Below, in pieces: positions 1 through 64,000 of a stretch of DNA of 64,000 nt (positions are counted from its first letter, which is position 1; each line of letters starts with the position of its first letter). Source of the stretch: an uncultured Verrucomicrobiae bacterium (lineage in GTDB: Bacteria > Verrucomicrobiota > Verrucomicrobiia > Chthoniobacterales > JAFAMB01); contig CAWIPH010000002.1 in NCBI GenBank assembly GCA_963837955.1, positions 3,360,001 to 3,424,000 of the forward strand, written 5' to 3'. The position numbers and the translations under genes are program-made. The notes beneath the pieces were generated by a model. It was not told where the DNA came from and searched no databases. It worked only from the letters and a program-made list of their open reading frames with translations.

Positions 1-244
1 ATCACTAAGGCGCGCAGCCGACGCGATGGATTGCGACTTGGTTTACGCGCTTGTTCCGCGTGCTGGTTCGTTGGAGGCGATGATCGAAAACCAGGCGCGG
101 AAACAGGCCGAGAAACTGGTGCGCCCGGTTGCCCATTCAATGATGCTGGAAGGCCAATCCACAGAGGCGGCCAGCGATCGACTTGACGAACTGTCAAAGC
201 AATTCGCAGCGACGCCGAATGCTTCTTTGTGGGACGAAGGATGA
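1..244 (+). CDS. Mobile mystery protein A-like protein, 5'-truncated by the window edge
   Basis: Reads ...RAADAMDCDLVYALVPR...VAHSMMLEGQ...SLWDEG, the typical C-terminus of this family. Its stop overlaps the next ATG (ATGA at 241-244). Confidence 0.8.
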   Translation, partial: SLRRAADAMDCDLVYALVPRAGSLEAMIENQARKQAEKLVRPVAHSMMLEGQSTEAASDRLDELSKQFAATPNASLWDEG

Positions 245-830
245 TCCTCAAATTCAAAAAGGGCCAGACGCCAATCGATGCTGCTGAAGCGGAAGCGCTG
301 ATTCCCCGCTAACCACTCAAGAGGAGCTGGATGTTTGGGAGGAGAAGAACATCTTATTAGGACGGAAGTGGGTGCTCTCGAAACGGGTGCTGAATCGTTT
401 CGACCCACTTGCGGAAGAAGATATTATTGAGCTGCACAAGCGCATGTTCGGCGAGACATGGAAATGGGCCGGGACTATCCGAAGGCGGAACAAGAATATC
501 GGAGTTGCGTTCTACAATATCCGGGTCGAGCTGCGGACCCTCTTAGATGATGTCCGTTATTGGCTGCGGGAGAAAGCGTTTGATGTAACGGAGATCGCGG
601 TCCGCGTCCATCACCGATTGGTAAAGATCCATTTGTTCCCGAACGGTAACGGACGCCATGCTCGGCTAATCGCCGACATCATCGCGAGACAGGAAGGCGT
701 GCCTGAATTTACGTGGGGAGGCGGCAGTCTGATCGATACCAACGAACTCCGGGCTAAATACATCGCCGCCCTCAAGCGAGCTGATAATGGTGATTACGAT
801 GATCTTATTTCCTTCAGCAGAGCCCGATAG
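241..830 (+). CDS. Mobile mystery protein B (Fic domain), one frameshift near 305-310
   Basis: Reads MILKFKKGQTPIDAAEAEALIP, then after a shift in a C-run LTTQEELDVWEEKNILLGRKW, joining ORF 372-830. Fic motif HLFPNGNGRHAR and MFGETWKWAG are present. Confidence 0.85.
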
Positions 831-1434
831 CACAAGCGAGTATTAGCCGTTGTCCCAATGCCTGTCGGCGTCTCTTTCGCACGCTAGCTTCACCCGCATT
901 GGATCGGCAAGTTGATTTTGATGGTGTGGTGTTTATCTTATTTTTGGCGGATCGTTGCCTTAACAACGTTCGATTCCGCCGTAAACTATTAAACAAGGAG
1001 GAATTATGATTGACGTAACGACCGCACGCGCCTTTTAAGGGCGGACACCAGAGCTAATTTATAGAACGCTGGAGAGAGACGTCAAAGCGCAGAATAATCC
1101 GCTTTTGAAAGCGAGTTTAATAACATTGTTCACCAGGGCTGGAGAGATGAAGTCTTTTGCTTGTTTTGTCGCTCGGGATCTTTGAGTTCTTTCTCTGTGA
1201 ACGAACCAGGTTTTTCCGAATTCGTTCGGGATTTCGCGCAAAGGCACGCTATCCAAATCGAGTTTCAAGAAGCAGTTCAAGCCGATAAACGTTCGCTCAC
1301 TACAGCGAAGCTCCGTTTCTAACCGCGCAATTCTCGAATCTTTTTACTCGCTCCGAGGAGTGATGCAAGGACTCGCGCGGCCTTGGTTGGCGATATGGAC
1401 TGCGTCTACTTTCCAGCGCATCGGAGCGGTTCTA

Positions 1435-1548
1435 CTAGTCGGTTTCAACATAAGGCTTGAGCCGGATCGCTTCAGTGTAATCGATGATGGCCTTGTCGTA
1501 CTGCTCCAGACCGGCGTAAGCGAAGGCGCGAACTGCAAGCCTAGCCAT
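1435..1548 (-). pseudogene. Single TPR-repeat gene fragment
   Basis: Translates to MARLAVRAFAYAGLEQYDKAIIDYTEAIRLKPYVETD*, a canonical TPR unit with no surrounding gene. Confidence 0.55.
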
Positions 1549-1609
1549 ATTTTCACTGACGCAAAGCCGCCGTTCACTATCTGTTCAAACAGGCGATACG
1601 AAGCTACTA

Positions 1610-2998
1610 TCACGGCACCGTGGTGACCATCCCGCTGAAATCCAGCTTGGTACTGGATGTAATAATATGTGGTGGCAGCGGTTTCTGCGAAAAATTGAAA
1701 CAGTCCAACATGTTGTTCGAACTTCGGTCACTAGCGGTCAGCGACGAAAGGCCAAACCTGGTTTCGATCAGCTTGAGAGGTGAAGTCAAATCGAACAGGG
1801 TGTGATTGACGACACCCGCTCGCGAGTAAGGAGAAATGATGATGGCGGGTACGCGCGGGCCGCAGCCGTAGAGATCGGTCTGCGGGGGAGGAACGTGATC
1901 GTAAAAACCGCCGTAATCGTCCCACACCGAAATTATTGCCGTATCTTTCCAGTAAGTGCTTTGCATTACCGCATTAATCAGATCGGTGACGTATTCCATT
2001 CCGAACCGGATATCTTCTGGAGGATGCTCACTTTGTTTGAAGCTCGGAATTATCCAGGAAACTTGAGGCAACGTCCCCGCCTTAAGATCATCGTAGAACT
2101 GTTCCTTCTTAACAAAATGTGACATCAGACTGGGGTTGCTCTTAACCTGTTCGAAACCAACTAAGGGATTCCAAAGCGAATGGTTGTGAGGATTTGGCTG
2201 ACCCGTGTAATAGTTCCAAGTGACACCGGAATTACGGAGCAGCTCGACCATGGTTGGGAACGAATAGGTTGGTTCGACGCGCGGACCACCGGGGTTGTTA
2301 ACGAGCCGCCGGATTGTGCTGCAACGGTATAGAGATGATTCGGTTCACTCGGACCCATGAGGGACGAAAAGAAATAGTCACACAACGTGAACTTGCGGGC
2401 GTAATCCCAGTAGTTCGGGATTTCGTGGAAATCTGAGTAACCAGCGTGTCAATAACCATGGCGGGCGGGAGCCAGATTCGGGGTCGCAGCTGGGGTAAAG
2501 CCGTTGCGGTCTGCTCTTCAATATCAGGAGCGCTCTCATCCTCATCGTCGACTGCACCATTAGGCGAAAGCGCTGTCACCACCGGTTGCGTCGCAACGTG
2601 ACCACCTTCGACCAATTCAGGATTCGGGGTCGGAACAGTTTTGCTTCCCCAATAAAACCTTAGCGCCTCCGGCCATTCAGCCCACATAAACCCGTCCATG
2701 CGCCCTGATTCCAGGCTGTCCGGACCGCCTGCCAAGTGTGCTGGAGATCATGATGGATACGGGTAGCGGTTGAGTGATAAGGCTTAAACTTAGGCGGACC
2801 ACCCGGAAGTTCCGGCAACTTGGTTCCCGGCGGAATCCCGTTCGCGCCCGGATAGGTGCCGAAGTAATTGTCAAACGTATGATTTTCCTGGATGATATAG
2901 ATGAAGTGGTTAAGTGGGATGCCCGATCTTGTCTGCGCCGACCCGACACCCAGCATCGCAACCGTTGCCACCAGAATTCCACCAACGACTTTCGACAT
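1610..2998 (-). CDS. Secreted phospholipase C / phosphoesterase family protein, split by at least 3 frameshifts
   Basis: Signal peptide followed by [54 protein letters not shown] and GPRVP. These motifs are spread over four ORFs (2660-3097, 2298-2735, 2161-2385, 1610-2251). Confidence 0.85.
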
Positions 2999-3593
2999 CC
3001 CTCCCGAAGCATAGCGGCGAAAAGCGCCGTCAGACCTTTGCCGGAGACTTTGAAAGGTTTTCACCCGGCGATATGAACAGCCATTTCGATGGGACACAAC
3101 TTCTTTCAGAAGATCCGTCTGATATATTGCACGCGGGTCAGTCTAGCCACTGTAATTGCAAGCAGTTTCCGAAAGAACAGCGCAATTTCTGCTAGTTCGG
3201 ATCAGCTCTGTTCCCAACTCATTTGCATCAAGCTATTTTATGCAATCATTAAAATAACAACTACATTAGCGAGAAACATCGCAATAAGTGGGGTATTAAA
3301 TACGAGCGTTAAAGAAAATAGGAAATTGAAGGAGATTTTCGGAGGCGACCGCAGTGGGTGTGCGTGGCGATACAGATCGCCACAAGCGAGCTTTTTGCGC
3401 TACCAACGTAGGTTCGACAAACCCGCTCGAAATCTGCAACGTTCTGGCAATCCCCCGCGCTCGCAATACCGGAAACGGACGCTAGAGCCGAGGAAATAAT
3501 CTACTCGCACCGCTTGCCGGGCTAGATCGAATCGATTTGAAGCTCAAGCAACCAATTTATTGACCGTTACCCTCAAGCACGATCCACAAAAAC

Positions 3594-3959
3594 ATGCACA
3601 AGAGAACCGTCGCCACCATTATCAAATTACTTCTACTCACTACCGCAAGCTTTAGCATAGCCACCCGCACTCTTGCTGATGCCCCCATTAGCGGAGAAGT
3701 GCACGCCAATTCTACCTTTGCCGACTCGCAGCAGGATCTAAAGAAAGCGTACGACTTGATACTCGAGGGCGACAGTCAAAGCTTGGTCCAAATGACGAAC
3801 GAGGACAAATGCGCTCCTGTCGCCAAGCCTATCAAGGTTATCGTTGATGAGCTAAAGGGCGACTATGTTCGCTGGCACACTACCGACCATGCTGACCTAC
3901 CTTGCTACAGCAGGCTGAAGGATATCACGATCTATATCAACGGCGTCAAAGCTAACTGA
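3594..3959 (+). CDS. Hypothetical secreted protein
   Basis: 121-aa ORF with an ATG start and a signal-peptide-like N-terminus. No family recognised. Confidence 0.6.
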   Translation: MHKRTVATIIKLLLLTTASFSIATRTLADAPISGEVHANSTFADSQQDLKKAYDLILEGDSQSLVQMTNEDKCAPVAKPIKVIVDELKGDYVRWHTTDHADLPCYSRLKDITIYINGVKAN

Positions 3960-4208
3960 TAATTCTGTCCTAACCAAACAAAACGGTTACATATCGAGCC
4001 ACCGACTGCGAAATCTGCCCGGCGAAGTTCTTCCTTGCTGTCGATTTCTTACGGCTAGGTCAAATGGGTTATCTGTTCTGTTCATGTGCTGCCTTCTGTT
4101 TTCAGACTTTCTCGAGATATAGCCTAACCGAACAAATTCGCTATTTGAGTCCCTGCTCCTTCATGAAAGTGGGCGTGGGGACTCCGTGAATTTCACATAA
4201 CTACGCTC

Positions 4209-4268
4209 TTGACATAGACTCGACATGCCATTTACTTAACTAATTAGTTAATTAACCTATCGGTATAA
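4209..4268 (+). promoter_or_regulatory. Sigma-70 promoter with palindromic ArsR-type operator
   Basis: TTGACA at 4209-4214. Perfect 16-bp palindrome TTAACTAATTAGTTAA at 4236-4251, followed by a related site TTAACCTATCGGTATAA, directly upstream of the ArsR gene. Confidence 0.65.
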
Positions 4269-4272
4269 TAGA

Positions 4273-4640
4273 ATGCCCGACACCCTCAGCCAGACATTTG
4301 CAGCACTCGCCGACCCGACCAGAAGGGCCATGCTGGCCCAGCTCTCCAAAGGGGAGGCCAACGTTTCCGATCTGGCCAAGCCATTTCTGAAAGACATGAG
4401 CCTGCCGGCCGATCACGAAGCACCTGAAGGTCCTGGAAAAAGCCGGCCTCATCACCAAAACCCGCGAGGCGCAATGGCGTCCCTGCAAACTCAACGGCAG
4501 ACGCATTTAAGGACGTGGCCGACTGGATGGAACAGTATCGAATATTCTGGGAAGAGAGTTTTGATCGCCTCGATGCCTATTTGAAAACCGTCACTTCAAA
4601 AAAGAATGCGAAAGGAAAGAAAAATGCCCGCAAAAAATAA
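4273..4640 (+). CDS. ArsR/SmtB family transcriptional regulator (frameshifted)
   Basis: FAALADPTRRAMLAQL...MSLPA, then in other frames ITKHLKVLEKAGLITKTREAQWRPC and DWMEQYRIFWEESFDRLDAYL. Confidence 0.85.
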
Positions 4641-5589
4641 ATCCAACGAGATCAGAATCACCCGGATCTACGATGCTCCCGTTCAAGCCGTCTGGGACGC
4701 CTGGACCGATCCCGAGCAAGTGGCGCAATGGTGGGGACCGCGCGGCTTTACCCTCACGACCCACAGCAAGGATTTGCGCCGGGCGGCAGTTGGAATTACA
4801 CCATGCACGGCCCCGATGGCGTCGATTACCCCAACAAGACGAACTATTTCGAAGTCGAAAAACACTCCAAACTGGTTTACGACCACGGCGGCAACGACGA
4901 TCGGCCTCCCCTCTTCCAGCGTGACGGTCCTCTTCTCCGAAATCAACGGCAAGACGAAGATGGACATGACCATGACCTTGCCCACGCCCGAAGCCGCCGA
5001 GGAAACCCGCAAATTCATCAAGAAAGCCGGCGGCGACTCGACCTGGGACCGACTCGCCGAATACCTGGAAAAAGAATCCTCCGGCAAGGAGAAGTTCGTC
5101 ATCAATCGAACCTTCGATGCGCCGCTTGAATTGATGTTCGAGATGTGGACGAACCCGAAACATTTTTCCCAATGGCTGCCCCCGACGGGCTTTAAAATGG
5201 AATTCATCAAGGTCCGACATCAAGCCCGGCGGAAGCACGCTTCTATTTCATGACGGTCGACGGAGACGTCAAGATGTACGGAAGAGCCGAATATCTGAAA
5301 ATCGAGAAACCCGATCGCATCGTCTACACCCAGCAGTTCTGCGATGAAAATGAGAAAGTCTCCCGCCATCCCATGGCTCCCACCTGGCCCGAAACCATGC
5401 TGACGACGGTGCAATTGACCGAGGAAGGACCGGACCGAACGCGCGTGACCGTGACCTGGGAACCTTACGGAGCCGACAACGCCCGAAGAGCTCGAAACCT
5501 TCATCAAAGCCAAAGGCGGCATGACGCAAGGCTGGACCGGATCTTTCGATAAACTGGAGGCGTATTTACAAACTACTAGAAGGCAATAG
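4624..5589 (+). CDS. Two-domain SRPBCC/AHSA1-like protein (frameshifted)
   Basis: RIYDAPVQAVWDAWTDPEQVAQWWGP; second domain NRTFDAPLELMFEMWTNP; ends MTQGWTGSFDKLEAYL. Several frame changes. Confidence 0.85.
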
Positions 5590-5826
5590 GCCTGCGTTTC
5601 GAAAACGCATCGCCATGGAAGGGATCGACGCTCAGACGAACTTCACCCTACCCTATTTCCTTCCTGAAGCCACCCGTCGCTATCGCGCGCTTGCCCTAAC
5701 TGGCCTACGAGTGCGTGGTGACGGCAACCCGCAACATCGAGGGTAAAAAGCTCAACTATCTCAGACGCTGCAAGGCGGACATCCGGTTCCGGCGACAAAA
5801 TCTGGAGAGAGGCCAGCAGTCGCGAG

Positions 5827-6252
5827 CTAACCGGTGCGATTTGGGGTGCCGAGGATACGCGTTTTTGGCGGCAGCATCACATTGTCGAATGTTTGCGTGA
5901 ACATTGCTGCGGCGAAGAAAGCGACCGCCCGCAGCGTCTCGGTGCCGACGTTAACGAGATCGTGCCGTACTGGGGTTGGGAGGACAAAAACGCTACCGGA
6001 TTTGACCGGATAAATGGTACCGTCTTCCATATGCAGCTCACCACTGCCGGCGATAATATACTGGGTTTCTTCGGTGGCATCGGTGTGCCAGCCGAGTCGA
6101 CCTCCGGGTTCGATCTCGTAGACTATCGTCGACGACTGGGTCGTCCCGTGTCCTCCATAGAGAACGAAAGCACCGTTCCACCTGACCGAAGGATCATCCG
6201 CTCCTCGAACCTGCACACGCTCAAGTTTATCTGAAGCCACGACGGGATTCAC
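5827..6252 (-). CDS. Cupin domain protein
   Basis: Cupin motifs LGWHTDATEETQYIIAGSG and PTPVRHDLVN. Confidence 0.85.
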   Translation of the reverse strand: MNPVVASDKLERVQVRGADDPSVRWNGAFVLYGGHGTTQSSTIVYEIEPGGRLGWHTDATEETQYIIAGSGELHMEDGTIYPVKSGSVFVLPTPVRHDLVNVGTETLRAVAFFAAAMFTQTFDNVMLPPKTRILGTPNRTG

Positions 6253-6575
6253 AGTCTGGTTCCTCCTTGAGTGGCTGTGACAGCCGGACCGTCAGTCGAA
6301 ACGTGAACGATAGATTTCATTTCACGAGGTTAGCGGGCCTTCAGCCGGCCAGACAATCAGAAATACAATGTTTTTCACAATTACTGTATCTTTCGGTTTT
6401 CCGGCTGCTTGCTGCAACTCGTCTCCGCCCGGCGTCGGAAGCGATCGCAGCCATTCCGCCATAGCCTCGGGACGGCGGATCTGTCGCGATCCGTTTCGTG
6501 ATGATCATCTGCGCGAGGCTCAATTCGGTTTACGCAGCGACGGCGGTGTCACCGCCGGTAGGCAATAGCAGACCG

Positions 6576-7511
6576 CTATTTGGTCTGCTGTCTATCCAGA
6601 AACGCCTCCGTGAGCCTGATGATCTCTTCTGCTTTTAAATCCAGCGCGAAATGTCCCGCATCGAGGATGTGTACTTCGGCGCGCGGATCGTCTCTGCGAT
6701 ACGCTTCGCCGCCGGCGACGGTGAAGGAGGTGTCATAGCGGCCCCAAAGTACTAGGAGTGGAGGTTGATGATCGCGTAACCATTGTTGCCACTTTGGATA
6801 CGATTTGACGTTGTTTTGATAGTCGTAAAACAGGTCCAACTGAATATCCGCCTGTCCGGGCTGGTTCAGGAAGTAATACTCATCGACCCAGAGATCGGGA
6901 TTGTATGGTGAGAGGTCAGGAGAAGTTCCGACGTGTCGCTTCTTGGTTGCCTCCAGTGATAGCAGATTGGCGCGTACTTCGGCTTCGTGAGCGGCTCGAT
7001 CCTCCCAAAAAGCTCGGCGAACTGCCCAAATCGGAGATAGTCCTTCTTCGTGGGAAACGGCGTTCTGAATGATCATCGCTTGGATCTTTTCGGGGTGAGC
7101 CAAAGCCATGCGGAAACCGACGGGCCCGCCGTAATCCTGCATGAAGAGTGTGTAGCGATCCAAATGCAGTTGTTCCGCAAAGTCCTCTATGACTTTGGCG
7201 AGCGAATCGAAGGTATAAGCGAACTCCTTAGGATTTGGCCAAGAGGAATGACCGAAACCGGGATAGTCGGGCGCGATCAGACGATATTTTTCGCTCAGAC
7301 TCGATTCCAGCAGCTGTTGATACATCCGGGAGGATGACGGCAACCCATGGAGAAGAAGAATCGTGGGCGCGCCTGTCGGTCCCGCCTCTCGATAAAATAT
7401 CTCGAGACCGTCGACGCGAGTGGAGTTGTAGGAGACGAGGTGTTCAGGTGCGGCAGTTGCGACGTTCATTATCAGGAAGACTCCGGAAGAGATCAACGAG
7501 AGTGATTTCAT
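6576..7511 (-). CDS. Alpha/beta-fold hydrolase (epoxide hydrolase/haloalkane dehalogenase-like)
   Basis: LLHGLPSSS, APDYPGFG, nucleophile elbow QDYGG, catalytic His in AGHFAL. Start codon uncertain. Confidence 0.9.
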   Translation of the reverse strand: MKSLSLISSGVFLIMNVATAAPEHLVSYNSTRVDGLEIFYREAGPTGAPTILLLHGLPSSSRMYQQLLESSLSEKYRLIAPDYPGFGHSSWPNPKEFAYTFDSLAKVIEDFAEQLHLDRYTLFMQDYGGPVGFRMALAHPEKIQAMIIQNAVSHEEGLSPIWAVRRAFWEDRAAHEAEVRANLLSLEATKKRHVGTSPDLSPYNPDLWVDEYYFLNQPGQADIQLDLFYDYQNNVKSYPKWQQWLRDHQPPLLVLWGRYDTSFTVAGGEAYRRDDPRAEVHILDAGHFALDLKAEEIIRLTEAFLDRQQTK

Positions 7512-7786
7512 GAATAACGTGAGGATAGAACTCCGGCGAGGAACTCGATTAGGCCTCAGGTTTAGTGGTTTCCTTTGTTGGACTGCCAAGTCTTGGTTCT
7601 TGGTTGCTGAGTACGGATTAGCCCAGATCCCGAAGATGAAACGATCCGCAGACTACGCCGATTCCACAGCTGTTCAAGGGCTCGGAGGAAGATCGATTCG
7701 ATCTCATCATCGCTTCCGCCGGTTGGGACGGCACCCCGTTATACCATTTACCCAGTCCCGCGGGCGCGGCCGCGAGACCCAACGCG

Positions 7787-7909
7787 GGGAGGGATCGCGT
7801 CCCCGCGATCCGTTGTGGCCGGACCCAAGCGCGTTTGTATACCAAGGGTTAAATTGCCTCCCCCAGGTTAGAGATCGTTTTCTCGGCGCGCGGGGACGCG
7901 CGCCCTCCC
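7787..7909. repeat. REP doublet (inverted pair of 26-bp palindromic units)
   Basis: GGGAG-GGATCGCG-TCCC-CGCGATCC-G at 7787-7812, and inverted GGGAG-GGCGCGCG-TCCC-CGCGCGCC-G at 7884-7909. Confidence 0.75.
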
Positions 7910-7960
7910 GGCGATGGAGCAGGCAAACCATTCTTATGTTGACGCGTATTGCGTGGCCGC

Positions 7961-8012
7961 GGGACTGGGCTACTATCACCATGTCCCTTCCGGGACGGGG
8001 CCGTCTTTGCTT
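7961..8012. repeat. Partial arm of the ~230-bp palindromic element family
   Basis: ACTGGGCTACTATCACCATGTCCCTTCCGGGAC resembles the right arm ACTGGGCTACTTTCATCGGGTCCCTCCGGGAC at 47968-47999. Confidence 0.55.
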
Positions 8013-8126
8013 CTGTTCCCAATCCCAAGGCTGCGCACACGCGTCAACCTAAGGCCGCCGTTTGATTCTCTGCCCCAATACGGTCGCCCACGTTGATGCC
8101 TTTCAGATATTTGTCTGCCGCCAGGC

Positions 8127-8158
8127 AAAAAAAACGGCAGCCGCAAAGCTGGCTGCCG
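8127..8158 (-). terminator. Rho-independent terminator of the S53 peptidase gene
   Basis: On the minus strand CGGCAGCCAGCTTTGCGGCTGCCG forms a hairpin followed by a T8 run. Confidence 0.75.
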
Positions 8159-8200
8159 GATCGTGTATTTTTCTAAGTTTGGCGAGTTACCAAAACACGG

Positions 8201-10357
8201 TCACTTCTTTGTCGCGAAGGTTAAACTACCCTGGGCAAAACCACTAGGATTAATAGCCCATACCGTGACGACGTAGTCATTCGTGCTCGGAGTCAGACTA
8301 GTCAATTTCATGCTCGTCTTCTTTGTGATGAAGGAGTTCGTAGGATAATAAGTAGTGCCGACGCTTAGATTCGATAGAGAAACGACGTAAGCCGTCGCTC
8401 CGGTCGAAGCACTCCAGGTTACATCGGCTGTTGTCGCTGCTGCGGTCGCATTGACATTATTGACCGGACCAGGAGCCGTCCCAGGTTGGAAACCCAAGAT
8501 CATGAGTTGCGGGACAAACTGTCCACCCCAAAGCGACCCGTTACCGGTGCAGTTACTATAGCCGTACCCCGCGGTGTAACCGGGATTCCCTTGGGCCAGC
8601 CCGGCGTTACCATTGGAGCCTTCCCTAATGTCATATAAGTAGTTAGCCGCGAAACCCCCAGATCCACCGTTAAAAGGACTACCGACAGCGTATAAGAGCG
8701 GGTTGAAATAACCGATTTGCCCCAGACCGGCGTACTTGAAGGCTGCATTAAGGACACTGAGATAGCCAGCCCAGATCGGGGAGGAAACACTGGTACCACC
8801 GACGTTTACCCAGCCACCGTTGGGTTTGGAATAGATGCCAACTCCAGTGAATGGATCGCCAACCGCTGCGACATCTGGCACGTTGCGAAAAGTGGACGAT
8901 CCACCGTGACTAGTTACGTATCCAGAAATAGGTTCACCCGATTGGTAGGGCGGAATCGGCCAGTATGAGCTGATGCCACCACCGGTTGCACCTTCGTTAA
9001 AAGCCAATTCATTCCAAACCTGTTCGCCTTCGTACAGGGACCCTGGACCGGTAAACAAAGTGGTACCTCCAACCCCAGTGACGTAAGGCTGTGAACCCGG
9101 GTCGGCGACATTGTAGGGATAGGAGAATCCGTCGCCATAAGCGCCTCTGTCTCCTGAGCTGGCCAGCACAGTAATACCTTCTGCCGTCAGTTGTTCCAGT
9201 GCCGTGTTTTCGGCCACCATCGCGGAAGTACCTTGGTAACCCTCGTCCTGTCCATAAGAGATGCTGAGGATTTGCGCTTTATCGTTATCGGCAACCTGCG
9301 TCATAGCGTCGAGCAGAGCAGTTTGGAATGTGTCGATCGAGTCCTCGTAAACCAGCACTTCTGACACATCAGGATTGATCCCAACGACCATGTCGATGTC
9401 GAGCACCGCCTCAAGTTCAATGACCGGCTGGCTCGTGACCACTGTCGTGGGGGAGTGGTTAACGCTCACCGGGGTTATTTTGGGAAGTGGCAGCTTGTTT
9501 GCATCCAAATACTTGGCGACGTCCGTCACATAGAATCCCCCTTGTTCAAACAGCGCTACCACCGTGTTCTTCTGAAGTTTGCCGAAGGTCGGAATACTAT
9601 AGGCAGTGCGCAAATTGGAGGCATCATAGCTTCCACCCGGACCCGTTCCATGTGAGCCGTTAGTCTTATTCGCGTCAGCCGTCCCAAATTCCGGTGATTC
9701 ACCCAGCCTCTGGCCGACCTTGACTAACGGGGCATATTGTTTACTACTGGTTAGTCCGAGCACGCCAGAAACCTTTGAAGCAATGGCGCTTGGGATGGTT
9801 GGGTTAAAACTAGCGGAATAGAATTCCGATCCATCCGGTCCCCGATAATTGTTGATCTGCGTTCTAAAGATCGTTTGAAATTGACCCACGGTGCCGCGCA
9901 CACTCAAAACCGTACGAGCAATGGATTCTTGTGACACTTTTAACCCGTTGGAAGTCGCCCATTCTTTCAGGCCGGCATAATCCGCTGCGTTGGCTCCGTA
10001 CCTGGCCGCGAATTCTTCCGGCGTGATGTACTGATGAAATAGCGCATCCCCAGGAGTGGAAACGCGCCGGGCAAACTCAGCGGCGCCATGAGGATCTGAC
10101 AGTGGTAAGCACAACGCCACCCCGATCTCCTGGGTCGCATCAGCGGGCGACAGAAAGGTGGATTTGGTAACCAGCCCAGAGATCCCGATGGTGGTGGCTT
10201 GCGCAAACAGCGCGCAGGGAACCAACAGAATCCAGGCGTAAGCCAGTGTGGCAATGGTCCTGACTTTACGTTGGGTAGTGGTACTTCGACTCGAATCGAT
10301 CGCTTTGCTTTGATCGATCGTATTGGAACAGTGTAACATAGTAGTTCTAGGCGACAT
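8201..10357 (-). CDS. S53 (sedolisin/kumamolisin) serine protease with propeptide and C-terminal FN3-like domain
   Basis: Pro-domain FHQYITPEEFAARYG; catalytic motifs ELEAVLDID, SSGDRG, RNVPDVAA and GGTSVSSP. Start codon uncertain. Confidence 0.92.
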   Translation of the reverse strand: MSPRTTMLHCSNTIDQSKAIDSSRSTTTQRKVRTIATLAYAWILLVPCALFAQATTIGISGLVTKSTFLSPADATQEIGVALCLPLSDPHGAAEFARRVSTPGDALFHQYITPEEFAARYGANAADYAGLKEWATSNGLKVSQESIARTVLSVRGTVGQFQTIFRTQINNYRGPDGSEFYSASFNPTIPSAIASKVSGVLGLTSSKQYAPLVKVGQRLGESPEFGTADANKTNGSHGTGPGGSYDASNLRTAYSIPTFGKLQKNTVVALFEQGGFYVTDVAKYLDANKLPLPKITPVSVNHSPTTVVTSQPVIELEAVLDIDMVVGINPDVSEVLVYEDSIDTFQTALLDAMTQVADNDKAQILSISYGQDEGYQGTSAMVAENTALEQLTAEGITVLASSGDRGAYGDGFSYPYNVADPGSQPYVTGVGGTTLFTGPGSLYEGEQVWNELAFNEGATGGGISSYWPIPPYQSGEPISGYVTSHGGSSTFRNVPDVAAVGDPFTGVGIYSKPNGGWVNVGGTSVSSPIWAGYLSVLNAAFKYAGLGQIGYFNPLLYAVGSPFNGGSGGFAANYLYDIREGSNGNAGLAQGNPGYTAGYGYSNCTGNGSLWGGQFVPQLMILGFQPGTAPGPVNNVNATAAATTADVTWSASTGATAYVVSLSNLSVGTTYYPTNSFITKKTSMKLTSLTPSTNDYVVTVWAINPSGFAQGSLTFATKK

Positions 10358-11434
10358 TATAGTTCTAATTATCTGGTTTAATGGACTCCTCAGTCCGTAA
10401 TGCTTACAAATCAGAGGGAAAATCGAGCAAAAGAGCGTATGTCCATCGCGCCACTCAGAAAGCGAAGCTCGATTTGTTCGGTGATAGGGAAAACCGGAGC
10501 TACCAATTCGATCCCTTCCACCAAAGAACCGTTTGAATTAAAAGCTTTTCCGAGATGGTAACTCGCTGAAGCTGATGCTCGGTTAGCCCAGCGGATCTGG
10601 CAGAACTAAAGAAGGACCCAACCGCCAAACCGAACCTATCCGGTATCCAACTCATAAGTACTCCCTTTTACCCATGACATCTCGAAATAGCCCTCATCCC
10701 ATAACCCAACTGGCTAGCGCACAATTATGAGTATTGTGCCGGCCAGAGGCCGGCCTTTTGTAAATGAAACGCTCGCCACCGTACCACGCCCCGCCTGGCG
10801 GAGTCGCGCCACCCGCATCGAAGGCGATGTTGTTGCCCAAAGCGAGTCCGACCAGCAGAGTAGATTCGAGTTGCTGCCTATTAACAGCATTGCGATTGAA
10901 ACGTATTGGGAAAAGCCGAGCCGCCATATCTACTATTGTACGGAAATAGAAATGAAAGTTGCGCGCTTTTCAGTTTGGATGGAGTCGGCCGGCCCACCGG
11001 CCACTCCGTTCGCCGCCTTGCGCGAATGATGAATTCCTGTTTGTACGCTTATCCGTTCGCTCGCGGGAAGACGACTTGGTTGCGGCTCTTCGCCTTTGGC
11101 AGGTCCTCAACCTGGGGATATTCGCGTTAAGTACAGGTTACCCATTTTCGGGAGAGTTTTTCATCCTCGAACTCGTCCTTATGGTCGAAGGGTTTAGTTA
11201 CAGGGTCCCGCCACTGCGCCTTTTGCAAAACTCAATCCGTTCTAGTTCACTGCAGTGGAAAGGCATCGCCACGAGGATGACGACGAGAGAAAGCCTGCCC
11301 CCCAACGGTTGTTTGCTCGTTTACCATGATCGTGGAGCGTTTCGACGACGGCGGGAGGAAGACTCGGTTGTGCCGCTCCACGAGTCCAGGATTACCTTGA
11401 TCGACCACGGGGGCTGGGTTTACCTAAGACCGGC

Positions 11435-12181
11435 ATGACAGGCTGGCTAAGCTCAAGCGCAGGTGGACAGCTCCGATTCGAAACCACCCAATGGAGCTTG
11501 GTCTCTGCCGCCGCGGGCGAAGGCAAAACGAGCCGGGACGCGCTCGAGGATCTGTACCACAGCTATTGTTATCCGGTCTATTCTTTCGTTCGCCGGCGCG
11601 GCTATAGCCGCCAGGATGCCCAGGATGTGACGCATGATTTCTTTGTTCATCTGGTGGAAAAAAACGGGTTTGGTCGAGCCGTAGCGGGCCAGGGCAAGTT
11701 TCGTACTTTCCTGCTGAGGTCGCTGGAGTTTTTCCTCCAACACGCAGACGAGCGAGCTCGCACCCAGAAACGGGGCGGCCGGACGACACTGGTATTTCTG
11801 GATGATGAAACCGCCGAAGGAGCTTATCAGCTCATTGATCCTGGTCTCACCGCAGAACAAATCTTCGATGCGCAATGGGCCATGATGCTGATCGAAGGCA
11901 CACTGGCTCGCTTGAAACTCGAGATGGAACAGGCCGGGAAACGCGATTTGTTTGATCAGCTGTCCGGCTTTTTGCTTGGCGGCGAGGAAAGTTCTTATCT
12001 TGAGGTAGCACAACGAACCGGTCTCACTGTCGCGGCCACCAAAGCAGCGATTTATCGATTGAGAGTGCGCTACCGCGAGATTTTACGAGCTGAAGTGGCC
12101 CGAACGGTAGCTAGCTCCGCCGATTTCGATGCCGAGATTCGGGCTCTTCAAGCCTCACTGTTGGACGGCTCGCGTGGTTGA
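11435..12181 (+). CDS. ECF RNA polymerase sigma factor (kinase-associated type)
   Basis: FETTQWSLV, YCYPVYSFVRRRG, DAQDVTHDFF, GKFRTFLL, AAIYRLRVRY. Confidence 0.88.
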   Translation: MTGWLSSSAGGQLRFETTQWSLVSAAAGEGKTSRDALEDLYHSYCYPVYSFVRRRGYSRQDAQDVTHDFFVHLVEKNGFGRAVAGQGKFRTFLLRSLEFFLQHADERARTQKRGGRTTLVFLDDETAEGAYQLIDPGLTAEQIFDAQWAMMLIEGTLARLKLEMEQAGKRDLFDQLSGFLLGGEESSYLEVAQRTGLTVAATKAAIYRLRVRYREILRAEVARTVASSADFDAEIRALQASLLDGSRG

Positions 12182-12196
12182 ACGCGTGACGACATC

Positions 12197-12296
12197 GGTA
12201 GGGACGAGCTCCTGCTCGTCCGCGGTTTTTCGCGCCACGTTCTGCGATTCGATATTGTTCAGCGGCCTCCCGGACGAGCAGGAGCTCGTCCCTACC
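12197..12296. repeat. GTAG-family REP doublet (REPIN-like)
   Basis: Perfect 26-bp inverted repeats GGTAGGGACGAGCTCCTGCTCGTCCG (12197-12222 and 12271-12296), each arm itself a hairpin. Confidence 0.85.
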
Positions 12297-12398
12297 TCGG
12301 CTCCACGAAGGCTTGCCAATCCTCGCTTTTTTCGATAGCACGTGCCGCATGCGCGGGTTTCCACGGGTGGAAATAAGGGATGCTCATCGGAGGTGTTG

Positions 12399-15200
12399 AT
12401 GAGTGCTCTCGCTGCAATTCCCGAACAAACGACCTGCCGACGCTGTCACGCGATCATCAGCTCTAAGCGTTCGTATCATGGGTATTGCCTTCCCTGCCTG
12501 TTAAATCCTGCGCTTGAACCCGATCATTTGCTCGAACAGGACCAGAGTAATCGGTTCGAGCCCTATGAAGTTTTGACCCATTCGGACGGGTCTTTTGTCG
12601 AGCTGGGTCGCGGATCGATGGGGATCACTTACCGAGCTCTCGACACCAATCTCCAGCTTCCAGTAGCGCTGAAAGTCATCGACTTCAGCGTAGCCGGCCA
12701 GGAAATCAATTGGGAACGTTTTCTCCGGGAAGCCCGCGCCGCCGCCAGGTTGCGGCATCCGCACGTGGTCAGCGTCCTTTATTATGGCGTCGCCCGTGAT
12801 GGCCAGTGTTACTATGCGATGGAGCTGGTCGAAGGTGAGACGCTGGCCGAGCGAGTCCGGCGCAGCGGCCCCTTGCCGGTTACGGATGCCTTAGAGGTGA
12901 TTGCTCAGGTAGCGAGCGCGTTGCAAGCGGTCGAAAAACAGGGCTTGGTGCATCGCGATTTGAAACCGGCCAATCTCATGCTGCTCAAAGACACGGGGCT
13001 CAGTGTTAAGGTAATCGATTTTGGGCTCGCCAAGAGCATAAGTACTCAGGAACCGAGCGATCGGATCACCCACGACGGCTTTATCGGGACGCCGGCCTTC
13101 GCCAGCCCAGAACAATTTTCCCATGAAAAGATCGATCAGCGGTCCGACTACTTCTCTTTGGGCAGCACCCTTTTCTATTTGCTCACCGGCAGCCCGCCGT
13201 TCAAGGCCGATCAAATCTGTGAACTGCCAGAGCAGATGATCCATCGGGAGCCGCTGATTGCCCAGCTTAAGGCCGCGCGGATTCCTTCACAGGTTAGGAA
13301 ACTGGTGGATTCGCTTTTAAGCGCTGCCCCGGAGGATCGACCCCAGAGTGGACGGGCGCTGGTCGAAGCCATCGCCAAATGCCAACGAGCAATCGCCAAA
13401 ACGAAGCGGATCGGCAGTAAGACAGCGATTATTGCCGGGTTGGGCCTGCTCATCGTGGCGATGTTATTCTTTTTCCAAAGCGGGATTTTCACAAAAGATA
13501 GCACCGCGAAATCAATTGCGGTTTTACCCTTCAACAATCTGAGTTCGGCGAGCGACGACTCCTATTTTGTTGACGGGGTCCAGGACGATATTCTGACTGA
13601 CCTTGCGAAAATCGCCGATCTGCAGGTGATCAGCCGCGGGAGCGTCCAGGGTTACCGGAACCCAGCGAACCGCCCGCTTCCCCGGGAAATCGGTCAGGCG
13701 CTCCACGTCCGGTACCTTCTCAATGGGAGCGTCCAACGCGAAGGCAGCCGGATCCGAGTGACGGCCCAACTGGAAGAAGCCCAGACTGGCCGCGAACTTT
13801 GGGCAGAGCGGTACGACGGCGAGTTAACCGATGTTTTCGCGATTCAGGCAGAACTCGCCGAAGGGATCTCACATGAACTACGCGCCAAACTTTCTACGGC
13901 CGAAAAAAGTTCGCTCAGCGAGATCCCAACCCGCGATCTCGCTGCCTATGAGCTCTATCTTCACGCCAAAGAACTCATCGCGAATTATGACGAACAGACT
14001 CAGAGTGCCGAACCGTTCTACAGCGGGGTGCGGCTTTTAGAGGAAGCTGTCAACCGGGACCCGGGCTTTGCTCTGGCCTGGGCCATGCTGGCAAAAGCTA
14101 ATGACGGTTTGTATTGGCACAGCGCCGACCATACCGAAAGCAGGCGGACGGCTGCTGAAAACGCCCTGCAGAAAGCGCTGCAGTTACGGCCAGACCTCGG
14201 TGAAGTTCACCTCGAGGCAGGTCACCATTTGTCGGTTACCACTCGCGACTATCCCGCGATTCGCCGGGAACTCGAGCTCGCTCGTCGCACCTTGCCAAAT
14301 TCGGCTTACCTGTTCGGTCTTTTGGCCAGTGTCAACTCGCGCCAAGGGCAATGGCGCGAAGCCGTGCAAGATTACGAGAGAGCATCAACCCTCGATCCGA
14401 AAAACGTCCATTGGATCATCGGTCTGTATGGAATCTACGATTTCCATCGGCAGTACGAAGAGGTTCACCGGGGGTTGGCCGAAACTGCGAGAGCCGGTGC
14501 GAGTACCCAATCAATCGATTACAAGAAAGCAGTGCTTACGTGGCAGGAGAAAGGCGATACTTCGGGATTTCATGCCCTTCTGGATGAGCCAGCCGGACCG
14601 CTCCGGGCCAGCGGACGCGCCACGCTCCTGAAGATCTCCGCCGCGTTGGGAGACCGGAATTTTGCCAAAGCTGAGCAGATTCTGGCGGCCGATCCCAAGG
14701 AAGAGTTTGAGGTCGGCGAACGGAGATTCGCCTGCCGGGATTTTCTGCTCGGGTGGATCAAAAAATCCGAAGGCGATGACGCAGCAGCGAAAATTGCCTT
14801 CGTGAATTCGCGTCCAATGCAACTCGCTTATGTTCAAAAATGGTCGGATGACCCGAACCCTTTGACGATGTTGGCGCTCACCGATGCGGCGCTTGGGCAT
14901 ACGGAAGACGCGCTGAGCGAAGGGCGTCAGGCAACGGCGATGCAACCGATCTCGCGGGATGCGATTGACGGGCCCTTGTTAGCAGCGGAAGTGGCGGAGG
15001 TTTATGCGTGGGCCGGCGAACGCGAGTTGGCTATCAAACAACTCGAGATGCTGGAACAAGTCCCCCGGGCATTAACGTATGGTGATCTCGCCAGGTTGCC
15101 GGACTGGGATTCGTTGCGAAGCGACCCGCGATTCCAGAAGGTTTTATCCCAACTAAAGCCGATCCCGATCGTCAACCGCTCGGACTCCGCAAATCGTTAA
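12399..15200 (+). CDS. Hanks-type Ser/Thr kinase with TM segment, TolB-N-like domain and TPR region
   Basis: LGRGSMG, VALK, HRDLKPAN, DFG, GTPAFASPE; SIAVLPFNNLS; TPR helices; DSLRSDPRF tail. GGAGG RBS. Confidence 0.92.
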   Translation: MSALAAIPEQTTCRRCHAIISSKRSYHGYCLPCLLNPALEPDHLLEQDQSNRFEPYEVLTHSDGSFVELGRGSMGITYRALDTNLQLPVALKVIDFSVAGQEINWERFLREARAAARLRHPHVVSVLYYGVARDGQCYYAMELVEGETLAERVRRSGPLPVTDALEVIAQVASALQAVEKQGLVHRDLKPANLMLLKDTGLSVKVIDFGLAKSISTQEPSDRITHDGFIGTPAFASPEQFSHEKIDQRSDYFSLGSTLFYLLTGSPPFKADQICELPEQMIHREPLIAQLKAARIPSQVRKLVDSLLSAAPEDRPQSGRALVEAIAKCQRAIAKTKRIGSKTAIIAGLGLLIVAMLFFFQSGIFTKDSTAKSIAVLPFNNLSSASDDSYFVDGVQDDILTDLAKIADLQVISRGSVQGYRNPANRPLPREIGQALHVRYLLNGSVQREGSRIRVTAQLEEAQTGRELWAERYDGELTDVFAIQAELAEGISHELRAKLSTAEKSSLSEIPTRDLAAYELYLHAKELIANYDEQTQSAEPFYSGVRLLEEAVNRDPGFALAWAMLAKANDGLYWHSADHTESRRTAAENALQKALQLRPDLGEVHLEAGHHLSVTTRDYPAIRRELELARRTLPNSAYLFGLLASVNSRQGQWREAVQDYERASTLDPKNVHWIIGLYGIYDFHRQYEEVHRGLAETARAGASTQSIDYKKAVLTWQEKGDTSGFHALLDEPAGPLRASGRATLLKISAALGDRNFAKAEQILAADPKEEFEVGERRFACRDFLLGWIKKSEGDDAAAKIAFVNSRPMQLAYVQKWSDDPNPLTMLALTDAALGHTEDALSEGRQATAMQPISRDAIDGPLLAAEVAEVYAWAGERELAIKQLEMLEQVPRALTYGDLARLPDWDSLRSDPRFQKVLSQLKPIPIVNRSDSANR

Positions 15201-15521
15201 GTCCGCGGATAATAGAAACCTGCGTGATTGGTGAGATGTGAATGGTGATTCGCAGGGCGAAGCTCCCCGTATTGCCTATATGGTTTCGCAGAACGGAACT
15301 AACCGGAATCAGGAAAGCCAGGGAGAGAACGTTGGGAGCAGATGATATGGGCCACGTCTTAAGCGCTGGTATGATTAATCTCATTTGAGGCAACGATTGC
15401 GGCAGTTGGGACAAATTAACGGCTGTTTCCAAAGCGGCGGGCTTTAGTACGGCGAACCAAACGCGTGCAATCAGACCATCCGGTCAAGGCTGCAGGCAAA
15501 TCTTAGGAGAGCGTACTATTT

Positions 15522-16763
15522 ATGAAACTGGGTTTTATTTGTCTAAATCTACCGGGTCACCTTAATCCGATGACGGCACTGGCGCGTCATCTGCAGGAAC
15601 GCAACCATGAGGTTGTCTTCCTTTATTCTTCGAGCGCTAACGGTTTGCCGTGTGCTCCCGGTGACGATAGGGATCCCATTAACGAGAGCCGGCCCGAAGT
15701 GAGCAAGCTGCAAGGAGACGATGCCTTAGCATTTGCCCTTGGCCTACTGGTGCAGCGAACAGAGGCCATGCTAAAGTCAATGCCCGCCATGATCGAGGAG
15801 AACGGCATCGATGGTCTCATCATCGACCCGATCCAATTTTATGCCGAACTGGCGCCGATGAACTTGGGCATACCCTATATCCACGTGGCGGTCGCCATTC
15901 ATTGTGACTACTCTGGTTACACACCCCTCGCTATCTATGGTGATCCTCACCAGACCACCCCTGAAGCGATAGCCAGAAATCGGAAAGGCGTGGTCAAGTT
16001 TGCTAAAATGCTTAGCAACGACGGGGTCAAAGCCTATGCGAAGAACGCCGGCTTCAAAATCGATTGGGAGAATCCCGGTTTCACTTTGTCCGATATCGCG
16101 TGGCTCACCCAAGTCCCGAGAGAGTTCGATTTTGAAAATTCTCATTGGCCGTCGCAGTTTCATCACACCGGGCCGTTCCATGATGGCAAAGGCCGGGACG
16201 AGGTGAATTTCCCTTGGGAACGATTAACCGGAGAGCCGCTGATCTACGCTTCAATGGGGACAATCCTGAATGGTCAAGCGGAGGTTTTCCGCACCATTGC
16301 GGCCGGTGTTGCGAAGCACAAGCGCGTGCAGTTGGTTCTTTCCATTGGCGATCAACTCGAGCCGGAGCAGATCGGGCCGGTTCCAAGCAATGCGATCATC
16401 GTCAAGCGAGCACCTCAATTGGAACTATTAAAGCGGGCCTCGGTTTGTATCACGCATTCAGGGGTGAACACCGTGCTGGAATCGCTGGCGCAGGGTGTCC
16501 CGCAAGTGGCTATCCCGGTAACCTTTGATCAGCCCGGTATCGCTGCCAGAATAGCGTACCACAAAACCGGCGTGGTCACGTCGTTAGATAAGTTAACCGC
16601 GGCCCATCTCTCAGATCTTCTCGGCGAGGTGCTGACCGAAGCGACTTACCGTGACAATGCTCGCCGGATCCAGAAAGCGATTGTGAAGACCAACGGACTC
16701 TCCGTTGCAGCCGATCTGGTAGAACAGTCCTTCGGTGCTAACGCGCTGACCGGCGCCGTATAG
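15522..16763 (+). CDS. MGT/UDP-glycosyltransferase (GT1, CrtX-like)
   Basis: PGHLNPM, IYASMGT, APQLELL...ITHSGVNTVLESLAQGVPQVAIPVTFDQ. Confidence 0.9.
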   Translation: MKLGFICLNLPGHLNPMTALARHLQERNHEVVFLYSSSANGLPCAPGDDRDPINESRPEVSKLQGDDALAFALGLLVQRTEAMLKSMPAMIEENGIDGLIIDPIQFYAELAPMNLGIPYIHVAVAIHCDYSGYTPLAIYGDPHQTTPEAIARNRKGVVKFAKMLSNDGVKAYAKNAGFKIDWENPGFTLSDIAWLTQVPREFDFENSHWPSQFHHTGPFHDGKGRDEVNFPWERLTGEPLIYASMGTILNGQAEVFRTIAAGVAKHKRVQLVLSIGDQLEPEQIGPVPSNAIIVKRAPQLELLKRASVCITHSGVNTVLESLAQGVPQVAIPVTFDQPGIAARIAYHKTGVVTSLDKLTAAHLSDLLGEVLTEATYRDNARRIQKAIVKTNGLSVAADLVEQSFGANALTGAV

Positions 16764-16922
16764 AACGGTGGAGGCCGCTTCGGTCATGAACTGAAAGTTC
16801 TCTCTCGTTCCGTTCTTGTCCTAAACATAGGGGATTTTCCAGACGACCTAGGAGCTGTAATCAGCGGTGGGAAGGTCGCAGGGATTTGGTAAACAAGAAG
16901 GACATCGGGAGATAGGGGTACC

Positions 16923-16968
16923 CGTGCGAATTGCCTCGTAGGCGAGACAATTCGCACGTCTTCTTTTT
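16923..16968 (+). terminator. Long hairpin with T-rich tail, probable terminator
   Basis: CGTGCGAATTG...CAATTCGCACG followed by TCTTCTTTTT, between convergent genes. Confidence 0.6.
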
Positions 16969-17101
16969 AGGCAAGGCACTTCCTAGGTTCCGGTGCCTGC
17001 AGGCCAAATTTGTTCAGCAGCAGTTCTAGCGGGAAACACAATTGCTGAGCCACGACCAGACCGTGATTAACGCGAAGAGCTATCGCTCGGCGGCCATGTA
17101 A

Positions 17102-18022
17102 CTAGGCCGCTCTTTGCGATTCGACCGCAAGGTTCCGCGGTGTCAGAAGATCCTGAAGACCGATATATCGGAGCAGCTCAGCTCGTACCCGATCGGCAAC
17201 GCCGTTGACGATCTCGCAGCCATCCTGCGAAGGATCGACGTGAACCCGAAAAGGCCTCCTGCCAAATGGGGTCTCAACGACCTTGACAATCGCTTCTGCG
17301 ACCATGCCGACATCGGCGCCGGCGGGCTCGAGCGATGCGATACCCTTCAGGATTAAGTCCTCCAATCCGGCATAAGGCCCCCTGTCATATTCCGCCGCCA
17401 GCGCCTGATCGGTCGGAGAGCCGGCGTTCGCAAAGTGACTGGTGCCTTTGGTGAAAGCACCCGGCACGACAATGGTGGTCTCCACACCCCAGCGCGCCAG
17501 TTCGCCAGCGTAGGAAACAGCCAGCGAGTCCATCGCCGCCTTCGCCGCGAAATAAGGCGCCAGATACGGGGGCGTACCGCCTCGGGTGCTGCTCGAGGAA
17601 ACCCAGATCACCAACCCTCGTCCCTGTTTGCGGAGCTGGGGCAGCGCGGCCCGGTTGACGCGTTGGGTGCTGAGAACGTTTACGTCATAGAGCCGGGCGA
17701 ACTGCTCTGGCGTAAACGCCTCCGCCGGTCCGAAAGCCATATGGCCGGCATTGTGGACGATGACGTCGAAGCGCCCGGTTTCGGCAATGATTCTGCCGAT
17801 GCCAGCTTCGACGGATCTATCCGAGACAACGTCAAGCTCAACGACGCGCAGATCAACACCGTGCTTCGCGGCATACTCATGAGCCAGCACCACCTGATAC
17901 GCGGTGCCGCCCTCCGTATCCCGCATTCCGGCGTAGACGGTGTGACCGGCGCTGGCCAGAGCGCGTGAAGCAAGAGCACCAAAACCGCTCGATGCTCCAG
18001 TGACGACAATTACTTCCTTCAT
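17102..18022 (-). CDS. SDR family oxidoreductase
   Basis: TGASSGFG, HNAG, YFAAK. Confidence 0.92.
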   Translation of the reverse strand: MKEVIVVTGASSGFGALASRALASAGHTVYAGMRDTEGGTAYQVVLAHEYAAKHGVDLRVVELDVVSDRSVEAGIGRIIAETGRFDVIVHNAGHMAFGPAEAFTPEQFARLYDVNVLSTQRVNRAALPQLRKQGRGLVIWVSSSSTRGGTPPYLAPYFAAKAAMDSLAVSYAGELARWGVETTIVVPGAFTKGTSHFANAGSPTDQALAAEYDRGPYAGLEDLILKGIASLEPAGADVGMVAEAIVKVVETPFGRRPFRVHVDPSQDGCEIVNGVADRVRAELLRYIGLQDLLTPRNLAVESQRAA

Positions 18023-18051
18023 TGCTTATCTCCTTTTCAGTGATGGAAACA

Positions 18052-18792
18052 TCAGACCATGCCGCCATTGGCGCGAAGCACCTGGCCATTGATCCAGGAT
18101 CCGTCCGGACCGGCTAGGAAAGCGACGGCAGCAGCGATGTCTTGCGGCGTCCCCAGGCGCTCAAGCGGATTCATTTTCGCCATGCGCTCGATGAGCTCCT
18201 GCGATTTTCCGTTCAAGAATAGGTCGGTCCCGGTCGGGCCTGGCGCGATCGCGTTGACCGTGATCGACCGGCCGCGGAGTTCCTTGGAGAGGATCGCGGT
18301 CAGCGTTTCGACGGCAGACTTGGTCGCGGCGTAGATGCCATAGGTCTCCAGCCTGAGGCCGACGACACTGGTAGAGAAATTGATGATACGTCCACCGGTA
18401 CGAAGCCGTTTGGCTGCTTCGCGCAGGCCGTTGAACGTGCCCTTCAGATTGACGGCAACGAGGCGGTCAAACGTTGCATCATCCGTAGTGGCGACGCTCG
18501 ACAGTGTCATGATCCCGGCGTTGTTGACCAGAACGTCGACGCCGCCGAACTCTTTTTCAGCAGCATCGAACAGGCGCGCTACCTCGACCGGTTTACTGAC
18601 ATCGGCTTGCGCGCTGATTGCGCGGCCTTCGTTCGCGTTGATTTTCTTGACGAGCGCAGCAGCTTCCGCTTCGCCCCCCGAATAGTTCGCTACGATGGCG
18701 AAGCCGTCCTGCGCCAGTCGCTTGGCGACGGCGCTGCCGATGCCACGGGATGCCCCAGTTACGATGGCAGTCTTGGTTGATGTATTTGTCAT
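18052..18792 (-). CDS. SDR family oxidoreductase (3-oxoacyl-ACP reductase-like)
   Basis: TGASRGIG, VNNAG, YAATK, WINGQVLRANGG. Confidence 0.93.
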   Translation of the reverse strand: MTNTSTKTAIVTGASRGIGSAVAKRLAQDGFAIVANYSGGEAEAAALVKKINANEGRAISAQADVSKPVEVARLFDAAEKEFGGVDVLVNNAGIMTLSSVATTDDATFDRLVAVNLKGTFNGLREAAKRLRTGGRIINFSTSVVGLRLETYGIYAATKSAVETLTAILSKELRGRSITVNAIAPGPTGTDLFLNGKSQELIERMAKMNPLERLGTPQDIAAAVAFLAGPDGSWINGQVLRANGGMV

Positions 18793-18850
18793 GGTTCAAA
18801 TATTAGACATCGCCAAACAATAACTCTAATGCATAGTGCTTATACTGATC

Positions 18851-19804
18851 ATGCGCATAACACATTTACGTCAAGCGGATCTGAACCTGTTAATTGTCTT
18901 CACGGTGCTTGCCGAAGAACGAAATGTCACGCGCGCCGCGGCGCGGTTGTCGCTCAGCCAGCCGGCAGCGAGCCGCGCGTTGCAACGGTTGCGAGACATG
19001 TTCCACGATGACCTCCTGATCAGGACCTCCTCCGGGTATCAGCCCACTCCCAAGGGCGAACGCCTTCTGCACGAACTCGAATCAACGCTGCCACGATTGG
19101 ACCGATTGCTCAGCGGGAAGGACTTCGACCCGGCTGCGGAAGAGACCTCCTTCCAGATCGCTACCACCGATCACGCTTCCCACGTACTTTGTCCGCTGCT
19201 ATGCCGCACCGTGCTCGCACCGGCAGGCAAGATCTCTTTTCATTTCATGCCGCTGCACGACGGGACGTTCGAAGCGATGGAAAAGGCCCGAATCGATCTG
19301 GTGCTGAATGCTGACGACGGCTACGCTCCCGCGCACCTGGCAAAAGAGGCCATCTTCGAGGTGGAGTTTGTTTGTGTCGTGGCTAAGGAAAGCCGCTTCT
19401 CGCGTGCTTTCACACTGAAGCAGTATCTGGCTGCAGATCACATCGGAATCGGGGTGCTGCGAGGAATTCAAACTATCCCGGAGAAGAGATTAGCCGCGGT
19501 CGGGGCCGAGCGCCACTGCCCGATCTGGGTGCCCTATCATACGGCCGCGATGCGCAGCGTTGCCGGCACAAACCTGGTCGCGACGGTACCCAGACGCATG
19601 GCGGAATTGGAAGCCTCGAATCCGGCCATAAAGATCCTCAAGGCGCCAGCCGAACTCGAGGGATTCAACTACCTGATGATCTGGCATCCCCGAATGAATA
19701 CTGACGCGGCACACGTCTGGTTGCGTTCGATCGTCCGTGAGGCAGGAAAGCATATATCGCTTGAGGTCACTAAAGACAGACCCCAGTTGAACTTGAATCG
19801 ATAG
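18851..19804 (+). CDS. LysR family transcriptional regulator
   Basis: DLNLLIVF...NVTRAAARLSLSQPAASRALQRLR. Divergent from the SDR pair. Confidence 0.93.
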   Translation: MRITHLRQADLNLLIVFTVLAEERNVTRAAARLSLSQPAASRALQRLRDMFHDDLLIRTSSGYQPTPKGERLLHELESTLPRLDRLLSGKDFDPAAEETSFQIATTDHASHVLCPLLCRTVLAPAGKISFHFMPLHDGTFEAMEKARIDLVLNADDGYAPAHLAKEAIFEVEFVCVVAKESRFSRAFTLKQYLAADHIGIGVLRGIQTIPEKRLAAVGAERHCPIWVPYHTAAMRSVAGTNLVATVPRRMAELEASNPAIKILKAPAELEGFNYLMIWHPRMNTDAAHVWLRSIVREAGKHISLEVTKDRPQLNLNR

Positions 19805-19870
19805 TTCACCCACACGTTGCCCTACCCTCGCCCTCTGGTAAGTCTTCGGGCACCGCTTGCCGTTTCAATG

Positions 19871-19900
19871 AAACCGGGTAGCGATTAATCTACCCGGTTT
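19871..19900. terminator. Probable bidirectional terminator
   Basis: AAACCGGGTAG-N8-CTACCCGGTTT between convergent genes. Confidence 0.6.
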
Positions 19901-19960
19901 AGGGTTATATACTCCGCTTGCTCCAAGCGACCTCCGGAACAGAGTAATATAATCAGTTTT

Positions 19961-20638
19961 TTACTTGGCTACATCCGCCACTAAATCTGCGGTCGCAATC
20001 TGCTGACCCGGCATAAGTACGGTTGCATGGAACAATGTATTCACGGCTTGAGCGAAGGCGGCAGAGATTTGCAGGTTCTCCGATATGGTGAATTGCGTTT
20101 TGTCGGGTGTTAGGCCAATTCTTGCAGCTGTCGCGGTCGCCAGTTCAATTTCTCCTCCCCCGACATCCCGTCCATTGGCGGAAAATCTGGCAAAGAGGTT
20201 TCCGGAGGTATCTTCGCGAAATTCGGTGAATTCAAGAAATAACCCATCTTGCGGATACGAGACAGAGACTCCTCCTTCCAGCGCGAAATCGCCGGCCTTA
20301 GCCGGTTGCGATTGCGGATCCATGGGCAGGAAGAGAATTCCCTGGGGAAAGATCCCCGGGCTCAGCGCGAGTACTGCAACAGCCGGATGGCCTGCAATGG
20401 CGGGTATCGGAAATGTTGCCGTAGTATGGGTTAGAGCTCCGTTGGCGCCAATTTCAAGGCTGTTGACCTTGAAATTGGGAGTGAACTTGGCGAAGCCGCC
20501 GGCAACATTCTCTGGGATTGAGCTGGAAGATTGCACATTCGCTGGGATTGAGTCGGAAGACTGAGCTAGTGCTGCGTTAACTCCCAGAAGTGCCAAAGCC
20601 GCGACCGATCCTAGAAACCTAACATTGTGAAACTGCAT
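19961..20638 (-). CDS. Hypothetical secreted protein
   Basis: Clear signal peptide ending ALA-Q. 225 aa, no family confidently recognised. Confidence 0.75.
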   Translation of the reverse strand: MQFHNVRFLGSVAALALLGVNAALAQSSDSIPANVQSSSSIPENVAGGFAKFTPNFKVNSLEIGANGALTHTTATFPIPAIAGHPAVAVLALSPGIFPQGILFLPMDPQSQPAKAGDFALEGGVSVSYPQDGLFLEFTEFREDTSGNLFARFSANGRDVGGGEIELATATAARIGLTPDKTQFTISENLQISAAFAQAVNTLFHATVLMPGQQIATADLVADVAK

Positions 20639-20837
20639 AATATGAATAATTGTTTTTTTGTTAATGTTCCCAAGATCCGAACGAAAAGCCCGGATTTTGG
20701 ATTACATGAAATGAACTAGAGGCCAAAATTCAGGGACTCGTCCTCTTTTGTCCCAGTTGCCGGAATTGCCTTTCAGATTGCCACCAACTCCTTCGGCTAT
20801 GTATGCGAACAAGTGAGCAGTCACTAACTGCAGTACC

Positions 20838-20933
20838 CTCGCCTCCGCTGGAGCTGTTATTGTCGGCCGTCGCCGAGAAACGATCGACGACGCACTGAGA
20901 GAAATAGGACCGGGGGCCATTGGCATCCAGGCT
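20838..20933 (+). pseudogene. SDR N-terminal fragment
   Basis: Reads LASAGAVIVGRRRETIDDALREIGPGAIGIQA, the SDR betaB-alphaC region, with no start and no remainder. Confidence 0.5.
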
Positions 20934-21051
20934 GTTGCAAGTTAAGACATAACCCTACTTGGAGTTCCTTTTTGGCCCTCCCGGCAGAGTTTGGCGGTCT
21001 GATTGAAGATCGACGCATCGCGCTGGTTGTGGGCATGATGTCTGGCGCCGC

Positions 21052-21795
21052 ATGAAGATGCTCTTTGTCGCCGACCTGCACTACGCACTCAAACAGTTTG
21101 ATTGGCTGATAGCCAGTGCGGCTAATTACAACCCGGTCATCATAGGTGGTGATCTCCTCGACCTGGGTTCGGTGCTGGACGCTGACATCCAGATCATGGT
21201 GATTGAAAAATATCTTTATCGCCTTCGCCAGCACACCAGCGTGGTCGTTTGCTCAGGCAATCACGATCTTGACGGTTGCAATGCCGCAGGCGAAGCGGTC
21301 GCAAGTTGGCTGCACGACGTGAAAGCCGAAAATCTCTTTGTCGACGGCACCAGCGTCGAACTCTCCGGCGCTCTCTTAACGATTTGTCCATGGTGGGACG
21401 GCGCGGTTTCACGTGCCAAAGTGGAAGCAGACTTGGCGCGGCAGGCCGGTAACAGCAAAAGACCGTGGATCTGGGTTTATCATGCTCCCCCGGCCGGTTC
21501 GGCAGTTAGTTGGAACGGCACAAAGTTCGCGGGGGATGAATTCTTGCGAGAATCGATCACCCGCTTTGGTCCAGACCTTGTGCTCAGCGGTCACATTCAC
21601 AACGCGCCGTTCTACGAAGGAGGTTCGTGGATAGATCGCATCGGCCAAACGTGGGTCTTTAATGTAGGGCGCCAACCAGGTCCCTGGCCAACCTATATCG
21701 TGCTCGACCCCGACACGATGACGGCGAAGTGGACCTCCTTCGAGAAAGAAGCGATATACCCTCTAAGACACGACATTTCTCGACATTTCTCCTAG
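21052..21795 (+). CDS. Calcineurin-like metallophosphoesterase (Icc-related)
   Basis: ADLH, GGDLLD, SGNHD, YHAPP, SGHIH. Confidence 0.9.
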   Translation: MKMLFVADLHYALKQFDWLIASAANYNPVIIGGDLLDLGSVLDADIQIMVIEKYLYRLRQHTSVVVCSGNHDLDGCNAAGEAVASWLHDVKAENLFVDGTSVELSGALLTICPWWDGAVSRAKVEADLARQAGNSKRPWIWVYHAPPAGSAVSWNGTKFAGDEFLRESITRFGPDLVLSGHIHNAPFYEGGSWIDRIGQTWVFNVGRQPGPWPTYIVLDPDTMTAKWTSFEKEAIYPLRHDISRHFS

Positions 21796-21990
21796 GTAGT
21801 CCACAAAACACAACACCCTGCTTGCTAGGGCTTGCTGCATAGTTTTGGCTTCCAATGCCGCCAGCGCATCGCGTAGATTTCGCGAACTTCCATTGGCGTG
21901 AATGATTGACACACCCCCGTAGATTGAATTAGCAGCACGAACTCGCCGAATGAGACGATCCGAATTGGGCCAGACCTCCTTGCGCTGGCA

Positions 21991-24033
21991 TTGGGGGCTT
22001 TTTGCGTTGCCTCACTCGCTCTGGGGCTTTGTGTCATCCAAGGGACGGTCGGATATCCTGTTCGCAAGGTGATTGCCCTTGATCCGGGTAAATTCCGCCC
22101 GGCTGGGGATTTTGGCTATTCGGCCCCTTTGCCCGCTGGGTACTCGCCCAAAGGTCCCCAAGCCGCGTCTGTTAGGCTACGAGAAGATGGTAAACTTTTT
22201 TCCCACTATTCATCAAAGGACACGGACGCCACCGGTATTGGGCAAGGAATCCTTTCGATTCCGGCCAAGGGACGATTAACGTTTTCGACTTCTGATAACT
22301 CGGATCCGCGCACAAATCGAAGAAGCTATAGCGCCGATTTGCCACTGCATATCCCGAAAGCGGTTCTCTTCGGCTGCTTCGCGTTTTGGGTAACCGCGGC
22401 AATCTGCGTTTCCGTTGGATTAAGTGAGCGAAAGGAAGTCGCATCGGTCTGGATTCGGCGGCTTAGCGCTACCGGCGGATCGATCCTGGCGGTAGCGGGA
22501 AAATGGCCTCCCCTGGTCCTTTCTCTTCCGTCGATTTATTTCCTCAGTTCTTATCCGCCGCTCTGGAAGGGCATCGACGCTACTTGTCAACTCACATCCC
22601 GGGCGGAAGCCATAAACATTCTGGGCTGGCCGCCAATTTATTGTTTTCTTGGTCGCATCCCTTTTGCAGTGGTCACCTGGATTGCTGGCGGGTCTCCAGT
22701 GTCTTTATACCAGGAGCAAGAGCCATCACTGGCGGGCGTTTATCTTCTAATCGTTTTTCAGCATATCATCTTAATCGCTTCACTTACCTACACGGTCATC
22801 TCTCTTACTCAAAACCGCCTATTGCGCGGCCTTCTTGCATTGTCCTTAGCATCAATGAGCGGTGTCTTCGCTTACGCGCAGTCTTGCGGATCAGAGGCAT
22901 TGAGTGCACCCGCGATGTTTGTGGTACTAGCGGCCGGCCTAAGTATCATGCGCGGTTCGAAGCCGACCGCTTGGATCGCGTACGGCATCGCGCTCTTTTT
23001 CGCGATCGGGATCCGGCACATCAACGTTGTTTTCGTTATCTGGCTGCCCATGACGCTGGGTTTTCTTGGCTTTGCCGCAAGAATCGGATGGCTTTCGCCA
23101 CAAGCTAAAGCGTTTCCCTGGCAAGCTTTGGTCGCTGCAGCATCGATCGGTATCGCGGCGATGAGTGTGAACGTTTTGCTTGCTCGAGCGATGATAGTAT
23201 CAGTCCATGACGAGTATCGTTCCGCTATTGGACGTACCATCAGGTTTCGCCTTGAACCTTTCTTCGCTAAAATGCCAGTAACCGCGCGGCTCCAGCTGGC
23301 TCATGATCTCCAGACCAACGCCTCGAATTCAGCGGTCGCAGTCGCAATCGAGTCACTAGCAACGGCGGGATCTAATTATGGTGCCGTCGATCGCGCGATT
23401 TTCGATGAATTAGGTCGCTTGCAGGTGCCGGCGGCTAAAGTCCAAGCCGAATATGACCGAGTTCTCGAGGCTGGGACCATGCGCTACCTTATGACATTCC
23501 ATCCGGTTCTGATCGGCGTAATCTGGACGGATTTTGCCAAGGGTTTAAACTCGGGCAACGCTAAAATTGCGGACACCCCTTTCTACCAGAACTTGTGGGG
23601 CGCGCAGAATGAAGGCGAACGCCGTTACGCTGAGACCAGGCTGAGAAACTTGCCATTTGTGGAGCTGCCGGAGGCAACTGTGATCCTGGATGCTGCTAGA
23701 CGTGATCCGTATGTTAATCTTTGGCACGGCTTGCCGCTCGGACTGTTGGTCGTAATAGCCGTTTTTCTCTCTGGCCTAGGTTGGGTAGCTGACCGAAAAA
23801 TCTCTGGCACAGCTCTTATGAGCTGGTCGGCGCTCGCGACAGGCATCGCACTATTTGCGGCAAACTGCGTATTGGTGCCATATGAGGAGCGCTATGCGTT
23901 ACCTTTTTTGATAACGACAGTTTTTGCGTTGCTCACCTCAGTAACTCTGTTGGCCGAGGCGGAAAAAGGTTCGATGATCTCCAAGTTGGGCATTTTCCAC
24001 GCTCGCCCGAATGAAGAGCACAGAATGCGGTAA
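21991..24033 (+). CDS. Polytopic membrane protein (possibly GT-C-like) with an N-terminal extracytoplasmic domain
   Basis: 680-aa ORF with many hydrophobic segments, FSTSDNSDPRTNRRSY motif and ERYALP near the C-terminus. Start uncertain. Confidence 0.7.
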   Translation: MGAFCVASLALGLCVIQGTVGYPVRKVIALDPGKFRPAGDFGYSAPLPAGYSPKGPQAASVRLREDGKLFSHYSSKDTDATGIGQGILSIPAKGRLTFSTSDNSDPRTNRRSYSADLPLHIPKAVLFGCFAFWVTAAICVSVGLSERKEVASVWIRRLSATGGSILAVAGKWPPLVLSLPSIYFLSSYPPLWKGIDATCQLTSRAEAINILGWPPIYCFLGRIPFAVVTWIAGGSPVSLYQEQEPSLAGVYLLIVFQHIILIASLTYTVISLTQNRLLRGLLALSLASMSGVFAYAQSCGSEALSAPAMFVVLAAGLSIMRGSKPTAWIAYGIALFFAIGIRHINVVFVIWLPMTLGFLGFAARIGWLSPQAKAFPWQALVAAASIGIAAMSVNVLLARAMIVSVHDEYRSAIGRTIRFRLEPFFAKMPVTARLQLAHDLQTNASNSAVAVAIESLATAGSNYGAVDRAIFDELGRLQVPAAKVQAEYDRVLEAGTMRYLMTFHPVLIGVIWTDFAKGLNSGNAKIADTPFYQNLWGAQNEGERRYAETRLRNLPFVELPEATVILDAARRDPYVNLWHGLPLGLLVVIAVFLSGLGWVADRKISGTALMSWSALATGIALFAANCVLVPYEERYALPFLITTVFALLTSVTLLAEAEKGSMISKLGIFHARPNEEHRMR

Positions 24034-24047
24034 CGATGGAGAAACTG

Positions 24048-24539
24048 TCAATCCAGCGGCTGGCCTTGCCGGATAGTTGAATCGCTCGGACGCATGCGGG
24101 CGCGGGGCTTGCGGTGCATCAGGGTTTCGAGAACCTGATCGACCATTCCAATATGATCATGATCCTCGTACTGGCGTTTGATGTCGCGGAGGTATTCCAG
24201 CATCGCGTTAAGCCGGGTCGCCAGCGTCTCGCATACACAAAAACATAACGCAGGCGACGATGCGAGAAACGCACGAGGATTTGCCACGATATAAAAAGCG
24301 CACGGCTTTACCGCACTAACAGTGGCGAGGTGGTTGCCGCCGAGGAGCGTGGAAAGTTCACCGAATACTGTTCCCGGCTCTGAAGTGGCGAATAGGAGCA
24401 CGTCTTCCTTGCGGACTTCGACTGCGCCTTCAATCAGAAAATACAAGAGACCGGTACGTTCCCCTTCCTTGATGACAGTCTGACCGGTGTTAAACCGACG
24501 CACTTCAAAGTCAGTGAGCAGCTCGAGTATCGACGACAT
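24048..24539 (-). CDS. Stand-alone cyclic-nucleotide-binding domain protein
   Basis: VIKEGERTGLLYFLIEGAVEV...GTVFGELSTLL...ATVSA. No HTH evident. Confidence 0.88.
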   Translation of the reverse strand: MSSILELLTDFEVRRFNTGQTVIKEGERTGLLYFLIEGAVEVRKEDVLLFATSEPGTVFGELSTLLGGNHLATVSAVKPCAFYIVANPRAFLASSPALCFCVCETLATRLNAMLEYLRDIKRQYEDHDHIGMVDQVLETLMHRKPRARMRPSDSTIRQGQPLD

Positions 24540-24633
24540 TCGAGTGGACTATATCGGCTATCATAACGGGCGTAAACACAGGTTAAGTTGATAAGCCGGA
24601 TATTTACTTTCTCAGCCAGGATCCCTCTCACGT

Positions 24634-26058
24634 TTAAAAGAGGAAAGTAAACCGAAAGGTTAGCGCCCAGGCGCTGCCCAACTTGGAACTTGCTCCCGGC
24701 GTGGGAATATAGCTGACGGCGGGTTGAAAGAAGGTGCCGGCGACCAAGCGGGCCTGGTAGTAACCCTGGAACATGAGTTCACTGGAGCGGTCGAACAGGT
24801 CCGGGTTTAGCCATGACCAAGCCATGCCGACGCCGACGGAATCGCCAGGCCGATGCGGCACAAGGCCGAAGCCAGTAAAGCCCAGGCCGAGGTATTCCTT
24901 CACGGGCAGTGTTTCAGAATTGTTGACGCCGAATTGCACGAAGGTCGAAATAGAGGCTTTCCGCTCCCGTTCGCTCGCTGGAATGACGATCTCGTCCTTG
25001 CCATCCGATGCAGTGTTCTCTGACGAGCGACCCCAGATGCGTTGGCCGCCGAACAGGTAGAATCCGCCAGTGCCATTTTCGGAGATGCCTGGCGGTCCGC
25101 GCAGATGGCCGGTCTGATACCATAAACCCGCACCCAATTGCCCTGGGTATTTTCCCGCAGCCACCCAGTCGACCCCAGCTTCCAAGATATTGAAATAATA
25201 GCCATTGAAGTGCGGACCAGTCAGGCCCGTCTGCACTCCACGAGCGACATTCCCATCGTAGAATCCATAGTTAAGGTAGCTGTTTTTCGTTGGTGCTAAC
25301 GTCACGGTGACACCGTAGACGGAGTTATAATAGCCGCCGATAGCTCCGAGCAGCGTCGGATTGACGAAAACGGGCGTATAAAGCAGACCGGTCACAGCAG
25401 GAATGCTCAAAGCCTCATCCTGGGTAGGAACGGGACGCGCCACGTTGTTGAAATCGTACGTGGGAACGATTTTCCCGATCCGGAAGACGATCTTATCGTC
25501 GAAGAGAGTCCGGCGGTACCAAAGCTGGTAAAGCTCTGAGCGATCCAGCGGCTTGGCACCCGGCAGGCTGTTATAGCCTTGCACGCTGCCAGCCTGGACG
25601 TTGGTATTCTGCCCGTTGAACTGAAGAAACTGAATGGCGAAGGATGCGCCTTGCCAGTTCAGGAGCTTTTCGGCGTCGAAATTCGCACCAATGATCAGTG
25701 CACTATTCCAGCTCCATTTACCGGGTTGGGCGCCGCCAGAAATAAGTCCGTTCGTATCCACCAACCAGAGACCGCCGAGCCGCAGTCCGGACTCAGACGG
25801 CAATTGCAGCAAGCGCCCTGCGAGACCGGTGCCGGGAAGTTCGTTCTCAGCGGCCGGGTTACCGGTGATTGAATCGGGAACTTTTACGGCCAGTTGGTCT
25901 GAAACCGAGGCCGCCGGTTCCGCCGGCGGCTCAGCGCAGCGAGCAGATGGCAGAAGGGAGGCGAAGCATAGGAGCACGGCGGCAAAGCACCGAACAAAGC
26001 CAACGTGAAAACAATCATCGAGAGATCGCAAGGGCTGCGCTGCAAGGCCAACCGTCAT
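24634..26058 (-). CDS. OprB-family carbohydrate-selective porin
   Basis: Signal peptide, DAEKLLNWQGA, ELYQLWY, RIGKI, FQPAVSYI, terminal Phe. Confidence 0.85.
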   Translation of the reverse strand: MTVGLAAQPLRSLDDCFHVGFVRCFAAVLLCFASLLPSARCAEPPAEPAASVSDQLAVKVPDSITGNPAAENELPGTGLAGRLLQLPSESGLRLGGLWLVDTNGLISGGAQPGKWSWNSALIIGANFDAEKLLNWQGASFAIQFLQFNGQNTNVQAGSVQGYNSLPGAKPLDRSELYQLWYRRTLFDDKIVFRIGKIVPTYDFNNVARPVPTQDEALSIPAVTGLLYTPVFVNPTLLGAIGGYYNSVYGVTVTLAPTKNSYLNYGFYDGNVARGVQTGLTGPHFNGYYFNILEAGVDWVAAGKYPGQLGAGLWYQTGHLRGPPGISENGTGGFYLFGGQRIWGRSSENTASDGKDEIVIPASERERKASISTFVQFGVNNSETLPVKEYLGLGFTGFGLVPHRPGDSVGVGMAWSWLNPDLFDRSSELMFQGYYQARLVAGTFFQPAVSYIPTPGASSKLGSAWALTFRFTFLF

Positions 26059-26064
26059 TGACTC

Positions 26065-27012
26065 TCACCAGGGCAACAGATACCAGAGCGCGCCAACCTC
26101 GACAGCAAAGAGGCCTGCCATGAATCCGAGCCCGACAGGGGTGATCCAGGCCGGTGTCTTTTTTTCCGTGAAAAGCCACCAGTCAAACCAACGGATGAAA
26201 AGCGGCATCGTGATAAAAGTTGTTCCGAACACGCTAATGGTGTTGCCGACAAAGGTGGCTAGCGACGCGTGCAGACCCAACGAAGTAAGGATCGGGCTGA
26301 GGAAACGCATCTCCAGCATCACGATCGGAAACAGTCCCAGAATAACGAGAAGAGCGGTCTTCCAGTTTGGCGGACCTTTGCCGGTCATCGGATTGATCGG
26401 CACCCAGCCGGGGAAGGACGTCGCCAGGCGCATCAACTGCTCGTGGTCGATGAAGGCCTTGGATTCCGCGAGCAGTTCCGCCCGCTCCGGGGCCTCCATC
26501 CAGGCTTCGAGGTGCTCGGCGGTGTCGAAGCGCATGATGGTCGTCCAAAGGCCGTCCTTTTCGGTCGGCGGCTGGAGATACATCCCGCGGTAGCCCGCGT
26601 ATTTCGCCTGAGCAGCCTGAATTCTTACCGCCCATTCGCGATACGTGTCGTCCATCCCGGGCTTGATCTTCGAGATGATCACTTCGGTGACGTTCGTGCC
26701 CGGCGGCTCACCGGGCCGGTCTGGTTGGGCGACCTCGCCGAGGCTGCCGCCTTCGAACAACGGGACGGCCTCGCCAACAATTTTGGCTCGTTCGCTGGAC
26801 CGCTGCCAAGCGGTGAGTTCGTCCTGCGAACGGAAATTCAGGACGATCGTCCATTCATTGCTTTCCGGCTGCGAGGGCGGGATGACGTCGCTGCTGATGA
26901 AACCGGGAAATTTGCCGATGACGATGTTGTGGCGCGCTTGCCAGGCGGCGAAGGCCTGGTCTTCGCCGGGGCGAAGTTTGGCGCTGGCAATTAGAACGGC
27001 AGGCGCGCTCAT
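26065..27012 (-). CDS. Double ABM (antibiotic biosynthesis monooxygenase-fold) protein with C-terminal TM helices
   Basis: Two ABM repeats (FPGF...FRSQDELTAWQRS; YAGY...FDTAEHLEAWMEAPER), then PPNWK and TM helices. The ATG overlaps the upstream stop. Confidence 0.85.
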   Translation of the reverse strand: MSAPAVLIASAKLRPGEDQAFAAWQARHNIVIGKFPGFISSDVIPPSQPESNEWTIVLNFRSQDELTAWQRSSERAKIVGEAVPLFEGGSLGEVAQPDRPGEPPGTNVTEVIISKIKPGMDDTYREWAVRIQAAQAKYAGYRGMYLQPPTEKDGLWTTIMRFDTAEHLEAWMEAPERAELLAESKAFIDHEQLMRLATSFPGWVPINPMTGKGPPNWKTALLVILGLFPIVMLEMRFLSPILTSLGLHASLATFVGNTISVFGTTFITMPLFIRWFDWWLFTEKKTPAWITPVGLGFMAGLFAVEVGALWYLLPW

Positions 27013-29762
27013 TTGGACCCTACGAGCACAGGTTCCTCGGCTACCTGCGCTCCTTTGACCGGCGGCGCCCCGTTGGCCAGCTGTGAAAAGATACGGGCCG
27101 CAGTGAAAGGCAGGCTGGTGAAGCGCACGCCGGTCGCGTTCTTGATCGCGTTCGCTATGGCTGGGGCCACGGCATTGATCGCACACTCGCCCTGCGATTT
27201 CGCCCCAAGTGGTCCGATCTTGTCGTAGGTATCGGCAAAAAACAACTCGCTACGCGGGAGATCGGCGAAGGCCGGAATGCGATAATTGCGCAGAGCCGGG
27301 TTCACGATCCGGCCTTCTGCGTTGTGAACCATGTTTTCCGTTAGTGCCCAGCCGATCCCCATGGCGATCGCGCCGTCCAGCTGGCCGCGGCACTGCACGG
27401 GGTTGATCAGGTTACCGATATCAGCGGCGTGGACGCTTTGGAGTATACGGGTTTCGCCCGTAACCAGGTGGACGGCCAGTCGAAACCCTTGAACGTTGAA
27501 TGCGGTGGTCCGCGGCGACAGGTACGCCTTTCGCTTCGCTTCGAAGCGATGGCCGTCCCGGATACCAGCGGCATGGAGATCAACCAGGGAAACCCGATTG
27601 CCGCCAGAGACGACGAAGCCATCCTCGATCCGCCAGGTCGAAGGGTCGGTCCCGGTATGCTGCCCGGCATATTCGAGAATATTGTCCCTGAGCGCGGCGG
27701 CTGTCAGCGCCACCGCCTTGCCCGCGACCACAGTTCCGGTACTGGCGAAAGTCCCAGTGTCATACGGCGTTAGATCGGTATCCGCATTGATGATGTCGAT
27801 GCTATCGGCGCGCGAGGCCAGCACGGAGGCGGCCATCTGACGGTGAGAGGTCACCGATCCATTGCCCATTTCGGTCGAGCCCACCGCAAGGTGATAACGC
27901 CCATCGGGTAGAAGGATCATGACGGCGCCGGAACGATGCTCCGTCGGCGGGCCGCAATCGAGCATGGCGAGCGCGACGCCCGTGCCCTCGGCCCACTCGT
28001 CTCCCTCGGGCTTGGAAGCCCCACGACCTGAGGCTAAGGCCGTTTCGACCAAGTCGAGACATTGATCGAGGCCGTAGCTGCCGAAACCGACGTCACTCGG
28101 ATCCTTCCACACCGACTCGATCCAATCGTCGGGGCGGACCATGTTCTGACGACGAATCGCAAACGGGTCCATCCCGAGCAGCTCGCCCAGTTCGTCGATC
28201 GCGCATTCGATCGCGAAAGTCGATTGCGAGGCGCCATAGCCGCGAAAGCCACCCCCGGGAACAACGTTGGTGTACACAGCGAAGCCGTCCGCCTTTTTGT
28301 TCGTGCAGCGATATGCTGAGAGAGGGCTCCCGAGAGCCGCCGCGAGCGTCTCGCTTCCATGGCCGCCGTAGCCGCCGGTATTCGAGACGACTTTTACCTG
28401 AATCGCTGTGAGCGTCCCGTCGGTTTTTGCCCCCAGCTTCACATGAGTCGTCATCTGATGACGCGTAGTTGCGGCGATGAACTCTTCCTCGCGCGTGAAC
28501 TCCCATTTGACCGGCCGGCCAATCCTAAGGACCGCCAGGACGCAGAGATCCTCGGATACCATCTCCTGCTTGCCGCCGAAACCGCCGCCCACCCGCTCGG
28601 TGAAAACGTGGAGCTTGCCCGGGTTGAGTCCAAAGATATGGCAGAGCTTCTGGTGCACGATGAACGGCCCCTGCGAGCTGGTGCGGACATGAATCCGGCC
28701 GTCGTCCCCCTTCCATGCGATCGAACCGTGCGTTTCCAGATGGACATGCTGGACCCGCGAAGTTGAGTAGGTCATCTCGTGAACGGCGTCGGCTGCCGCG
28801 AACCCATCCTTGACGGAGCCGACCTCGCCATGGATTTCGGCATAGATATTACCCTTCGCCTCGCCCCCTTTATGGTGGAGGATCGGGGCATTCGGCTCCA
28901 TCGCGACCACCGGGTCGAAAACCGCGGGCAGAACTTCGTAATCCACCCGGACCTCGCGACAGGCGGCTTCTGCAGCCGCTTCGCTCTCGGCGACGACCGC
29001 AACCACCCGCTGGCCCACGAAGCGAACGACGTTGTCGAGAACATAGGTGTCGTCGGGGTCGACCAGGTGATCCTCATGTATGGCAGTGCTGAAAAGGCGA
29101 CGGGGAACATCCTCCCAAGTAAAAATCTGGACAACGCCCGGGATCGCCTGCGCCGTCTTGGTATCGATGCTTCGGACGCGCGCGTGGGCATGTGGCGAGC
29201 GTAGCACCTTGAGGTGCAGCAGGTTGTCCACCGCCACGTCCATCGTGTAACGGGCCTTTCCCGTGACGATCGCAGGGCCGAACGGATTTCCAAGGCCCGC
29301 TCCGCAGGCCTTGCCGGCGATGTCCTCTTCTGTGGACTTTCTTCCATGAAGAGCATCGTCGATGCTGCGGTAACCGGTGCAGCGGCAAAGGTTGCCCTTC
29401 AGGCGAAAAGGAAGGTCTTGCTTCTCCTCCTCGGAGAGGCTGGCGGACGTCATGATCATGCCCGCACTGCAAAAGCCGCACTGGAACGCCTGCGCATCGA
29501 GAAACGCCAGCTGCATGGGATGCAAATCGCCGTTGCTGGAGAGGCCCTCGATGGTCGTTACCTCGCGGTTCGCCGCGCGAAAAGCCGGAACCAGACAGCT
29601 ATGCACGGGTTTCCCGTCGAGCCAGACAGTGCAGGCGCCGCAATCACCGGCATCGCAGCCTTTCTTGACTCCGAACCAGCCGAGGCCGCGGACAAAAGTT
29701 CTCAAACACTGGCCAGGCCGAGGTTCGGCGTCGAAGAGTTTCCCGTTGATCTTGTATCTCAT
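27009..29762 (-). CDS. Xanthine dehydrogenase family: fused [2Fe-2S] and molybdopterin-binding subunit
   Basis: GCDAGDCGAC, QCGFC, NLCRCTGY; RVGGGFGGK, FRGYG, GAKSQGE. Confidence 0.93.
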   Translation of the reverse strand: MRYKINGKLFDAEPRPGQCLRTFVRGLGWFGVKKGCDAGDCGACTVWLDGKPVHSCLVPAFRAANREVTTIEGLSSNGDLHPMQLAFLDAQAFQCGFCSAGMIMTSASLSEEEKQDLPFRLKGNLCRCTGYRSIDDALHGRKSTEEDIAGKACGAGLGNPFGPAIVTGKARYTMDVAVDNLLHLKVLRSPHAHARVRSIDTKTAQAIPGVVQIFTWEDVPRRLFSTAIHEDHLVDPDDTYVLDNVVRFVGQRVVAVVAESEAAAEAACREVRVDYEVLPAVFDPVVAMEPNAPILHHKGGEAKGNIYAEIHGEVGSVKDGFAAADAVHEMTYSTSRVQHVHLETHGSIAWKGDDGRIHVRTSSQGPFIVHQKLCHIFGLNPGKLHVFTERVGGGFGGKQEMVSEDLCVLAVLRIGRPVKWEFTREEEFIAATTRHQMTTHVKLGAKTDGTLTAIQVKVVSNTGGYGGHGSETLAAALGSPLSAYRCTNKKADGFAVYTNVVPGGGFRGYGASQSTFAIECAIDELGELLGMDPFAIRRQNMVRPDDWIESVWKDPSDVGFGSYGLDQCLDLVETALASGRGASKPEGDEWAEGTGVALAMLDCGPPTEHRSGAVMILLPDGRYHLAVGSTEMGNGSVTSHRQMAASVLASRADSIDIINADTDLTPYDTGTFASTGTVVAGKAVALTAAALRDNILEYAGQHTGTDPSTWRIEDGFVVSGGNRVSLVDLHAAGIRDGHRFEAKRKAYLSPRTTAFNVQGFRLAVHLVTGETRILQSVHAADIGNLINPVQCRGQLDGAIAMGIGWALTENMVHNAEGRIVNPALRNYRIPAFADLPRSELFFADTYDKIGPLGAKSQGECAINAVAPAIANAIKNATGVRFTSLPFTAARIFSQLANGAPPVKGAQVAEEPVLVGSK

Positions 29763-29771
29763 AAAAATGCT

Positions 29772-30590
29772 TCAGTTAGAAAGTTGCTGGCGAATTTGCT
29801 CGGCGAAGTAATAGGTCAGATGCTGGCGATGACGGGGCGAGCCATGGACGTCGTCGAGGTAGAGGTTAAAAGGCGCGGCGTCGTCCAAGGCGCTCTCCAG
29901 CGTTTCCGCGGAGGGCAGGCTCTTGAAGCGCAGCTGTATCGGTCGCAACGTGGAGGCGGTGACCGTCAGGAGAAATTCCACGCGTTCCGGGCAGAGGGTG
30001 CCGATCAGCAAAACCTCCGAGCGTCCCAAATGGGTAAGAGTGAAGCGGCGGAATGCATAGCTTTTCTTCAGCGCCGACGCGGGCAAAAAGATCGAACGCA
30101 ATAATTCGCCGGGAGCGAGGACGTTTGCGTTATTTCCGGTCACAAAGTCGACCACCGGCACTTTCCGAGGCGCCCCGTTCCGCGGCCAGAGCGTGCAGAT
30201 GCCCTCCAGCGCCGCGGTAAGGGAAATCATCGGTCCGGCCGGCAGCGACATGACGATGTTTCCGCCAACGGTCGCTTCGTTCCAGATCTTGAAAGAAGCA
30301 AGAAACGCCCGGCAGCATTCCGGGAAAAGCAGCGCTGCTTTCCATTCGGGCGGCGCCTTGAAGCGATCGAGTTCTATAATCCGGCAGGTCGCGGCGATCT
30401 CCAGTCCCTCGGGCGAGGTGGACAGCGAGGGCCATTTGAATGATTCCAGGTCGATAAGCGTGTGCGTCGCAACTTGCGGCTCCGAGAATAACCAGGTCCC
30501 GCCCGCCAGCCAGGCGTACCCGCTTTCCCATTTTTTTACGGCGTCCGCCTCGGCCGGCCGCAGTACTTCTGTGATGGTGTTTAGGTCCAT
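29772..30590 (-). CDS. Xanthine dehydrogenase family FAD-binding subunit
   Basis: WLAGGTWL, IWNEATVGGN, GELLRSI. Confidence 0.9.
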   Translation of the reverse strand: MDLNTITEVLRPAEADAVKKWESGYAWLAGGTWLFSEPQVATHTLIDLESFKWPSLSTSPEGLEIAATCRIIELDRFKAPPEWKAALLFPECCRAFLASFKIWNEATVGGNIVMSLPAGPMISLTAALEGICTLWPRNGAPRKVPVVDFVTGNNANVLAPGELLRSIFLPASALKKSYAFRRFTLTHLGRSEVLLIGTLCPERVEFLLTVTASTLRPIQLRFKSLPSAETLESALDDAAPFNLYLDDVHGSPRHRQHLTYYFAEQIRQQLSN

Positions 30591-30611
30591 AAATAGAGGC
30601 GTCTAGATCTC

Positions 30612-32027
30612 TTAGGCATTGGCCATTTCGGAGGCGCAGCGGTTGTGGGTTTCGATAACTGGTTTCATTTCCATCGTGACGACTTCGCCGTCCCGCACGA
30701 TGACCTTGCCGTTGATGATGGTGAACTTCGCGCTTTGCGGAGCGCAGAACAGCGTTGCAGCCACCGGATCGTGCAGCGCGCCGGCGTACCCGATCGTGTG
30801 CAGGTCAAGGGAGAAAAAGTCAGCGCATTTGCCAGGCTCGAGCGAACCGATGTCGGCGCGTCCAAGCACGCGAGCGCCGCCCAGTGTGGCGATCTCCAGC
30901 ACCTCGCGCGCCGTCATCCATTCGTTGGCCCGGACCGGATGCGACTGCGAGAGCAGGAAGTATTTTCGCGGACCTTCGGGCGGGAGCAAGCCCATTTGCA
31001 GCCGGGCAAGTAACATGGCCTGGCGGGCCTCCAACAGGATGTTCGAGGCGTCGTTGCTGGCAGACCCGTCGACGCCTAGACCGACCTTCACGCCGGCTGC
31101 CAAATATTTCTTGATAGGCGCGATGCCGGAGCCAAGACGCATATTCGAGCACGGACAATGCGCCGCCCCGCAACCGGTCTGGGCGAACTTTTTGATTTCG
31201 TCGTCATCGACATGGATCGCATGCGCGAACCACACGTCGTCACCCAGCCAGCCATGTGTCTCCATCCAATCCACCGGGCGAAGCTGGTAACGCTCGAGCG
31301 TGTATCGTTCTTCGTCGCGCGTCTCGCAAAGGTGGGTATGGAGTTTGACCTTGTATTGGCGGGCGAGCGCGGCCGAGTCGCGTAGCAGCGAAACGGTGAC
31401 CGAAAACGGCGAACAGGGCGCGAGGACTATCTGCGTCATGGAACCGGGAGACGCGTCGTGATAAGCCTTAATAACACGGTCGCTGTCCTTCAAGATAAAG
31501 GCCTCGTCCTCTACACAATCGTCCGGCGGCAGCCCCCCTTGGGATTGGCCAAGGGACATCGAGCCGCGGCTGGCGTGGAAGCGCACACCAAGATCCTTTG
31601 CCGCCTGGATCTGGCAATCCACATTGTTCCCGTTTTTAAAAACATAAGTGTGGTCGAAGACCGTCGTGCAACCGGAGAGCGCTAGCTCCCCCAGCCCAAC
31701 GAGCGTGCTGGCGCGCGAGGCCTCCTCCGTCGTGCGTGCCCAGATGCGATATTGGGCCTGTAACCAGGGAAAAAGGTTGTTGTTCTGCGCAGCGACAAGA
31801 TTGCGCGTAAGGGTCTGGTTGAGGTGATGGTGGGTATTGACGAAACCTGGCAGGACGATCTGCCCGGACAGGTCGATCACGGTATCAGCCGTGAGGGGAA
31901 GTTCTTCGTTCGGGCCGACGTGTTTAATGAAACCGTCTTCGGCATAAAGCCCGGCGTTCTTCAATTCCCGGCGTTGGCTATCCATTGTGACCAGGACTTC
32001 AGCATTCTTGGCGAGGAGCGTGGACAT
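30612..32027 (-). CDS. 8-oxoguanine deaminase-like amidohydrolase
   Basis: PGFVNTHHH, LFPWL, APCSPFSV, HTHLCET, HCPCSNMRLGSG, GVDGSASND. Confidence 0.9.
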   Translation of the reverse strand: MSTLLAKNAEVLVTMDSQRRELKNAGLYAEDGFIKHVGPNEELPLTADTVIDLSGQIVLPGFVNTHHHLNQTLTRNLVAAQNNNLFPWLQAQYRIWARTTEEASRASTLVGLGELALSGCTTVFDHTYVFKNGNNVDCQIQAAKDLGVRFHASRGSMSLGQSQGGLPPDDCVEDEAFILKDSDRVIKAYHDASPGSMTQIVLAPCSPFSVTVSLLRDSAALARQYKVKLHTHLCETRDEERYTLERYQLRPVDWMETHGWLGDDVWFAHAIHVDDDEIKKFAQTGCGAAHCPCSNMRLGSGIAPIKKYLAAGVKVGLGVDGSASNDASNILLEARQAMLLARLQMGLLPPEGPRKYFLLSQSHPVRANEWMTAREVLEIATLGGARVLGRADIGSLEPGKCADFFSLDLHTIGYAGALHDPVAATLFCAPQSAKFTIINGKVIVRDGEVVTMEMKPVIETHNRCASEMANA

Positions 32028-32059
32028 ATGATATAATTCTGCCCTCTGGTGATCCGCTT

Positions 32060-32300
32060 GATGTTTTCCGGGCGGTGAGGATAAATCCCTTTCCCGATCT
32101 TGCTCATGGCCCCTGAAAAAGGGTTGTGCGCCTGGGTTGGCGTCAACGCGAGCTGCCGCGTCGCGGCATGCAGCGCGCCGTAAACCGGTAATTCAGTGGA
32201 CCGGAAACGGGCAATAATTCCGAAAGCCCACTCGGCATAATTGCCGGCACTCAAACCGGGTCTGGACTCCAGAACGGCCGCGCTGAATGCTTTCAAATCG
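32060..32300 (-). ncRNA. Structured 5' leader, candidate xanthine (NMT1-motif) riboswitch with a large insertion
   Basis: Minus-strand AAGCATTCAGCG (32292-32281) and CCGCCCGGAAA (32075-32065) resemble the two conserved strands of the motif as I recall it. Several hairpins lie between them, upstream of purine-oxidation genes. Confidence 0.35.
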
Positions 32301-32541
32301 CGATTGGGGGGCATGAACAGCCTCAACTACCATAAATACAATAAAATAAAGAACAGAGGACCGTCAATAAAAGACGCGTCCCCTCGCCTGCCGCTCATTT
32401 TCTGACATTGCGTTGCGTGTGATTTCCCTGAGGCCTCGGCGTTTCCGACCGTCTGAAGTGACAAGGCAACGACCTTCCTCGAGATCGCGATCTTCGCGCT
32501 GCACTCTACCGCGACGCTCGAGGCAATGGCCCGTCTCTTAC

Positions 32542-32623
32542 TTAGAGAAACATTCCGCCCGGAAGCCTTCAGGCGCTGAGCGTTAACCCACCTTCCCTCC
32601 TCCGAACAAAGAAAGGCGACGAC
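32542..32623 (-). pseudogene. SDR C-terminal fragment
   Basis: VVAFLCSEEGRWVNAQRLKAS(G)GMFL* with one frameshift. Confidence 0.55.
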
Positions 32624-32960
32624 GCATTCAACTGCCAAGGGAGAATCCGGGCCTGCCGCCATCCAGCTTTTCCCCAACAAACGGGCGTTCGAAGTCTGAT
32701 CGCTAGCCGAAAACTCTTCCTTCGAAAGAGCGATACGACGGTAGTCACATTGGCAGCGCCAAAGTCTGCTCACCTGATCAATAGCGAGCGATCGTGCGGG
32801 AGGACATGCTCTTTCCCATGGCGAATAGCGGTCTATCACTTCAGGAACGAAGCCCATCAGCAGGCCTTAGCATCTTCGCTGTGCGCTTCCGGAGCAAAGT
32901 GCAATCCGCCGCCGTGGTCAGTAAAAACTCGACCTACTAAATCCCGAGCCCTCCCCTGCC

Positions 32961-33152
32961 ATGCACGACGCAATCCGGACCTACGCAGAACTCCAACAGC
33001 ACATGCACGACGCCCTACGCGAGCAAAATCCGGAGTGGGTCGCGCCGAACGGCGACAGTCCTACCTGCCATTCCTATGAGAGGCGATTCGCCGACCTGCT
33101 AGCCCTTTTTGCCGAGAGCGGAACACGCCGGGCCCAAACCCTAAACGGTTAA
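32961..33152 (+). CDS. Small hypothetical protein
   Basis: ELQQHMHDALREQNPEWVAPNGDSPTCHSYERRF resembles a small-protein family I recall from Chthoniobacterales. Confidence 0.65.
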   Translation: MHDAIRTYAELQQHMHDALREQNPEWVAPNGDSPTCHSYERRFADLLALFAESGTRRAQTLNG

Positions 33153-33396
33153 CTATCGCTCGCTATGTCTGATACTCTCTGCCGGCAAGCCGTCTACACT
33201 AGCGGCTTTTCTCTCATGCGCGTCATGATGCATGCGGTATGCCTGCTTCGCCGTCCTGGCAAAGCGGCCTTTTTCTTTGCTGGCATGCGCCGAGAATTCT
33301 CTATCCTGTGCCACCGATGTTAGCCTTCTCTCAAGAAAGAGGTGCTACCTCGGCCTTCAAGTCCGATGCAGTGCCGCTTTGCGGCGTCCACAGATC

Positions 33397-34080
33397 TCAT
33401 TTGTCCCCAAGATTGACAGGCTCCTTACTTGAACCGAAGTGGTCCACTTCAAACAGGCGCTGCATGTTCTGTTGGGCGGGTTCGTAATTTTTGTCGAGCT
33501 TGATCGCCCGGCCGTAGTACTTTTTCGCTTTGACGTAGTCCTCAAGTATCTCGGCCAAGACGCCAGCTAGATTGAATGCTTCGACCGACTTCGGGTTCAG
33601 CTCCGACGCCTTCACTAAGTGCAGCCGAGCCTTGGCAAACGCGCGCAGATTGAGGCAGCGCTTCGCCGCGGCTATGTGGGCGCTGAAAGTCTCGGCTGGT
33701 GTGTCGTCCTGTCGACCGTGCCGCTTTATAATTTCAGCCACAATGCTTCGAAATTCCTCGGGGCGAAGCGGTTTTTGCAGGAAGTCGATTGCGCCGAGTT
33801 TCATGGCCTTGACCGCATGGGTGACATCGCTGTACGCGGTAACGATCATCGCCGGGACTCCAATTCCGCTTTCGCGTATCTTTGCGAGCAGTTCTAATCC
33901 GTCCATCCCAGGCATCCGCATGGCGAGGATCGCAAGGGCGAATGAATGCGTAGCAAGCAACTGTACCGCCTGCTCTCCTGAACGGGCTTCAAAAATTTCG
34001 TAGCCTTCCGTTTCAAGCGTAATCCGAAAGTTCAGACGCACATTCGGCTCGTCATCGACAATGAGAAGCCGTTCATTCAT
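33397..34080 (-). CDS. Response regulator (REC plus TPR) with phosphoacceptor Asp replaced by Ala
   Basis: LIVDDE, ILAMRMPGMDG (A53), VTAY, FLQKP; C-terminal TPRs. Confidence 0.9.
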   Translation of the reverse strand: MNERLLIVDDEPNVRLNFRITLETEGYEIFEARSGEQAVQLLATHSFALAILAMRMPGMDGLELLAKIRESGIGVPAMIVTAYSDVTHAVKAMKLGAIDFLQKPLRPEEFRSIVAEIIKRHGRQDDTPAETFSAHIAAAKRCLNLRAFAKARLHLVKASELNPKSVEAFNLAGVLAEILEDYVKAKKYYGRAIKLDKNYEPAQQNMQRLFEVDHFGSSKEPVNLGDK

Positions 34081-34300
34081 GCGGTAACTCCGTTATTAGT
34101 CGTTGGAAGGTCAAAATAGAACTCGTTCCCCGCGTACTCTGCGGAGCCGATGTTTCCTCCGTGCGAAACGGCCATTTCTCCAGCGGTTGCGAGTCCAAGT
34201 CCCGTGCCTGTCGAGTCTTAGATGCCTGGAACGCGGAAGAGGCGCGAAAAAATGCGTGGTTGAAATTCTTTGGGGATACGGGCCCATGATCGAGCATGCT
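34077..34300 (-). pseudogene. Histidine kinase HATPase_c C-terminal remnant
   Basis: DHGP/IPKEFQPRIFSRLFRVPGI*DSTGTGLGLATAGEMAVSHGGNIG...EFYFDLP, with a frameshift and a stop. Its TGA overlaps the regulator ATG. Confidence 0.8.
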
Positions 34301-34325
34301 ATTCTTCGGTCGAAACAAGAACCTG

Positions 34326-34464
34326 AGCTAACCGCATGCCCGACCGGGTAGTTTCTCACAGGAATCTGGTTTTCCGCGAGTCCACCCAATGCTACTAACC
34401 AAAATACAGCGACTGAATTAGCATATCGCGAGCTTCGACTACCGAAACACTAGCAATCTGCGAG
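34326..34464 (-). promoter_or_regulatory. Degenerate sigma-54 promoter with paired enhancer boxes
   Basis: Minus strand CGGGCATGCGGTTAGCT (GG-N10-GC, 34342-34326). Boxes TAGCATATCGCGAG (34419) and TAGCAATCTGCGAG (34451) are 32 bp apart. Confidence 0.5.
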
Positions 34465-34608
34465 TCCCCAACATTTAAAAAGCGATTACTGCCGGCTTCA
34501 TTCTATGCTCTGAAGCAGCGCATCTTACTGGGGGCTTACTCTGATCTTTATCCCTCTTGTTGAATCGGATTATACTCGGTTTGGCGGAAGAGTAATCCTG
34601 AGTGAACT

Positions 34609-34711
34609 TCGCAGTCTGCGAGTGCTTACGATACTAGCTGTTAATGTAATCTGCCGCGCCCCTCGCAAAACAGTTTTATAAGGCGCAAATCAGCTTGGCA
34701 CGAGTAAAGCT
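34609..34711 (+). promoter_or_regulatory. Sigma-54-type promoter with enhancer box (relic kdp promoter)
   Basis: TCGCAGTCTGCGAG at 34609. CTTGGCACGAGTAAAGCT at 34694-34711 is 17/18 identical to the element upstream of kdpFABC. Confidence 0.65.
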
Positions 34712-34778
34712 CTGTGCCAAGTGTGGCGATGTCGGGTCGCCTCTAGCAATAAGTTGTCCGCTAGAAAGGGTTGAGCGT

Positions 34779-34948
34779 CAGCTCGATCGGGACGACACCA
34801 AGCGTGATGCAGCCGATAAACGTAAAGAGATAGACCAAACCTTGCGGGCGAACGCTTCGGCCCCGTTTGAGGGGCTGGTTGGTGACAAGTTTGTTAACGT
34901 GCTGGAATTAACCTCGAACTTTGTAAACGGTACGGAGTACCAAAATAA
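34779..34948 (+). pseudogene. kdpC 3'-end remnant
   Basis: QLDR-DDTKRDAADKRKEIDQTLRANASAPFEGLVGDKFVNVLE matches the intact KdpC end QLDRVASKWADDTKRDGAEVRKEIDQILQSNASAAFSGLAGEKFVNVLE. Confidence 0.85.
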
Positions 34949-34954
34949 TTTGAA

Positions 34955-35941
34955 ATGAGCGATCGACAACCACCAGAATTTATTTTGCAGCGTCAAGGGC
35001 AACCGATCTTTCGCCGATCATTCCTGTTTAGCCTGGTTGTTGGCATCGTCGTTGTGATCCTCATTGCCCTCTTCGCTCTCGATTCATACTTCGTCGTCGA
35101 ACCCACAGAGATGGCGGGTGTGCGACGCCTTGGACAAGTTATTACCACCAACCCCCTCGGACCGGGCCTGCATTTCAAGCTGCCGTTCATCGACCAGGTC
35201 GATCGGTTACAGGTGTCTTTGGACACGTTTAAGCTCGACAGGCTTACCGTGAACACAATCGATAACCAGCCGATAGCAGTGACTGTCGGTCTTACCTATC
35301 GCATTCCTCCCAAGGCGGTGCTGCCGCTTCTCTATGAGGTTGGCCGCGCGGGTAATTTTGATATTACAGAGAATTTCGAGCGGATCGTCGCCGATCGAAC
35401 CGCGAAAATTTTCGCCCAGCAGAATACGACTCGAATCAGTGAAAACCGCGACCAAATTTTAAACGCCCTCAAAACCCTTCTATCGAATGATCTCGGTACC
35501 CTCTACCACATAGAAGTGGTGGATTTCCAGATCGCCGGCATCATCTATTCAGATAGTTTCCGTGCTTCGGTTGAAGCTGCAGTTAAGGCTAAGAACGAGG
35601 CGGTTGCCGCCGAGAATACTGTGAATCGGATCCGATTCGAAGCTCAGCAAGCAGTCGAGCGGGCGAACGGCGAGGCCGCGGCGAAACTCAAATTGGCTGA
35701 TGCAGACCGCCAATCGACGATTTTGAGCGCTCAGGGCAGGGCCGAAGGAATACGGCTTGAGGGTGAATCACGTGCAGCAGTACTCCGCATGAATGCTGAA
35801 ATCCTGAAAACCAGCCCTCTCGTGATCGACCTCGCCAAAGCAGACCGTTGGAATGGTGCGTTACCACTGACTTTGCTCCAGGGTACTGGTACTATGCCAC
35901 TTTTGTCATTGCCGCCGCTCGAAACAACCGAAAAGAAGTGA
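34955..35941 (+). CDS. SPFH/prohibitin (band 7) family protein
   Basis: N-terminal TM, LGPGLHFKLPFIDQV, Ala/Glu-rich coiled coil (AQGRAEG), RWNGALP. Confidence 0.9.
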   Translation: MSDRQPPEFILQRQGQPIFRRSFLFSLVVGIVVVILIALFALDSYFVVEPTEMAGVRRLGQVITTNPLGPGLHFKLPFIDQVDRLQVSLDTFKLDRLTVNTIDNQPIAVTVGLTYRIPPKAVLPLLYEVGRAGNFDITENFERIVADRTAKIFAQQNTTRISENRDQILNALKTLLSNDLGTLYHIEVVDFQIAGIIYSDSFRASVEAAVKAKNEAVAAENTVNRIRFEAQQAVERANGEAAAKLKLADADRQSTILSAQGRAEGIRLEGESRAAVLRMNAEILKTSPLVIDLAKADRWNGALPLTLLQGTGTMPLLSLPPLETTEKK

Positions 35942-36396
35942 CGCGATCTTCGAGGGCTTGACGCCCTGTGATCTTCTTGCAAGCCAAGAGCAGCTTGAGA
36001 AAAAGCCTGGATTTCGCTCCGAATCGTCGTTGTGCCTGAGTCGTTCAACTTCGATCTCTTTATCAACTATTGCTGCGAGCACAACGGGCCGGGGTATATC
36101 TCGAAGCTCGTAGCCCCGCATCCGGAAAAAATACCGTGACTTCACTGGCGGTGAGAAACTCCGCGTCTTCTTCGTGGAAGACGAGGCCGGCGATAGGAAC
36201 GACTGGCAGCAAAGGACTCTAGACGGCATTCGTTCGAGCCGTCTCCTGTCCGCAACCGCAGACCCCAAGGAGATCTCACTCTCGCGATCTTCGGAGAAAG
36301 TCGCAAAGTCAGGTTGATTCGGAATGGCCGAGCATGCAGATAGGAAGGGCCTTGGGAACTTAGCCCATAAGGGGGAAGAGATGTGCTCCGCGACAA

Positions 36397-36592
36397 TCGT
36401 CCCGGAGGGACCCTATGAAAGTAGCCCAGTACGAAGTGCTGGGTTGGTGTCCAAAAAAAGCGGCCCGTCCCGGATGGGACGATCGACTCCTCCTCACGCT
36501 TGTGAAACCACACCCGAGAGACCAGGAGCCAAACGTTTCGATCGTCCCGGACGGACATCTCTTTTGCATCATGTCCCACCACTCGTACTGGG
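36397..36592. mobile_element. Palindromic MITE/REPIN-like element, right arm truncated
   Basis: Same family and orientation as 47773-47999: TCGTCCCGGAGGGACC..ATGAAAGTAGCCCAGTACGAAGTGCTGGG... Confidence 0.75.
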
Positions 36593-36636
36593 TTGGTCTT
36601 CAAACGGCGGACCACTGAGCGTCGCTCTTAAAGCTA

Positions 36637-36787
36637 TCGCAGTTTGCGAGCCTCCTTTTATGCACACCTCGCACGATGCCAGAATGAGAGCCTTCCCAGA
36701 AATCTTCGTCCAGGTCGCGGCTCGATAAAAACAGCTGGGCGATCCGCTGAGAAGTATCGCTCAGAGAAACTTGGCATGAGTAAAGCT
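36637..36787 (+). promoter_or_regulatory. Sigma-54-type promoter and paired enhancer boxes of kdpFABC
   Basis: TCGCAGTTTGCGAG (36637) and TCGCACGATGCCAG (36669) are 32 bp apart. CTTGGCATGAGTAAAGCT (GG-N10-GC) at 36770-36787. Confidence 0.7.
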
Positions 36788-37022
36788 AACTTCTCGTCGG
36801 CAGAGAAAGCCAATTAGTGAAACTGTTTTCAGCAATCCTCTTAGCTGAACGCAGTTAGTAGTTAACAGTTCGCGTTCTGGTGCTCCTCCTGCCCCAAGCG
36901 CGATACGTTGTTGGTAGTTCTGGCATACCCCCCTCTTGCTAGGACCAGACTTACGTCGTGGATGCTCGTGCTGCGATTGAGGGCAGCGGGGCCAGTCATT
37001 CTATCGGAAAGTATAAAATAGT

Positions 37023-37118
37023 ATGCAGCTCGAAATTTGGTTGCCAGCAATGTTTTTGCTGGGTCTGGTGTCAATGGGTGGGTGCTTTCTTTTCATGAAG
37101 GCATGCGAAGAAATCTAA
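37023..37118 (+). CDS. Small membrane peptide upstream of kdpF
   Basis: MQLEIWLPAMFLLGLVSMGGCFLFMKACEEI*, one TM helix. Too short for the ORF track. Confidence 0.7.
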   Translation: MQLEIWLPAMFLLGLVSMGGCFLFMKACEEI

Positions 37119-37130
37119 GGCAAAACGAAC

Positions 37131-37211
37131 ATGATCTTCCTAACGGCTCTTATAGCGCTCCTGCTCTTCATTTACTTGTTTGTTGCTCTGGTTCGTCCGG
37201 AATGGTTTTGA
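37131..37211 (+). CDS. kdpF: K+-transporting ATPase subunit F
   Basis: MIFLTALIALLLFIYLFVALVRPEWF* carries the KdpF signature YL..AL..PE.F. Confidence 0.88.
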   Translation: MIFLTALIALLLFIYLFVALVRPEWF

Positions 37212-37257
37212 ACCAGGCTGTTTGGTAACCACCTAACAATGGAAAGAGTTTAGAACC

Positions 37258-39075
37258 ATGTGGCTTCTACCGATTTCAATTCTTGTCGTAACGACATTAT
37301 TAGCAATCCCCCTGAGCAAATACTTAGCCTGGATAATGGACGGAAAGTATCGGCCATTACCATTTTTCCGTTCGATCGAGACCCGGCTAAATAGCGGTCC
37401 GCAAAATTGGAAACAGTATACCGTTTCCTTACTGCTGTTTAATACCGTTCTGTTCGTGTTCGGATTTATAGTGCTCTTTCTCCAGCCTTGGATGCCTTTG
37501 AATGGTCTAGGCAGAGGTATGCTGGCGCCGACTACGATCTTTCACAGCGTCGTGTCGTTCATGACCAATACCGATTTACAGCATTATTCGGGGGATCAAC
37601 ATTTTTCGAATTTCAGCCAGATCTTTTTCTGCCTGACCAACTTCTTTCTATCCGCTTCAATCGGTTTCTGTGGACTTTCGGCGATAATCAGGGCACTGCG
37701 GGGCGACTCCAAAATTGGAAACTTCTTCGTCGATATGTGGAGGGTGGTCATCTACACCTTCCTGCCGATCTCGTTTATATTAGCAATAGTCTTTCTGCAG
37801 CAAGGGAGCCCGATGACATTCGATAGCGCTCATCAGGTTTCCACTCTCGAGCCAGCCGCCATGGGCACTGGTGACAATGGACAGGTGAAGCAACAAACGA
37901 TTGTAGTAGGTCCTCTGGCTGCCTTTGTACCGATGAAACAGCTCGGCACGAATGGGGGCGGATTTTACGGCATGAATTCCGCCCATCCGTTCGAGAACCC
38001 GACGGACGTTACTAACTTTCTGTCCTGTATCGCGATGATGCTCTTCCCGTTCTCTCTCGTGCTGATGTACGGGCGAATGTTGAAGAGGATACGACACTCC
38101 GTGGTGATATTCGGCGTGATGGCCGTGCTGATGATCGGTACGGTGGCCTGGGCTATTTGGTTTGACACGCTACAGCCCAACCCAGGTCTGACCGGGCGCT
38201 CAACGGCTCAGACATATCAGATGCCAAGTCCAAACGCACCCGGAGGTAAACGGGATGTCACCCTACCGGCGGTAGCATCTTTGCCGGTGGATCAACACCT
38301 CGGTAATCTCGAAGGCAAGGAGATACGGTTCGGGACTTCAGCAGGTGCGACTTTTGCCGCTCTCACTGTCGATGTCACTGACGGGGCGGTAAATTGTGAG
38401 CACGATAGTCTCAATCCCATAGCTGCCTTGTCGCCGATGGTTGGCATGTGGCTAAACTGTATCTTTGGGGGCAAGGGCGTCGGCATGATTAACCTATTGC
38501 TCTTTTTGATAGTCGGCGTTTTCGTTGCCGGCCAGATGGTCGGGCGAACTCCCGAATATCTAGGTAGGAAAATCGGCGGCCGCGAGATGAAGCTGGCAAT
38601 GATTGCACTCCTCATTCACCCAATCATGATTCTTTGGCCGACTGGACTTTTTTCGGCAACTGACTGGGGTACCAAAGCAGAGAACAATCCAGGACCCCAC
38701 GGCTTCTCTGAGATCATGTACCAGTTTTCTTCTGCCTCGGCCAATAACGGTTCAGCCTTTGACGGACTCGGAGTCACCTATGGACTTAATAACAATCCGA
38801 ATCCTTCCCCGACGGCTGTGCCATGGGATATTGCTACCGGCCTGGTGATAATCATCAGTCGTTTTCTGCCGATCATTGCACCGATCGCAATGGCAGCAAG
38901 TCTTGGCGCGAAGAAGGCGGTTCCGTTTGGACTAGGCACCTTGCGTGACGACACAACGACGTTTGGGTTCCTACTATGCGCAACTATTCTAATTATCGGT
39001 TCCTTGTTATTCCTGCCGGTCGCCGCCCTCGGGCCGCTCGCGGAGCATTTGGGACCTATCCCGTTCGGGGGCTGA
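37258..39075 (+). CDS. kdpA: K+-transporting ATPase subunit A
   Basis: SFMTNTDLQHYSG, KQLGTNGGG, NSAHPFENP, EGKEIRFG, GRTPEYLG, SANNGSAF. Confidence 0.96.
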   Translation: MWLLPISILVVTTLLAIPLSKYLAWIMDGKYRPLPFFRSIETRLNSGPQNWKQYTVSLLLFNTVLFVFGFIVLFLQPWMPLNGLGRGMLAPTTIFHSVVSFMTNTDLQHYSGDQHFSNFSQIFFCLTNFFLSASIGFCGLSAIIRALRGDSKIGNFFVDMWRVVIYTFLPISFILAIVFLQQGSPMTFDSAHQVSTLEPAAMGTGDNGQVKQQTIVVGPLAAFVPMKQLGTNGGGFYGMNSAHPFENPTDVTNFLSCIAMMLFPFSLVLMYGRMLKRIRHSVVIFGVMAVLMIGTVAWAIWFDTLQPNPGLTGRSTAQTYQMPSPNAPGGKRDVTLPAVASLPVDQHLGNLEGKEIRFGTSAGATFAALTVDVTDGAVNCEHDSLNPIAALSPMVGMWLNCIFGGKGVGMINLLLFLIVGVFVAGQMVGRTPEYLGRKIGGREMKLAMIALLIHPIMILWPTGLFSATDWGTKAENNPGPHGFSEIMYQFSSASANNGSAFDGLGVTYGLNNNPNPSPTAVPWDIATGLVIIISRFLPIIAPIAMAASLGAKKAVPFGLGTLRDDTTTFGFLLCATILIIGSLLFLPVAALGPLAEHLGPIPFGG

Positions 39076-39132
39076 ATATAACCCTGACTAACTGGAACGC
39101 ATTTAACATTCCCTAAGAGAAAACTCACTCAG

Positions 39133-41295
39133 ATGGCAAAGGTATTGAATCCAGCTCAGGCTTCACGCGAGCTCACTACGCCGCCGGGACGACTCCCTTT
39201 CCGGCGGAAGAATCCCTTACTGGCACCGGGTACGGTAGGACCGGCCATAAAGCAGGCGTTTATCATGTTGCGCCCTGACATCCAGTGGAAGAACCCCGTG
39301 ATGTTTGTGGTGGAAGTAGGCGCTTTTCTAACCCTGTTTTACTTAATTCAAGCGTGTCTCGGGAAATCCGAGAGCCAGGTTTCGATTGGCTACTTCGTAG
39401 CGCTTGATATCTGGCTTTTTCTAACGGTGCTATTCGCAAATTTTGCGACGGCGGTAGCGGAAGCACGCGGCAAGGCGCAGGCGGAGTCGCTGAGGCGGGT
39501 ACGTCACGACACGATTGCGCATCGGCTGACGTCCCGCAACGGCATCGAGGAAGTTTCCTCGGCGGTTTTGCTGCCAGGCGATCAGGTTGTCGTAAAGGCA
39601 GGACAGTTTGTTCCCGGCGACGGCGAAATCGTCAAAGGCATTGCGTCGATCGATGAATCGGCCATAACCGGCGAGTCGGCCCCGGTCATTCGCGAGTCGG
39701 GAGGGGACCGGTCCGGGGTGACTGGAGGCACGCTGGTAGTCTCTGATCAAATAGTGATCAAGATCACCTCTGGTGCCGGGGAATCGTTTCTCGATCGGAT
39801 GATCGGGTTAGTTGAGGGAGCGATTCGGCAGCGCACACCGAACGAGATTGCGTTGACTTTGGTGCTGAGCGCTTTCTCACTCATCTTCCTCATCGTGGTG
39901 ATACCACTTTGGCCGATGGCGTTCAATGCCGAGCAGTACATGAAGAGCTATCTCGGCTTAACAGACCAATTGAAAAGTCTCGGTACCGACGTGCCAACTC
40001 TCATCGCGCTCCTGGTCTGTTTGATCCCGACAACTATTGGTGCTCTCTTAGCAGCAATCGGGATCGCCGGTATGGACCGCGCCCTTCGAGCCAACGTTCT
40101 CGCGAAAAGCGGGAAGGCGGTCGAGACCGCTGGTGACATTGACGTGGTATTACTCGATAAGACCGGAACTATCACAGTCGGAAATCGGCACGCTACCGCG
40201 TTTCTTCCAGTCGGGCAGTACGCCGCTGCCGACGTTGGTCGCCTGGCGTTCCTGGCCTCGGCCGCTGACGAAACGCCGGAGGGGAAGACGATTGTCACTA
40301 AAGCCAAAGAGCTGCAACCGCCTAGACAGGCGGCCATGAGCGTGCCAGACGGTTCCAAGTTCATACCTTTTACCGCTCAAACTCGCATGAGCGGAGTCGA
40401 TCTTCCGGACGGAAGTAAAATCCGCAAAGGGGCAGCAGACGCTATCGTCGACTTTGTCGAGGAGCAGCACGGCAGTATCCCAGCAGAGCTTGATGGGTTA
40501 GTTACCCGAGTCGCTTCGGAGGGCGCCACACCGCTCGTTGTTGCTGAAAATAATCAGATGGTGGGCGTCGTAGTGCTCGAAGACGTCTTGAAACCTGCGA
40601 TGAACGAGCGTTTTGAACGGCTTCGCAGAATGGGTTTACGCACGGTCATGATCACCGGAGATAACCCTTTGACGGCTGCGACCATTGCGAAGAAAGCGGG
40701 CATCGATGACTTCCTGGCGCAAGCAACCCCGGAGGCAAAGCTAGCTTACATCCGCAAAGAGCAAGCAGAAGGCAAGCTAGTTGCCATGATGGGCGATGGC
40801 ACTAACGACGCGCCGGCCCTCGCGCAAGCCGATGTCGCCCTGGCCATGAACGCCGGAACGCAGGCCGCCAAAGAAGCCGCCAACATGGTCGACCTGGATA
40901 GCGATCCGACCAAGCTGATCGAAGTGGTCGAAATCGGCAAACAACTCTTAATGACTCGAGGAGCGTTAACCACCTTTTCCGTCGCCAATGATGTAGCGAA
41001 ATATTTCGCGATCATTCCGGCGCTCTTCGCCGGCACCTTGCCGTGGCTGAAAGCGGTTGATGTCATGCAGTTGCATTCGCCGACGTCAGCAATTCTATCG
41101 GCGGTCATTTTCAACGCTCTCATTATTCCAGCATTGATTCCGGTAGCCCTTAGAGGGGTTAGTTACAAGCCTTTGGGAGCAGACGCGTTGCTGCGAAGAA
41201 ACTTATTAGTCTGGGGACTAGGGGGCGTCATCCTTCCGTTCCTAGGCATTAAACTCATCGATCTGATAATGGTCGCCTTCCATTTGGTTGCTTGA
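39133..41295 (+). CDS. kdpB: K+-transporting ATPase subunit B
   Basis: NPVMFVVE, TGESAPV, CLIPTTIG, DKTGT, GDGTNDAPAL. Confidence 0.97.
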   Translation: MAKVLNPAQASRELTTPPGRLPFRRKNPLLAPGTVGPAIKQAFIMLRPDIQWKNPVMFVVEVGAFLTLFYLIQACLGKSESQVSIGYFVALDIWLFLTVLFANFATAVAEARGKAQAESLRRVRHDTIAHRLTSRNGIEEVSSAVLLPGDQVVVKAGQFVPGDGEIVKGIASIDESAITGESAPVIRESGGDRSGVTGGTLVVSDQIVIKITSGAGESFLDRMIGLVEGAIRQRTPNEIALTLVLSAFSLIFLIVVIPLWPMAFNAEQYMKSYLGLTDQLKSLGTDVPTLIALLVCLIPTTIGALLAAIGIAGMDRALRANVLAKSGKAVETAGDIDVVLLDKTGTITVGNRHATAFLPVGQYAAADVGRLAFLASAADETPEGKTIVTKAKELQPPRQAAMSVPDGSKFIPFTAQTRMSGVDLPDGSKIRKGAADAIVDFVEEQHGSIPAELDGLVTRVASEGATPLVVAENNQMVGVVVLEDVLKPAMNERFERLRRMGLRTVMITGDNPLTAATIAKKAGIDDFLAQATPEAKLAYIRKEQAEGKLVAMMGDGTNDAPALAQADVALAMNAGTQAAKEAANMVDLDSDPTKLIEVVEIGKQLLMTRGALTTFSVANDVAKYFAIIPALFAGTLPWLKAVDVMQLHSPTSAILSAVIFNALIIPALIPVALRGVSYKPLGADALLRRNLLVWGLGGVILPFLGIKLIDLIMVAFHLVA

Positions 41296-41326
41296 ACTTT
41301 CACTATTTACTCTTGGGGATATTTAT

Positions 41327-42343
41327 ATGTTTCGTTATCTGACAAAGAGCATCTTGTTATTAGGACTAACTATTGTTATTTGCTGTGTTATCTATCCGCT
41401 GGCAGTCTGGGGCATCGGACAAGTCTTTTTTCCGTTCCAGGCCAACGGTAGTTTGTTGAAGGGTCCGGATGGATCGGTCGTTGGTTCGAAGTTGATCGCT
41501 CAACCATTCACCAAGGACGAGTATTTCCAACCACGTCCTTCAGCCGCGTCCTATGACGCGTCTGCGTCGGCCTCGTCCACCTATGCAGCTTCCAACTATC
41601 TGTTGCGCAACCGCGTTGCTACCGTGCTAGGACCGATTGTGAAGTACCGAAGTGGTCCGAAAACGGGGCAACTAGTTGCACCCGACATCGAGGCTTGGTT
41701 CCAGCAGGACAAATTCGCGGGTAACCAACAAATTGTCGCGCAATGGGCTGACCTGCACAACGCCGTGGCCCTGGCTTGGGTGAATGCGGACCCAACGCAC
41801 GCCCAATATGTAGACGCGTGGGCAAAGGCCCATCCCGATTTAGTCGCCCAGTGGGTCAAGGATAACCCGAGCACGCCGCAACCGAAGGCAACGGATCTCG
41901 CAGTCGTTTTCTTCGAGAACTTCTCCAAGGATCATCCTGGGATGTTCCCTTCAGCCGTGACCCAAACGGGTACTGACGGTAAGGCCCAGACCTCCATCCA
42001 ACCGGTAAAGGACGGAACCGATGTGCAAAGCAACTTTTTCGAAATGTGGCGGCAAGATCATCCGGATGCTGACCTGCAAGAAGTTCCCGCTGATCTGGTA
42101 ACAGCATCTGGCTCCGGTCTCGATCCTCATATCACGTTACAAAACGCCGAGTTCCAACTGGATCGCGTTGCATCCAAATGGGCGGACGATACCAAACGGG
42201 ATGGTGCGGAGGTTCGCAAGGAGATCGATCAAATTTTGCAATCCAACGCTTCCGCGGCTTTTTCGGGTCTAGCCGGAGAGAAGTTTGTGAACGTATTGGA
42301 AGTAAACTTGGAGCTTTGTAGTCGGTACGGTGTACCGAAATAA
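41327..42343 (+). CDS. kdpC: K+-transporting ATPase subunit C (enlarged)
   Basis: FPFQANGSL, GSKLIAQ, YFQPRPSA, VPADLVTASGSGLDPHIT, VNVLEVN. Confidence 0.93.
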   Translation: MFRYLTKSILLLGLTIVICCVIYPLAVWGIGQVFFPFQANGSLLKGPDGSVVGSKLIAQPFTKDEYFQPRPSAASYDASASASSTYAASNYLLRNRVATVLGPIVKYRSGPKTGQLVAPDIEAWFQQDKFAGNQQIVAQWADLHNAVALAWVNADPTHAQYVDAWAKAHPDLVAQWVKDNPSTPQPKATDLAVVFFENFSKDHPGMFPSAVTQTGTDGKAQTSIQPVKDGTDVQSNFFEMWRQDHPDADLQEVPADLVTASGSGLDPHITLQNAEFQLDRVASKWADDTKRDGAEVRKEIDQILQSNASAAFSGLAGEKFVNVLEVNLELCSRYGVPK

Positions 42344-42502
42344 GTGGTAGAGAAAAAGTAGCGGAAATCAGATAGGAAATCAGCGTTCCGCGGGGCGACT
42401 CAGATTGATCTCGATCTGGGTTTGCCCTGCGGCGTGCTTTTCGGCGGTCGCAAGCGCGTGGTCTTTAGGTGCGCCGCTACCACTTTGAATTGCCGACGCG
42501 AC

Positions 42503-43393
42503 CTAACTGTGCGTTTGAACGTCCATACCACTCACTACCCGCACAAAATTCAAAGTGACGGCTTTGGCCGTCCCCTTTTTCCAGCCCAGTCCGACGGAAA
42601 GATCCAGGGTGCTGTCGGCGATCTCACGATAGACCAGACCGGGCGGCCCACATTCTCGATAACTGGAAGGAATCAAGGCTATGCCAAGACCAGAAGCAGC
42701 CATCAGTAACAAGGTAGTTAGATCGGACGCTCCTCGAACGAGATTGACGGAAATCCTCCGCTTCTTGAGATATGGCAAGATGACGGCGTAAAGATTGTCA
42801 GAGTCGTCTTGCAGCGCAACAACCGATTGATGACGTAAATCCCGGAGTTGAAGTCTCTCTTTTCCGGCCAGCGGCAGGTTGGCCGCGAAGGCCGCAATCA
42901 TCGCGCAGCTACCCAATTTTATCACTTCCAGGTTCGGATCGTTCAGCGGCAGCGGCAGAATGCCGGCGTCCAAATCGCCGGCGCGAAGAGCCGCGATTTG
43001 GTCGGTCATGGATTGGGTGACGATCGAACAGCGGACGGCCGGGTACTGCTTTTGGAAATTCTGCAGGAGGTGCGGCAGTATCGTAAACGTCGTCCCGTCC
43101 TCACAGCCAATCCGTAGCAACCCTTTCTCGCCGGTGCCATGTCGCTTGACCTCGATCCGGGCAGTCTCTAGTTCCCGAAAAATTCTTTCGGATTGCTCGA
43201 GGAGGGCCTGACCGGCCGGCGTTAGCTCGACATGACGCCGGGTTCGCACCAAGAGCGGGGTTCCCAATTCGTCCTCCAGATTTTTGATGCTCTTGCTCAG
43301 AGGCGGTTGGGAAACGCCCAACAAGGCAGCCGCTCGCCGAAAATGCAGAGTTTGCGCAACCGTTCGAAAATACCGGAGCTTCACTAGATCCAC
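42503..43393 (-). CDS. LysR family transcriptional regulator
   Basis: LRYFRTVAQTLHFRRAAALLGVSQPPLSKSIKNLE. Confidence 0.93.
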   Translation of the reverse strand: MDLVKLRYFRTVAQTLHFRRAAALLGVSQPPLSKSIKNLEDELGTPLLVRTRRHVELTPAGQALLEQSERIFRELETARIEVKRHGTGEKGLLRIGCEDGTTFTILPHLLQNFQKQYPAVRCSIVTQSMTDQIAALRAGDLDAGILPLPLNDPNLEVIKLGSCAMIAAFAANLPLAGKERLQLRDLRHQSVVALQDDSDNLYAVILPYLKKRRISVNLVRGASDLTTLLLMAASGLGIALIPSSYRECGPPGLVYREIADSTLDLSVGLGWKKGTAKAVTLNFVRVVSGMDVQTHS

Positions 43394-43470
43394 GTCTGAT
43401 ACTTTTGCGGAATCAATCGAGGTTGTAAAGAGTCTTGGAGAGATCAGCCCGTGGTCAGCAGGTTGCCCTC

Positions 43471-44340
43471 ATGAATCCTTCTATCTCTACCTCAGTACTG
43501 TTTCTCGGAGCTCCAGGACTTATTGGAAACCATGTGATTCCAGCTCTTGCCGCGGGCGATTTTTCGGTGATGGCCGGCAGTCGACGCGGGCTGGCGATCG
43601 GCGGTGCGACTGGCGTCGCTGTCGATATGCGAGACCCCGAAACTCTGGCGCGGACGATGCAGGGGATCGCCACGGTTGCGTTCGTTATTCCGGACGTCAT
43701 CGATATGGAGGCTCTCGGCCTGAACGTCGTTGCCGCGGCTCAATCCGCCGGGGTGAAACGGCTTCTCTGGTTCTCCAGCTTTGGCGCAAGCCCGAAAAAT
43801 GAAGCTCGTTTCAGTCGCCGCCACCCCGTGATTGATGAAGCAGTCCGCTCCTCTAGCATTCCGTACACGATATTGCGTCCGAACTTTTTCATGCAGGATT
43901 TCACGGCCTTCTACGGGGACACTATCCGGACGACCGGAACAATTTTCCTGCCGCTGGGGGATGCCCGGATCAGTCATCTCGATCTGCGCGACCTCGGCGC
44001 AGCAGCCGTCGCGGTGCTGCGGGAGGATCGGCATCTCGGCAACACTTACGATCTGAGCGGGCCGGAAGCGTTACATACCTCCGAGGTGGCAGAACAGATC
44101 GGATCAGCGATTGGTCGACCGATTCGCTACGAATCGATCTCCGCTGCCGCGCTGGAAGCTGAGTTGCGCGCTGGCGGTGCTGATCCTTACTTTGCTGCAG
44201 GCTTGGCGGAATTGTACGCCTGGATCCGGGACTCCGGACTAGGTAGTGAGGTTACAGGAGCAACGGAGCAGTTGCTCGGTCGCAAGCCAACTCCTTTCCG
44301 AAAATTCGCCGTCGATCATCGATCGGCGTGGCTGGGTTAG
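43471..44340 (+). CDS. NmrA-like NAD(P)H-binding oxidoreductase
   Basis: LGAPGLIG, TILRPNFFMQ, YDLSGPEAL. Confidence 0.9.
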   Translation: MNPSISTSVLFLGAPGLIGNHVIPALAAGDFSVMAGSRRGLAIGGATGVAVDMRDPETLARTMQGIATVAFVIPDVIDMEALGLNVVAAAQSAGVKRLLWFSSFGASPKNEARFSRRHPVIDEAVRSSSIPYTILRPNFFMQDFTAFYGDTIRTTGTIFLPLGDARISHLDLRDLGAAAVAVLREDRHLGNTYDLSGPEALHTSEVAEQIGSAIGRPIRYESISAAALEAELRAGGADPYFAAGLAELYAWIRDSGLGSEVTGATEQLLGRKPTPFRKFAVDHRSAWLG

Positions 44341-44375
44341 TTCCGGGACTTAGCAAGTTTTTCAAGGGGCGCCAA

Positions 44376-44879
44376 ATGATCAACAGCCTACTCTTTGCTT
44401 TGACCTTTATCTCGGCACTCAGCTGCGGGCTGATGGCCGGTGTCTTTTTCGCTTTTTCGGCGTTCGTCATGAATGGCCTTAGCCGCCTGCCAGCCACGCA
44501 GAGCATTGCTGCCATGCAATTCATAAATGCCGCGGCGTTCAATCCTTTGTTTGGGGCGGCGTTTTGCGGAACGACTGCTGCGTGCGTTCTTCTGGGTGTT
44601 GCTTCGCTGTTCATGTGGCACAAACCCGCTGGGATCTTCCATCTTGCCGGGAGCCTGCTCTATCTCGTCGGCGCGATTCTGGTAACACTCGTATTCAATC
44701 TACCGTTGAACGGGGGGCTAGCAGCCGTCGACGCGACGAGCGCCGATGGCGCCAACCTATGGGCTGGCTACTTCACCAACTGGATGGTGTGGAATCACGT
44801 GCGAACAGCCGGGGCCCTTGCGGCCGCGGCATCGCTCACCATCGCGCTCTTTTTATCACACAACGAGAGAGCAGCGTGA
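44376..44879 (+). CDS. DUF1772 / anthrone oxygenase family membrane protein
   Basis: GVFFAFSAFVM, AMQFIN, NLPLN, WMVWNHVRT. Confidence 0.88.
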   Translation: MINSLLFALTFISALSCGLMAGVFFAFSAFVMNGLSRLPATQSIAAMQFINAAAFNPLFGAAFCGTTAACVLLGVASLFMWHKPAGIFHLAGSLLYLVGAILVTLVFNLPLNGGLAAVDATSADGANLWAGYFTNWMVWNHVRTAGALAAAASLTIALFLSHNERAA

Positions 44880-45021
44880 TTCGGCTGTAGATGGATTTGA
44901 TGGATGAGTCCGCGGATGGACCCGGTCCGTTGCTCGAACCGGGTCCTGATGCGGGATGTAATCCCGCTCGCTCCAATCGGCGCTCGCATGTCCCCTCCAG
45001 GTCGGGCACATTATCAACAGC

Positions 45022-45648
45022 ATGCGCGAAATTCTTCCCGGCATCTTCACGTGGGGTTCGACCTACGCCGACAGGCCGTGGGACTTAAACGGTTACGCGA
45101 TCAGGCTCGAAGAATGCACGATACTCGTTGACCCACCGGCACCCGAAGATGACTGGTCGAGCTTCAACCTGATTAAGCCAATCACGAAGATCGTCCTCAC
45201 CAACCGTGACCATGTCCGGGACGCCGAGCTGTTTCGGACACGCTTCGGCGCTCAGCTCGTCGTGGGGGCGGATGAGGTGGCTCAACTCGCCCCCATTGCG
45301 GTCGACGAAGCGGTTAGCGAAGGAGACCTGATTGCTGGTGCTCTCCGCGTGATTCATCTCCCCGGCAAATCGGCCGGCGAGATCGGGCTGTACTTTAGTC
45401 AAGCACACCATGCGCTCTCGCGGGAGATGGGCGGCATCTTGCTCCTCGGCGATGCGATCATCGGGAACCCGCCGGGCGCACTGGGTCTGATTCCGGAGCC
45501 CAAGCTCGATGACTCCTCGAAGCTCAAACGCTCGCTACGCAAACTGCTCGATTACGACTTTGATGTATTACTGCTCTGCGATGGCCAACCTCTACTGAGC
45601 GGGGGCAAACGGAAAGTCGTCGAGTTTTTGAACACGCTGGCTGGATAG
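45022..45648 (+). CDS. Metallo-beta-lactamase-fold protein (atypical motif)
   Basis: ILVDP, LTNRDHVRD, LPGKSAGE, LLGDA, LLCDG. Confidence 0.8.
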   Translation: MREILPGIFTWGSTYADRPWDLNGYAIRLEECTILVDPPAPEDDWSSFNLIKPITKIVLTNRDHVRDAELFRTRFGAQLVVGADEVAQLAPIAVDEAVSEGDLIAGALRVIHLPGKSAGEIGLYFSQAHHALSREMGGILLLGDAIIGNPPGALGLIPEPKLDDSSKLKRSLRKLLDYDFDVLLLCDGQPLLSGGKRKVVEFLNTLAG

Positions 45649-45807
45649 ATCACATACGAGGCGCCATCTCGGAAGTCTTAACCCGCGAAGCGCTCGTGTC
45701 TCGAACTCCGATGTTTCCCGTTCAACGAATGCCCGATTGCTGGACCGACCGGGAAATCCCAAGGGCTGACCTGCACAACGCCGCGGGAATTGTAGGACTG
45801 CTCCGAC

Positions 45808-47253
45808 TTAGCTGGCGCCGTGGCGTCGCTTGATCCGCTTGTTTTGTACTTTGCGTTGGGGGAACTCTCGTTTGTCCTTATGGAAGTAACAAATCTCGAC
45901 CAGCGTCGGCCAGATTTCCAGGGTAGCATGAATTTGGCTCACCACGTCATCAACGATCCGCGACACATTTTGTTGAAAAAAATCCGGTTCGAAACCATAG
46001 AAGGAGCGCGCCAGATTTTCGGCAAATAACAGCAACGCCTCTTTTCGCTCGGGGATTTTCGTCGAAGCTGCAGCGTTCAGGACACGAGTATGAACTGCCG
46101 TGATGCTTTGCAGAATTTCTTCGCTATCCTGCAGCGTTACTTCACCCTCGTACTCGAATCGGATCGATAAATCATCAACCGATACCAGTGACGACTTAAT
46201 TTTTTTCTTCAACAACGTACAGATCTCTTCGTTGAAGACGTCCGTTGCCAACGGACTTCGCATATAGTTGTTCTTGATGTGAGTCTGCACGGCGTCGGTA
46301 TGAGCTGCCACAATCCCGTCCTGCTGTATCCACAATCGATAGATATAATCCTCAAAGCGGAGCCGGGTGGGAAAAAAAGGAGGCAGGCCGAGCCGGTTAT
46401 CGTAACCAGCAACTCCGCAATCGATTCGCCAATTCTTGTTGGTGACAACTGGCCGGAAATTTTCCAGCACGTAGACCTCATTGATCTCGTGCAAATCTTT
46501 TTGCCGTTGATCTTCGTCATGCAGATACATCTCCACGTAGTCGAGGGCGTCGATGTCGTTGGTGCCGGTTCGAAAACTCTGCGCTATTTTAACGATTGCA
46601 TTTTTCGAGACTGGCCCATCCTCGAGTAGGAGCGAGTTCTCTATAACAAATTCTTTGGTCACGTTTGTCTCGAGGTCCATCGACGTGTCGACCAGAAGGT
46701 TCCCGGATTCGAAATTAGCCGGCAACTCGCTCACCTTTTTTCCCAGCACATCTTTGAATGATGTAAGAATGTCGAACGACTTGTCGATGTATCCGTTTTC
46801 GCCCGGTTTTTTTAAACGGCCGCGACTGACCTCCTCCGGTTTCAACGATTCGGGACTGCTCTCGACCAGCGCATACGGACGCATATCATCATCCGCGCTG
46901 ACCAGGAATGCGCCCAAGGTGTAGATCAGCGAGAAATTGCGGTTGCCTCCATAACTCGGCCGAAAAATGGTGCGCACGAGCGACTCGAGCTTTCTGTCGC
47001 GGAGTTTCCTGTTCAAGAACTTGAGGAATTGCTCCTTCTCCTGAGGACCGACGTAGTAGAGGTCGTTGACCGTTCTGGTCTTCTCCAGCTTTGAATAATA
47101 CTTCTCGTGATTGGCTAAGCTTGAATCGTCGAAGACAACGATCTTCACCGAGTGACCGTTGCTCCAAAAATTTGCGTCGTATTCCTCAATTGTCTCGGCC
47201 ACATCACGCAAGCGATAGGTGGGGATGGCGAATATCGTATCTGCGGTTTTCAT
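45808..47253 (-). CDS. Uncharacterised protein with GT-A (GT2/RGP-like) glycosyltransferase motifs
   Basis: FAIPTY, VVFDDSS, YGGNRN, VSADDD and RFEDY occur in GT-A order. Confidence 0.75.
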   Translation of the reverse strand: MKTADTIFAIPTYRLRDVAETIEEYDANFWSNGHSVKIVVFDDSSLANHEKYYSKLEKTRTVNDLYYVGPQEKEQFLKFLNRKLRDRKLESLVRTIFRPSYGGNRNFSLIYTLGAFLVSADDDMRPYALVESSPESLKPEEVSRGRLKKPGENGYIDKSFDILTSFKDVLGKKVSELPANFESGNLLVDTSMDLETNVTKEFVIENSLLLEDGPVSKNAIVKIAQSFRTGTNDIDALDYVEMYLHDEDQRQKDLHEINEVYVLENFRPVVTNKNWRIDCGVAGYDNRLGLPPFFPTRLRFEDYIYRLWIQQDGIVAAHTDAVQTHIKNNYMRSPLATDVFNEEICTLLKKKIKSSLVSVDDLSIRFEYEGEVTLQDSEEILQSITAVHTRVLNAAASTKIPERKEALLLFAENLARSFYGFEPDFFQQNVSRIVDDVVSQIHATLEIWPTLVEICYFHKDKREFPQRKVQNKRIKRRHGAS

Positions 47254-47498
47254 TAAGTAAAAGCGTCGGATCGTTCGGAAGCGCCGGGGGTCCGTCAGGA
47301 CTGGATGAGCCGGGTGCAAAACCCGATTCGTTAAGCGCACCATCGACTTTCACGTCGAGGAGAAAGGAGGGACTGATAGTCTCTCTTGGTTCCGCATCGC
47401 GCGGGTTAGTTTGAGCGGACTCATTCCAAGAGTCATGCGCTCGTTCATTGCGCCAGAAATATTTGAGCTTTCCACGAATAAGGCGGTCTGGTGTAAAA

Positions 47499-47639
47499 AG
47501 CGTTTAGCGTGCCAAATCCGGCCTAGCACTCCTAATCACTTCGTTTCCAGGGAGATAAGACCGAGTTATCGCCATCATAAGTCTTGGCGAGATTTGCAAC
47601 CTGCGAGCCGCAGCCGAGGTCGATGTCGCAAAGAGCAAG
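47499..47639 (-). promoter_or_regulatory. Sigma-54-type promoter with paired enhancer boxes
   Basis: Minus strand TTGGCACGCTAAACGCT (GG-N10-GC, 47515-47499). Boxes TTGCAACCTGCGAG (47594) and TCGCAAAGAGCAAG (47626) are 32 bp apart. Confidence 0.65.
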
Positions 47640-47772
47640 GATTCTTCTGGCGAGTAAGCATGCTCTGATTGAAACAGAGACGGTCCCATCCCGACAGGGA
47701 CATCGGATAGGGCCCAGTCCAGCGGCTGCACATCTGCCTCAACTTAAGGCGCAGAAACATGCGCAGAGACTC

Positions 47773-47999
47773 GTCCCGGAGGGACCGAATGAAAGAAGCC
47801 CAGTACGAAGTGCTGGGTGGCGTTCAAAAAAGCGGCCCGTCCCGGACGGGACGATCGACGGCTGCTTACGCTGGTGAAGCCGCGTACGAGAGGACTAGGA
47901 GCCAAAACGCTTCGATCGTCCCGGACGGGACGGACGTCTCTTTTTGCATTATTTCCCAGCACTTCGTACTGGGCTACTTTCATCGGGTCCCTCCGGGAC
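47773..47999. mobile_element. ~230-bp palindromic MITE/REPIN-like element
   Basis: 45-bp terminal inverted repeats with 3 mismatches, plus an inner ~22-bp inverted repeat CCGTCCCGGACGGGACGATCGA. No coding capacity. Confidence 0.85.
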
Positions 48000-48518
48000 C
48001 AATCCACTCGCACATATCTCCTCCTTTTATGTCTGCCGCACATCCGCGACCGCGGGCCGTGGCAAACAGGCAGAGAATCGCTCTCAGGGAACGGCTCCAG
48101 AATGACAAGGGCCCCTGGCAATCTGACGGTCTTTAGGCCTCCGGGACTAAGAAGAAGTAATCCCTCCGGGTAGGGAATAAAAGACCCCTTCCGCTAATAG
48201 CGGCAGAACGTGCTCACCATTACTATCCATACAGTAGTTTCGGTTAGTCCGAATATCATTAGAGGATCGACGAATTGAAAAATGGTGCAGGTGGAGCGGT
48301 TATGGATAAACGAGTTGCTTTTCAACAAACTAAAACAATATCCGATCACCCCTTACTAATCGGGGAGATTCTCCGAAGAGCCGCAACGCGGAATACTCGG
48401 AAGGCGAAATGGCGAGCATTCTTTAGCAGGATAAGAATCTTCTGATAGATCGTCGCAAATTGAAAGTTGGCCCAAGACGACCTCACTGCGTTATCGATAT
48501 GCCTCATTTACCAAAGAT

Positions 48519-48686
48519 ATGAAGGCGAGTCTGACAAACTGGATGATCCTGAAATTACTCGCACTCTTTACGACCTCTTGCCTTATCCTTTTGGCAGCCT
48601 TTTCAATGATTGTCCAAATGGATACGGAAATGAATGCGCTAGAATTGAATGCCTCTACTCCTGAGTGGCCACCGCCACAATACTAG
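48519..48686 (+). CDS. Possible small membrane protein
   Basis: MKASLTNWMILKLLALFTTSCLILLAAFSMIVQMD...PEWPPPQY*, 55 aa with one TM. Co-oriented with the next gene. Confidence 0.4.
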   Translation: MKASLTNWMILKLLALFTTSCLILLAAFSMIVQMDTEMNALELNASTPEWPPPQY

Positions 48687-48724
48687 CGGGATCTTAATCT
48701 CTGGGTCGGTGCAACCCGGCAGGA

Positions 48725-49114
48725 ATGAGAGCGGGCAAAATGTGGTCAAATTTCTGGAAGGACTTTAATAGCGAGAATGATTGGCGATTTCCCGACACGG
48801 CTCCGTCGCAACTCCAAGAATTGCTAGATGATCCAACCGGAAATCATCCGGAGCACGTGCGCGCTGAATGGATGTGGCGACGTAGACCGAAACTGGTTTT
48901 GGGAGAAGGATTTCTCGGCTATTGCCTGGTACTCACAGTCGGCGTGTCATTACCGCTTGTTCATCCCTATGGGATCGTTCTCGATCTGATCTGGCTGTTT
49001 ATCAGTTCTCTGCTGATCGCTTCAGACACGGTACGCGCTATCCGCTGGAGGCGGAATTATGAGGCCAGTCTGTGCCGGCTGATTCGCAGCACGCGACGAA
49101 GAGAAACGATTTAG
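48725..49114 (+). CDS. Hypothetical membrane protein
   Basis: Two TM segments followed by RAIRWRRNYE. Confidence 0.6.
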   Translation: MRAGKMWSNFWKDFNSENDWRFPDTAPSQLQELLDDPTGNHPEHVRAEWMWRRRPKLVLGEGFLGYCLVLTVGVSLPLVHPYGIVLDLIWLFISSLLIASDTVRAIRWRRNYEASLCRLIRSTRRRETI

Positions 49115-49220
49115 CCGGTTCTGCGTTGCGCCCTCAAAAAGCGTAGCCTGATGCTTCCTCCTTCGTTCTCCCACACCCCCCATAACTTCGGCGGACAAGC
49201 CAGCCTCAGGAAGCATATCA

Positions 49221-49320
49221 GTGATCGGTGATTATTGACTGGTGAGAAGGCAGCGAGAGATTTCTACCGAGGTTTTGCCAATAGGCATCGACCAATCACC
49301 AATCACCAATCACCTATCAC
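49221..49320. repeat. Short tandem heptamer repeats in inverted arrangement
   Basis: (ACCAATC)x3 plus ACCTATC at 49291-49320, with complementary degenerate GTGATCG/GTGATTA/TTGACTG units at 49221-49245. Confidence 0.65.
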
Positions 49321-50171
49321 ATTCGCAGCTGCCCTCGGTTCCTGAGCCAGGAGGATCAGGCTACTTCGCGAGGTCCTCCGGTGGCTTAAACTTTTTTTAA
49401 CGTCCAAACTGCCGCCGTCTTAACGCTGGGAAGGTTTACTTACTAAGCGGCTCCTCCACAAGAAATGTCGAGGTAAGTCCACTTGGAAGTTCATCATGAC
49501 CAGCCAGTGCTTCAAGAGTCCGGCGCAGCAATTTCCTCAAAGCTTTGAATGTCTCGCTCGAGCTATGAAGAAGAACTTTGTCCGGCAATACGAGTTTGCC
49601 GTTCTGCTCCGTCTCCTCTCGTCTCAATTCACTCCCCTATCCAGCGAAAGCCAAACGCTCCGTATCGCCTCCCGCACCGCCCGAAACAAGGGATCAAAGC
49701 TAAAGAATCTACTCACCAGTCTAGGCTGGAGCCTAGCCAAACCGAAACATACACACCCGGCGTTTTTGATCTGGTTTCGTTTGGTAAAATCAAGTCCACC
49801 CCGTCTGACGATTCTGCTGCTGAGTCTTGTTGCCGGAAAACGACTGCGCGCTCGGCTCCTTGACGATTTCTATCCGTGGAACTCGATACGTCGAGACGAG
49901 CTCAAGCGTCCGACGCGGATCGCAAAATCGAAAACGTAAATCGCCTCAGTGCGGGCTTCCGCGATTAAAGAAAAGTAATCCATCGGAGGGGCTACAAAAC
50001 ACTCTTTCGGCCAGTAGCGATGGAAATTGTCAAATGTTAGCCTACCAAGAGTAGGTTCCGTCAGTCCGAATGGAGTTTGGGGAACCGCGGCGGAGGATAT
50101 CAGTCAAGCGGGTCAGCGCAGAGTCGCTCGCAGGTGGGATTGTGTTAGCAAAGGGTGAAATGAAGATTCAT

Positions 50172-50705
50172 ATGGAAATTAATAATGCAGGGATTATGCC
50201 AAAAAAGAGAGAAAATATGACGGCGGATCCGTTTCCGCCCGACACCATTCCTGTCAGAAGAGGCTCGAGACCTAAAACATTGATTGGGCCGTTGCACATT
50301 CAATGCAACGGACACGGTGATCCAAAATATCTGAACCAGTTAGTCGACGACGTGCTGACCTGGCCTCACGTTGAGTCTACGCCACCTGCTAGCCGTTTGG
50401 ATACTATTCCCATACGTTTGGAGGAAGCGGCTACCACCAGTAACTCTTCAGCATTTATCAGCACGAGGGAGTTTGCTCGGGTGCTTCTGGGAGCTCCGAC
50501 GATATATTTGGCGTTACCCTTGGTATCCGCTCACTGGGCAATCGTGCGCGGATGGGCCGAGCCACACTACCTTCGATCGTTCGGGTTGATGCCGGCCGGC
50601 GCCGTGCTCGTGTATACGCCAAAGGATCCAGCGGAACTGGCGGTCTGCTATTCTCTCTTCGCTGAGGCTTACAATTTTGCCTGCAGATTCGGCAAAGACG
50701 AATAA
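50172..50705 (+). CDS. Luciferase-like (DUF5519-type) domain protein
   Basis: RRGSRPKT, REFA, LALP, GWAEPH and VLVYTPKDPAE match this family as I recall it. Start uncertain. Confidence 0.7.
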   Translation: MEINNAGIMPKKRENMTADPFPPDTIPVRRGSRPKTLIGPLHIQCNGHGDPKYLNQLVDDVLTWPHVESTPPASRLDTIPIRLEEAATTSNSSAFISTREFARVLLGAPTIYLALPLVSAHWAIVRGWAEPHYLRSFGLMPAGAVLVYTPKDPAELAVCYSLFAEAYNFACRFGKDE

Positions 50706-51016
50706 TTTTTATCCATCCTTCGGGTAACCGATAACCACTCTTTTGGCTAATAGCGAGCCGCTGGGTATATCAGTACACTATATTGCCGATTCGGCAGGAA
50801 GGAATGGTTCTCAAATGGTTATTTGCAAGAGTACAACCGATGCTTACTATCCGATGTCGGGTAGGCTGCCGGACCTGATCCGCGGAAGTGGAAGGATTCG
50901 ATATTTTCGCGGCTTTCTTCTCATGAATCCGAAGCAGTCCGACCCAGCCGTCGGCTCGCGTAGAGGAAGAGAGAGAGCAAAGTCTCACTAAACAAAGAGC
51001 GGGAATATCCAGCGAG

Positions 51017-51658
51017 CTAACCTCCTGGAATTAGTCCCCGCTTCGTAGCAACAGCAATCGCTTCCGTGCGGCCCATGGCATCTAACTTTGTCAGAATAGA
51101 TTTCACGTGGGCCTTTACTGTGTGCTCCGTAATGTAGAGTTGTTGTCCTATTTCTTTGTTGCTTTTGCCCATCGCTATCTGCCGCAAAACCTGAAGCTCA
51201 CGCGTCGAGAGCTCGGGATGGGCCAACGATTCCGTGAGTTTGGAGGCGATCTTCGGCGAGACCAAAGATTCTCCTAGGGCAACTCTCCGAACAGTCTCAA
51301 GAATCTGTTCCGATAAGGCTCCTTTCACCAGGTAACCCTTGACGCCGGCCCGGAGAGCTCGGCGAACATCCTCTTCTGTCTCGTAGGTTGTCATCACGAT
51401 AATCCGCGGTTTGGGTCGTCTGCTGGACATCAGTTCGGTGACAACCTGCAGCCCGTCTTTCTTCGGCATCCGAAGGTCGAGGATAAGAACATCGGGAGAA
51501 TGCCGATCATACAGCTTACAGGCTTCCTCGCCATCAGTGGCTTCGGCTACGACCTCTATATCTTTCTCCGATCGGAGAATGGCAGCCAGACCTTCGCGAA
51601 CGACCGGATGATCATCCGCAATCAAAACGCGAATGGTGTTTGTTGCGGACGATTTCAT
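51017..51658 (-). CDS. NarL/LuxR family response regulator
   Basis: LIADDHPVVREG, ILDLRMP, LSTRELQVL, GKSNKEIG, TVKAHV. Confidence 0.94.
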   Translation of the reverse strand: MKSSATNTIRVLIADDHPVVREGLAAILRSEKDIEVVAEATDGEEACKLYDRHSPDVLILDLRMPKKDGLQVVTELMSSRRPKPRIIVMTTYETEEDVRRALRAGVKGYLVKGALSEQILETVRRVALGESLVSPKIASKLTESLAHPELSTRELQVLRQIAMGKSNKEIGQQLYITEHTVKAHVKSILTKLDAMGRTEAIAVATKRGLIPGG

Positions 51659-52169
51659 GATATTAACAAGCAATGAAAACTTAAGCGCTGCGTCTTGGAT
51701 GAGAAAGTTGTTTTGCGCTACTCGTTAGAGTGGGGGTGAAAACCAGTCGGCCGGCTAGCCTGTATGTCCCCAAATCTCTCAGGATTTCTAACGCATGCAA
51801 GTGATCAGTAATCGAACGACGACACTACCGATCGCCGGAAATTGGCCGAGATGGTGAGTGACGTTTGGGATGGCCGCTCACCACTGCGCCTCGATTCCCT
51901 GCGCACTTTCCCGGTCGTAAGCGACCTGGTCGTCGATGTCTCTGATTTTTTTCAACGCATGTCGGCCACCGATATGTCGATCACCTGACCTACCTGGTCA
52001 TCCGATGAGGCAAAACTACGCGAGTTTTTGACCCGGCGGAACTCGCACTGCGCAGACCTACCTCAACACGGCCATCGCCATGAGAAGCAGAAAGAGACTG
52101 GAAAGAAAAATGAACGCTTCCATACGTCTTGTTTTTCCATCGACGGCAGGGACTACCTTCTCACGCGGC

Positions 52170-52604
52170 TCAAAAATAACTTAGATGGTTGAGACCGTTC
52201 TCCAGTTCCACATCAACCGGGGCAGACTGGTCGTCACTTAGTAGAAAGACGAGCTGCATAGGGCTAGCCTCTCTCGGGACTTTCTTCGGATAGGGGATTT
52301 CGTTGTCTACGATCCATTCGCTGTCGTCCGGTAAACGATACACAACAAAAACGTGACTACCCTCAACTGCCGTATTGCGAATATGCCATCGGTAGAATAT
52401 CAGTTGGCCGTGAATCCCGTCAGCTGCCAGCCTCGAAGAAAGCGCTAAGGCATAATCCATACACGCGCCATCTTTGCCTTTTCCTTTCAGAGTCGGATCG
52501 CCAGCAAGTCCGTAGTGTGGTGGCTGACTTAAGCAGAAAGCAGTTAGTAGGAAGTAGACAACTACGCACCCTAATATGATTGTAATGCAATAGCGTTTTG
52601 ACAT
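52170..52604 (-). CDS. Secreted/membrane-anchored protein with a putative transglutaminase-like Cys-His-Asp triad
   Basis: N-terminal hydrophobic segment; GACMDYAL, SHVFVVY, WIVDNE. Confidence 0.6.
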   Translation of the reverse strand: MSKRYCITIILGCVVVYFLLTAFCLSQPPHYGLAGDPTLKGKGKDGACMDYALALSSRLAADGIHGQLIFYRWHIRNTAVEGSHVFVVYRLPDDSEWIVDNEIPYPKKVPREASPMQLVFLLSDDQSAPVDVELENGLNHLSYF

Positions 52605-52967
52605 GTTCTTGTGAAATACCAAAACTTACCACTCGATTATTGTTAGCTCGATTGTTCCAAAGGACTGTTTTCAATGACCCGATCGAGCACCTGGGACATC
52701 AATCGATTGAGTCTCCATCATGGTTTTGCCGGCGTAGGACGAGGCCCGTCGGACTCATGGGATCTGGTTCCTAGGGCTTCACCCTAGGCTATCTTGAGAC
52801 GCGCCTTCCGCCTTCGCAAAGCTTCCGCACGATTGGTCATTGCAACGAATGCTTCGGCGGACAAGTCGGCGCTGCCGGCGATTCGCAGAGTAAAACCTCC
52901 ATCACGCCCCTAAAGCAGCCATCGACCAGTTCTCGGCGCACCCGGCGTTCTCGGCGTTCTCGGCGTT

Positions 52968-54362
52968 TCAGTCAACTCCCAATTCTCGCAACGGACGTCC
53001 TGCACGCAGATCCCGTTCGATCCGCTCGAGGGGCACTCCTTTGGTTTCAGGAACGAAGCGGAAGCAGAACCAGAGGCCGGCCAACGAAAGGACGGCGTAC
53101 AAGAGAAATGTCGAAACACTGCCTAGTTTATTCAGCAGGCTCAAAAACGTGAGTGACACCAGAAAATTGCTAAGCCAGTTAGCCATTGTAGCGACGCTGG
53201 CCGCCTGACCCCGAATGTTGAGTGGGAAAATTTCTGAGATCAACAGCCAGAAAACCGGTCCAAGCCCGATAGCGAAGGAGGCGATGTAGAGAGCCAGGCT
53301 GAGCACCCCAATCCACTTCAGGGCTACTCCGCCGATCGCGAATCCCAGACCGAGGGCCGCAAGGGACAAAGACATCCCACCTAGACTCGCTAACAGTAAA
53401 GGCCGGCGACCTACCCGATCGAGGAGAGGAATTGAAATCACGGTCACTAGCACGTTCACTAGTCCTACCCCTGCGGTGGCAATGATGGAGCCTGCGGCGG
53501 ACTGAAAGCCGGCTTGTTGGAAGATCGTCGGAGCGTAGTAGATAACAGTGTTGATCCCGGTAATTTGCTGAATGATGGCTAGTGCGACGCCCAAGAAGAG
53601 TACCCGCATGACAAACGGCGAAAACAAATCCGCCAGCTTGCCTCGGCCGGACTCTGCGTGCTCAAGAATGTCGTTTACTTCCGGCATGATTTCTTTGGGT
53701 TCGCGGATCCGGGACAGAACCTTGAGCGCCTCTTGTTTGTGCTGGTGCAGCAATAACCAACGCGGACTTTCCGGCAGCACAGCAATTCCCAGCCCGAGTG
53801 CCAAAGCCGGGAAAACGCCAAAGCCAAACATCCACCGCCAGTTCCCGCTCGAAGCGAACCCGGCGTCAACGATATAGGCAACGAGGATGCCCACGGTAAT
53901 GGCCAGTTGGTTCAGCGTGACGAGGCCGCCGCGCAGCTTGGGCGGTGCCATTTCGCCGATGTAGAGTGGAGCGGTATAGGAAGCGACACCGATCGCGAGA
54001 CCGATCGCGATTCGCCCCACGATCAATATCCCGGTGCTCGTGGCTATGGCGCACAGAATTGATCCGACGGCAAAAATGCCTGCAGTGATAAGGATCGCCC
54101 ATTTGCGTCCAATGCGGTCGGTCAAGCGTCCGCTCAGAACAGAGCCGCAAACGGCTCCAACCAGAGCCGCGCTCACTAAGACTTCTTCAGCAAATGGCGT
54201 TAATCCGAATTCTCCCTTGATAAAGAGAATTGCGCCAGAGATAACTCCGGTATCAAAGCCGAACAGAAGCCCGGCCAGCGCGGCGGTCGCCGCCACTATT
54301 TTAACAAAATGAGGAGAGTGTTTGGCCCCTGACGAGGTAGTAATCTGAGCTATTGAATCCAT
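52968..54362 (-). CDS. Sugar porter family MFS transporter
   Basis: LFGFDTGVISGA, DRIGRK, PESPRW, QQITGIN, PETKG. Confidence 0.95.
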   Translation of the reverse strand: MDSIAQITTSSGAKHSPHFVKIVAATAALAGLLFGFDTGVISGAILFIKGEFGLTPFAEEVLVSAALVGAVCGSVLSGRLTDRIGRKWAILITAGIFAVGSILCAIATSTGILIVGRIAIGLAIGVASYTAPLYIGEMAPPKLRGGLVTLNQLAITVGILVAYIVDAGFASSGNWRWMFGFGVFPALALGLGIAVLPESPRWLLLHQHKQEALKVLSRIREPKEIMPEVNDILEHAESGRGKLADLFSPFVMRVLFLGVALAIIQQITGINTVIYYAPTIFQQAGFQSAAGSIIATAGVGLVNVLVTVISIPLLDRVGRRPLLLASLGGMSLSLAALGLGFAIGGVALKWIGVLSLALYIASFAIGLGPVFWLLISEIFPLNIRGQAASVATMANWLSNFLVSLTFLSLLNKLGSVSTFLLYAVLSLAGLWFCFRFVPETKGVPLERIERDLRAGRPLRELGVD

Positions 54363-54489
54363 AAGCGCACCTTGGAAAAAGAAATAGTAATTACTGGCTC
54401 CGGGAAGTTTTTTTACCCAATTTCGGCAAACCTATTGCTGATCATCATCACCGATAGCGATCAGCCTCCGTTCCGGTGGGGTTGCCGCG

Positions 54490-55341
54490 TTAGGCAGGAG
54501 ACGGACCCGAGGAAATGCCGGTTTGATTCAGGACAAAACGCTCAATCGCGTGAGCGAACCCTTCCTCTTCATTTGAATCAGTAACGAAGTTAGCTTCCGC
54601 TTGGACTTCCTTGCTGGCGTTACCCATAGCGATGCTCATCCCGCTCTTGTTGAACATCAATACGTCATTGGGCATATCGCCAATGGTGGCGATGCTGCTC
54701 TTCGGTATAAGGTAAACGCACGCCAGAAAATCAACCACGCTCCCCTTATTCGCAGCGGGGTGGGTAACATCTAGATAGTACGGCTGCGATCGCGCCGCCG
54801 AAACGTGGTTGCCCAGCTCTTCCTGTACTTTTTTTTCGCACTCTGCCACTGCTTCGAGGTCATCGCTGACACCGACAATTTTTGCCGCTTGCGCGAGATA
54901 TTGGGAATAGTTCGAAGTTACCTCCGGCCCAAACCCGACGGTCTTACTCTCCCGATCGACATGCGGCCCTTTTGGATCTTGGACGTACCATGCTGTATCG
55001 GTGTAAAGCCATGCAACCAGCCCGTGCTCCCCGATCAACTCGATCGTGCGGGCCGTAGCATCCTTCGGTAAATCACGCATCACAATGGGATCCAGTCTGG
55101 GAGTAATAAAAACGCCTCCGTTGAATCCTGCCACTACCGTTGTGATGCTGAGATCTCTGATCAAGGTTTGCATGCCGCGCGGCGGCCGCCCGCTGGTAAT
55201 AGCAAATGCGATTCCCGCTTCGCCCAATTTGGCCACCGACTCCCGAGCCTTGGCAGTGAGCACCTTCTCCTGAGTGACTAGTGTTCCGTCCACGTCGGCT
55301 AGGACCAGCTGTATACGATTTTCGTTTTTGTATGGTTTCAT
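54490..55341 (-). CDS. Cof-type HAD-IIB hydrolase
   Basis: DVDGTL, ITSGRP, NKG, IGDMPND, AMGNA. Confidence 0.93.
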   Translation of the reverse strand: MKPYKNENRIQLVLADVDGTLVTQEKVLTAKARESVAKLGEAGIAFAITSGRPPRGMQTLIRDLSITTVVAGFNGGVFITPRLDPIVMRDLPKDATARTIELIGEHGLVAWLYTDTAWYVQDPKGPHVDRESKTVGFGPEVTSNYSQYLAQAAKIVGVSDDLEAVAECEKKVQEELGNHVSAARSQPYYLDVTHPAANKGSVVDFLACVYLIPKSSIATIGDMPNDVLMFNKSGMSIAMGNASKEVQAEANFVTDSNEEEGFAHAIERFVLNQTGISSGPSPA

Positions 55342-55375
55342 GATTAATGGATTCTTTCCTTCGCCAGGAGTTCAC

Positions 55376-55498
55376 TCACCACGCGCTCCGCTCGAAACCG
55401 AACCTTTTCTGAAACTCTTTGAGCGGGAGAGCCTTGGCGGTCGTCAGACCGCCGAAACCACCGCCTACGATCCTGATACATGGGACGCGCTCTCGCAT
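55376..55498 (-). pseudogene. Chimeric deletion scar: NDH-2 N-terminus fused to transketolase C-terminus
   Basis: MRERVPCIRIVGGGFGGLTTAKAL|PLKEFQKRFGFE... with a GGAG RBS. The second half matches the tkt end PLKELQKKFGFE at DNA level. Confidence 0.8.
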
Positions 55499-55637
55499 GG
55501 CGTCTCCATCCTATACCCAGGAAAGTCCCCTAGCTATGACTCGAAAGAAGGTTTTGCTGTCTAGCCGTTTGGTTAGTCAAGACTCCATTCGGGCTGCCGT
55601 CGAAGGTTCGACGGCCACGTTTCGCTCAGCCGAGCGA

Positions 55638-57425
55638 TTAGAAGAACCACTCAACCTGAGTACCAAACAACCAGCCGTCGTTGGATTTGGCGCTGGCGTA
55701 GGGCGCAGTCGAAAACCCGCCAATGTTGCCACCTTCTCCAATTGACGTGGTAGCGCCGCGCAGAGAGTCGGTCCAGATGGCGTAAGTTGCGAAGACGCGA
55801 AGCTCCGGACGGGTAAAATATCCACCCTTCGGCTTAATCGTCGGAGCGATAGTGAAAACTCCCATCGATCCGCTGCGACCGTAGGCAGTGGTTCCTTGAA
55901 AACCGCGGACGTTATCCTGGTAGCTCCCGAAAGCTTGTCCCCCGATCGCGATGTTATCGGCAATCCAGTAGTAAGGTCTGATACCGGCCTCGAACAGGTT
56001 ACGCGTGCCAGGAGCTTCCCGGAAGGATGTACCTGGGCCCTGGTTGCCAAATGTGCGAAAACCGGCCGAATCCTGTTGCCAGAATCCCCAGTTGGCAACG
56101 GTGAAACAAGGGTTGGGATTCCAGACAAAGAACCAACCGGCTCGAAAGGCACGCTGCTTCTGGATTGCGTTTCCGGCATCGATTCGGACCCCAGCCGGGG
56201 TCAAAGGATTCTTAGCCAGGAACGCGCCTTCGAATCCTGTGATTGTGGCGGTGTCAGTCCCGGCGCTGAAGTTGGTCGCTCCAAAGCCGAACAAAGCCCA
56301 GAACTCGAGGAGGCTCTTAGGGCCGATGGCGCTGAGATCGATCGCGTAGGCCGCGCCGCCACCGAGGCCCCAGGCGTCGGAAGTGTGAAGCGGATTGGTC
56401 AATTTGATTACATTCCCTTCCGCATCGTAACCCTGGGTGAACGTTGTGCCCTTCTCGTAGTTGGCAATACCGAACAGCATTAATTTCCCGGGACCAACCG
56501 AGACATCCTTCAACCGGACATCGAGACTATGCTTGTAGAACGTACCCGTAGCGGTGGAGAAAAGCGTGTCATTCAGGCCGCCGATATAGGCCACCCAGAG
56601 TTTACCGATGCCGACATCGATGTTCTTGACCCCGGCGCCATACCCGGACATGTCGAGCCAATAATAATCCATCGGCTCGACCTGCTGGCGGTCATAGAAC
56701 CGCTCACCTGCCCAAAAGGTAATTTCCGAAGCGCCCTTGAACACATTGCTCATTTCGAGGAACGCTTCGCGCAAGACGAAACGAAAATCGTTGCCAGCTT
56801 CCTCGACTCCAGTAGAAGGCGCGACGGTGAAGGTGTTGCGGTTCTGCTGGTAAACAATTGCGGGCGTGAATCGCATAGAGACATCCATCACGTCCGGGTT
56901 ATCACCCAACATATGGACTTGTTGCCAGGTTAACTCCATGTAGGTGTCGTTTTCGTTGCCGAGACGCGGACGGCCGCCCTCGTTGTCGGGCGGTTCGAAG
57001 TTGAAGTTACCGCCGCCACCATTGCCATTAAATTGGACACCCACGCGAACATAAGCCGAAAAGGTGAAATTCCGGGTCAGCGACTTGAGGAACGATTCGT
57101 CAAGCGCCGGGCCTTTGCCTTCATACTGCTTGCCGTCTGCATCAGTCAGAACGTGCGTATTCAGAATCGATCCGGAATCCGCTTTGGATTTGAGCGACTG
57201 GACCTCGGCTTCCATGTTCGAGATACGGTCCTCGTACTGTCTCTGCATTTTTTCCATTCGGGCCTCGGATTCCCGCTGCATTTTCTCCATCTGCGCCTTC
57301 AAAGCAGCAACATCACTCGAGTCAGAGTCCTGGGCGTGAACTGTCGCTGCGGCCAAAAGCGGCAAGCTCGCGACAAATAAAGCTCTAAGACCCAGCCGGA
57401 GGTAGGAGCCAATCGGAAAACACAT
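55638..57425 (-). CDS. LamB/maltoporin-type carbohydrate porin with N-terminal coiled coil
   Basis: RLGNENDTYMEL, WAGERFYDR, DYYWLDMSGYGAG, RPELRVFATYA, FGTQVEWFF. Confidence 0.92.
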   Translation of the reverse strand: MCFPIGSYLRLGLRALFVASLPLLAAATVHAQDSDSSDVAALKAQMEKMQRESEARMEKMQRQYEDRISNMEAEVQSLKSKADSGSILNTHVLTDADGKQYEGKGPALDESFLKSLTRNFTFSAYVRVGVQFNGNGGGGNFNFEPPDNEGGRPRLGNENDTYMELTWQQVHMLGDNPDVMDVSMRFTPAIVYQQNRNTFTVAPSTGVEEAGNDFRFVLREAFLEMSNVFKGASEITFWAGERFYDRQQVEPMDYYWLDMSGYGAGVKNIDVGIGKLWVAYIGGLNDTLFSTATGTFYKHSLDVRLKDVSVGPGKLMLFGIANYEKGTTFTQGYDAEGNVIKLTNPLHTSDAWGLGGGAAYAIDLSAIGPKSLLEFWALFGFGATNFSAGTDTATITGFEGAFLAKNPLTPAGVRIDAGNAIQKQRAFRAGWFFVWNPNPCFTVANWGFWQQDSAGFRTFGNQGPGTSFREAPGTRNLFEAGIRPYYWIADNIAIGGQAFGSYQDNVRGFQGTTAYGRSGSMGVFTIAPTIKPKGGYFTRPELRVFATYAIWTDSLRGATTSIGEGGNIGGFSTAPYASAKSNDGWLFGTQVEWFF

Positions 57426-57475
57426 TTTATCTTCCTTGATTGCGCGAGGTTACCGCCGCGCCTCGCGACGTTGAC

Positions 57476-57522
57476 TAGAAAAGCGCTCACAAGCGATAAC
57501 GAAACGGCGAACAGTTCGTCAA
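57476..57522 (-). promoter_or_regulatory. Sigma-70 promoter with LacI/GalR-type operator upstream of the porin
   Basis: Minus strand TTGACG (57522-57517), a weak -10, then TTGTGAGCGCTTTTCTA (57492-57476). Confidence 0.5.
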
Positions 57523-57757
57523 GAGAAAATCAAAAAAATCCTGACCCGCTTCCCAACAGGCAGAAAGGCTCAAGATAGTTGGCCTAGAGACGGCGTCGAG
57601 CGACAGCGAGATGAGTTGTACAAGTCAAACAACACGCGGTAGCACAGGGCTCACCGGGCATTCTGCTAATTCTCAAAAGGGCGCGCCACATCCTGGTGGG
57701 AATCCCTTCCCATCAGGATCATCACAAGCCCCACGCGGTAATTATCTCGGAGACTTT

Positions 57758-57955
57758 TCAACACCCAAACAGCTGACGCCAAAGATCATATGTTTCGGTT
57801 TCGTTGCACGAATTTCTTACTTGGCCCTGGTAGTGAGCGGCCTTTACTGGTTTAGGAGAGTCCGGCTGTGCCTTGGTATCGGCCACGCTCGCCGCAAACG
57901 TCAACGCAATAACTGGAAGAGCCGCTTTTTTCACTAATTTCCTCATTACTTTCAT
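57758..57955 (-). pseudogene. Internally deleted paralog of the adjacent YHS protein
   Basis: Signal peptide, KPVKAAHYQG and ETYDLWRQLFGC, versus YHS KPVKG...YQG and ETYNRWRQLFGS. A 19-nt exact DNA match. Confidence 0.7.
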
Positions 57956-58322
57956 TCCCTTCAATTCTATTTCTCTTACTCTAGATACTAACGGGCAGCT
58001 CTTTGCATCGCCATTGGTAGACCGGGCCAGGTTTCTCCACCCGAAAGACCTACCCATTCATCATCCGCAAGGGGGTCAATGAAACCGATCGCCTGATTGC
58101 CAAGCCTCGCCTGCCGGGCCGTCAGTTTCCTACCCCCCGCGGCGCGGTAGCATTTTTCGATGCTGGCCAACTGGCGTTACTGCTGCTTTTTAAGATACAA
58201 CTCGAGTCGAGTCAGTTGGAGCAAGCCGGAGATGATGAGTAAACCGTCTGAACATCTGCTTGAGAGATCTGTTACTCAGGAGAATGATGGATACCGGATG
58301 AACTACGAAAAATCGCAAAATA

Positions 58323-58769
58323 ATGAAAACTATCTCAACTCTCCTGGTAACTCTCATTGCAACGGCTTGTGTTTTTGCTGACGCAAAGAAATCTAGGTTT
58401 GCTCTAGACTCGCAGGGCGTAGCGATCCAAGGCTACGACCCTATCGCTTATTTTAAGCAAAACAAACCGGTAAAAGGTTCGCCAGCTAACCAAAGCGTTT
58501 ATCAAGGAGCGAAGTTCTACTTTGCCTCTGCCGCCGACAAAAATGAATTCGACAAAAACCCCGACAAATACGCGCCAGCTTACGGCGGCTATTGCGTCAA
58601 TAACCTAAGAAAAGGCAAGTTAGTGAACGGCGATCCTAACGTGTTCTTTCTCTACAAGGGAAAACTCTACTTTTGCAGCGAAAAGAAAGGCGTAGAAGAG
58701 TTCCAGAAAAATATGTCCCAGAATTTGGACGAAACCTATAATCGCTGGCGTCAGCTGTTTGGGTCATAG
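58323..58769 (+). CDS. Secreted YHS-domain protein
   Basis: AIQGYDPIAYF, KPVKG, FYFAS, PDKYAPAYGGYC, GKLYF. Confidence 0.9.
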   Translation: MKTISTLLVTLIATACVFADAKKSRFALDSQGVAIQGYDPIAYFKQNKPVKGSPANQSVYQGAKFYFASAADKNEFDKNPDKYAPAYGGYCVNNLRKGKLVNGDPNVFFLYKGKLYFCSEKKGVEEFQKNMSQNLDETYNRWRQLFGS

Positions 58770-58868
58770 CCAGTCCCCAGGCTAGAGACGCTAACCCGAC
58801 TCTCAGCGAGGCTGTACATGAAGCGGCCGGCGCCGCATTCAGCTAGAGCGATCCATATTTGATTGGTG

Positions 58869-58920
58869 GGCCCGTCGGACTCATGGGACTCATGGGTCGT
58901 ATAGGACTCATAGGTCCCAT
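58869..58920. repeat. Degenerate 9-mer tandem repeat, with a 20-bp head also at 52743-52762
   Basis: GGCCCGTCGGACTCATGGGA is exact at both sites, followed here by GGACTCAT(G/A)-type units. Confidence 0.65.
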
Positions 58921-58925
58921 GTGAC

Positions 58926-60995
58926 TTATGAGTTTTTCCCTACGAGTTCTCTTGCCGCGGTCACAACGTGGTCAGGCTCAAAGCCGAATTTTTTCTGAAG
59001 CTCTTTGAGCGGCGCTGAAGCACCAAAGGTGTGCATGCCGACAACACGGCCATCTTGACCGACGTAGCGCTCCCACCCCAAAGTGGAAGCTTGCTCGATC
59101 GCGACTCGCGCCTTGACGTTTGGCGGAAACACGCTGTTCCGATACTCCGGCGTCTGGTGTTCGAAGATGTCCCAAGACGGCATCGAAACCACGCGGGCGC
59201 GGATGCCTTCGGCCAACAGCTTCTCATGGGCTTCTACAGCGAGACTGACCTCGCTGCCCGACGCGATAAGAATCACTTCAGGATTTCCGTCTGGGGCATC
59301 AGCAAGTACATAGGCGCCACGCGCGACGCCGGATGCCGGTGCGTATCTGTTCCGATCCAACGTTGGCAAAGGCTGGCGCGACAGTGTCAGGACAGCCGGC
59401 TGGTGGCGTAACTGCATGATGTAGCGGTAAGCCTCAACCACCTCGTTAGCGTCGCCCGGCCGCAGCGTGACCAGTCCGGGGATGGCCCGCAACGAGAGAA
59501 GTTGCTCCACCGGTTGGTGCGTCGGGCCGTCCTCTCCGTCACCCATAGCGTCGTGCGTGAAGACAAACAGGGTCGGCAACTCCATCAAGGCAGATAGTCG
59601 GATGGCAGGTCGCGCGTAATCGCTAAAGATAAAAAATGTCGCACCAAAGGCTCGAATCTTAGACAGAGAAAGCCCGTTCACGGTCGCCGCCATTGCGTGT
59701 TCCCGAATGCCGAAATGCAGATTCTTCCCACCTGGGCTGTCAGCCTGGAAATCTCCCGCACCCTCGTAGGTCAGGGTGGTCTTGTTCGAAGGTCCCAGAT
59801 CCGCGGAGCCCCCGAGTAACCAGGGAATATTCTGCGCGAGTACGTTAAGCACCTTGCCGGAGGCATCTCGCCCCGCTAAGCCCTTCTGGTCGCTTGGAAA
59901 AACGGGTAAATTGCGGTCCCAATCGACGGGGAGCTCCCGTCGCTGCATCAGGTCAATCTCGTTAGCAAGTCCAGGGTGCTTGACTGCGTAGGCGGCGAAG
60001 AGGTCCGTCCATTGATGTCTGGCTTCTGCCCCGCGCACACCCACTCCAGCCGCAAAGTGTTCCCGGACGCCATCGGGGACCAGAAACTTCGCGTCCTCAG
60101 GCCACCCATAGCTGCGTTTACACAGGCGGATTTCTTCGTCGCCGAGTGGCTCCCCATGGGCTGCGGCAGTGTCTTGCTTATGTGGGGAACCGTAGCCGAT
60201 GTGGCTGTCCAGAATGAGGAAGGTGGGACGGCCCTTCGTCTGGCGAAAGACCTGCAGGGCATCCTCGATCCGATCGATGTCGTTAGCGTCGCCGACCCGA
60301 AGAACGTTCCACCCGTAACCCAGGAATCGGGTCGCGATGTCCTCCGTGAAGGCGATTCGCGTATTTCCTTCGATAGTGATGTGGTTGTTGTCGTAGATCC
60401 AGCAGAGGTTATCGAGACCCAGATGGCCGGCCAGTGACGCCGCTTCCGAAGCGATGCCCTCCATCATGCAACCGTCTCCACAAACGGCATAGATATGGTA
60501 GTCGAAAACATCGAAGCCAGGCTGGTTGTAGCGGCTGGCGAGCCACTTCTGGCCGATCGCCATACCTACGCTGGTGGCAACGCCCTGCCCGAGTGGGCCG
60601 CTGGTGGTCTCGACGCCCGACACCCAGTGGTACTCGGGGTGCCCTGGCGCCTTGCTGTCGAGCTGCCGGAAACGGCGTATGTCGTCGAGCGAGACCGAGG
60701 GTTGTCCCAGCCGCTCGTAATCGGCGTTCACCGCTTTGGTCCCGGTTAGGTGTAGCACGGACCAGAGCAGCATCGAAGCGTGACCGTTCGAGAGTACGAA
60801 CCGATCGCGGTTAGGCCAAATCGGGTCCTCCGGGTCGAACCGCATGACGCGATTCCAGATCGTATAGACCAACGGCGCCAGCGCCATCGGCGTGCCGGGA
60901 TGTCCGGACTTGGCCTGTTGCACCGCGTCTATCGAGAGGGTGCGGATTGTGTTAATCGACAATTGATCTAATTCCTGGTTGGTCATGGGATTCAT
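58926..60995 (-). CDS. tkt: Transketolase
   Basis: SGHPG, RDRFVLSNGHAS, GPLGQG, GDGCMMEG, FGIREHAM, GEDGPTHQP. Confidence 0.97.
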   Translation of the reverse strand: MNPMTNQELDQLSINTIRTLSIDAVQQAKSGHPGTPMALAPLVYTIWNRVMRFDPEDPIWPNRDRFVLSNGHASMLLWSVLHLTGTKAVNADYERLGQPSVSLDDIRRFRQLDSKAPGHPEYHWVSGVETTSGPLGQGVATSVGMAIGQKWLASRYNQPGFDVFDYHIYAVCGDGCMMEGIASEAASLAGHLGLDNLCWIYDNNHITIEGNTRIAFTEDIATRFLGYGWNVLRVGDANDIDRIEDALQVFRQTKGRPTFLILDSHIGYGSPHKQDTAAAHGEPLGDEEIRLCKRSYGWPEDAKFLVPDGVREHFAAGVGVRGAEARHQWTDLFAAYAVKHPGLANEIDLMQRRELPVDWDRNLPVFPSDQKGLAGRDASGKVLNVLAQNIPWLLGGSADLGPSNKTTLTYEGAGDFQADSPGGKNLHFGIREHAMAATVNGLSLSKIRAFGATFFIFSDYARPAIRLSALMELPTLFVFTHDAMGDGEDGPTHQPVEQLLSLRAIPGLVTLRPGDANEVVEAYRYIMQLRHQPAVLTLSRQPLPTLDRNRYAPASGVARGAYVLADAPDGNPEVILIASGSEVSLAVEAHEKLLAEGIRARVVSMPSWDIFEHQTPEYRNSVFPPNVKARVAIEQASTLGWERYVGQDGRVVGMHTFGASAPLKELQKKFGFEPDHVVTAARELVGKNS

Positions 60996-61032
60996 ATCCT
61001 GGGCGTTAGCCTATTTTTGCGTTCCAAGCGTC

Positions 61033-63105
61033 TTATCGAACAGCCAGCTGCCTCGCCGAAGAATCGGCTACATTCGCGAGAACCAGATCTAACAGCGCCA
61101 GGGTGCCAATCAGTTGGCCGCCACTGTTTTCGACGGCGAATTCGCGATCGGCGGTTTGAGCAAAACGGAGCAAGACTTGGTCAACGAGCTCATCCGGTTT
61201 GGTGCCGATAAAAGGTAATATCAACAAATCTTGCACGGCCGATTCCCCGCGAACCTTTCCCTGTTGCAACAGATCAAAGACGAACTCCATGCGTAACCAT
61301 CCTTTGCACTGTTGATCTTGATTCACCACCGGCAGCATCGATGCTGCAGCCTGCTGGAATGTTTTCAGCGCTGACATCACAGAATCAGTCTCGTGAATCA
61401 CGATCGGGTTGGCCCGCATGAAATCCGCGACTCGCTTCTGACGAATTCCTGGAGAGGCTCGATTAACAATGGCCTTGCGTTCATCCAGCGTCAGGTATTG
61501 GACTGAAGTTCGGCGGAAGAGGTAGCCCAGCGTCAGACTATTTTGAGCCAAAGCGTCAAAAGTAGCTTTGTCCAGGGCGAGCAGCGTCGTGGGCTCCAAG
61601 GCCGTCGCGTTAAACTGTCGCCTCAGGTTTTGGAGAAGTTCCCTTTCGCCGAAATGGTGGCCAGGCGTTAGTGCGCGAACCGGCCCGTTCTCGTCGGAGA
61701 GTTCCACCTTTCCTTTTTCGATGATATAGAAAGAGAAAGCTGGATCGCCGATATGAAAGACCGGGTCGCCTTTCTCTAAATGGACGCGGCCGACCACCTC
61801 GGTCATTTTGATATCCAGAAGACTGATGTCCCGAGGGAACAAGAGCTCCAGACTCCACTCCATGAACACTTTCAATTTCCGCTCCAATCCCGGCAGTTTG
61901 GATAGGTATACGGCTCGCCACATCAGCCAACCTAACAACCCAGAGACTTTGAACCCGAAAACCTTGCCTACAGCGTTCAAATGCCCAAGAGAAGCCATTT
62001 CTCCCAGGGCTTTGAAGCCGAAAGGCTGCAGCGGGCTCTTGCTTCGCAGAGCGACAATGTTCTTCCCCAGGATCGTGCCTTGGCGAATCGCGAATTGCGC
62101 AGTCGCCGGCGAGACACTTCCATCGGTCAGCGGCACCGCAGCGCAATCGCCAGCCGCCCAGAGATTTTGGTGCCCTTTCAATCGCATCGTCGGTTCGGTG
62201 ACCAGTCGCCCTTTGGAGTTGGCTAACTGATATCGATCGATCAATTTTTGGATCACCGGGTGAGTCGCATTCCCGACCGTTGTCACCACCGTGTTGGTTT
62301 CGATCACATCGCCCGTGCTCAGAATAGCTCGCTCGGCGGTGATGGCGTTTACTCGAGTGTCTAGCCGCACCTCAATTCCACGCTTCGCCAGGTGCTCACC
62401 ACAATAACGCCCCAACTCCTCGCCGATTTGCGGCAATAGATAAGGACCGCTGTGAACCAAAACTAAGCGAAAATCTTTGCGGTCGAGTCTCGGATAAAAT
62501 TTGCGTACATCCCGAAGCAGGTCGTAAATCTGGCCGGCGGTCTCCACACCGGAATATCCGCCGCCAACGACAACGAAGGTGAGAAGTTTTTGGCGCAATG
62601 CCTTGGTCCTGGTCACGCTCGCTTCTTCCAACCGTTGGATCACTTCTGCGCGCAGCCGGATAGCGTCCCCGACAGTTTTCATCAGATACCCGTGCTCCGG
62701 CATTCCCGGAACGCGGCTCACGTCCACTACGCTGCCAATGGCAAATACGAGATGTTCAAACTTCAAGGTGGCATCGCGAACAAAGGGCCCCGGAGAAAAG
62801 CGAACGGTCTGAGCATCAAGGTCAACTTCCTCCACGGATCCCATAAAAATGGAGCTGCCTCGGCAGAATTCGCGGAGTGGATTGACGACGTGGAGCGGTG
62901 AAATCGACGACCCACTTACCTCAGCCAACATCGGGTGGAAGAGCATTGCGTTTTGGTCCGCTAAAAGGGCCACGTTTTCAGCGGCATCAGGCAGGCCTGC
63001 GGTCAACGCTCGCGCGCAGTAAGTACCCGCGAATCCCCCGCCCAGGATGACGACTGGAAAAGAATAGGTTTCGGAAGCTAAGGACGAAGGCTGGTTGTCG
63101 GTCAT
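61033..63105 (-). CDS. Type II NADH dehydrogenase fused to cNMP-binding and CBS-pair domains
   Basis: LGGGFAG, VVGGGYSGVETAG, AGDCA, PATAQFA; FYIIEKGKV...HFGERELL; VADFMRANP...LPVVN. Confidence 0.9.
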   Translation of the reverse strand: MTDNQPSSLASETYSFPVVILGGGFAGTYCARALTAGLPDAAENVALLADQNAMLFHPMLAEVSGSSISPLHVVNPLREFCRGSSIFMGSVEEVDLDAQTVRFSPGPFVRDATLKFEHLVFAIGSVVDVSRVPGMPEHGYLMKTVGDAIRLRAEVIQRLEEASVTRTKALRQKLLTFVVVGGGYSGVETAGQIYDLLRDVRKFYPRLDRKDFRLVLVHSGPYLLPQIGEELGRYCGEHLAKRGIEVRLDTRVNAITAERAILSTGDVIETNTVVTTVGNATHPVIQKLIDRYQLANSKGRLVTEPTMRLKGHQNLWAAGDCAAVPLTDGSVSPATAQFAIRQGTILGKNIVALRSKSPLQPFGFKALGEMASLGHLNAVGKVFGFKVSGLLGWLMWRAVYLSKLPGLERKLKVFMEWSLELLFPRDISLLDIKMTEVVGRVHLEKGDPVFHIGDPAFSFYIIEKGKVELSDENGPVRALTPGHHFGERELLQNLRRQFNATALEPTTLLALDKATFDALAQNSLTLGYLFRRTSVQYLTLDERKAIVNRASPGIRQKRVADFMRANPIVIHETDSVMSALKTFQQAAASMLPVVNQDQQCKGWLRMEFVFDLLQQGKVRGESAVQDLLILPFIGTKPDELVDQVLLRFAQTADREFAVENSGGQLIGTLALLDLVLANVADSSARQLAVR

Positions 63106-63218
63106 GGTTTTATACTTCTATGAGAGCCACATTTTGCAGGGGCGCAGAGCCGCTCAGCGCGACTGAATTTCAGCGACCAAGAAGGAGGAGATCAAAGCAT
63201 GTGTCTTCCTTTTTGATC

Positions 63219-63911
63219 TCATTTGAGCTGTGTTGTCGCTGCGCGATCTGCGAGCACCAAAGCTCTTTCCTGATTTACGCGTCCGGCTGGAATTGACGGA
63301 TCGCCTTCCCGGAGGCGGACAAGCATTCCAGCTTTCTCACTCCCAGTGACCAACCAAAGGATGCGTCGAGCGCGATTGAGAATCGGGTATGTCAACGTCA
63401 TCCGGCGCCTCCCTTGATAGATCCCGGTCACGGCAACGTCTGCGTCGCTCACTTGGAGGACGGCGTCGCCGGGCACCAGCGAAGCGGTGTGCCCATCCGG
63501 TCCGAGTCCCAGGTGGATGAGATCGAGCACCGGCGGCGAGCCGGCGATCTTCGCGAGCACCTCAGCATACTGCTTCGCGGCCGCTTCCAGATCGGTCGAT
63601 TCCACTGGCATGGCGTAGACTTGTTCGGGAGGTAACGGCGCATGCTTCAGCAGGCTTTCGCGCAAGTGAGTGAGGTTGCGGTCGGGGTCTCCCGCCGGAG
63701 CCACCCGTTCGTCGACCTGTGCCAAATGCACGCTCTCCCAAGGAACCTGCTCTCCGGCCAGAGCACGGAGCATAATCCAAGGGGTGTGCCCGCCACTGAC
63801 CGCCATGATAAAACGCTCGCGCTCGGCAACTGCTGTTCGCGCCTCTGCGGCGATAATCTTGGCGGCCTCTCGGGCCACCGAATCGGCATCTGCGAATATT
63901 TCAATCTTCAT
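63219..63911 (-). CDS. pgl: 6-phosphogluconolactonase
   Basis: VSGGHTP, VDER, LGLGPDGHTASLVP, RMTLTYP. Confidence 0.94.
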   Translation of the reverse strand: MKIEIFADADSVAREAAKIIAAEARTAVAERERFIMAVSGGHTPWIMLRALAGEQVPWESVHLAQVDERVAPAGDPDRNLTHLRESLLKHAPLPPEQVYAMPVESTDLEAAAKQYAEVLAKIAGSPPVLDLIHLGLGPDGHTASLVPGDAVLQVSDADVAVTGIYQGRRRMTLTYPILNRARRILWLVTGSEKAGMLVRLREGDPSIPAGRVNQERALVLADRAATTQLK

Positions 63912-64000
63912 GTAAACGTCTCCAATATCGGGACTACCCTTTCACAATTGGGTTCTGCCAGCCCGCGGGAGGTGAAACTTTGTGATCGACTTCGCTCGGT

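Follow-up and report, generated by a model that had tools for sequence, protein, structure and literature searches.

The window analysed here, the whole stretch of 64,000 nucleotides, contains a kdpFABC operon for potassium uptake, a gene for an SPFH protein, a decayed two-component unit, and a gene for a protein with a predicted GT-A fold. Each is preceded by a sigma-54-type promoter element and by one or two 13-bp boxes. The features are, in order of position:

33397..34080, minus strand: REC-TPR response regulator, intact (Pfam Response_reg and TPR)
34101..34277, minus strand: histidine-kinase relic, C-terminal HATPase_c end only, with an in-frame stop
34326..34342, minus strand: P1, predicted sigma-54-type promoter CGGGCATGCGGTTAGCT; -24 element weak
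34419..34463: tandem boxes TAGCATATCGCGA and TAGCAATCTGCGA, 32 bp centre to centre
34609..34621: single box TCGCAGTCTGCGA, a perfect palindrome 82 bp 5' of the GG of P2
34695..34711, plus strand: P2, predicted sigma-54-type promoter TTGGCACGAGTAAAGCT, 5' of the SPFH gene
34955..35941, plus strand: SPFH/Band 7 membrane protein, 328 aa (Pfam PF01145, E 3.5e-25)
36637..36681: tandem boxes TCGCAGTTTGCGA and TCGCACGATGCCA, 32 bp apart, 5' of the kdp operon
36771..36787, plus strand: P3, predicted sigma-54-type promoter TTGGCATGAGTAAAGCT of the kdp operon
37023..37118, plus strand: hydrophobic ORF of 31 aa ending in KACEEI, just 5' of kdpF
37131-37211, plus strand: kdpF (TIGR02115 match)
37258-39075, plus strand: kdpA (Pfam KdpA)
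39133-41295, plus strand: kdpB (Pfam KdpB)
41288-42343, plus strand: kdpC (Pfam KdpC)
45808..47253, minus strand: cytoplasmic protein of 481 aa with a predicted GT-A fold and no Pfam family
47499..47515, minus strand: P4, predicted sigma-54-type promoter TTGGCACGCTAAACGCT of the GT-A unit
47594..47638: tandem boxes TTGCAACCTGCGA and TCGCAAAGAGCAA, 32 bp apart, 87 and 119 bp from the GG of P4

The kdpFABC operon of the window (37131..42343, plus strand) is the second, divergent kdp operon of the genome. Its KdpA and KdpB are 38% and 59% identical, respectively, to the copies on contig C1, and among the relatives searched this type of KdpA is present only in the same genus. The 31-aa ORF has counterparts 5' of kdpF on C1 and in the relative G037, and no match to it was found in NCBIfam. 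The order of the C1 operon is histidine kinase, REC-TPR regulator, small peptide, kdpFABC, and non-kinase KdpD. Neither kdpD nor kdpE follows kdpFABC in the window, no OmpR-type (Trans_reg_C) regulator was found at either kdp locus, and no full-length KdpD was found in the genome, the sole PF02702 match being an open frame of 383 aa. The canonical arrangement, a full KdpD and an OmpR-type KdpE adjoining kdp, is therefore not the one seen here, and in this respect the original prediction of KdpE-independent control is supported. The short KdpD (380 aa) aligns with positions 3-370 of the 373-position NCBIfam model NF038185, with a score of 350 that is under the model cut-off of 550. The kinase of the C1 operon (601 residues) has two transmembrane helices, which flank a periplasmic domain of about 150 aa, as well as HAMP and PAS domains, and does not correspond to the C-terminal half of KdpD.

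The decayed two-component unit had been recognised correctly: what is left of a kinase gene, with a stop in frame, precedes a REC-TPR gene that is intact. The relic is 57% identical to residues 536-595 of the C1 kinase (tblastn), its stop falls in the homologous frame, and it is also present in one relative (G004). The REC-TPR protein is without a DNA-binding domain and is a paralogue of the REC-TPR protein of the C1 kdp operon (61% identity). The SPFH protein scores 89.5 bits against PF01145, for which the gathering cut-off is 23.6; its matches to HflC/HflK-like models are weak and under the cut-offs.

The gene of the GT-A-fold protein is best assigned the ATG at 47253 as its start, not that at 47343; the homologues are about 481-485 aa long and span 94% of the 511-aa ORF. 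No match to the protein was found in Pfam or NCBIfam, so that it falls in no curated glycosyltransferase family, and none was found among the PDB sequences below an E value of 0.03. Glycos_transf_2 is touched by only three of the 28 aligned homologues (best E 0.0021). The AlphaFold2 model (pLDDT 92.4) nevertheless has its best Foldseek matches in MtdL (2.1e-9), rice UAM2 (2.1e-6), and GlfT2 (1.3e-5), and the homologues share an acidic DxD-type motif with invariant D121 and D123 and with D122 conserved to at least 90%. The protein can be predicted with confidence to have the fold of a GT-A nucleotide-sugar enzyme, which agrees with the uncharacterised glycosyltransferase that had been proposed, and the model suggests a relationship in fold to sugar-nucleotide mutases.

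All four GG-N10-GC elements of the original prediction are present where it had placed them, except that the element proper of the one given at 34694 is P2, at 34695-34711. TGGCAYG-N6-GCT is matched by three of the four -24/-12 sites, against 0.28 matches expected in the window, and three or more occurred in none of 100 shuffles; the remaining site, P1, reads GGGCATG. At P1 the -24 element is degraded in this genome, being GGGCAT and not TGGCAT. Three sister species have CTGGCATG in the corresponding position, and the equivalent of P1 in G002, G003, and G004 is CTGGCATGC(G/A)GTTAGCT. G003 and G004 have an element identical to P2 5' of their SPFH orthologue, and the unit orthologous to that of P4 has TTGGCACGTT(A/T)AACGCTTT in G001, G003, and G004. 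RpoN is encoded in the genome (PF04552, 194.5 bits), as the prediction demanded. From these motifs, transcription would be expected to start at P1 to P4 in dependence on sigma-54, and P1 would serve the REC-TPR gene together with the relic of the kinase. A look for RNA sequencing runs of this organism found none listed.

The 13-bp box is an inverted repeat with the sequence TCGCA-N3-TGCGA. All seven boxes predicted in the window are found at their positions, but the strict consensus fits only four of them, with one or two deviations each in the boxes at 34419, 36669, and 47626. The pair at 34419..34463 lies between the divergent P1 and P2, with centres 85 and 117 bp from the GG of P1, and is kept in G002, G003, and G004. 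The pair at 36637..36681, with centres 130 and 98 bp from the GG of P3, is kept in G003 and G004, and the pair at 47594..47638 in G001, G003, and G004. P2 has only the one nearby box. In the window 11 boxes with at most one mismatch were found against 4.32 expected, and 11 or more occurred in none of 100 shuffles.

Genome-wide, the boxes were compared with 12 simulated genomes from a third-order Markov model. Single boxes are not enriched (244 against a simulated mean of 275.5), whereas their arrangement in pairs and before promoters is enriched. Pairs exactly 32 bp apart, of which three had been noted in the window, number six in the genome (simulated mean 0.33); box-to-promoter pairs number 13 (1.08 in the simulations); and units of a tandem pair and a promoter number six, with none in any of the 12 simulations. 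When offsets of 20-44 bp were scanned, six pairs were found at 32 bp and 12 in sum over the other 24 offsets. All six 32-bp pairs lie 40-260 bp 5' of a TTGGCAYG-N6-GCT promoter. A strict promoter lies downstream of four of the 11 perfect TCGCA-N3-TGCGA palindromes, and of none of the control palindromes (GTGCA-N3-TGCAC, 0/2 sites; TTGCA-N3-TGCAA, 0/8 sites). The box-plus-promoter module is a non-random arrangement. Nine box sites outside the units were examined (seven perfect palindromes and two of strict consensus); seven have no candidate promoter, and the other two have weak candidates only, one of them inside an ORF. The proximal box lies at one of two distances from the promoter, either 82-87 bp or 98-100 bp. 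The difference between these two classes is not a whole number of helical turns, which counts against the model.

Seven promoter units were found in the genome, three of them outside the window. Those of the window serve kdpFABC (P3 and a box pair), the SPFH gene (P2 and its single box), the REC-TPR paralogue behind the deleted kinase gene (P1 and a box pair), and the GT-A-fold enzyme gene (P4 and a box pair). The others, each a box pair with a promoter, are:

C1 operon: the other kdp locus of the genome
C2:372563: unit of a small secreted protein
C2:1876509: orphan copy of a kdp promoter and leader

A possible further unit lies at C2:2443012, where a one-mismatch box stands 154 bp upstream of a good promoter.

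The activator had been expected to lie outside the window, and a candidate of the NtrC type was found adjoining the kdp operon on contig C1 (C1:204038-205354), about 1 kb 5' of the C1 box pair. A peroxiredoxin gene sits between the activator gene and this pair. The protein has the domains of the NtrC family (Response_reg 1.3e-28, Sigma54_activat 3.1e-66, HTH_8 2.2e-6) and is intact in its REC domain, GESGTGKS and GAFTGA motifs, and C-terminal Fis-type HTH; its score against NCBIfam ntrC is 373, the equivalog cut-off being 558.6. Orthologues are present in 20 of 40 relatives (61-92% identity); the next-best matches do not exceed 54%. In eight relatives from three families the orthologue adjoins the kinase, REC-TPR, kdpFABC, and short KdpD genes. 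The helix signature SRTI...YRRKK is, within this genome, unique to the candidate, and (T/S)L...YRKRK takes its place in lineages whose boxes are of the GTGCA or TTGCA type. This synteny and the co-variation of helix and box, which is confounded by shared ancestry, suggest that the candidate binds the boxes.

The region 5' of the kinase gene was compared in 15 relatives. All 15 have a GG-N10-GC element, 12 have a TCGCA-type box with at most one mismatch, and two have a perfect GTGCA-type palindrome; the remaining relative (G037) has imperfect palindromes only. The sequence between box and promoter has diverged among them. Boxes and promoter are thus kept upstream of orthologous kdp operons, other genera included, as had been anticipated. 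In the five genomes of the genus the tandem pattern (at most three mismatches) has 7, 2, 4, 9, and 8 sites, and the reversed pattern, used as a control, has none in any of them. In sister species the SPFH, REC-TPR paralogue, secreted-protein, GT-A, and activator genes cluster by the kdp operon, each with its own box/promoter unit. In some relatives (G018, 86% complete) boxes are present and the activator orthologue was not detected, which may be due to an incomplete assembly.

The elements of the window probably belong to a sigma-54 regulon that serves the high-affinity uptake of potassium. The phosphorylatable regulator C1:204038-205354 would bind the palindromes as dimers, mostly at pairs spaced by 32 bp, with the proximal box centred 82-100 bp 5' of the -24 GG. 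On phosphorylation it would form an ATPase ring and open the TTGGCAYG-N6-GCT promoters. The two-transmembrane HAMP-PAS histidine kinase encoded by the first gene of the C1 operon is the likely kinase, and low potassium would be the signal. Because the C1 operon with this kinase is itself a target, the circuit would have positive feedback.

The regulon may be real and yet answer to something else than a shortage of potassium, for example to envelope or osmotic stress perceived through the periplasmic domain of the kinase, with kdp as only one output. The domain structure of the kinase, which is not that of the C-terminal half of KdpD, would fit such a signal, as would the SPFH protein, the GT-A enzyme, and the secreted protein among the members, and the kdp operon of Desulfovibrio vulgaris is described as a target of two other regulators too (PMC3333781). 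This is nevertheless unlikely, considering that two kdp operons are among the targets, that the gene for a KdpD-like non-kinase potassium sensor ends the conserved operon in relatives, and that the whole module stands in for KdpD/KdpE in these lineages.

It is less probable still that the promoters are real but the boxes are bound by another protein, be it the nearest paralogue of the candidate (C2:823456-824778), any of the seven further activators, or a protein that is no activator. The genome has nine full sigma-54 activators (PF00158 matches), the paralogue is 50% identical to the candidate with a similar C-terminal HTH, and in G008, G015, and G016 boxes and promoter persist though the candidate orthologue is unlinked and far from kdp. 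However, the kdp synteny in the eight relatives is limited to orthologues of the C1 activator, and the paralogue has the YRKRK signature and a TTGCA-N3-TGCAA palindrome 5' of its own gene. Moreover, two sister families of the same order (G039 and G028) lack the orthologue and have a full KdpD and an OmpR-type KdpE, and neither tandem boxes nor a sigma-54-type promoter was found at their kdp loci.

It is very improbable that the modules arose by segmental duplication from a single kdp promoter region and are now mostly non-functional relics. Similarity between the P3 region and C2:1876509 does extend over about 250 bp, into roughly the first 75 nt of the leader, the promoter strings of P2 and P3 are almost the same, and a gene relic lies behind P1, but the P4, C1, and C2:372563 units have only boxes and promoter in common with the others and not the intervening sequence, each unit type stays with its own gene throughout the genus, the kdp unit is kept across genera with diverged flanks, and the 32-bp spacing is exact in six of six pairs. 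At least one unit may be a relic, since no recognisable gene lies downstream of the orphan copy.

The Kdp pump is classically controlled by KdpD/KdpE at a sigma-70 promoter. The system proposed here has the same target operon and retains the N-terminal sensor of KdpD as a separate protein, but its promoter class would be sigma-54. At glnAp2, NtrC acts on a pair of dyads separated by about three helical turns and lying some 100-140 bp 5' of the -24/-12 promoter. The enteric system and the present one share a REC-AAA+-Fis-HTH activator and two dyad sites, and differ in recognition sequence, signal, and targets.

Only one documented sigma-54 alternative for kdp was found in the literature consulted, a DAP-chip result in D. 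vulgaris Hildenborough. The published descriptions (Rajeev et al. 2011, PMC3333781; Kazakov et al. 2015, PMC4641369) name DVU3334 as a sigma-54 response regulator that acts on the kdp operon it is encoded with, via the palindrome CGTTACATTTTGTAACG, and give KdpD as split. As far as these descriptions go, both systems have a GAFTGA NtrC-type regulator encoded with kdpFABC, a kinase-less KdpD sensor/Usp protein with a separate kinase, and a palindrome with the core CA-N3-TG. The half-sites are TTACA there and TCGCA here. The present system differs in phylum, in the extra REC-TPR gene of the operon, in a kinase with transmembrane, HAMP, and PAS regions, in the tandem boxes at 32 bp, and in a regulon to which a second kdp operon, the SPFH gene, the GT-A enzyme, and the secreted protein would be added. 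Because such control has been published for DVU3334, the original idea is less new than supposed, and the system here would be a variant with a wider regulon.

The result is a testable sequence-level regulon model for sigma-54 control of kdp in a little-studied soil lineage (probably Verrucomicrobiota, to judge from the closest named relatives). The model specifies the candidate activator, a 13-bp operator, and a fixed 32-bp tandem geometry, and for which the sister families that keep KdpD/KdpE offer a natural comparison. It would tie to potassium physiology four proteins of unknown role, namely the REC-TPR regulator, the SPFH protein, the widespread GT-A enzyme, and the micro-peptide before kdpF. 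More tentatively, the kinase, REC-TPR protein, NtrC-type activator, and non-kinase KdpD could form a distinct four-part alternative to KdpD/KdpE, although this is rather doubtful; the non-pump targets (the SPFH protein, the family-less GT-A enzyme, the small secreted protein, and the KACE-ending micro-peptide) would then be unrecognised accessory factors of potassium homeostasis. Within the order, this family shares the four-part set with two sister families, and MAG contigs labelled Planctomycetales and Desulfobacterales carry homologous sets of genes. In the Desulfobacterales MAG an activator homologue of 51% identity adjoins kdp, together with TTGCA-N3-TGCAA palindromes.

The source genome consists of two contigs, C1 and C2 (5.62 Mb in total, G+C 54%), and the window covers C2:3360001-3424000. 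The four GG-N10-GC promoter elements and the seven boxes (putative enhancer sites) claimed for the window by the original prediction read exactly as stated there, and the three box pairs in the window are, as claimed, exactly 32 bp apart. The sites of the proposed box consensus hold, but they are best described instead as a 13-bp inverted repeat, TCGCA-N3-TGCGA, which the boxes match as follows.

Box 34609: perfect palindrome
Box 36637: perfect palindrome
Boxes 34451, 36669 and 47594: one mismatch each
Boxes 34419 and 47626: two mismatches each

The window promoters are P1 (before a kinase relic and a REC-TPR gene), P2 (SPFH gene), P3 (kdpFABC) and P4 (GT-A-fold protein gene). They have TTGGCAYG-N6-GCT in common, P1 excepted, which reads CGGGCATG. 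Beyond these four units of box(es) and promoter, there are three more in the genome.

C1:202966, minus strand: promoter with boxes at 203045 and 203077, then the second kdp operon
C2:372563, minus strand: promoter with boxes at 372644 and 372676, then a 139-aa secreted protein
C2:1876509, plus strand: promoter with boxes at 1876371 and 1876403, an orphan copy with no recognisable gene

A 234-aa ORF at C2:372563 was rejected as a spurious Arg/Gly-rich frame, the actual first gene being that of the 139-aa secreted protein. At C2:372536-372572 (L018, a sub-region examined, 8154-8573, minus strand), the predicted sigma-54 start precedes the ATG of this gene, by our own count, by about 2 nt, which suggests a nearly leaderless mRNA. 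The orphan copy (C2:1876371-1876600; L019 4370-4720) is a 250-bp near-copy of the boxes, the promoter and the first ~75 nt of the leader of the window kdp operon, and runs into a decayed small-peptide gene start, MQLE.WL. It faces a convergent dehydrogenase gene.

The window has 11 boxes with at most one mismatch (4.32 expected) and three occurrences of the promoter pattern (0.28 expected); none of 100 shuffles reached 11 in the former case or 3 in the latter. Genome-wide, the plain box count is not enriched (244 in the genome, while 12 third-order Markov genomes average 275.5). The background frequency named by the original prediction as counting against it is found for single boxes, but not for their arrangement. 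Among box pairs offset by 20-44 bp genome-wide, six have an offset of 32 bp and twelve are spread over the other 24 offsets together, and the mean number of pairs at 32 bp in the simulated genomes is 0.33. At distances of 40-260 bp there are 13 box-to-promoter pairs (1.08 in the simulations), and the genome has six units of a tandem pair plus promoter, where all 12 simulations have none. It is the arrangement of the boxes, rather than their number, that stands out as non-random. The strict consensus T[CAT]GCA-N3-TGCGAG has 13 matches on both strands of the genome, eight of them within the seven units. The distance to the -24 GG is 82-100 bp from the centre of the proximal box and 117-132 bp from that of the distal box.

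Promoters were also looked for at nine further box sites, seven of them perfect palindromes and two matching the strict consensus, that belong to none of the units. All nine are treated as chance occurrences: seven have no candidate promoter, and two have weak candidates only, one of these two sites lying inside a 151-aa ORF. With a looser promoter pattern, 16 box-promoter pairs are found at 10 promoters, 13 of the pairs belonging to the seven units. Among the other three is a possible regulon member at C2:2443012 (C2:2442852 / 2443012), which combines a good promoter string, TTGGCACGACTCATGCCTA, with a box of one mismatch located 154 bp upstream; a copy of the dispersed repeat adjoins it.

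The genome contains rpoN and encodes nine full sigma-54 activators. The activator was expected to lie outside the window, and a candidate is indeed found near the second kdp operon, at C1:204038-205354, some 1 kb upstream of the C1 box pair and separated from it by a peroxiredoxin gene. It has REC, AAA+ and HTH_8 domains, with intact GESGTGKS and GAFTGA motifs. The C1 kdp operon is composed as follows.

Gene 1: histidine kinase, 601 aa, with two transmembrane helices around a ~150-aa loop, then HAMP, PAS, HisKA and HATPase
Gene 2: REC-TPR response regulator, 227 aa
Gene 3: 27-aa peptide
Genes 4-7: kdpF, kdpA, kdpB, kdpC
Last gene: KdpD-like protein, 380 aa, without the kinase part

Orthologues of the candidate activator are present in 20 of 40 relatives (61-92% identity; next-best matches ≤54%). 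A search for such an activator near the kdp loci of relatives, proposed as a check, located the orthologue beside the operon of kinase, REC-TPR, kdpFABC and short kdpD in eight relatives belonging to three families (G001, G004, G006, G011, G012, G024, G030 and G037).

Conservation upstream of orthologous kdp operons was assessed in 15 relatives picked because the operon is present, and a GG-N10-GC element precedes the kinase gene in all 15. At least one box with at most one mismatch to the TCGCA-type palindrome is present in 12 of them; in G006 and G030 there is a GTGCA-N3-TGCAC palindrome, which is perfect, and G037 has imperfect palindromes only. The DNA between boxes and promoter is not conserved among the relatives. 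A listing of twenty promoter units, for which the motif itself was the selection criterion, is illustrative and not a count. In G008, G015 and G016 the activator gene is unlinked and the sites are still present. G039 and G028, from two other families of the order, have no activator orthologue; a full-length KdpD and an OmpR-type regulator follow kdpC, and tandem boxes and promoter are absent. In G037 (L057, G037:C1 ~6100-8900), the REC-TPR gene is separated from the small peptide/kdpF by about 3 kb of extra ORFs, which have a GG-N10-GC element and imperfect palindromes of their own in front.

At related loci in other lineages the CA-N3-TG core is kept and the outer bases are changed. The boxes are GTGCA-type on a MAG contig labelled Planctomycetales and TTGCA-type in a Desulfobacterales MAG, where an activator homologue, 51% identical, lies beside kdp; for DVU3334, a sigma-54-dependent response regulator of Desulfovibrio vulgaris, the published site is TTACA-type (PMC3333781). 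The activator HTH reads SRT(I/V)...YRRKK in TCGCA lineages and (T/S)L...YRKRK in GTGCA/TTGCA lineages; the latter signature is also that of the nearest paralogue in the source genome, whose own gene is preceded by a TTGCA-N3-TGCAA palindrome. This co-variation of helix and box, confounded as it is by shared ancestry, fits direct recognition of the boxes by the candidate activator.

In three sister species (G002, G003 and G004), the genes for SPFH, the REC-TPR paralogue with relic, the small-secreted-protein unit, GT-A and the activator adjoin the kdp operon, each with its own boxes and promoter, and in G001 the GT-A gene is flanked by the kdp operon on one side and by the activator gene on the other. 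Across the five genomes of the genus, the tandem pattern (≤3 mismatches) is found at 7, 2, 4, 9 and 8 sites, and the reversed-pattern control at none in any of them. Therefore, the window arrangement is a rearranged form of one functional island. In G004 (L066, G004:C309, ~1500-1780), the P2-type promoter and the SPFH gene have a kdpF-like short ORF, MIYLTLFL...IPPEW, between them; in our own reading, this is a hint of an origin of the SPFH unit next to a duplicated kdp 5' end.

The genes behind the window promoters agree largely with their original description. The SPFH gene is found downstream of P2. The 'decayed two-component unit' behind P1 is rightly so called, because the kinase relic (57% identity to residues 536-595 of the C1 kinase) carries an in-frame stop; the REC-TPR paralogue after it (61% identity) is intact. 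Since the relic is also present in G004, the kinase loss is old. The 'uncharacterised glycosyltransferase' behind P4, with a true length of 481 aa, stands as to its GT-A fold, but has no Pfam or NCBIfam family match; sequence searches of Pfam, NCBIfam and PDB were all empty, and only the fold search was informative. With a confident model (pLDDT 92.4), the best PDB match is the GDP-sugar mutase MtdL (2.1e-9), with rice UDP-arabinopyranose mutase (2.1e-6) and GlfT2 also matched, and the aspartate triad is conserved. The modelled fold is GT-A, and because the global TM-scores are modest (0.35-0.53), fold class alone is claimed.

Taken as a prediction from sequence, the proposed sigma-54/enhancer regulon linking these genes to kdpFABC is supported in silico. 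The kind of mechanism is already known, though little documented, and the variant proposed here is new. For DVU3334, it is reported (Rajeev et al. 2011, PMC3333781) that its own kdp operon is a target, that separate ORFs apparently code for the sensor/Usp part and the kinase part of the D. vulgaris kinase, and that two other species share the conserved motif; Kazakov et al. 2015 (PMC4641369) place DVU3334, with GAFTGA, under potassium uptake. In contrast to that case, the predicted operator here is different, there is an extra REC-TPR component, and the predicted regulon is wider and in a different phylum. Literature searches for sigma-54 with kdp, or for Verrucomicrobia sigma-54 promoters, gave nothing beyond D. 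vulgaris (bioRxiv supplements being outside their scope), and neither such a system in Verrucomicrobia nor the extra components were found in full text. Francke et al. mention kdp solely via PTS-Ntr, and a Chlamydia paper has kdpFABC in its reference list only.

Downstream of P3 are, in order, a 31-aa peptide, kdpF, kdpA, kdpB and kdpC. No sensor or regulator gene follows the window kdpC, the next gene being a convergent LysR gene. The window KdpC (41288-42343) has 351 aa, and its profile matches in two stretches, which indicates a ~150-aa insertion. The two kdp operons, and another family as well, share a conserved hydrophobic ORF of 27-31 aa directly upstream of kdpF.

Window 37023-37118: small peptide ORF before kdpF
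L017 4285-4368, minus strand: small peptide ORF before kdpF
L057, just before kdpF: small peptide ORF

The peptide ends in (K/W)ACE(E/K)(I/V), has no NCBIfam match, and may act as an additional small subunit or have a regulatory role. The fold of the kdp leader is not unusual (z = -0.82). For window 34300-37300 no RNA run was listed, and four DNA metagenome runs had ≤0.06 of the sampled words. In region 33000-48500, Rfam gave three matches, all sub-threshold, and no riboswitch in the kdp leader.

A partly palindromic repeat of ~230 bp is dispersed in the genome, with copies at window 36397-36592 and 47761-47999 and at C1:194022-194293. Two query stretches of it gave 402 BLAST alignments, of which the 70 listed fall in more than 40 distinct places, and it looks like a MITE. 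Two Acido-Lenti-1 Rfam matches (20-22 bits; gathering score 37) were rejected, both lying inside this repeat, which is probably also the source of two artefactual ORFs, 36142-36615 and 36324-36728.
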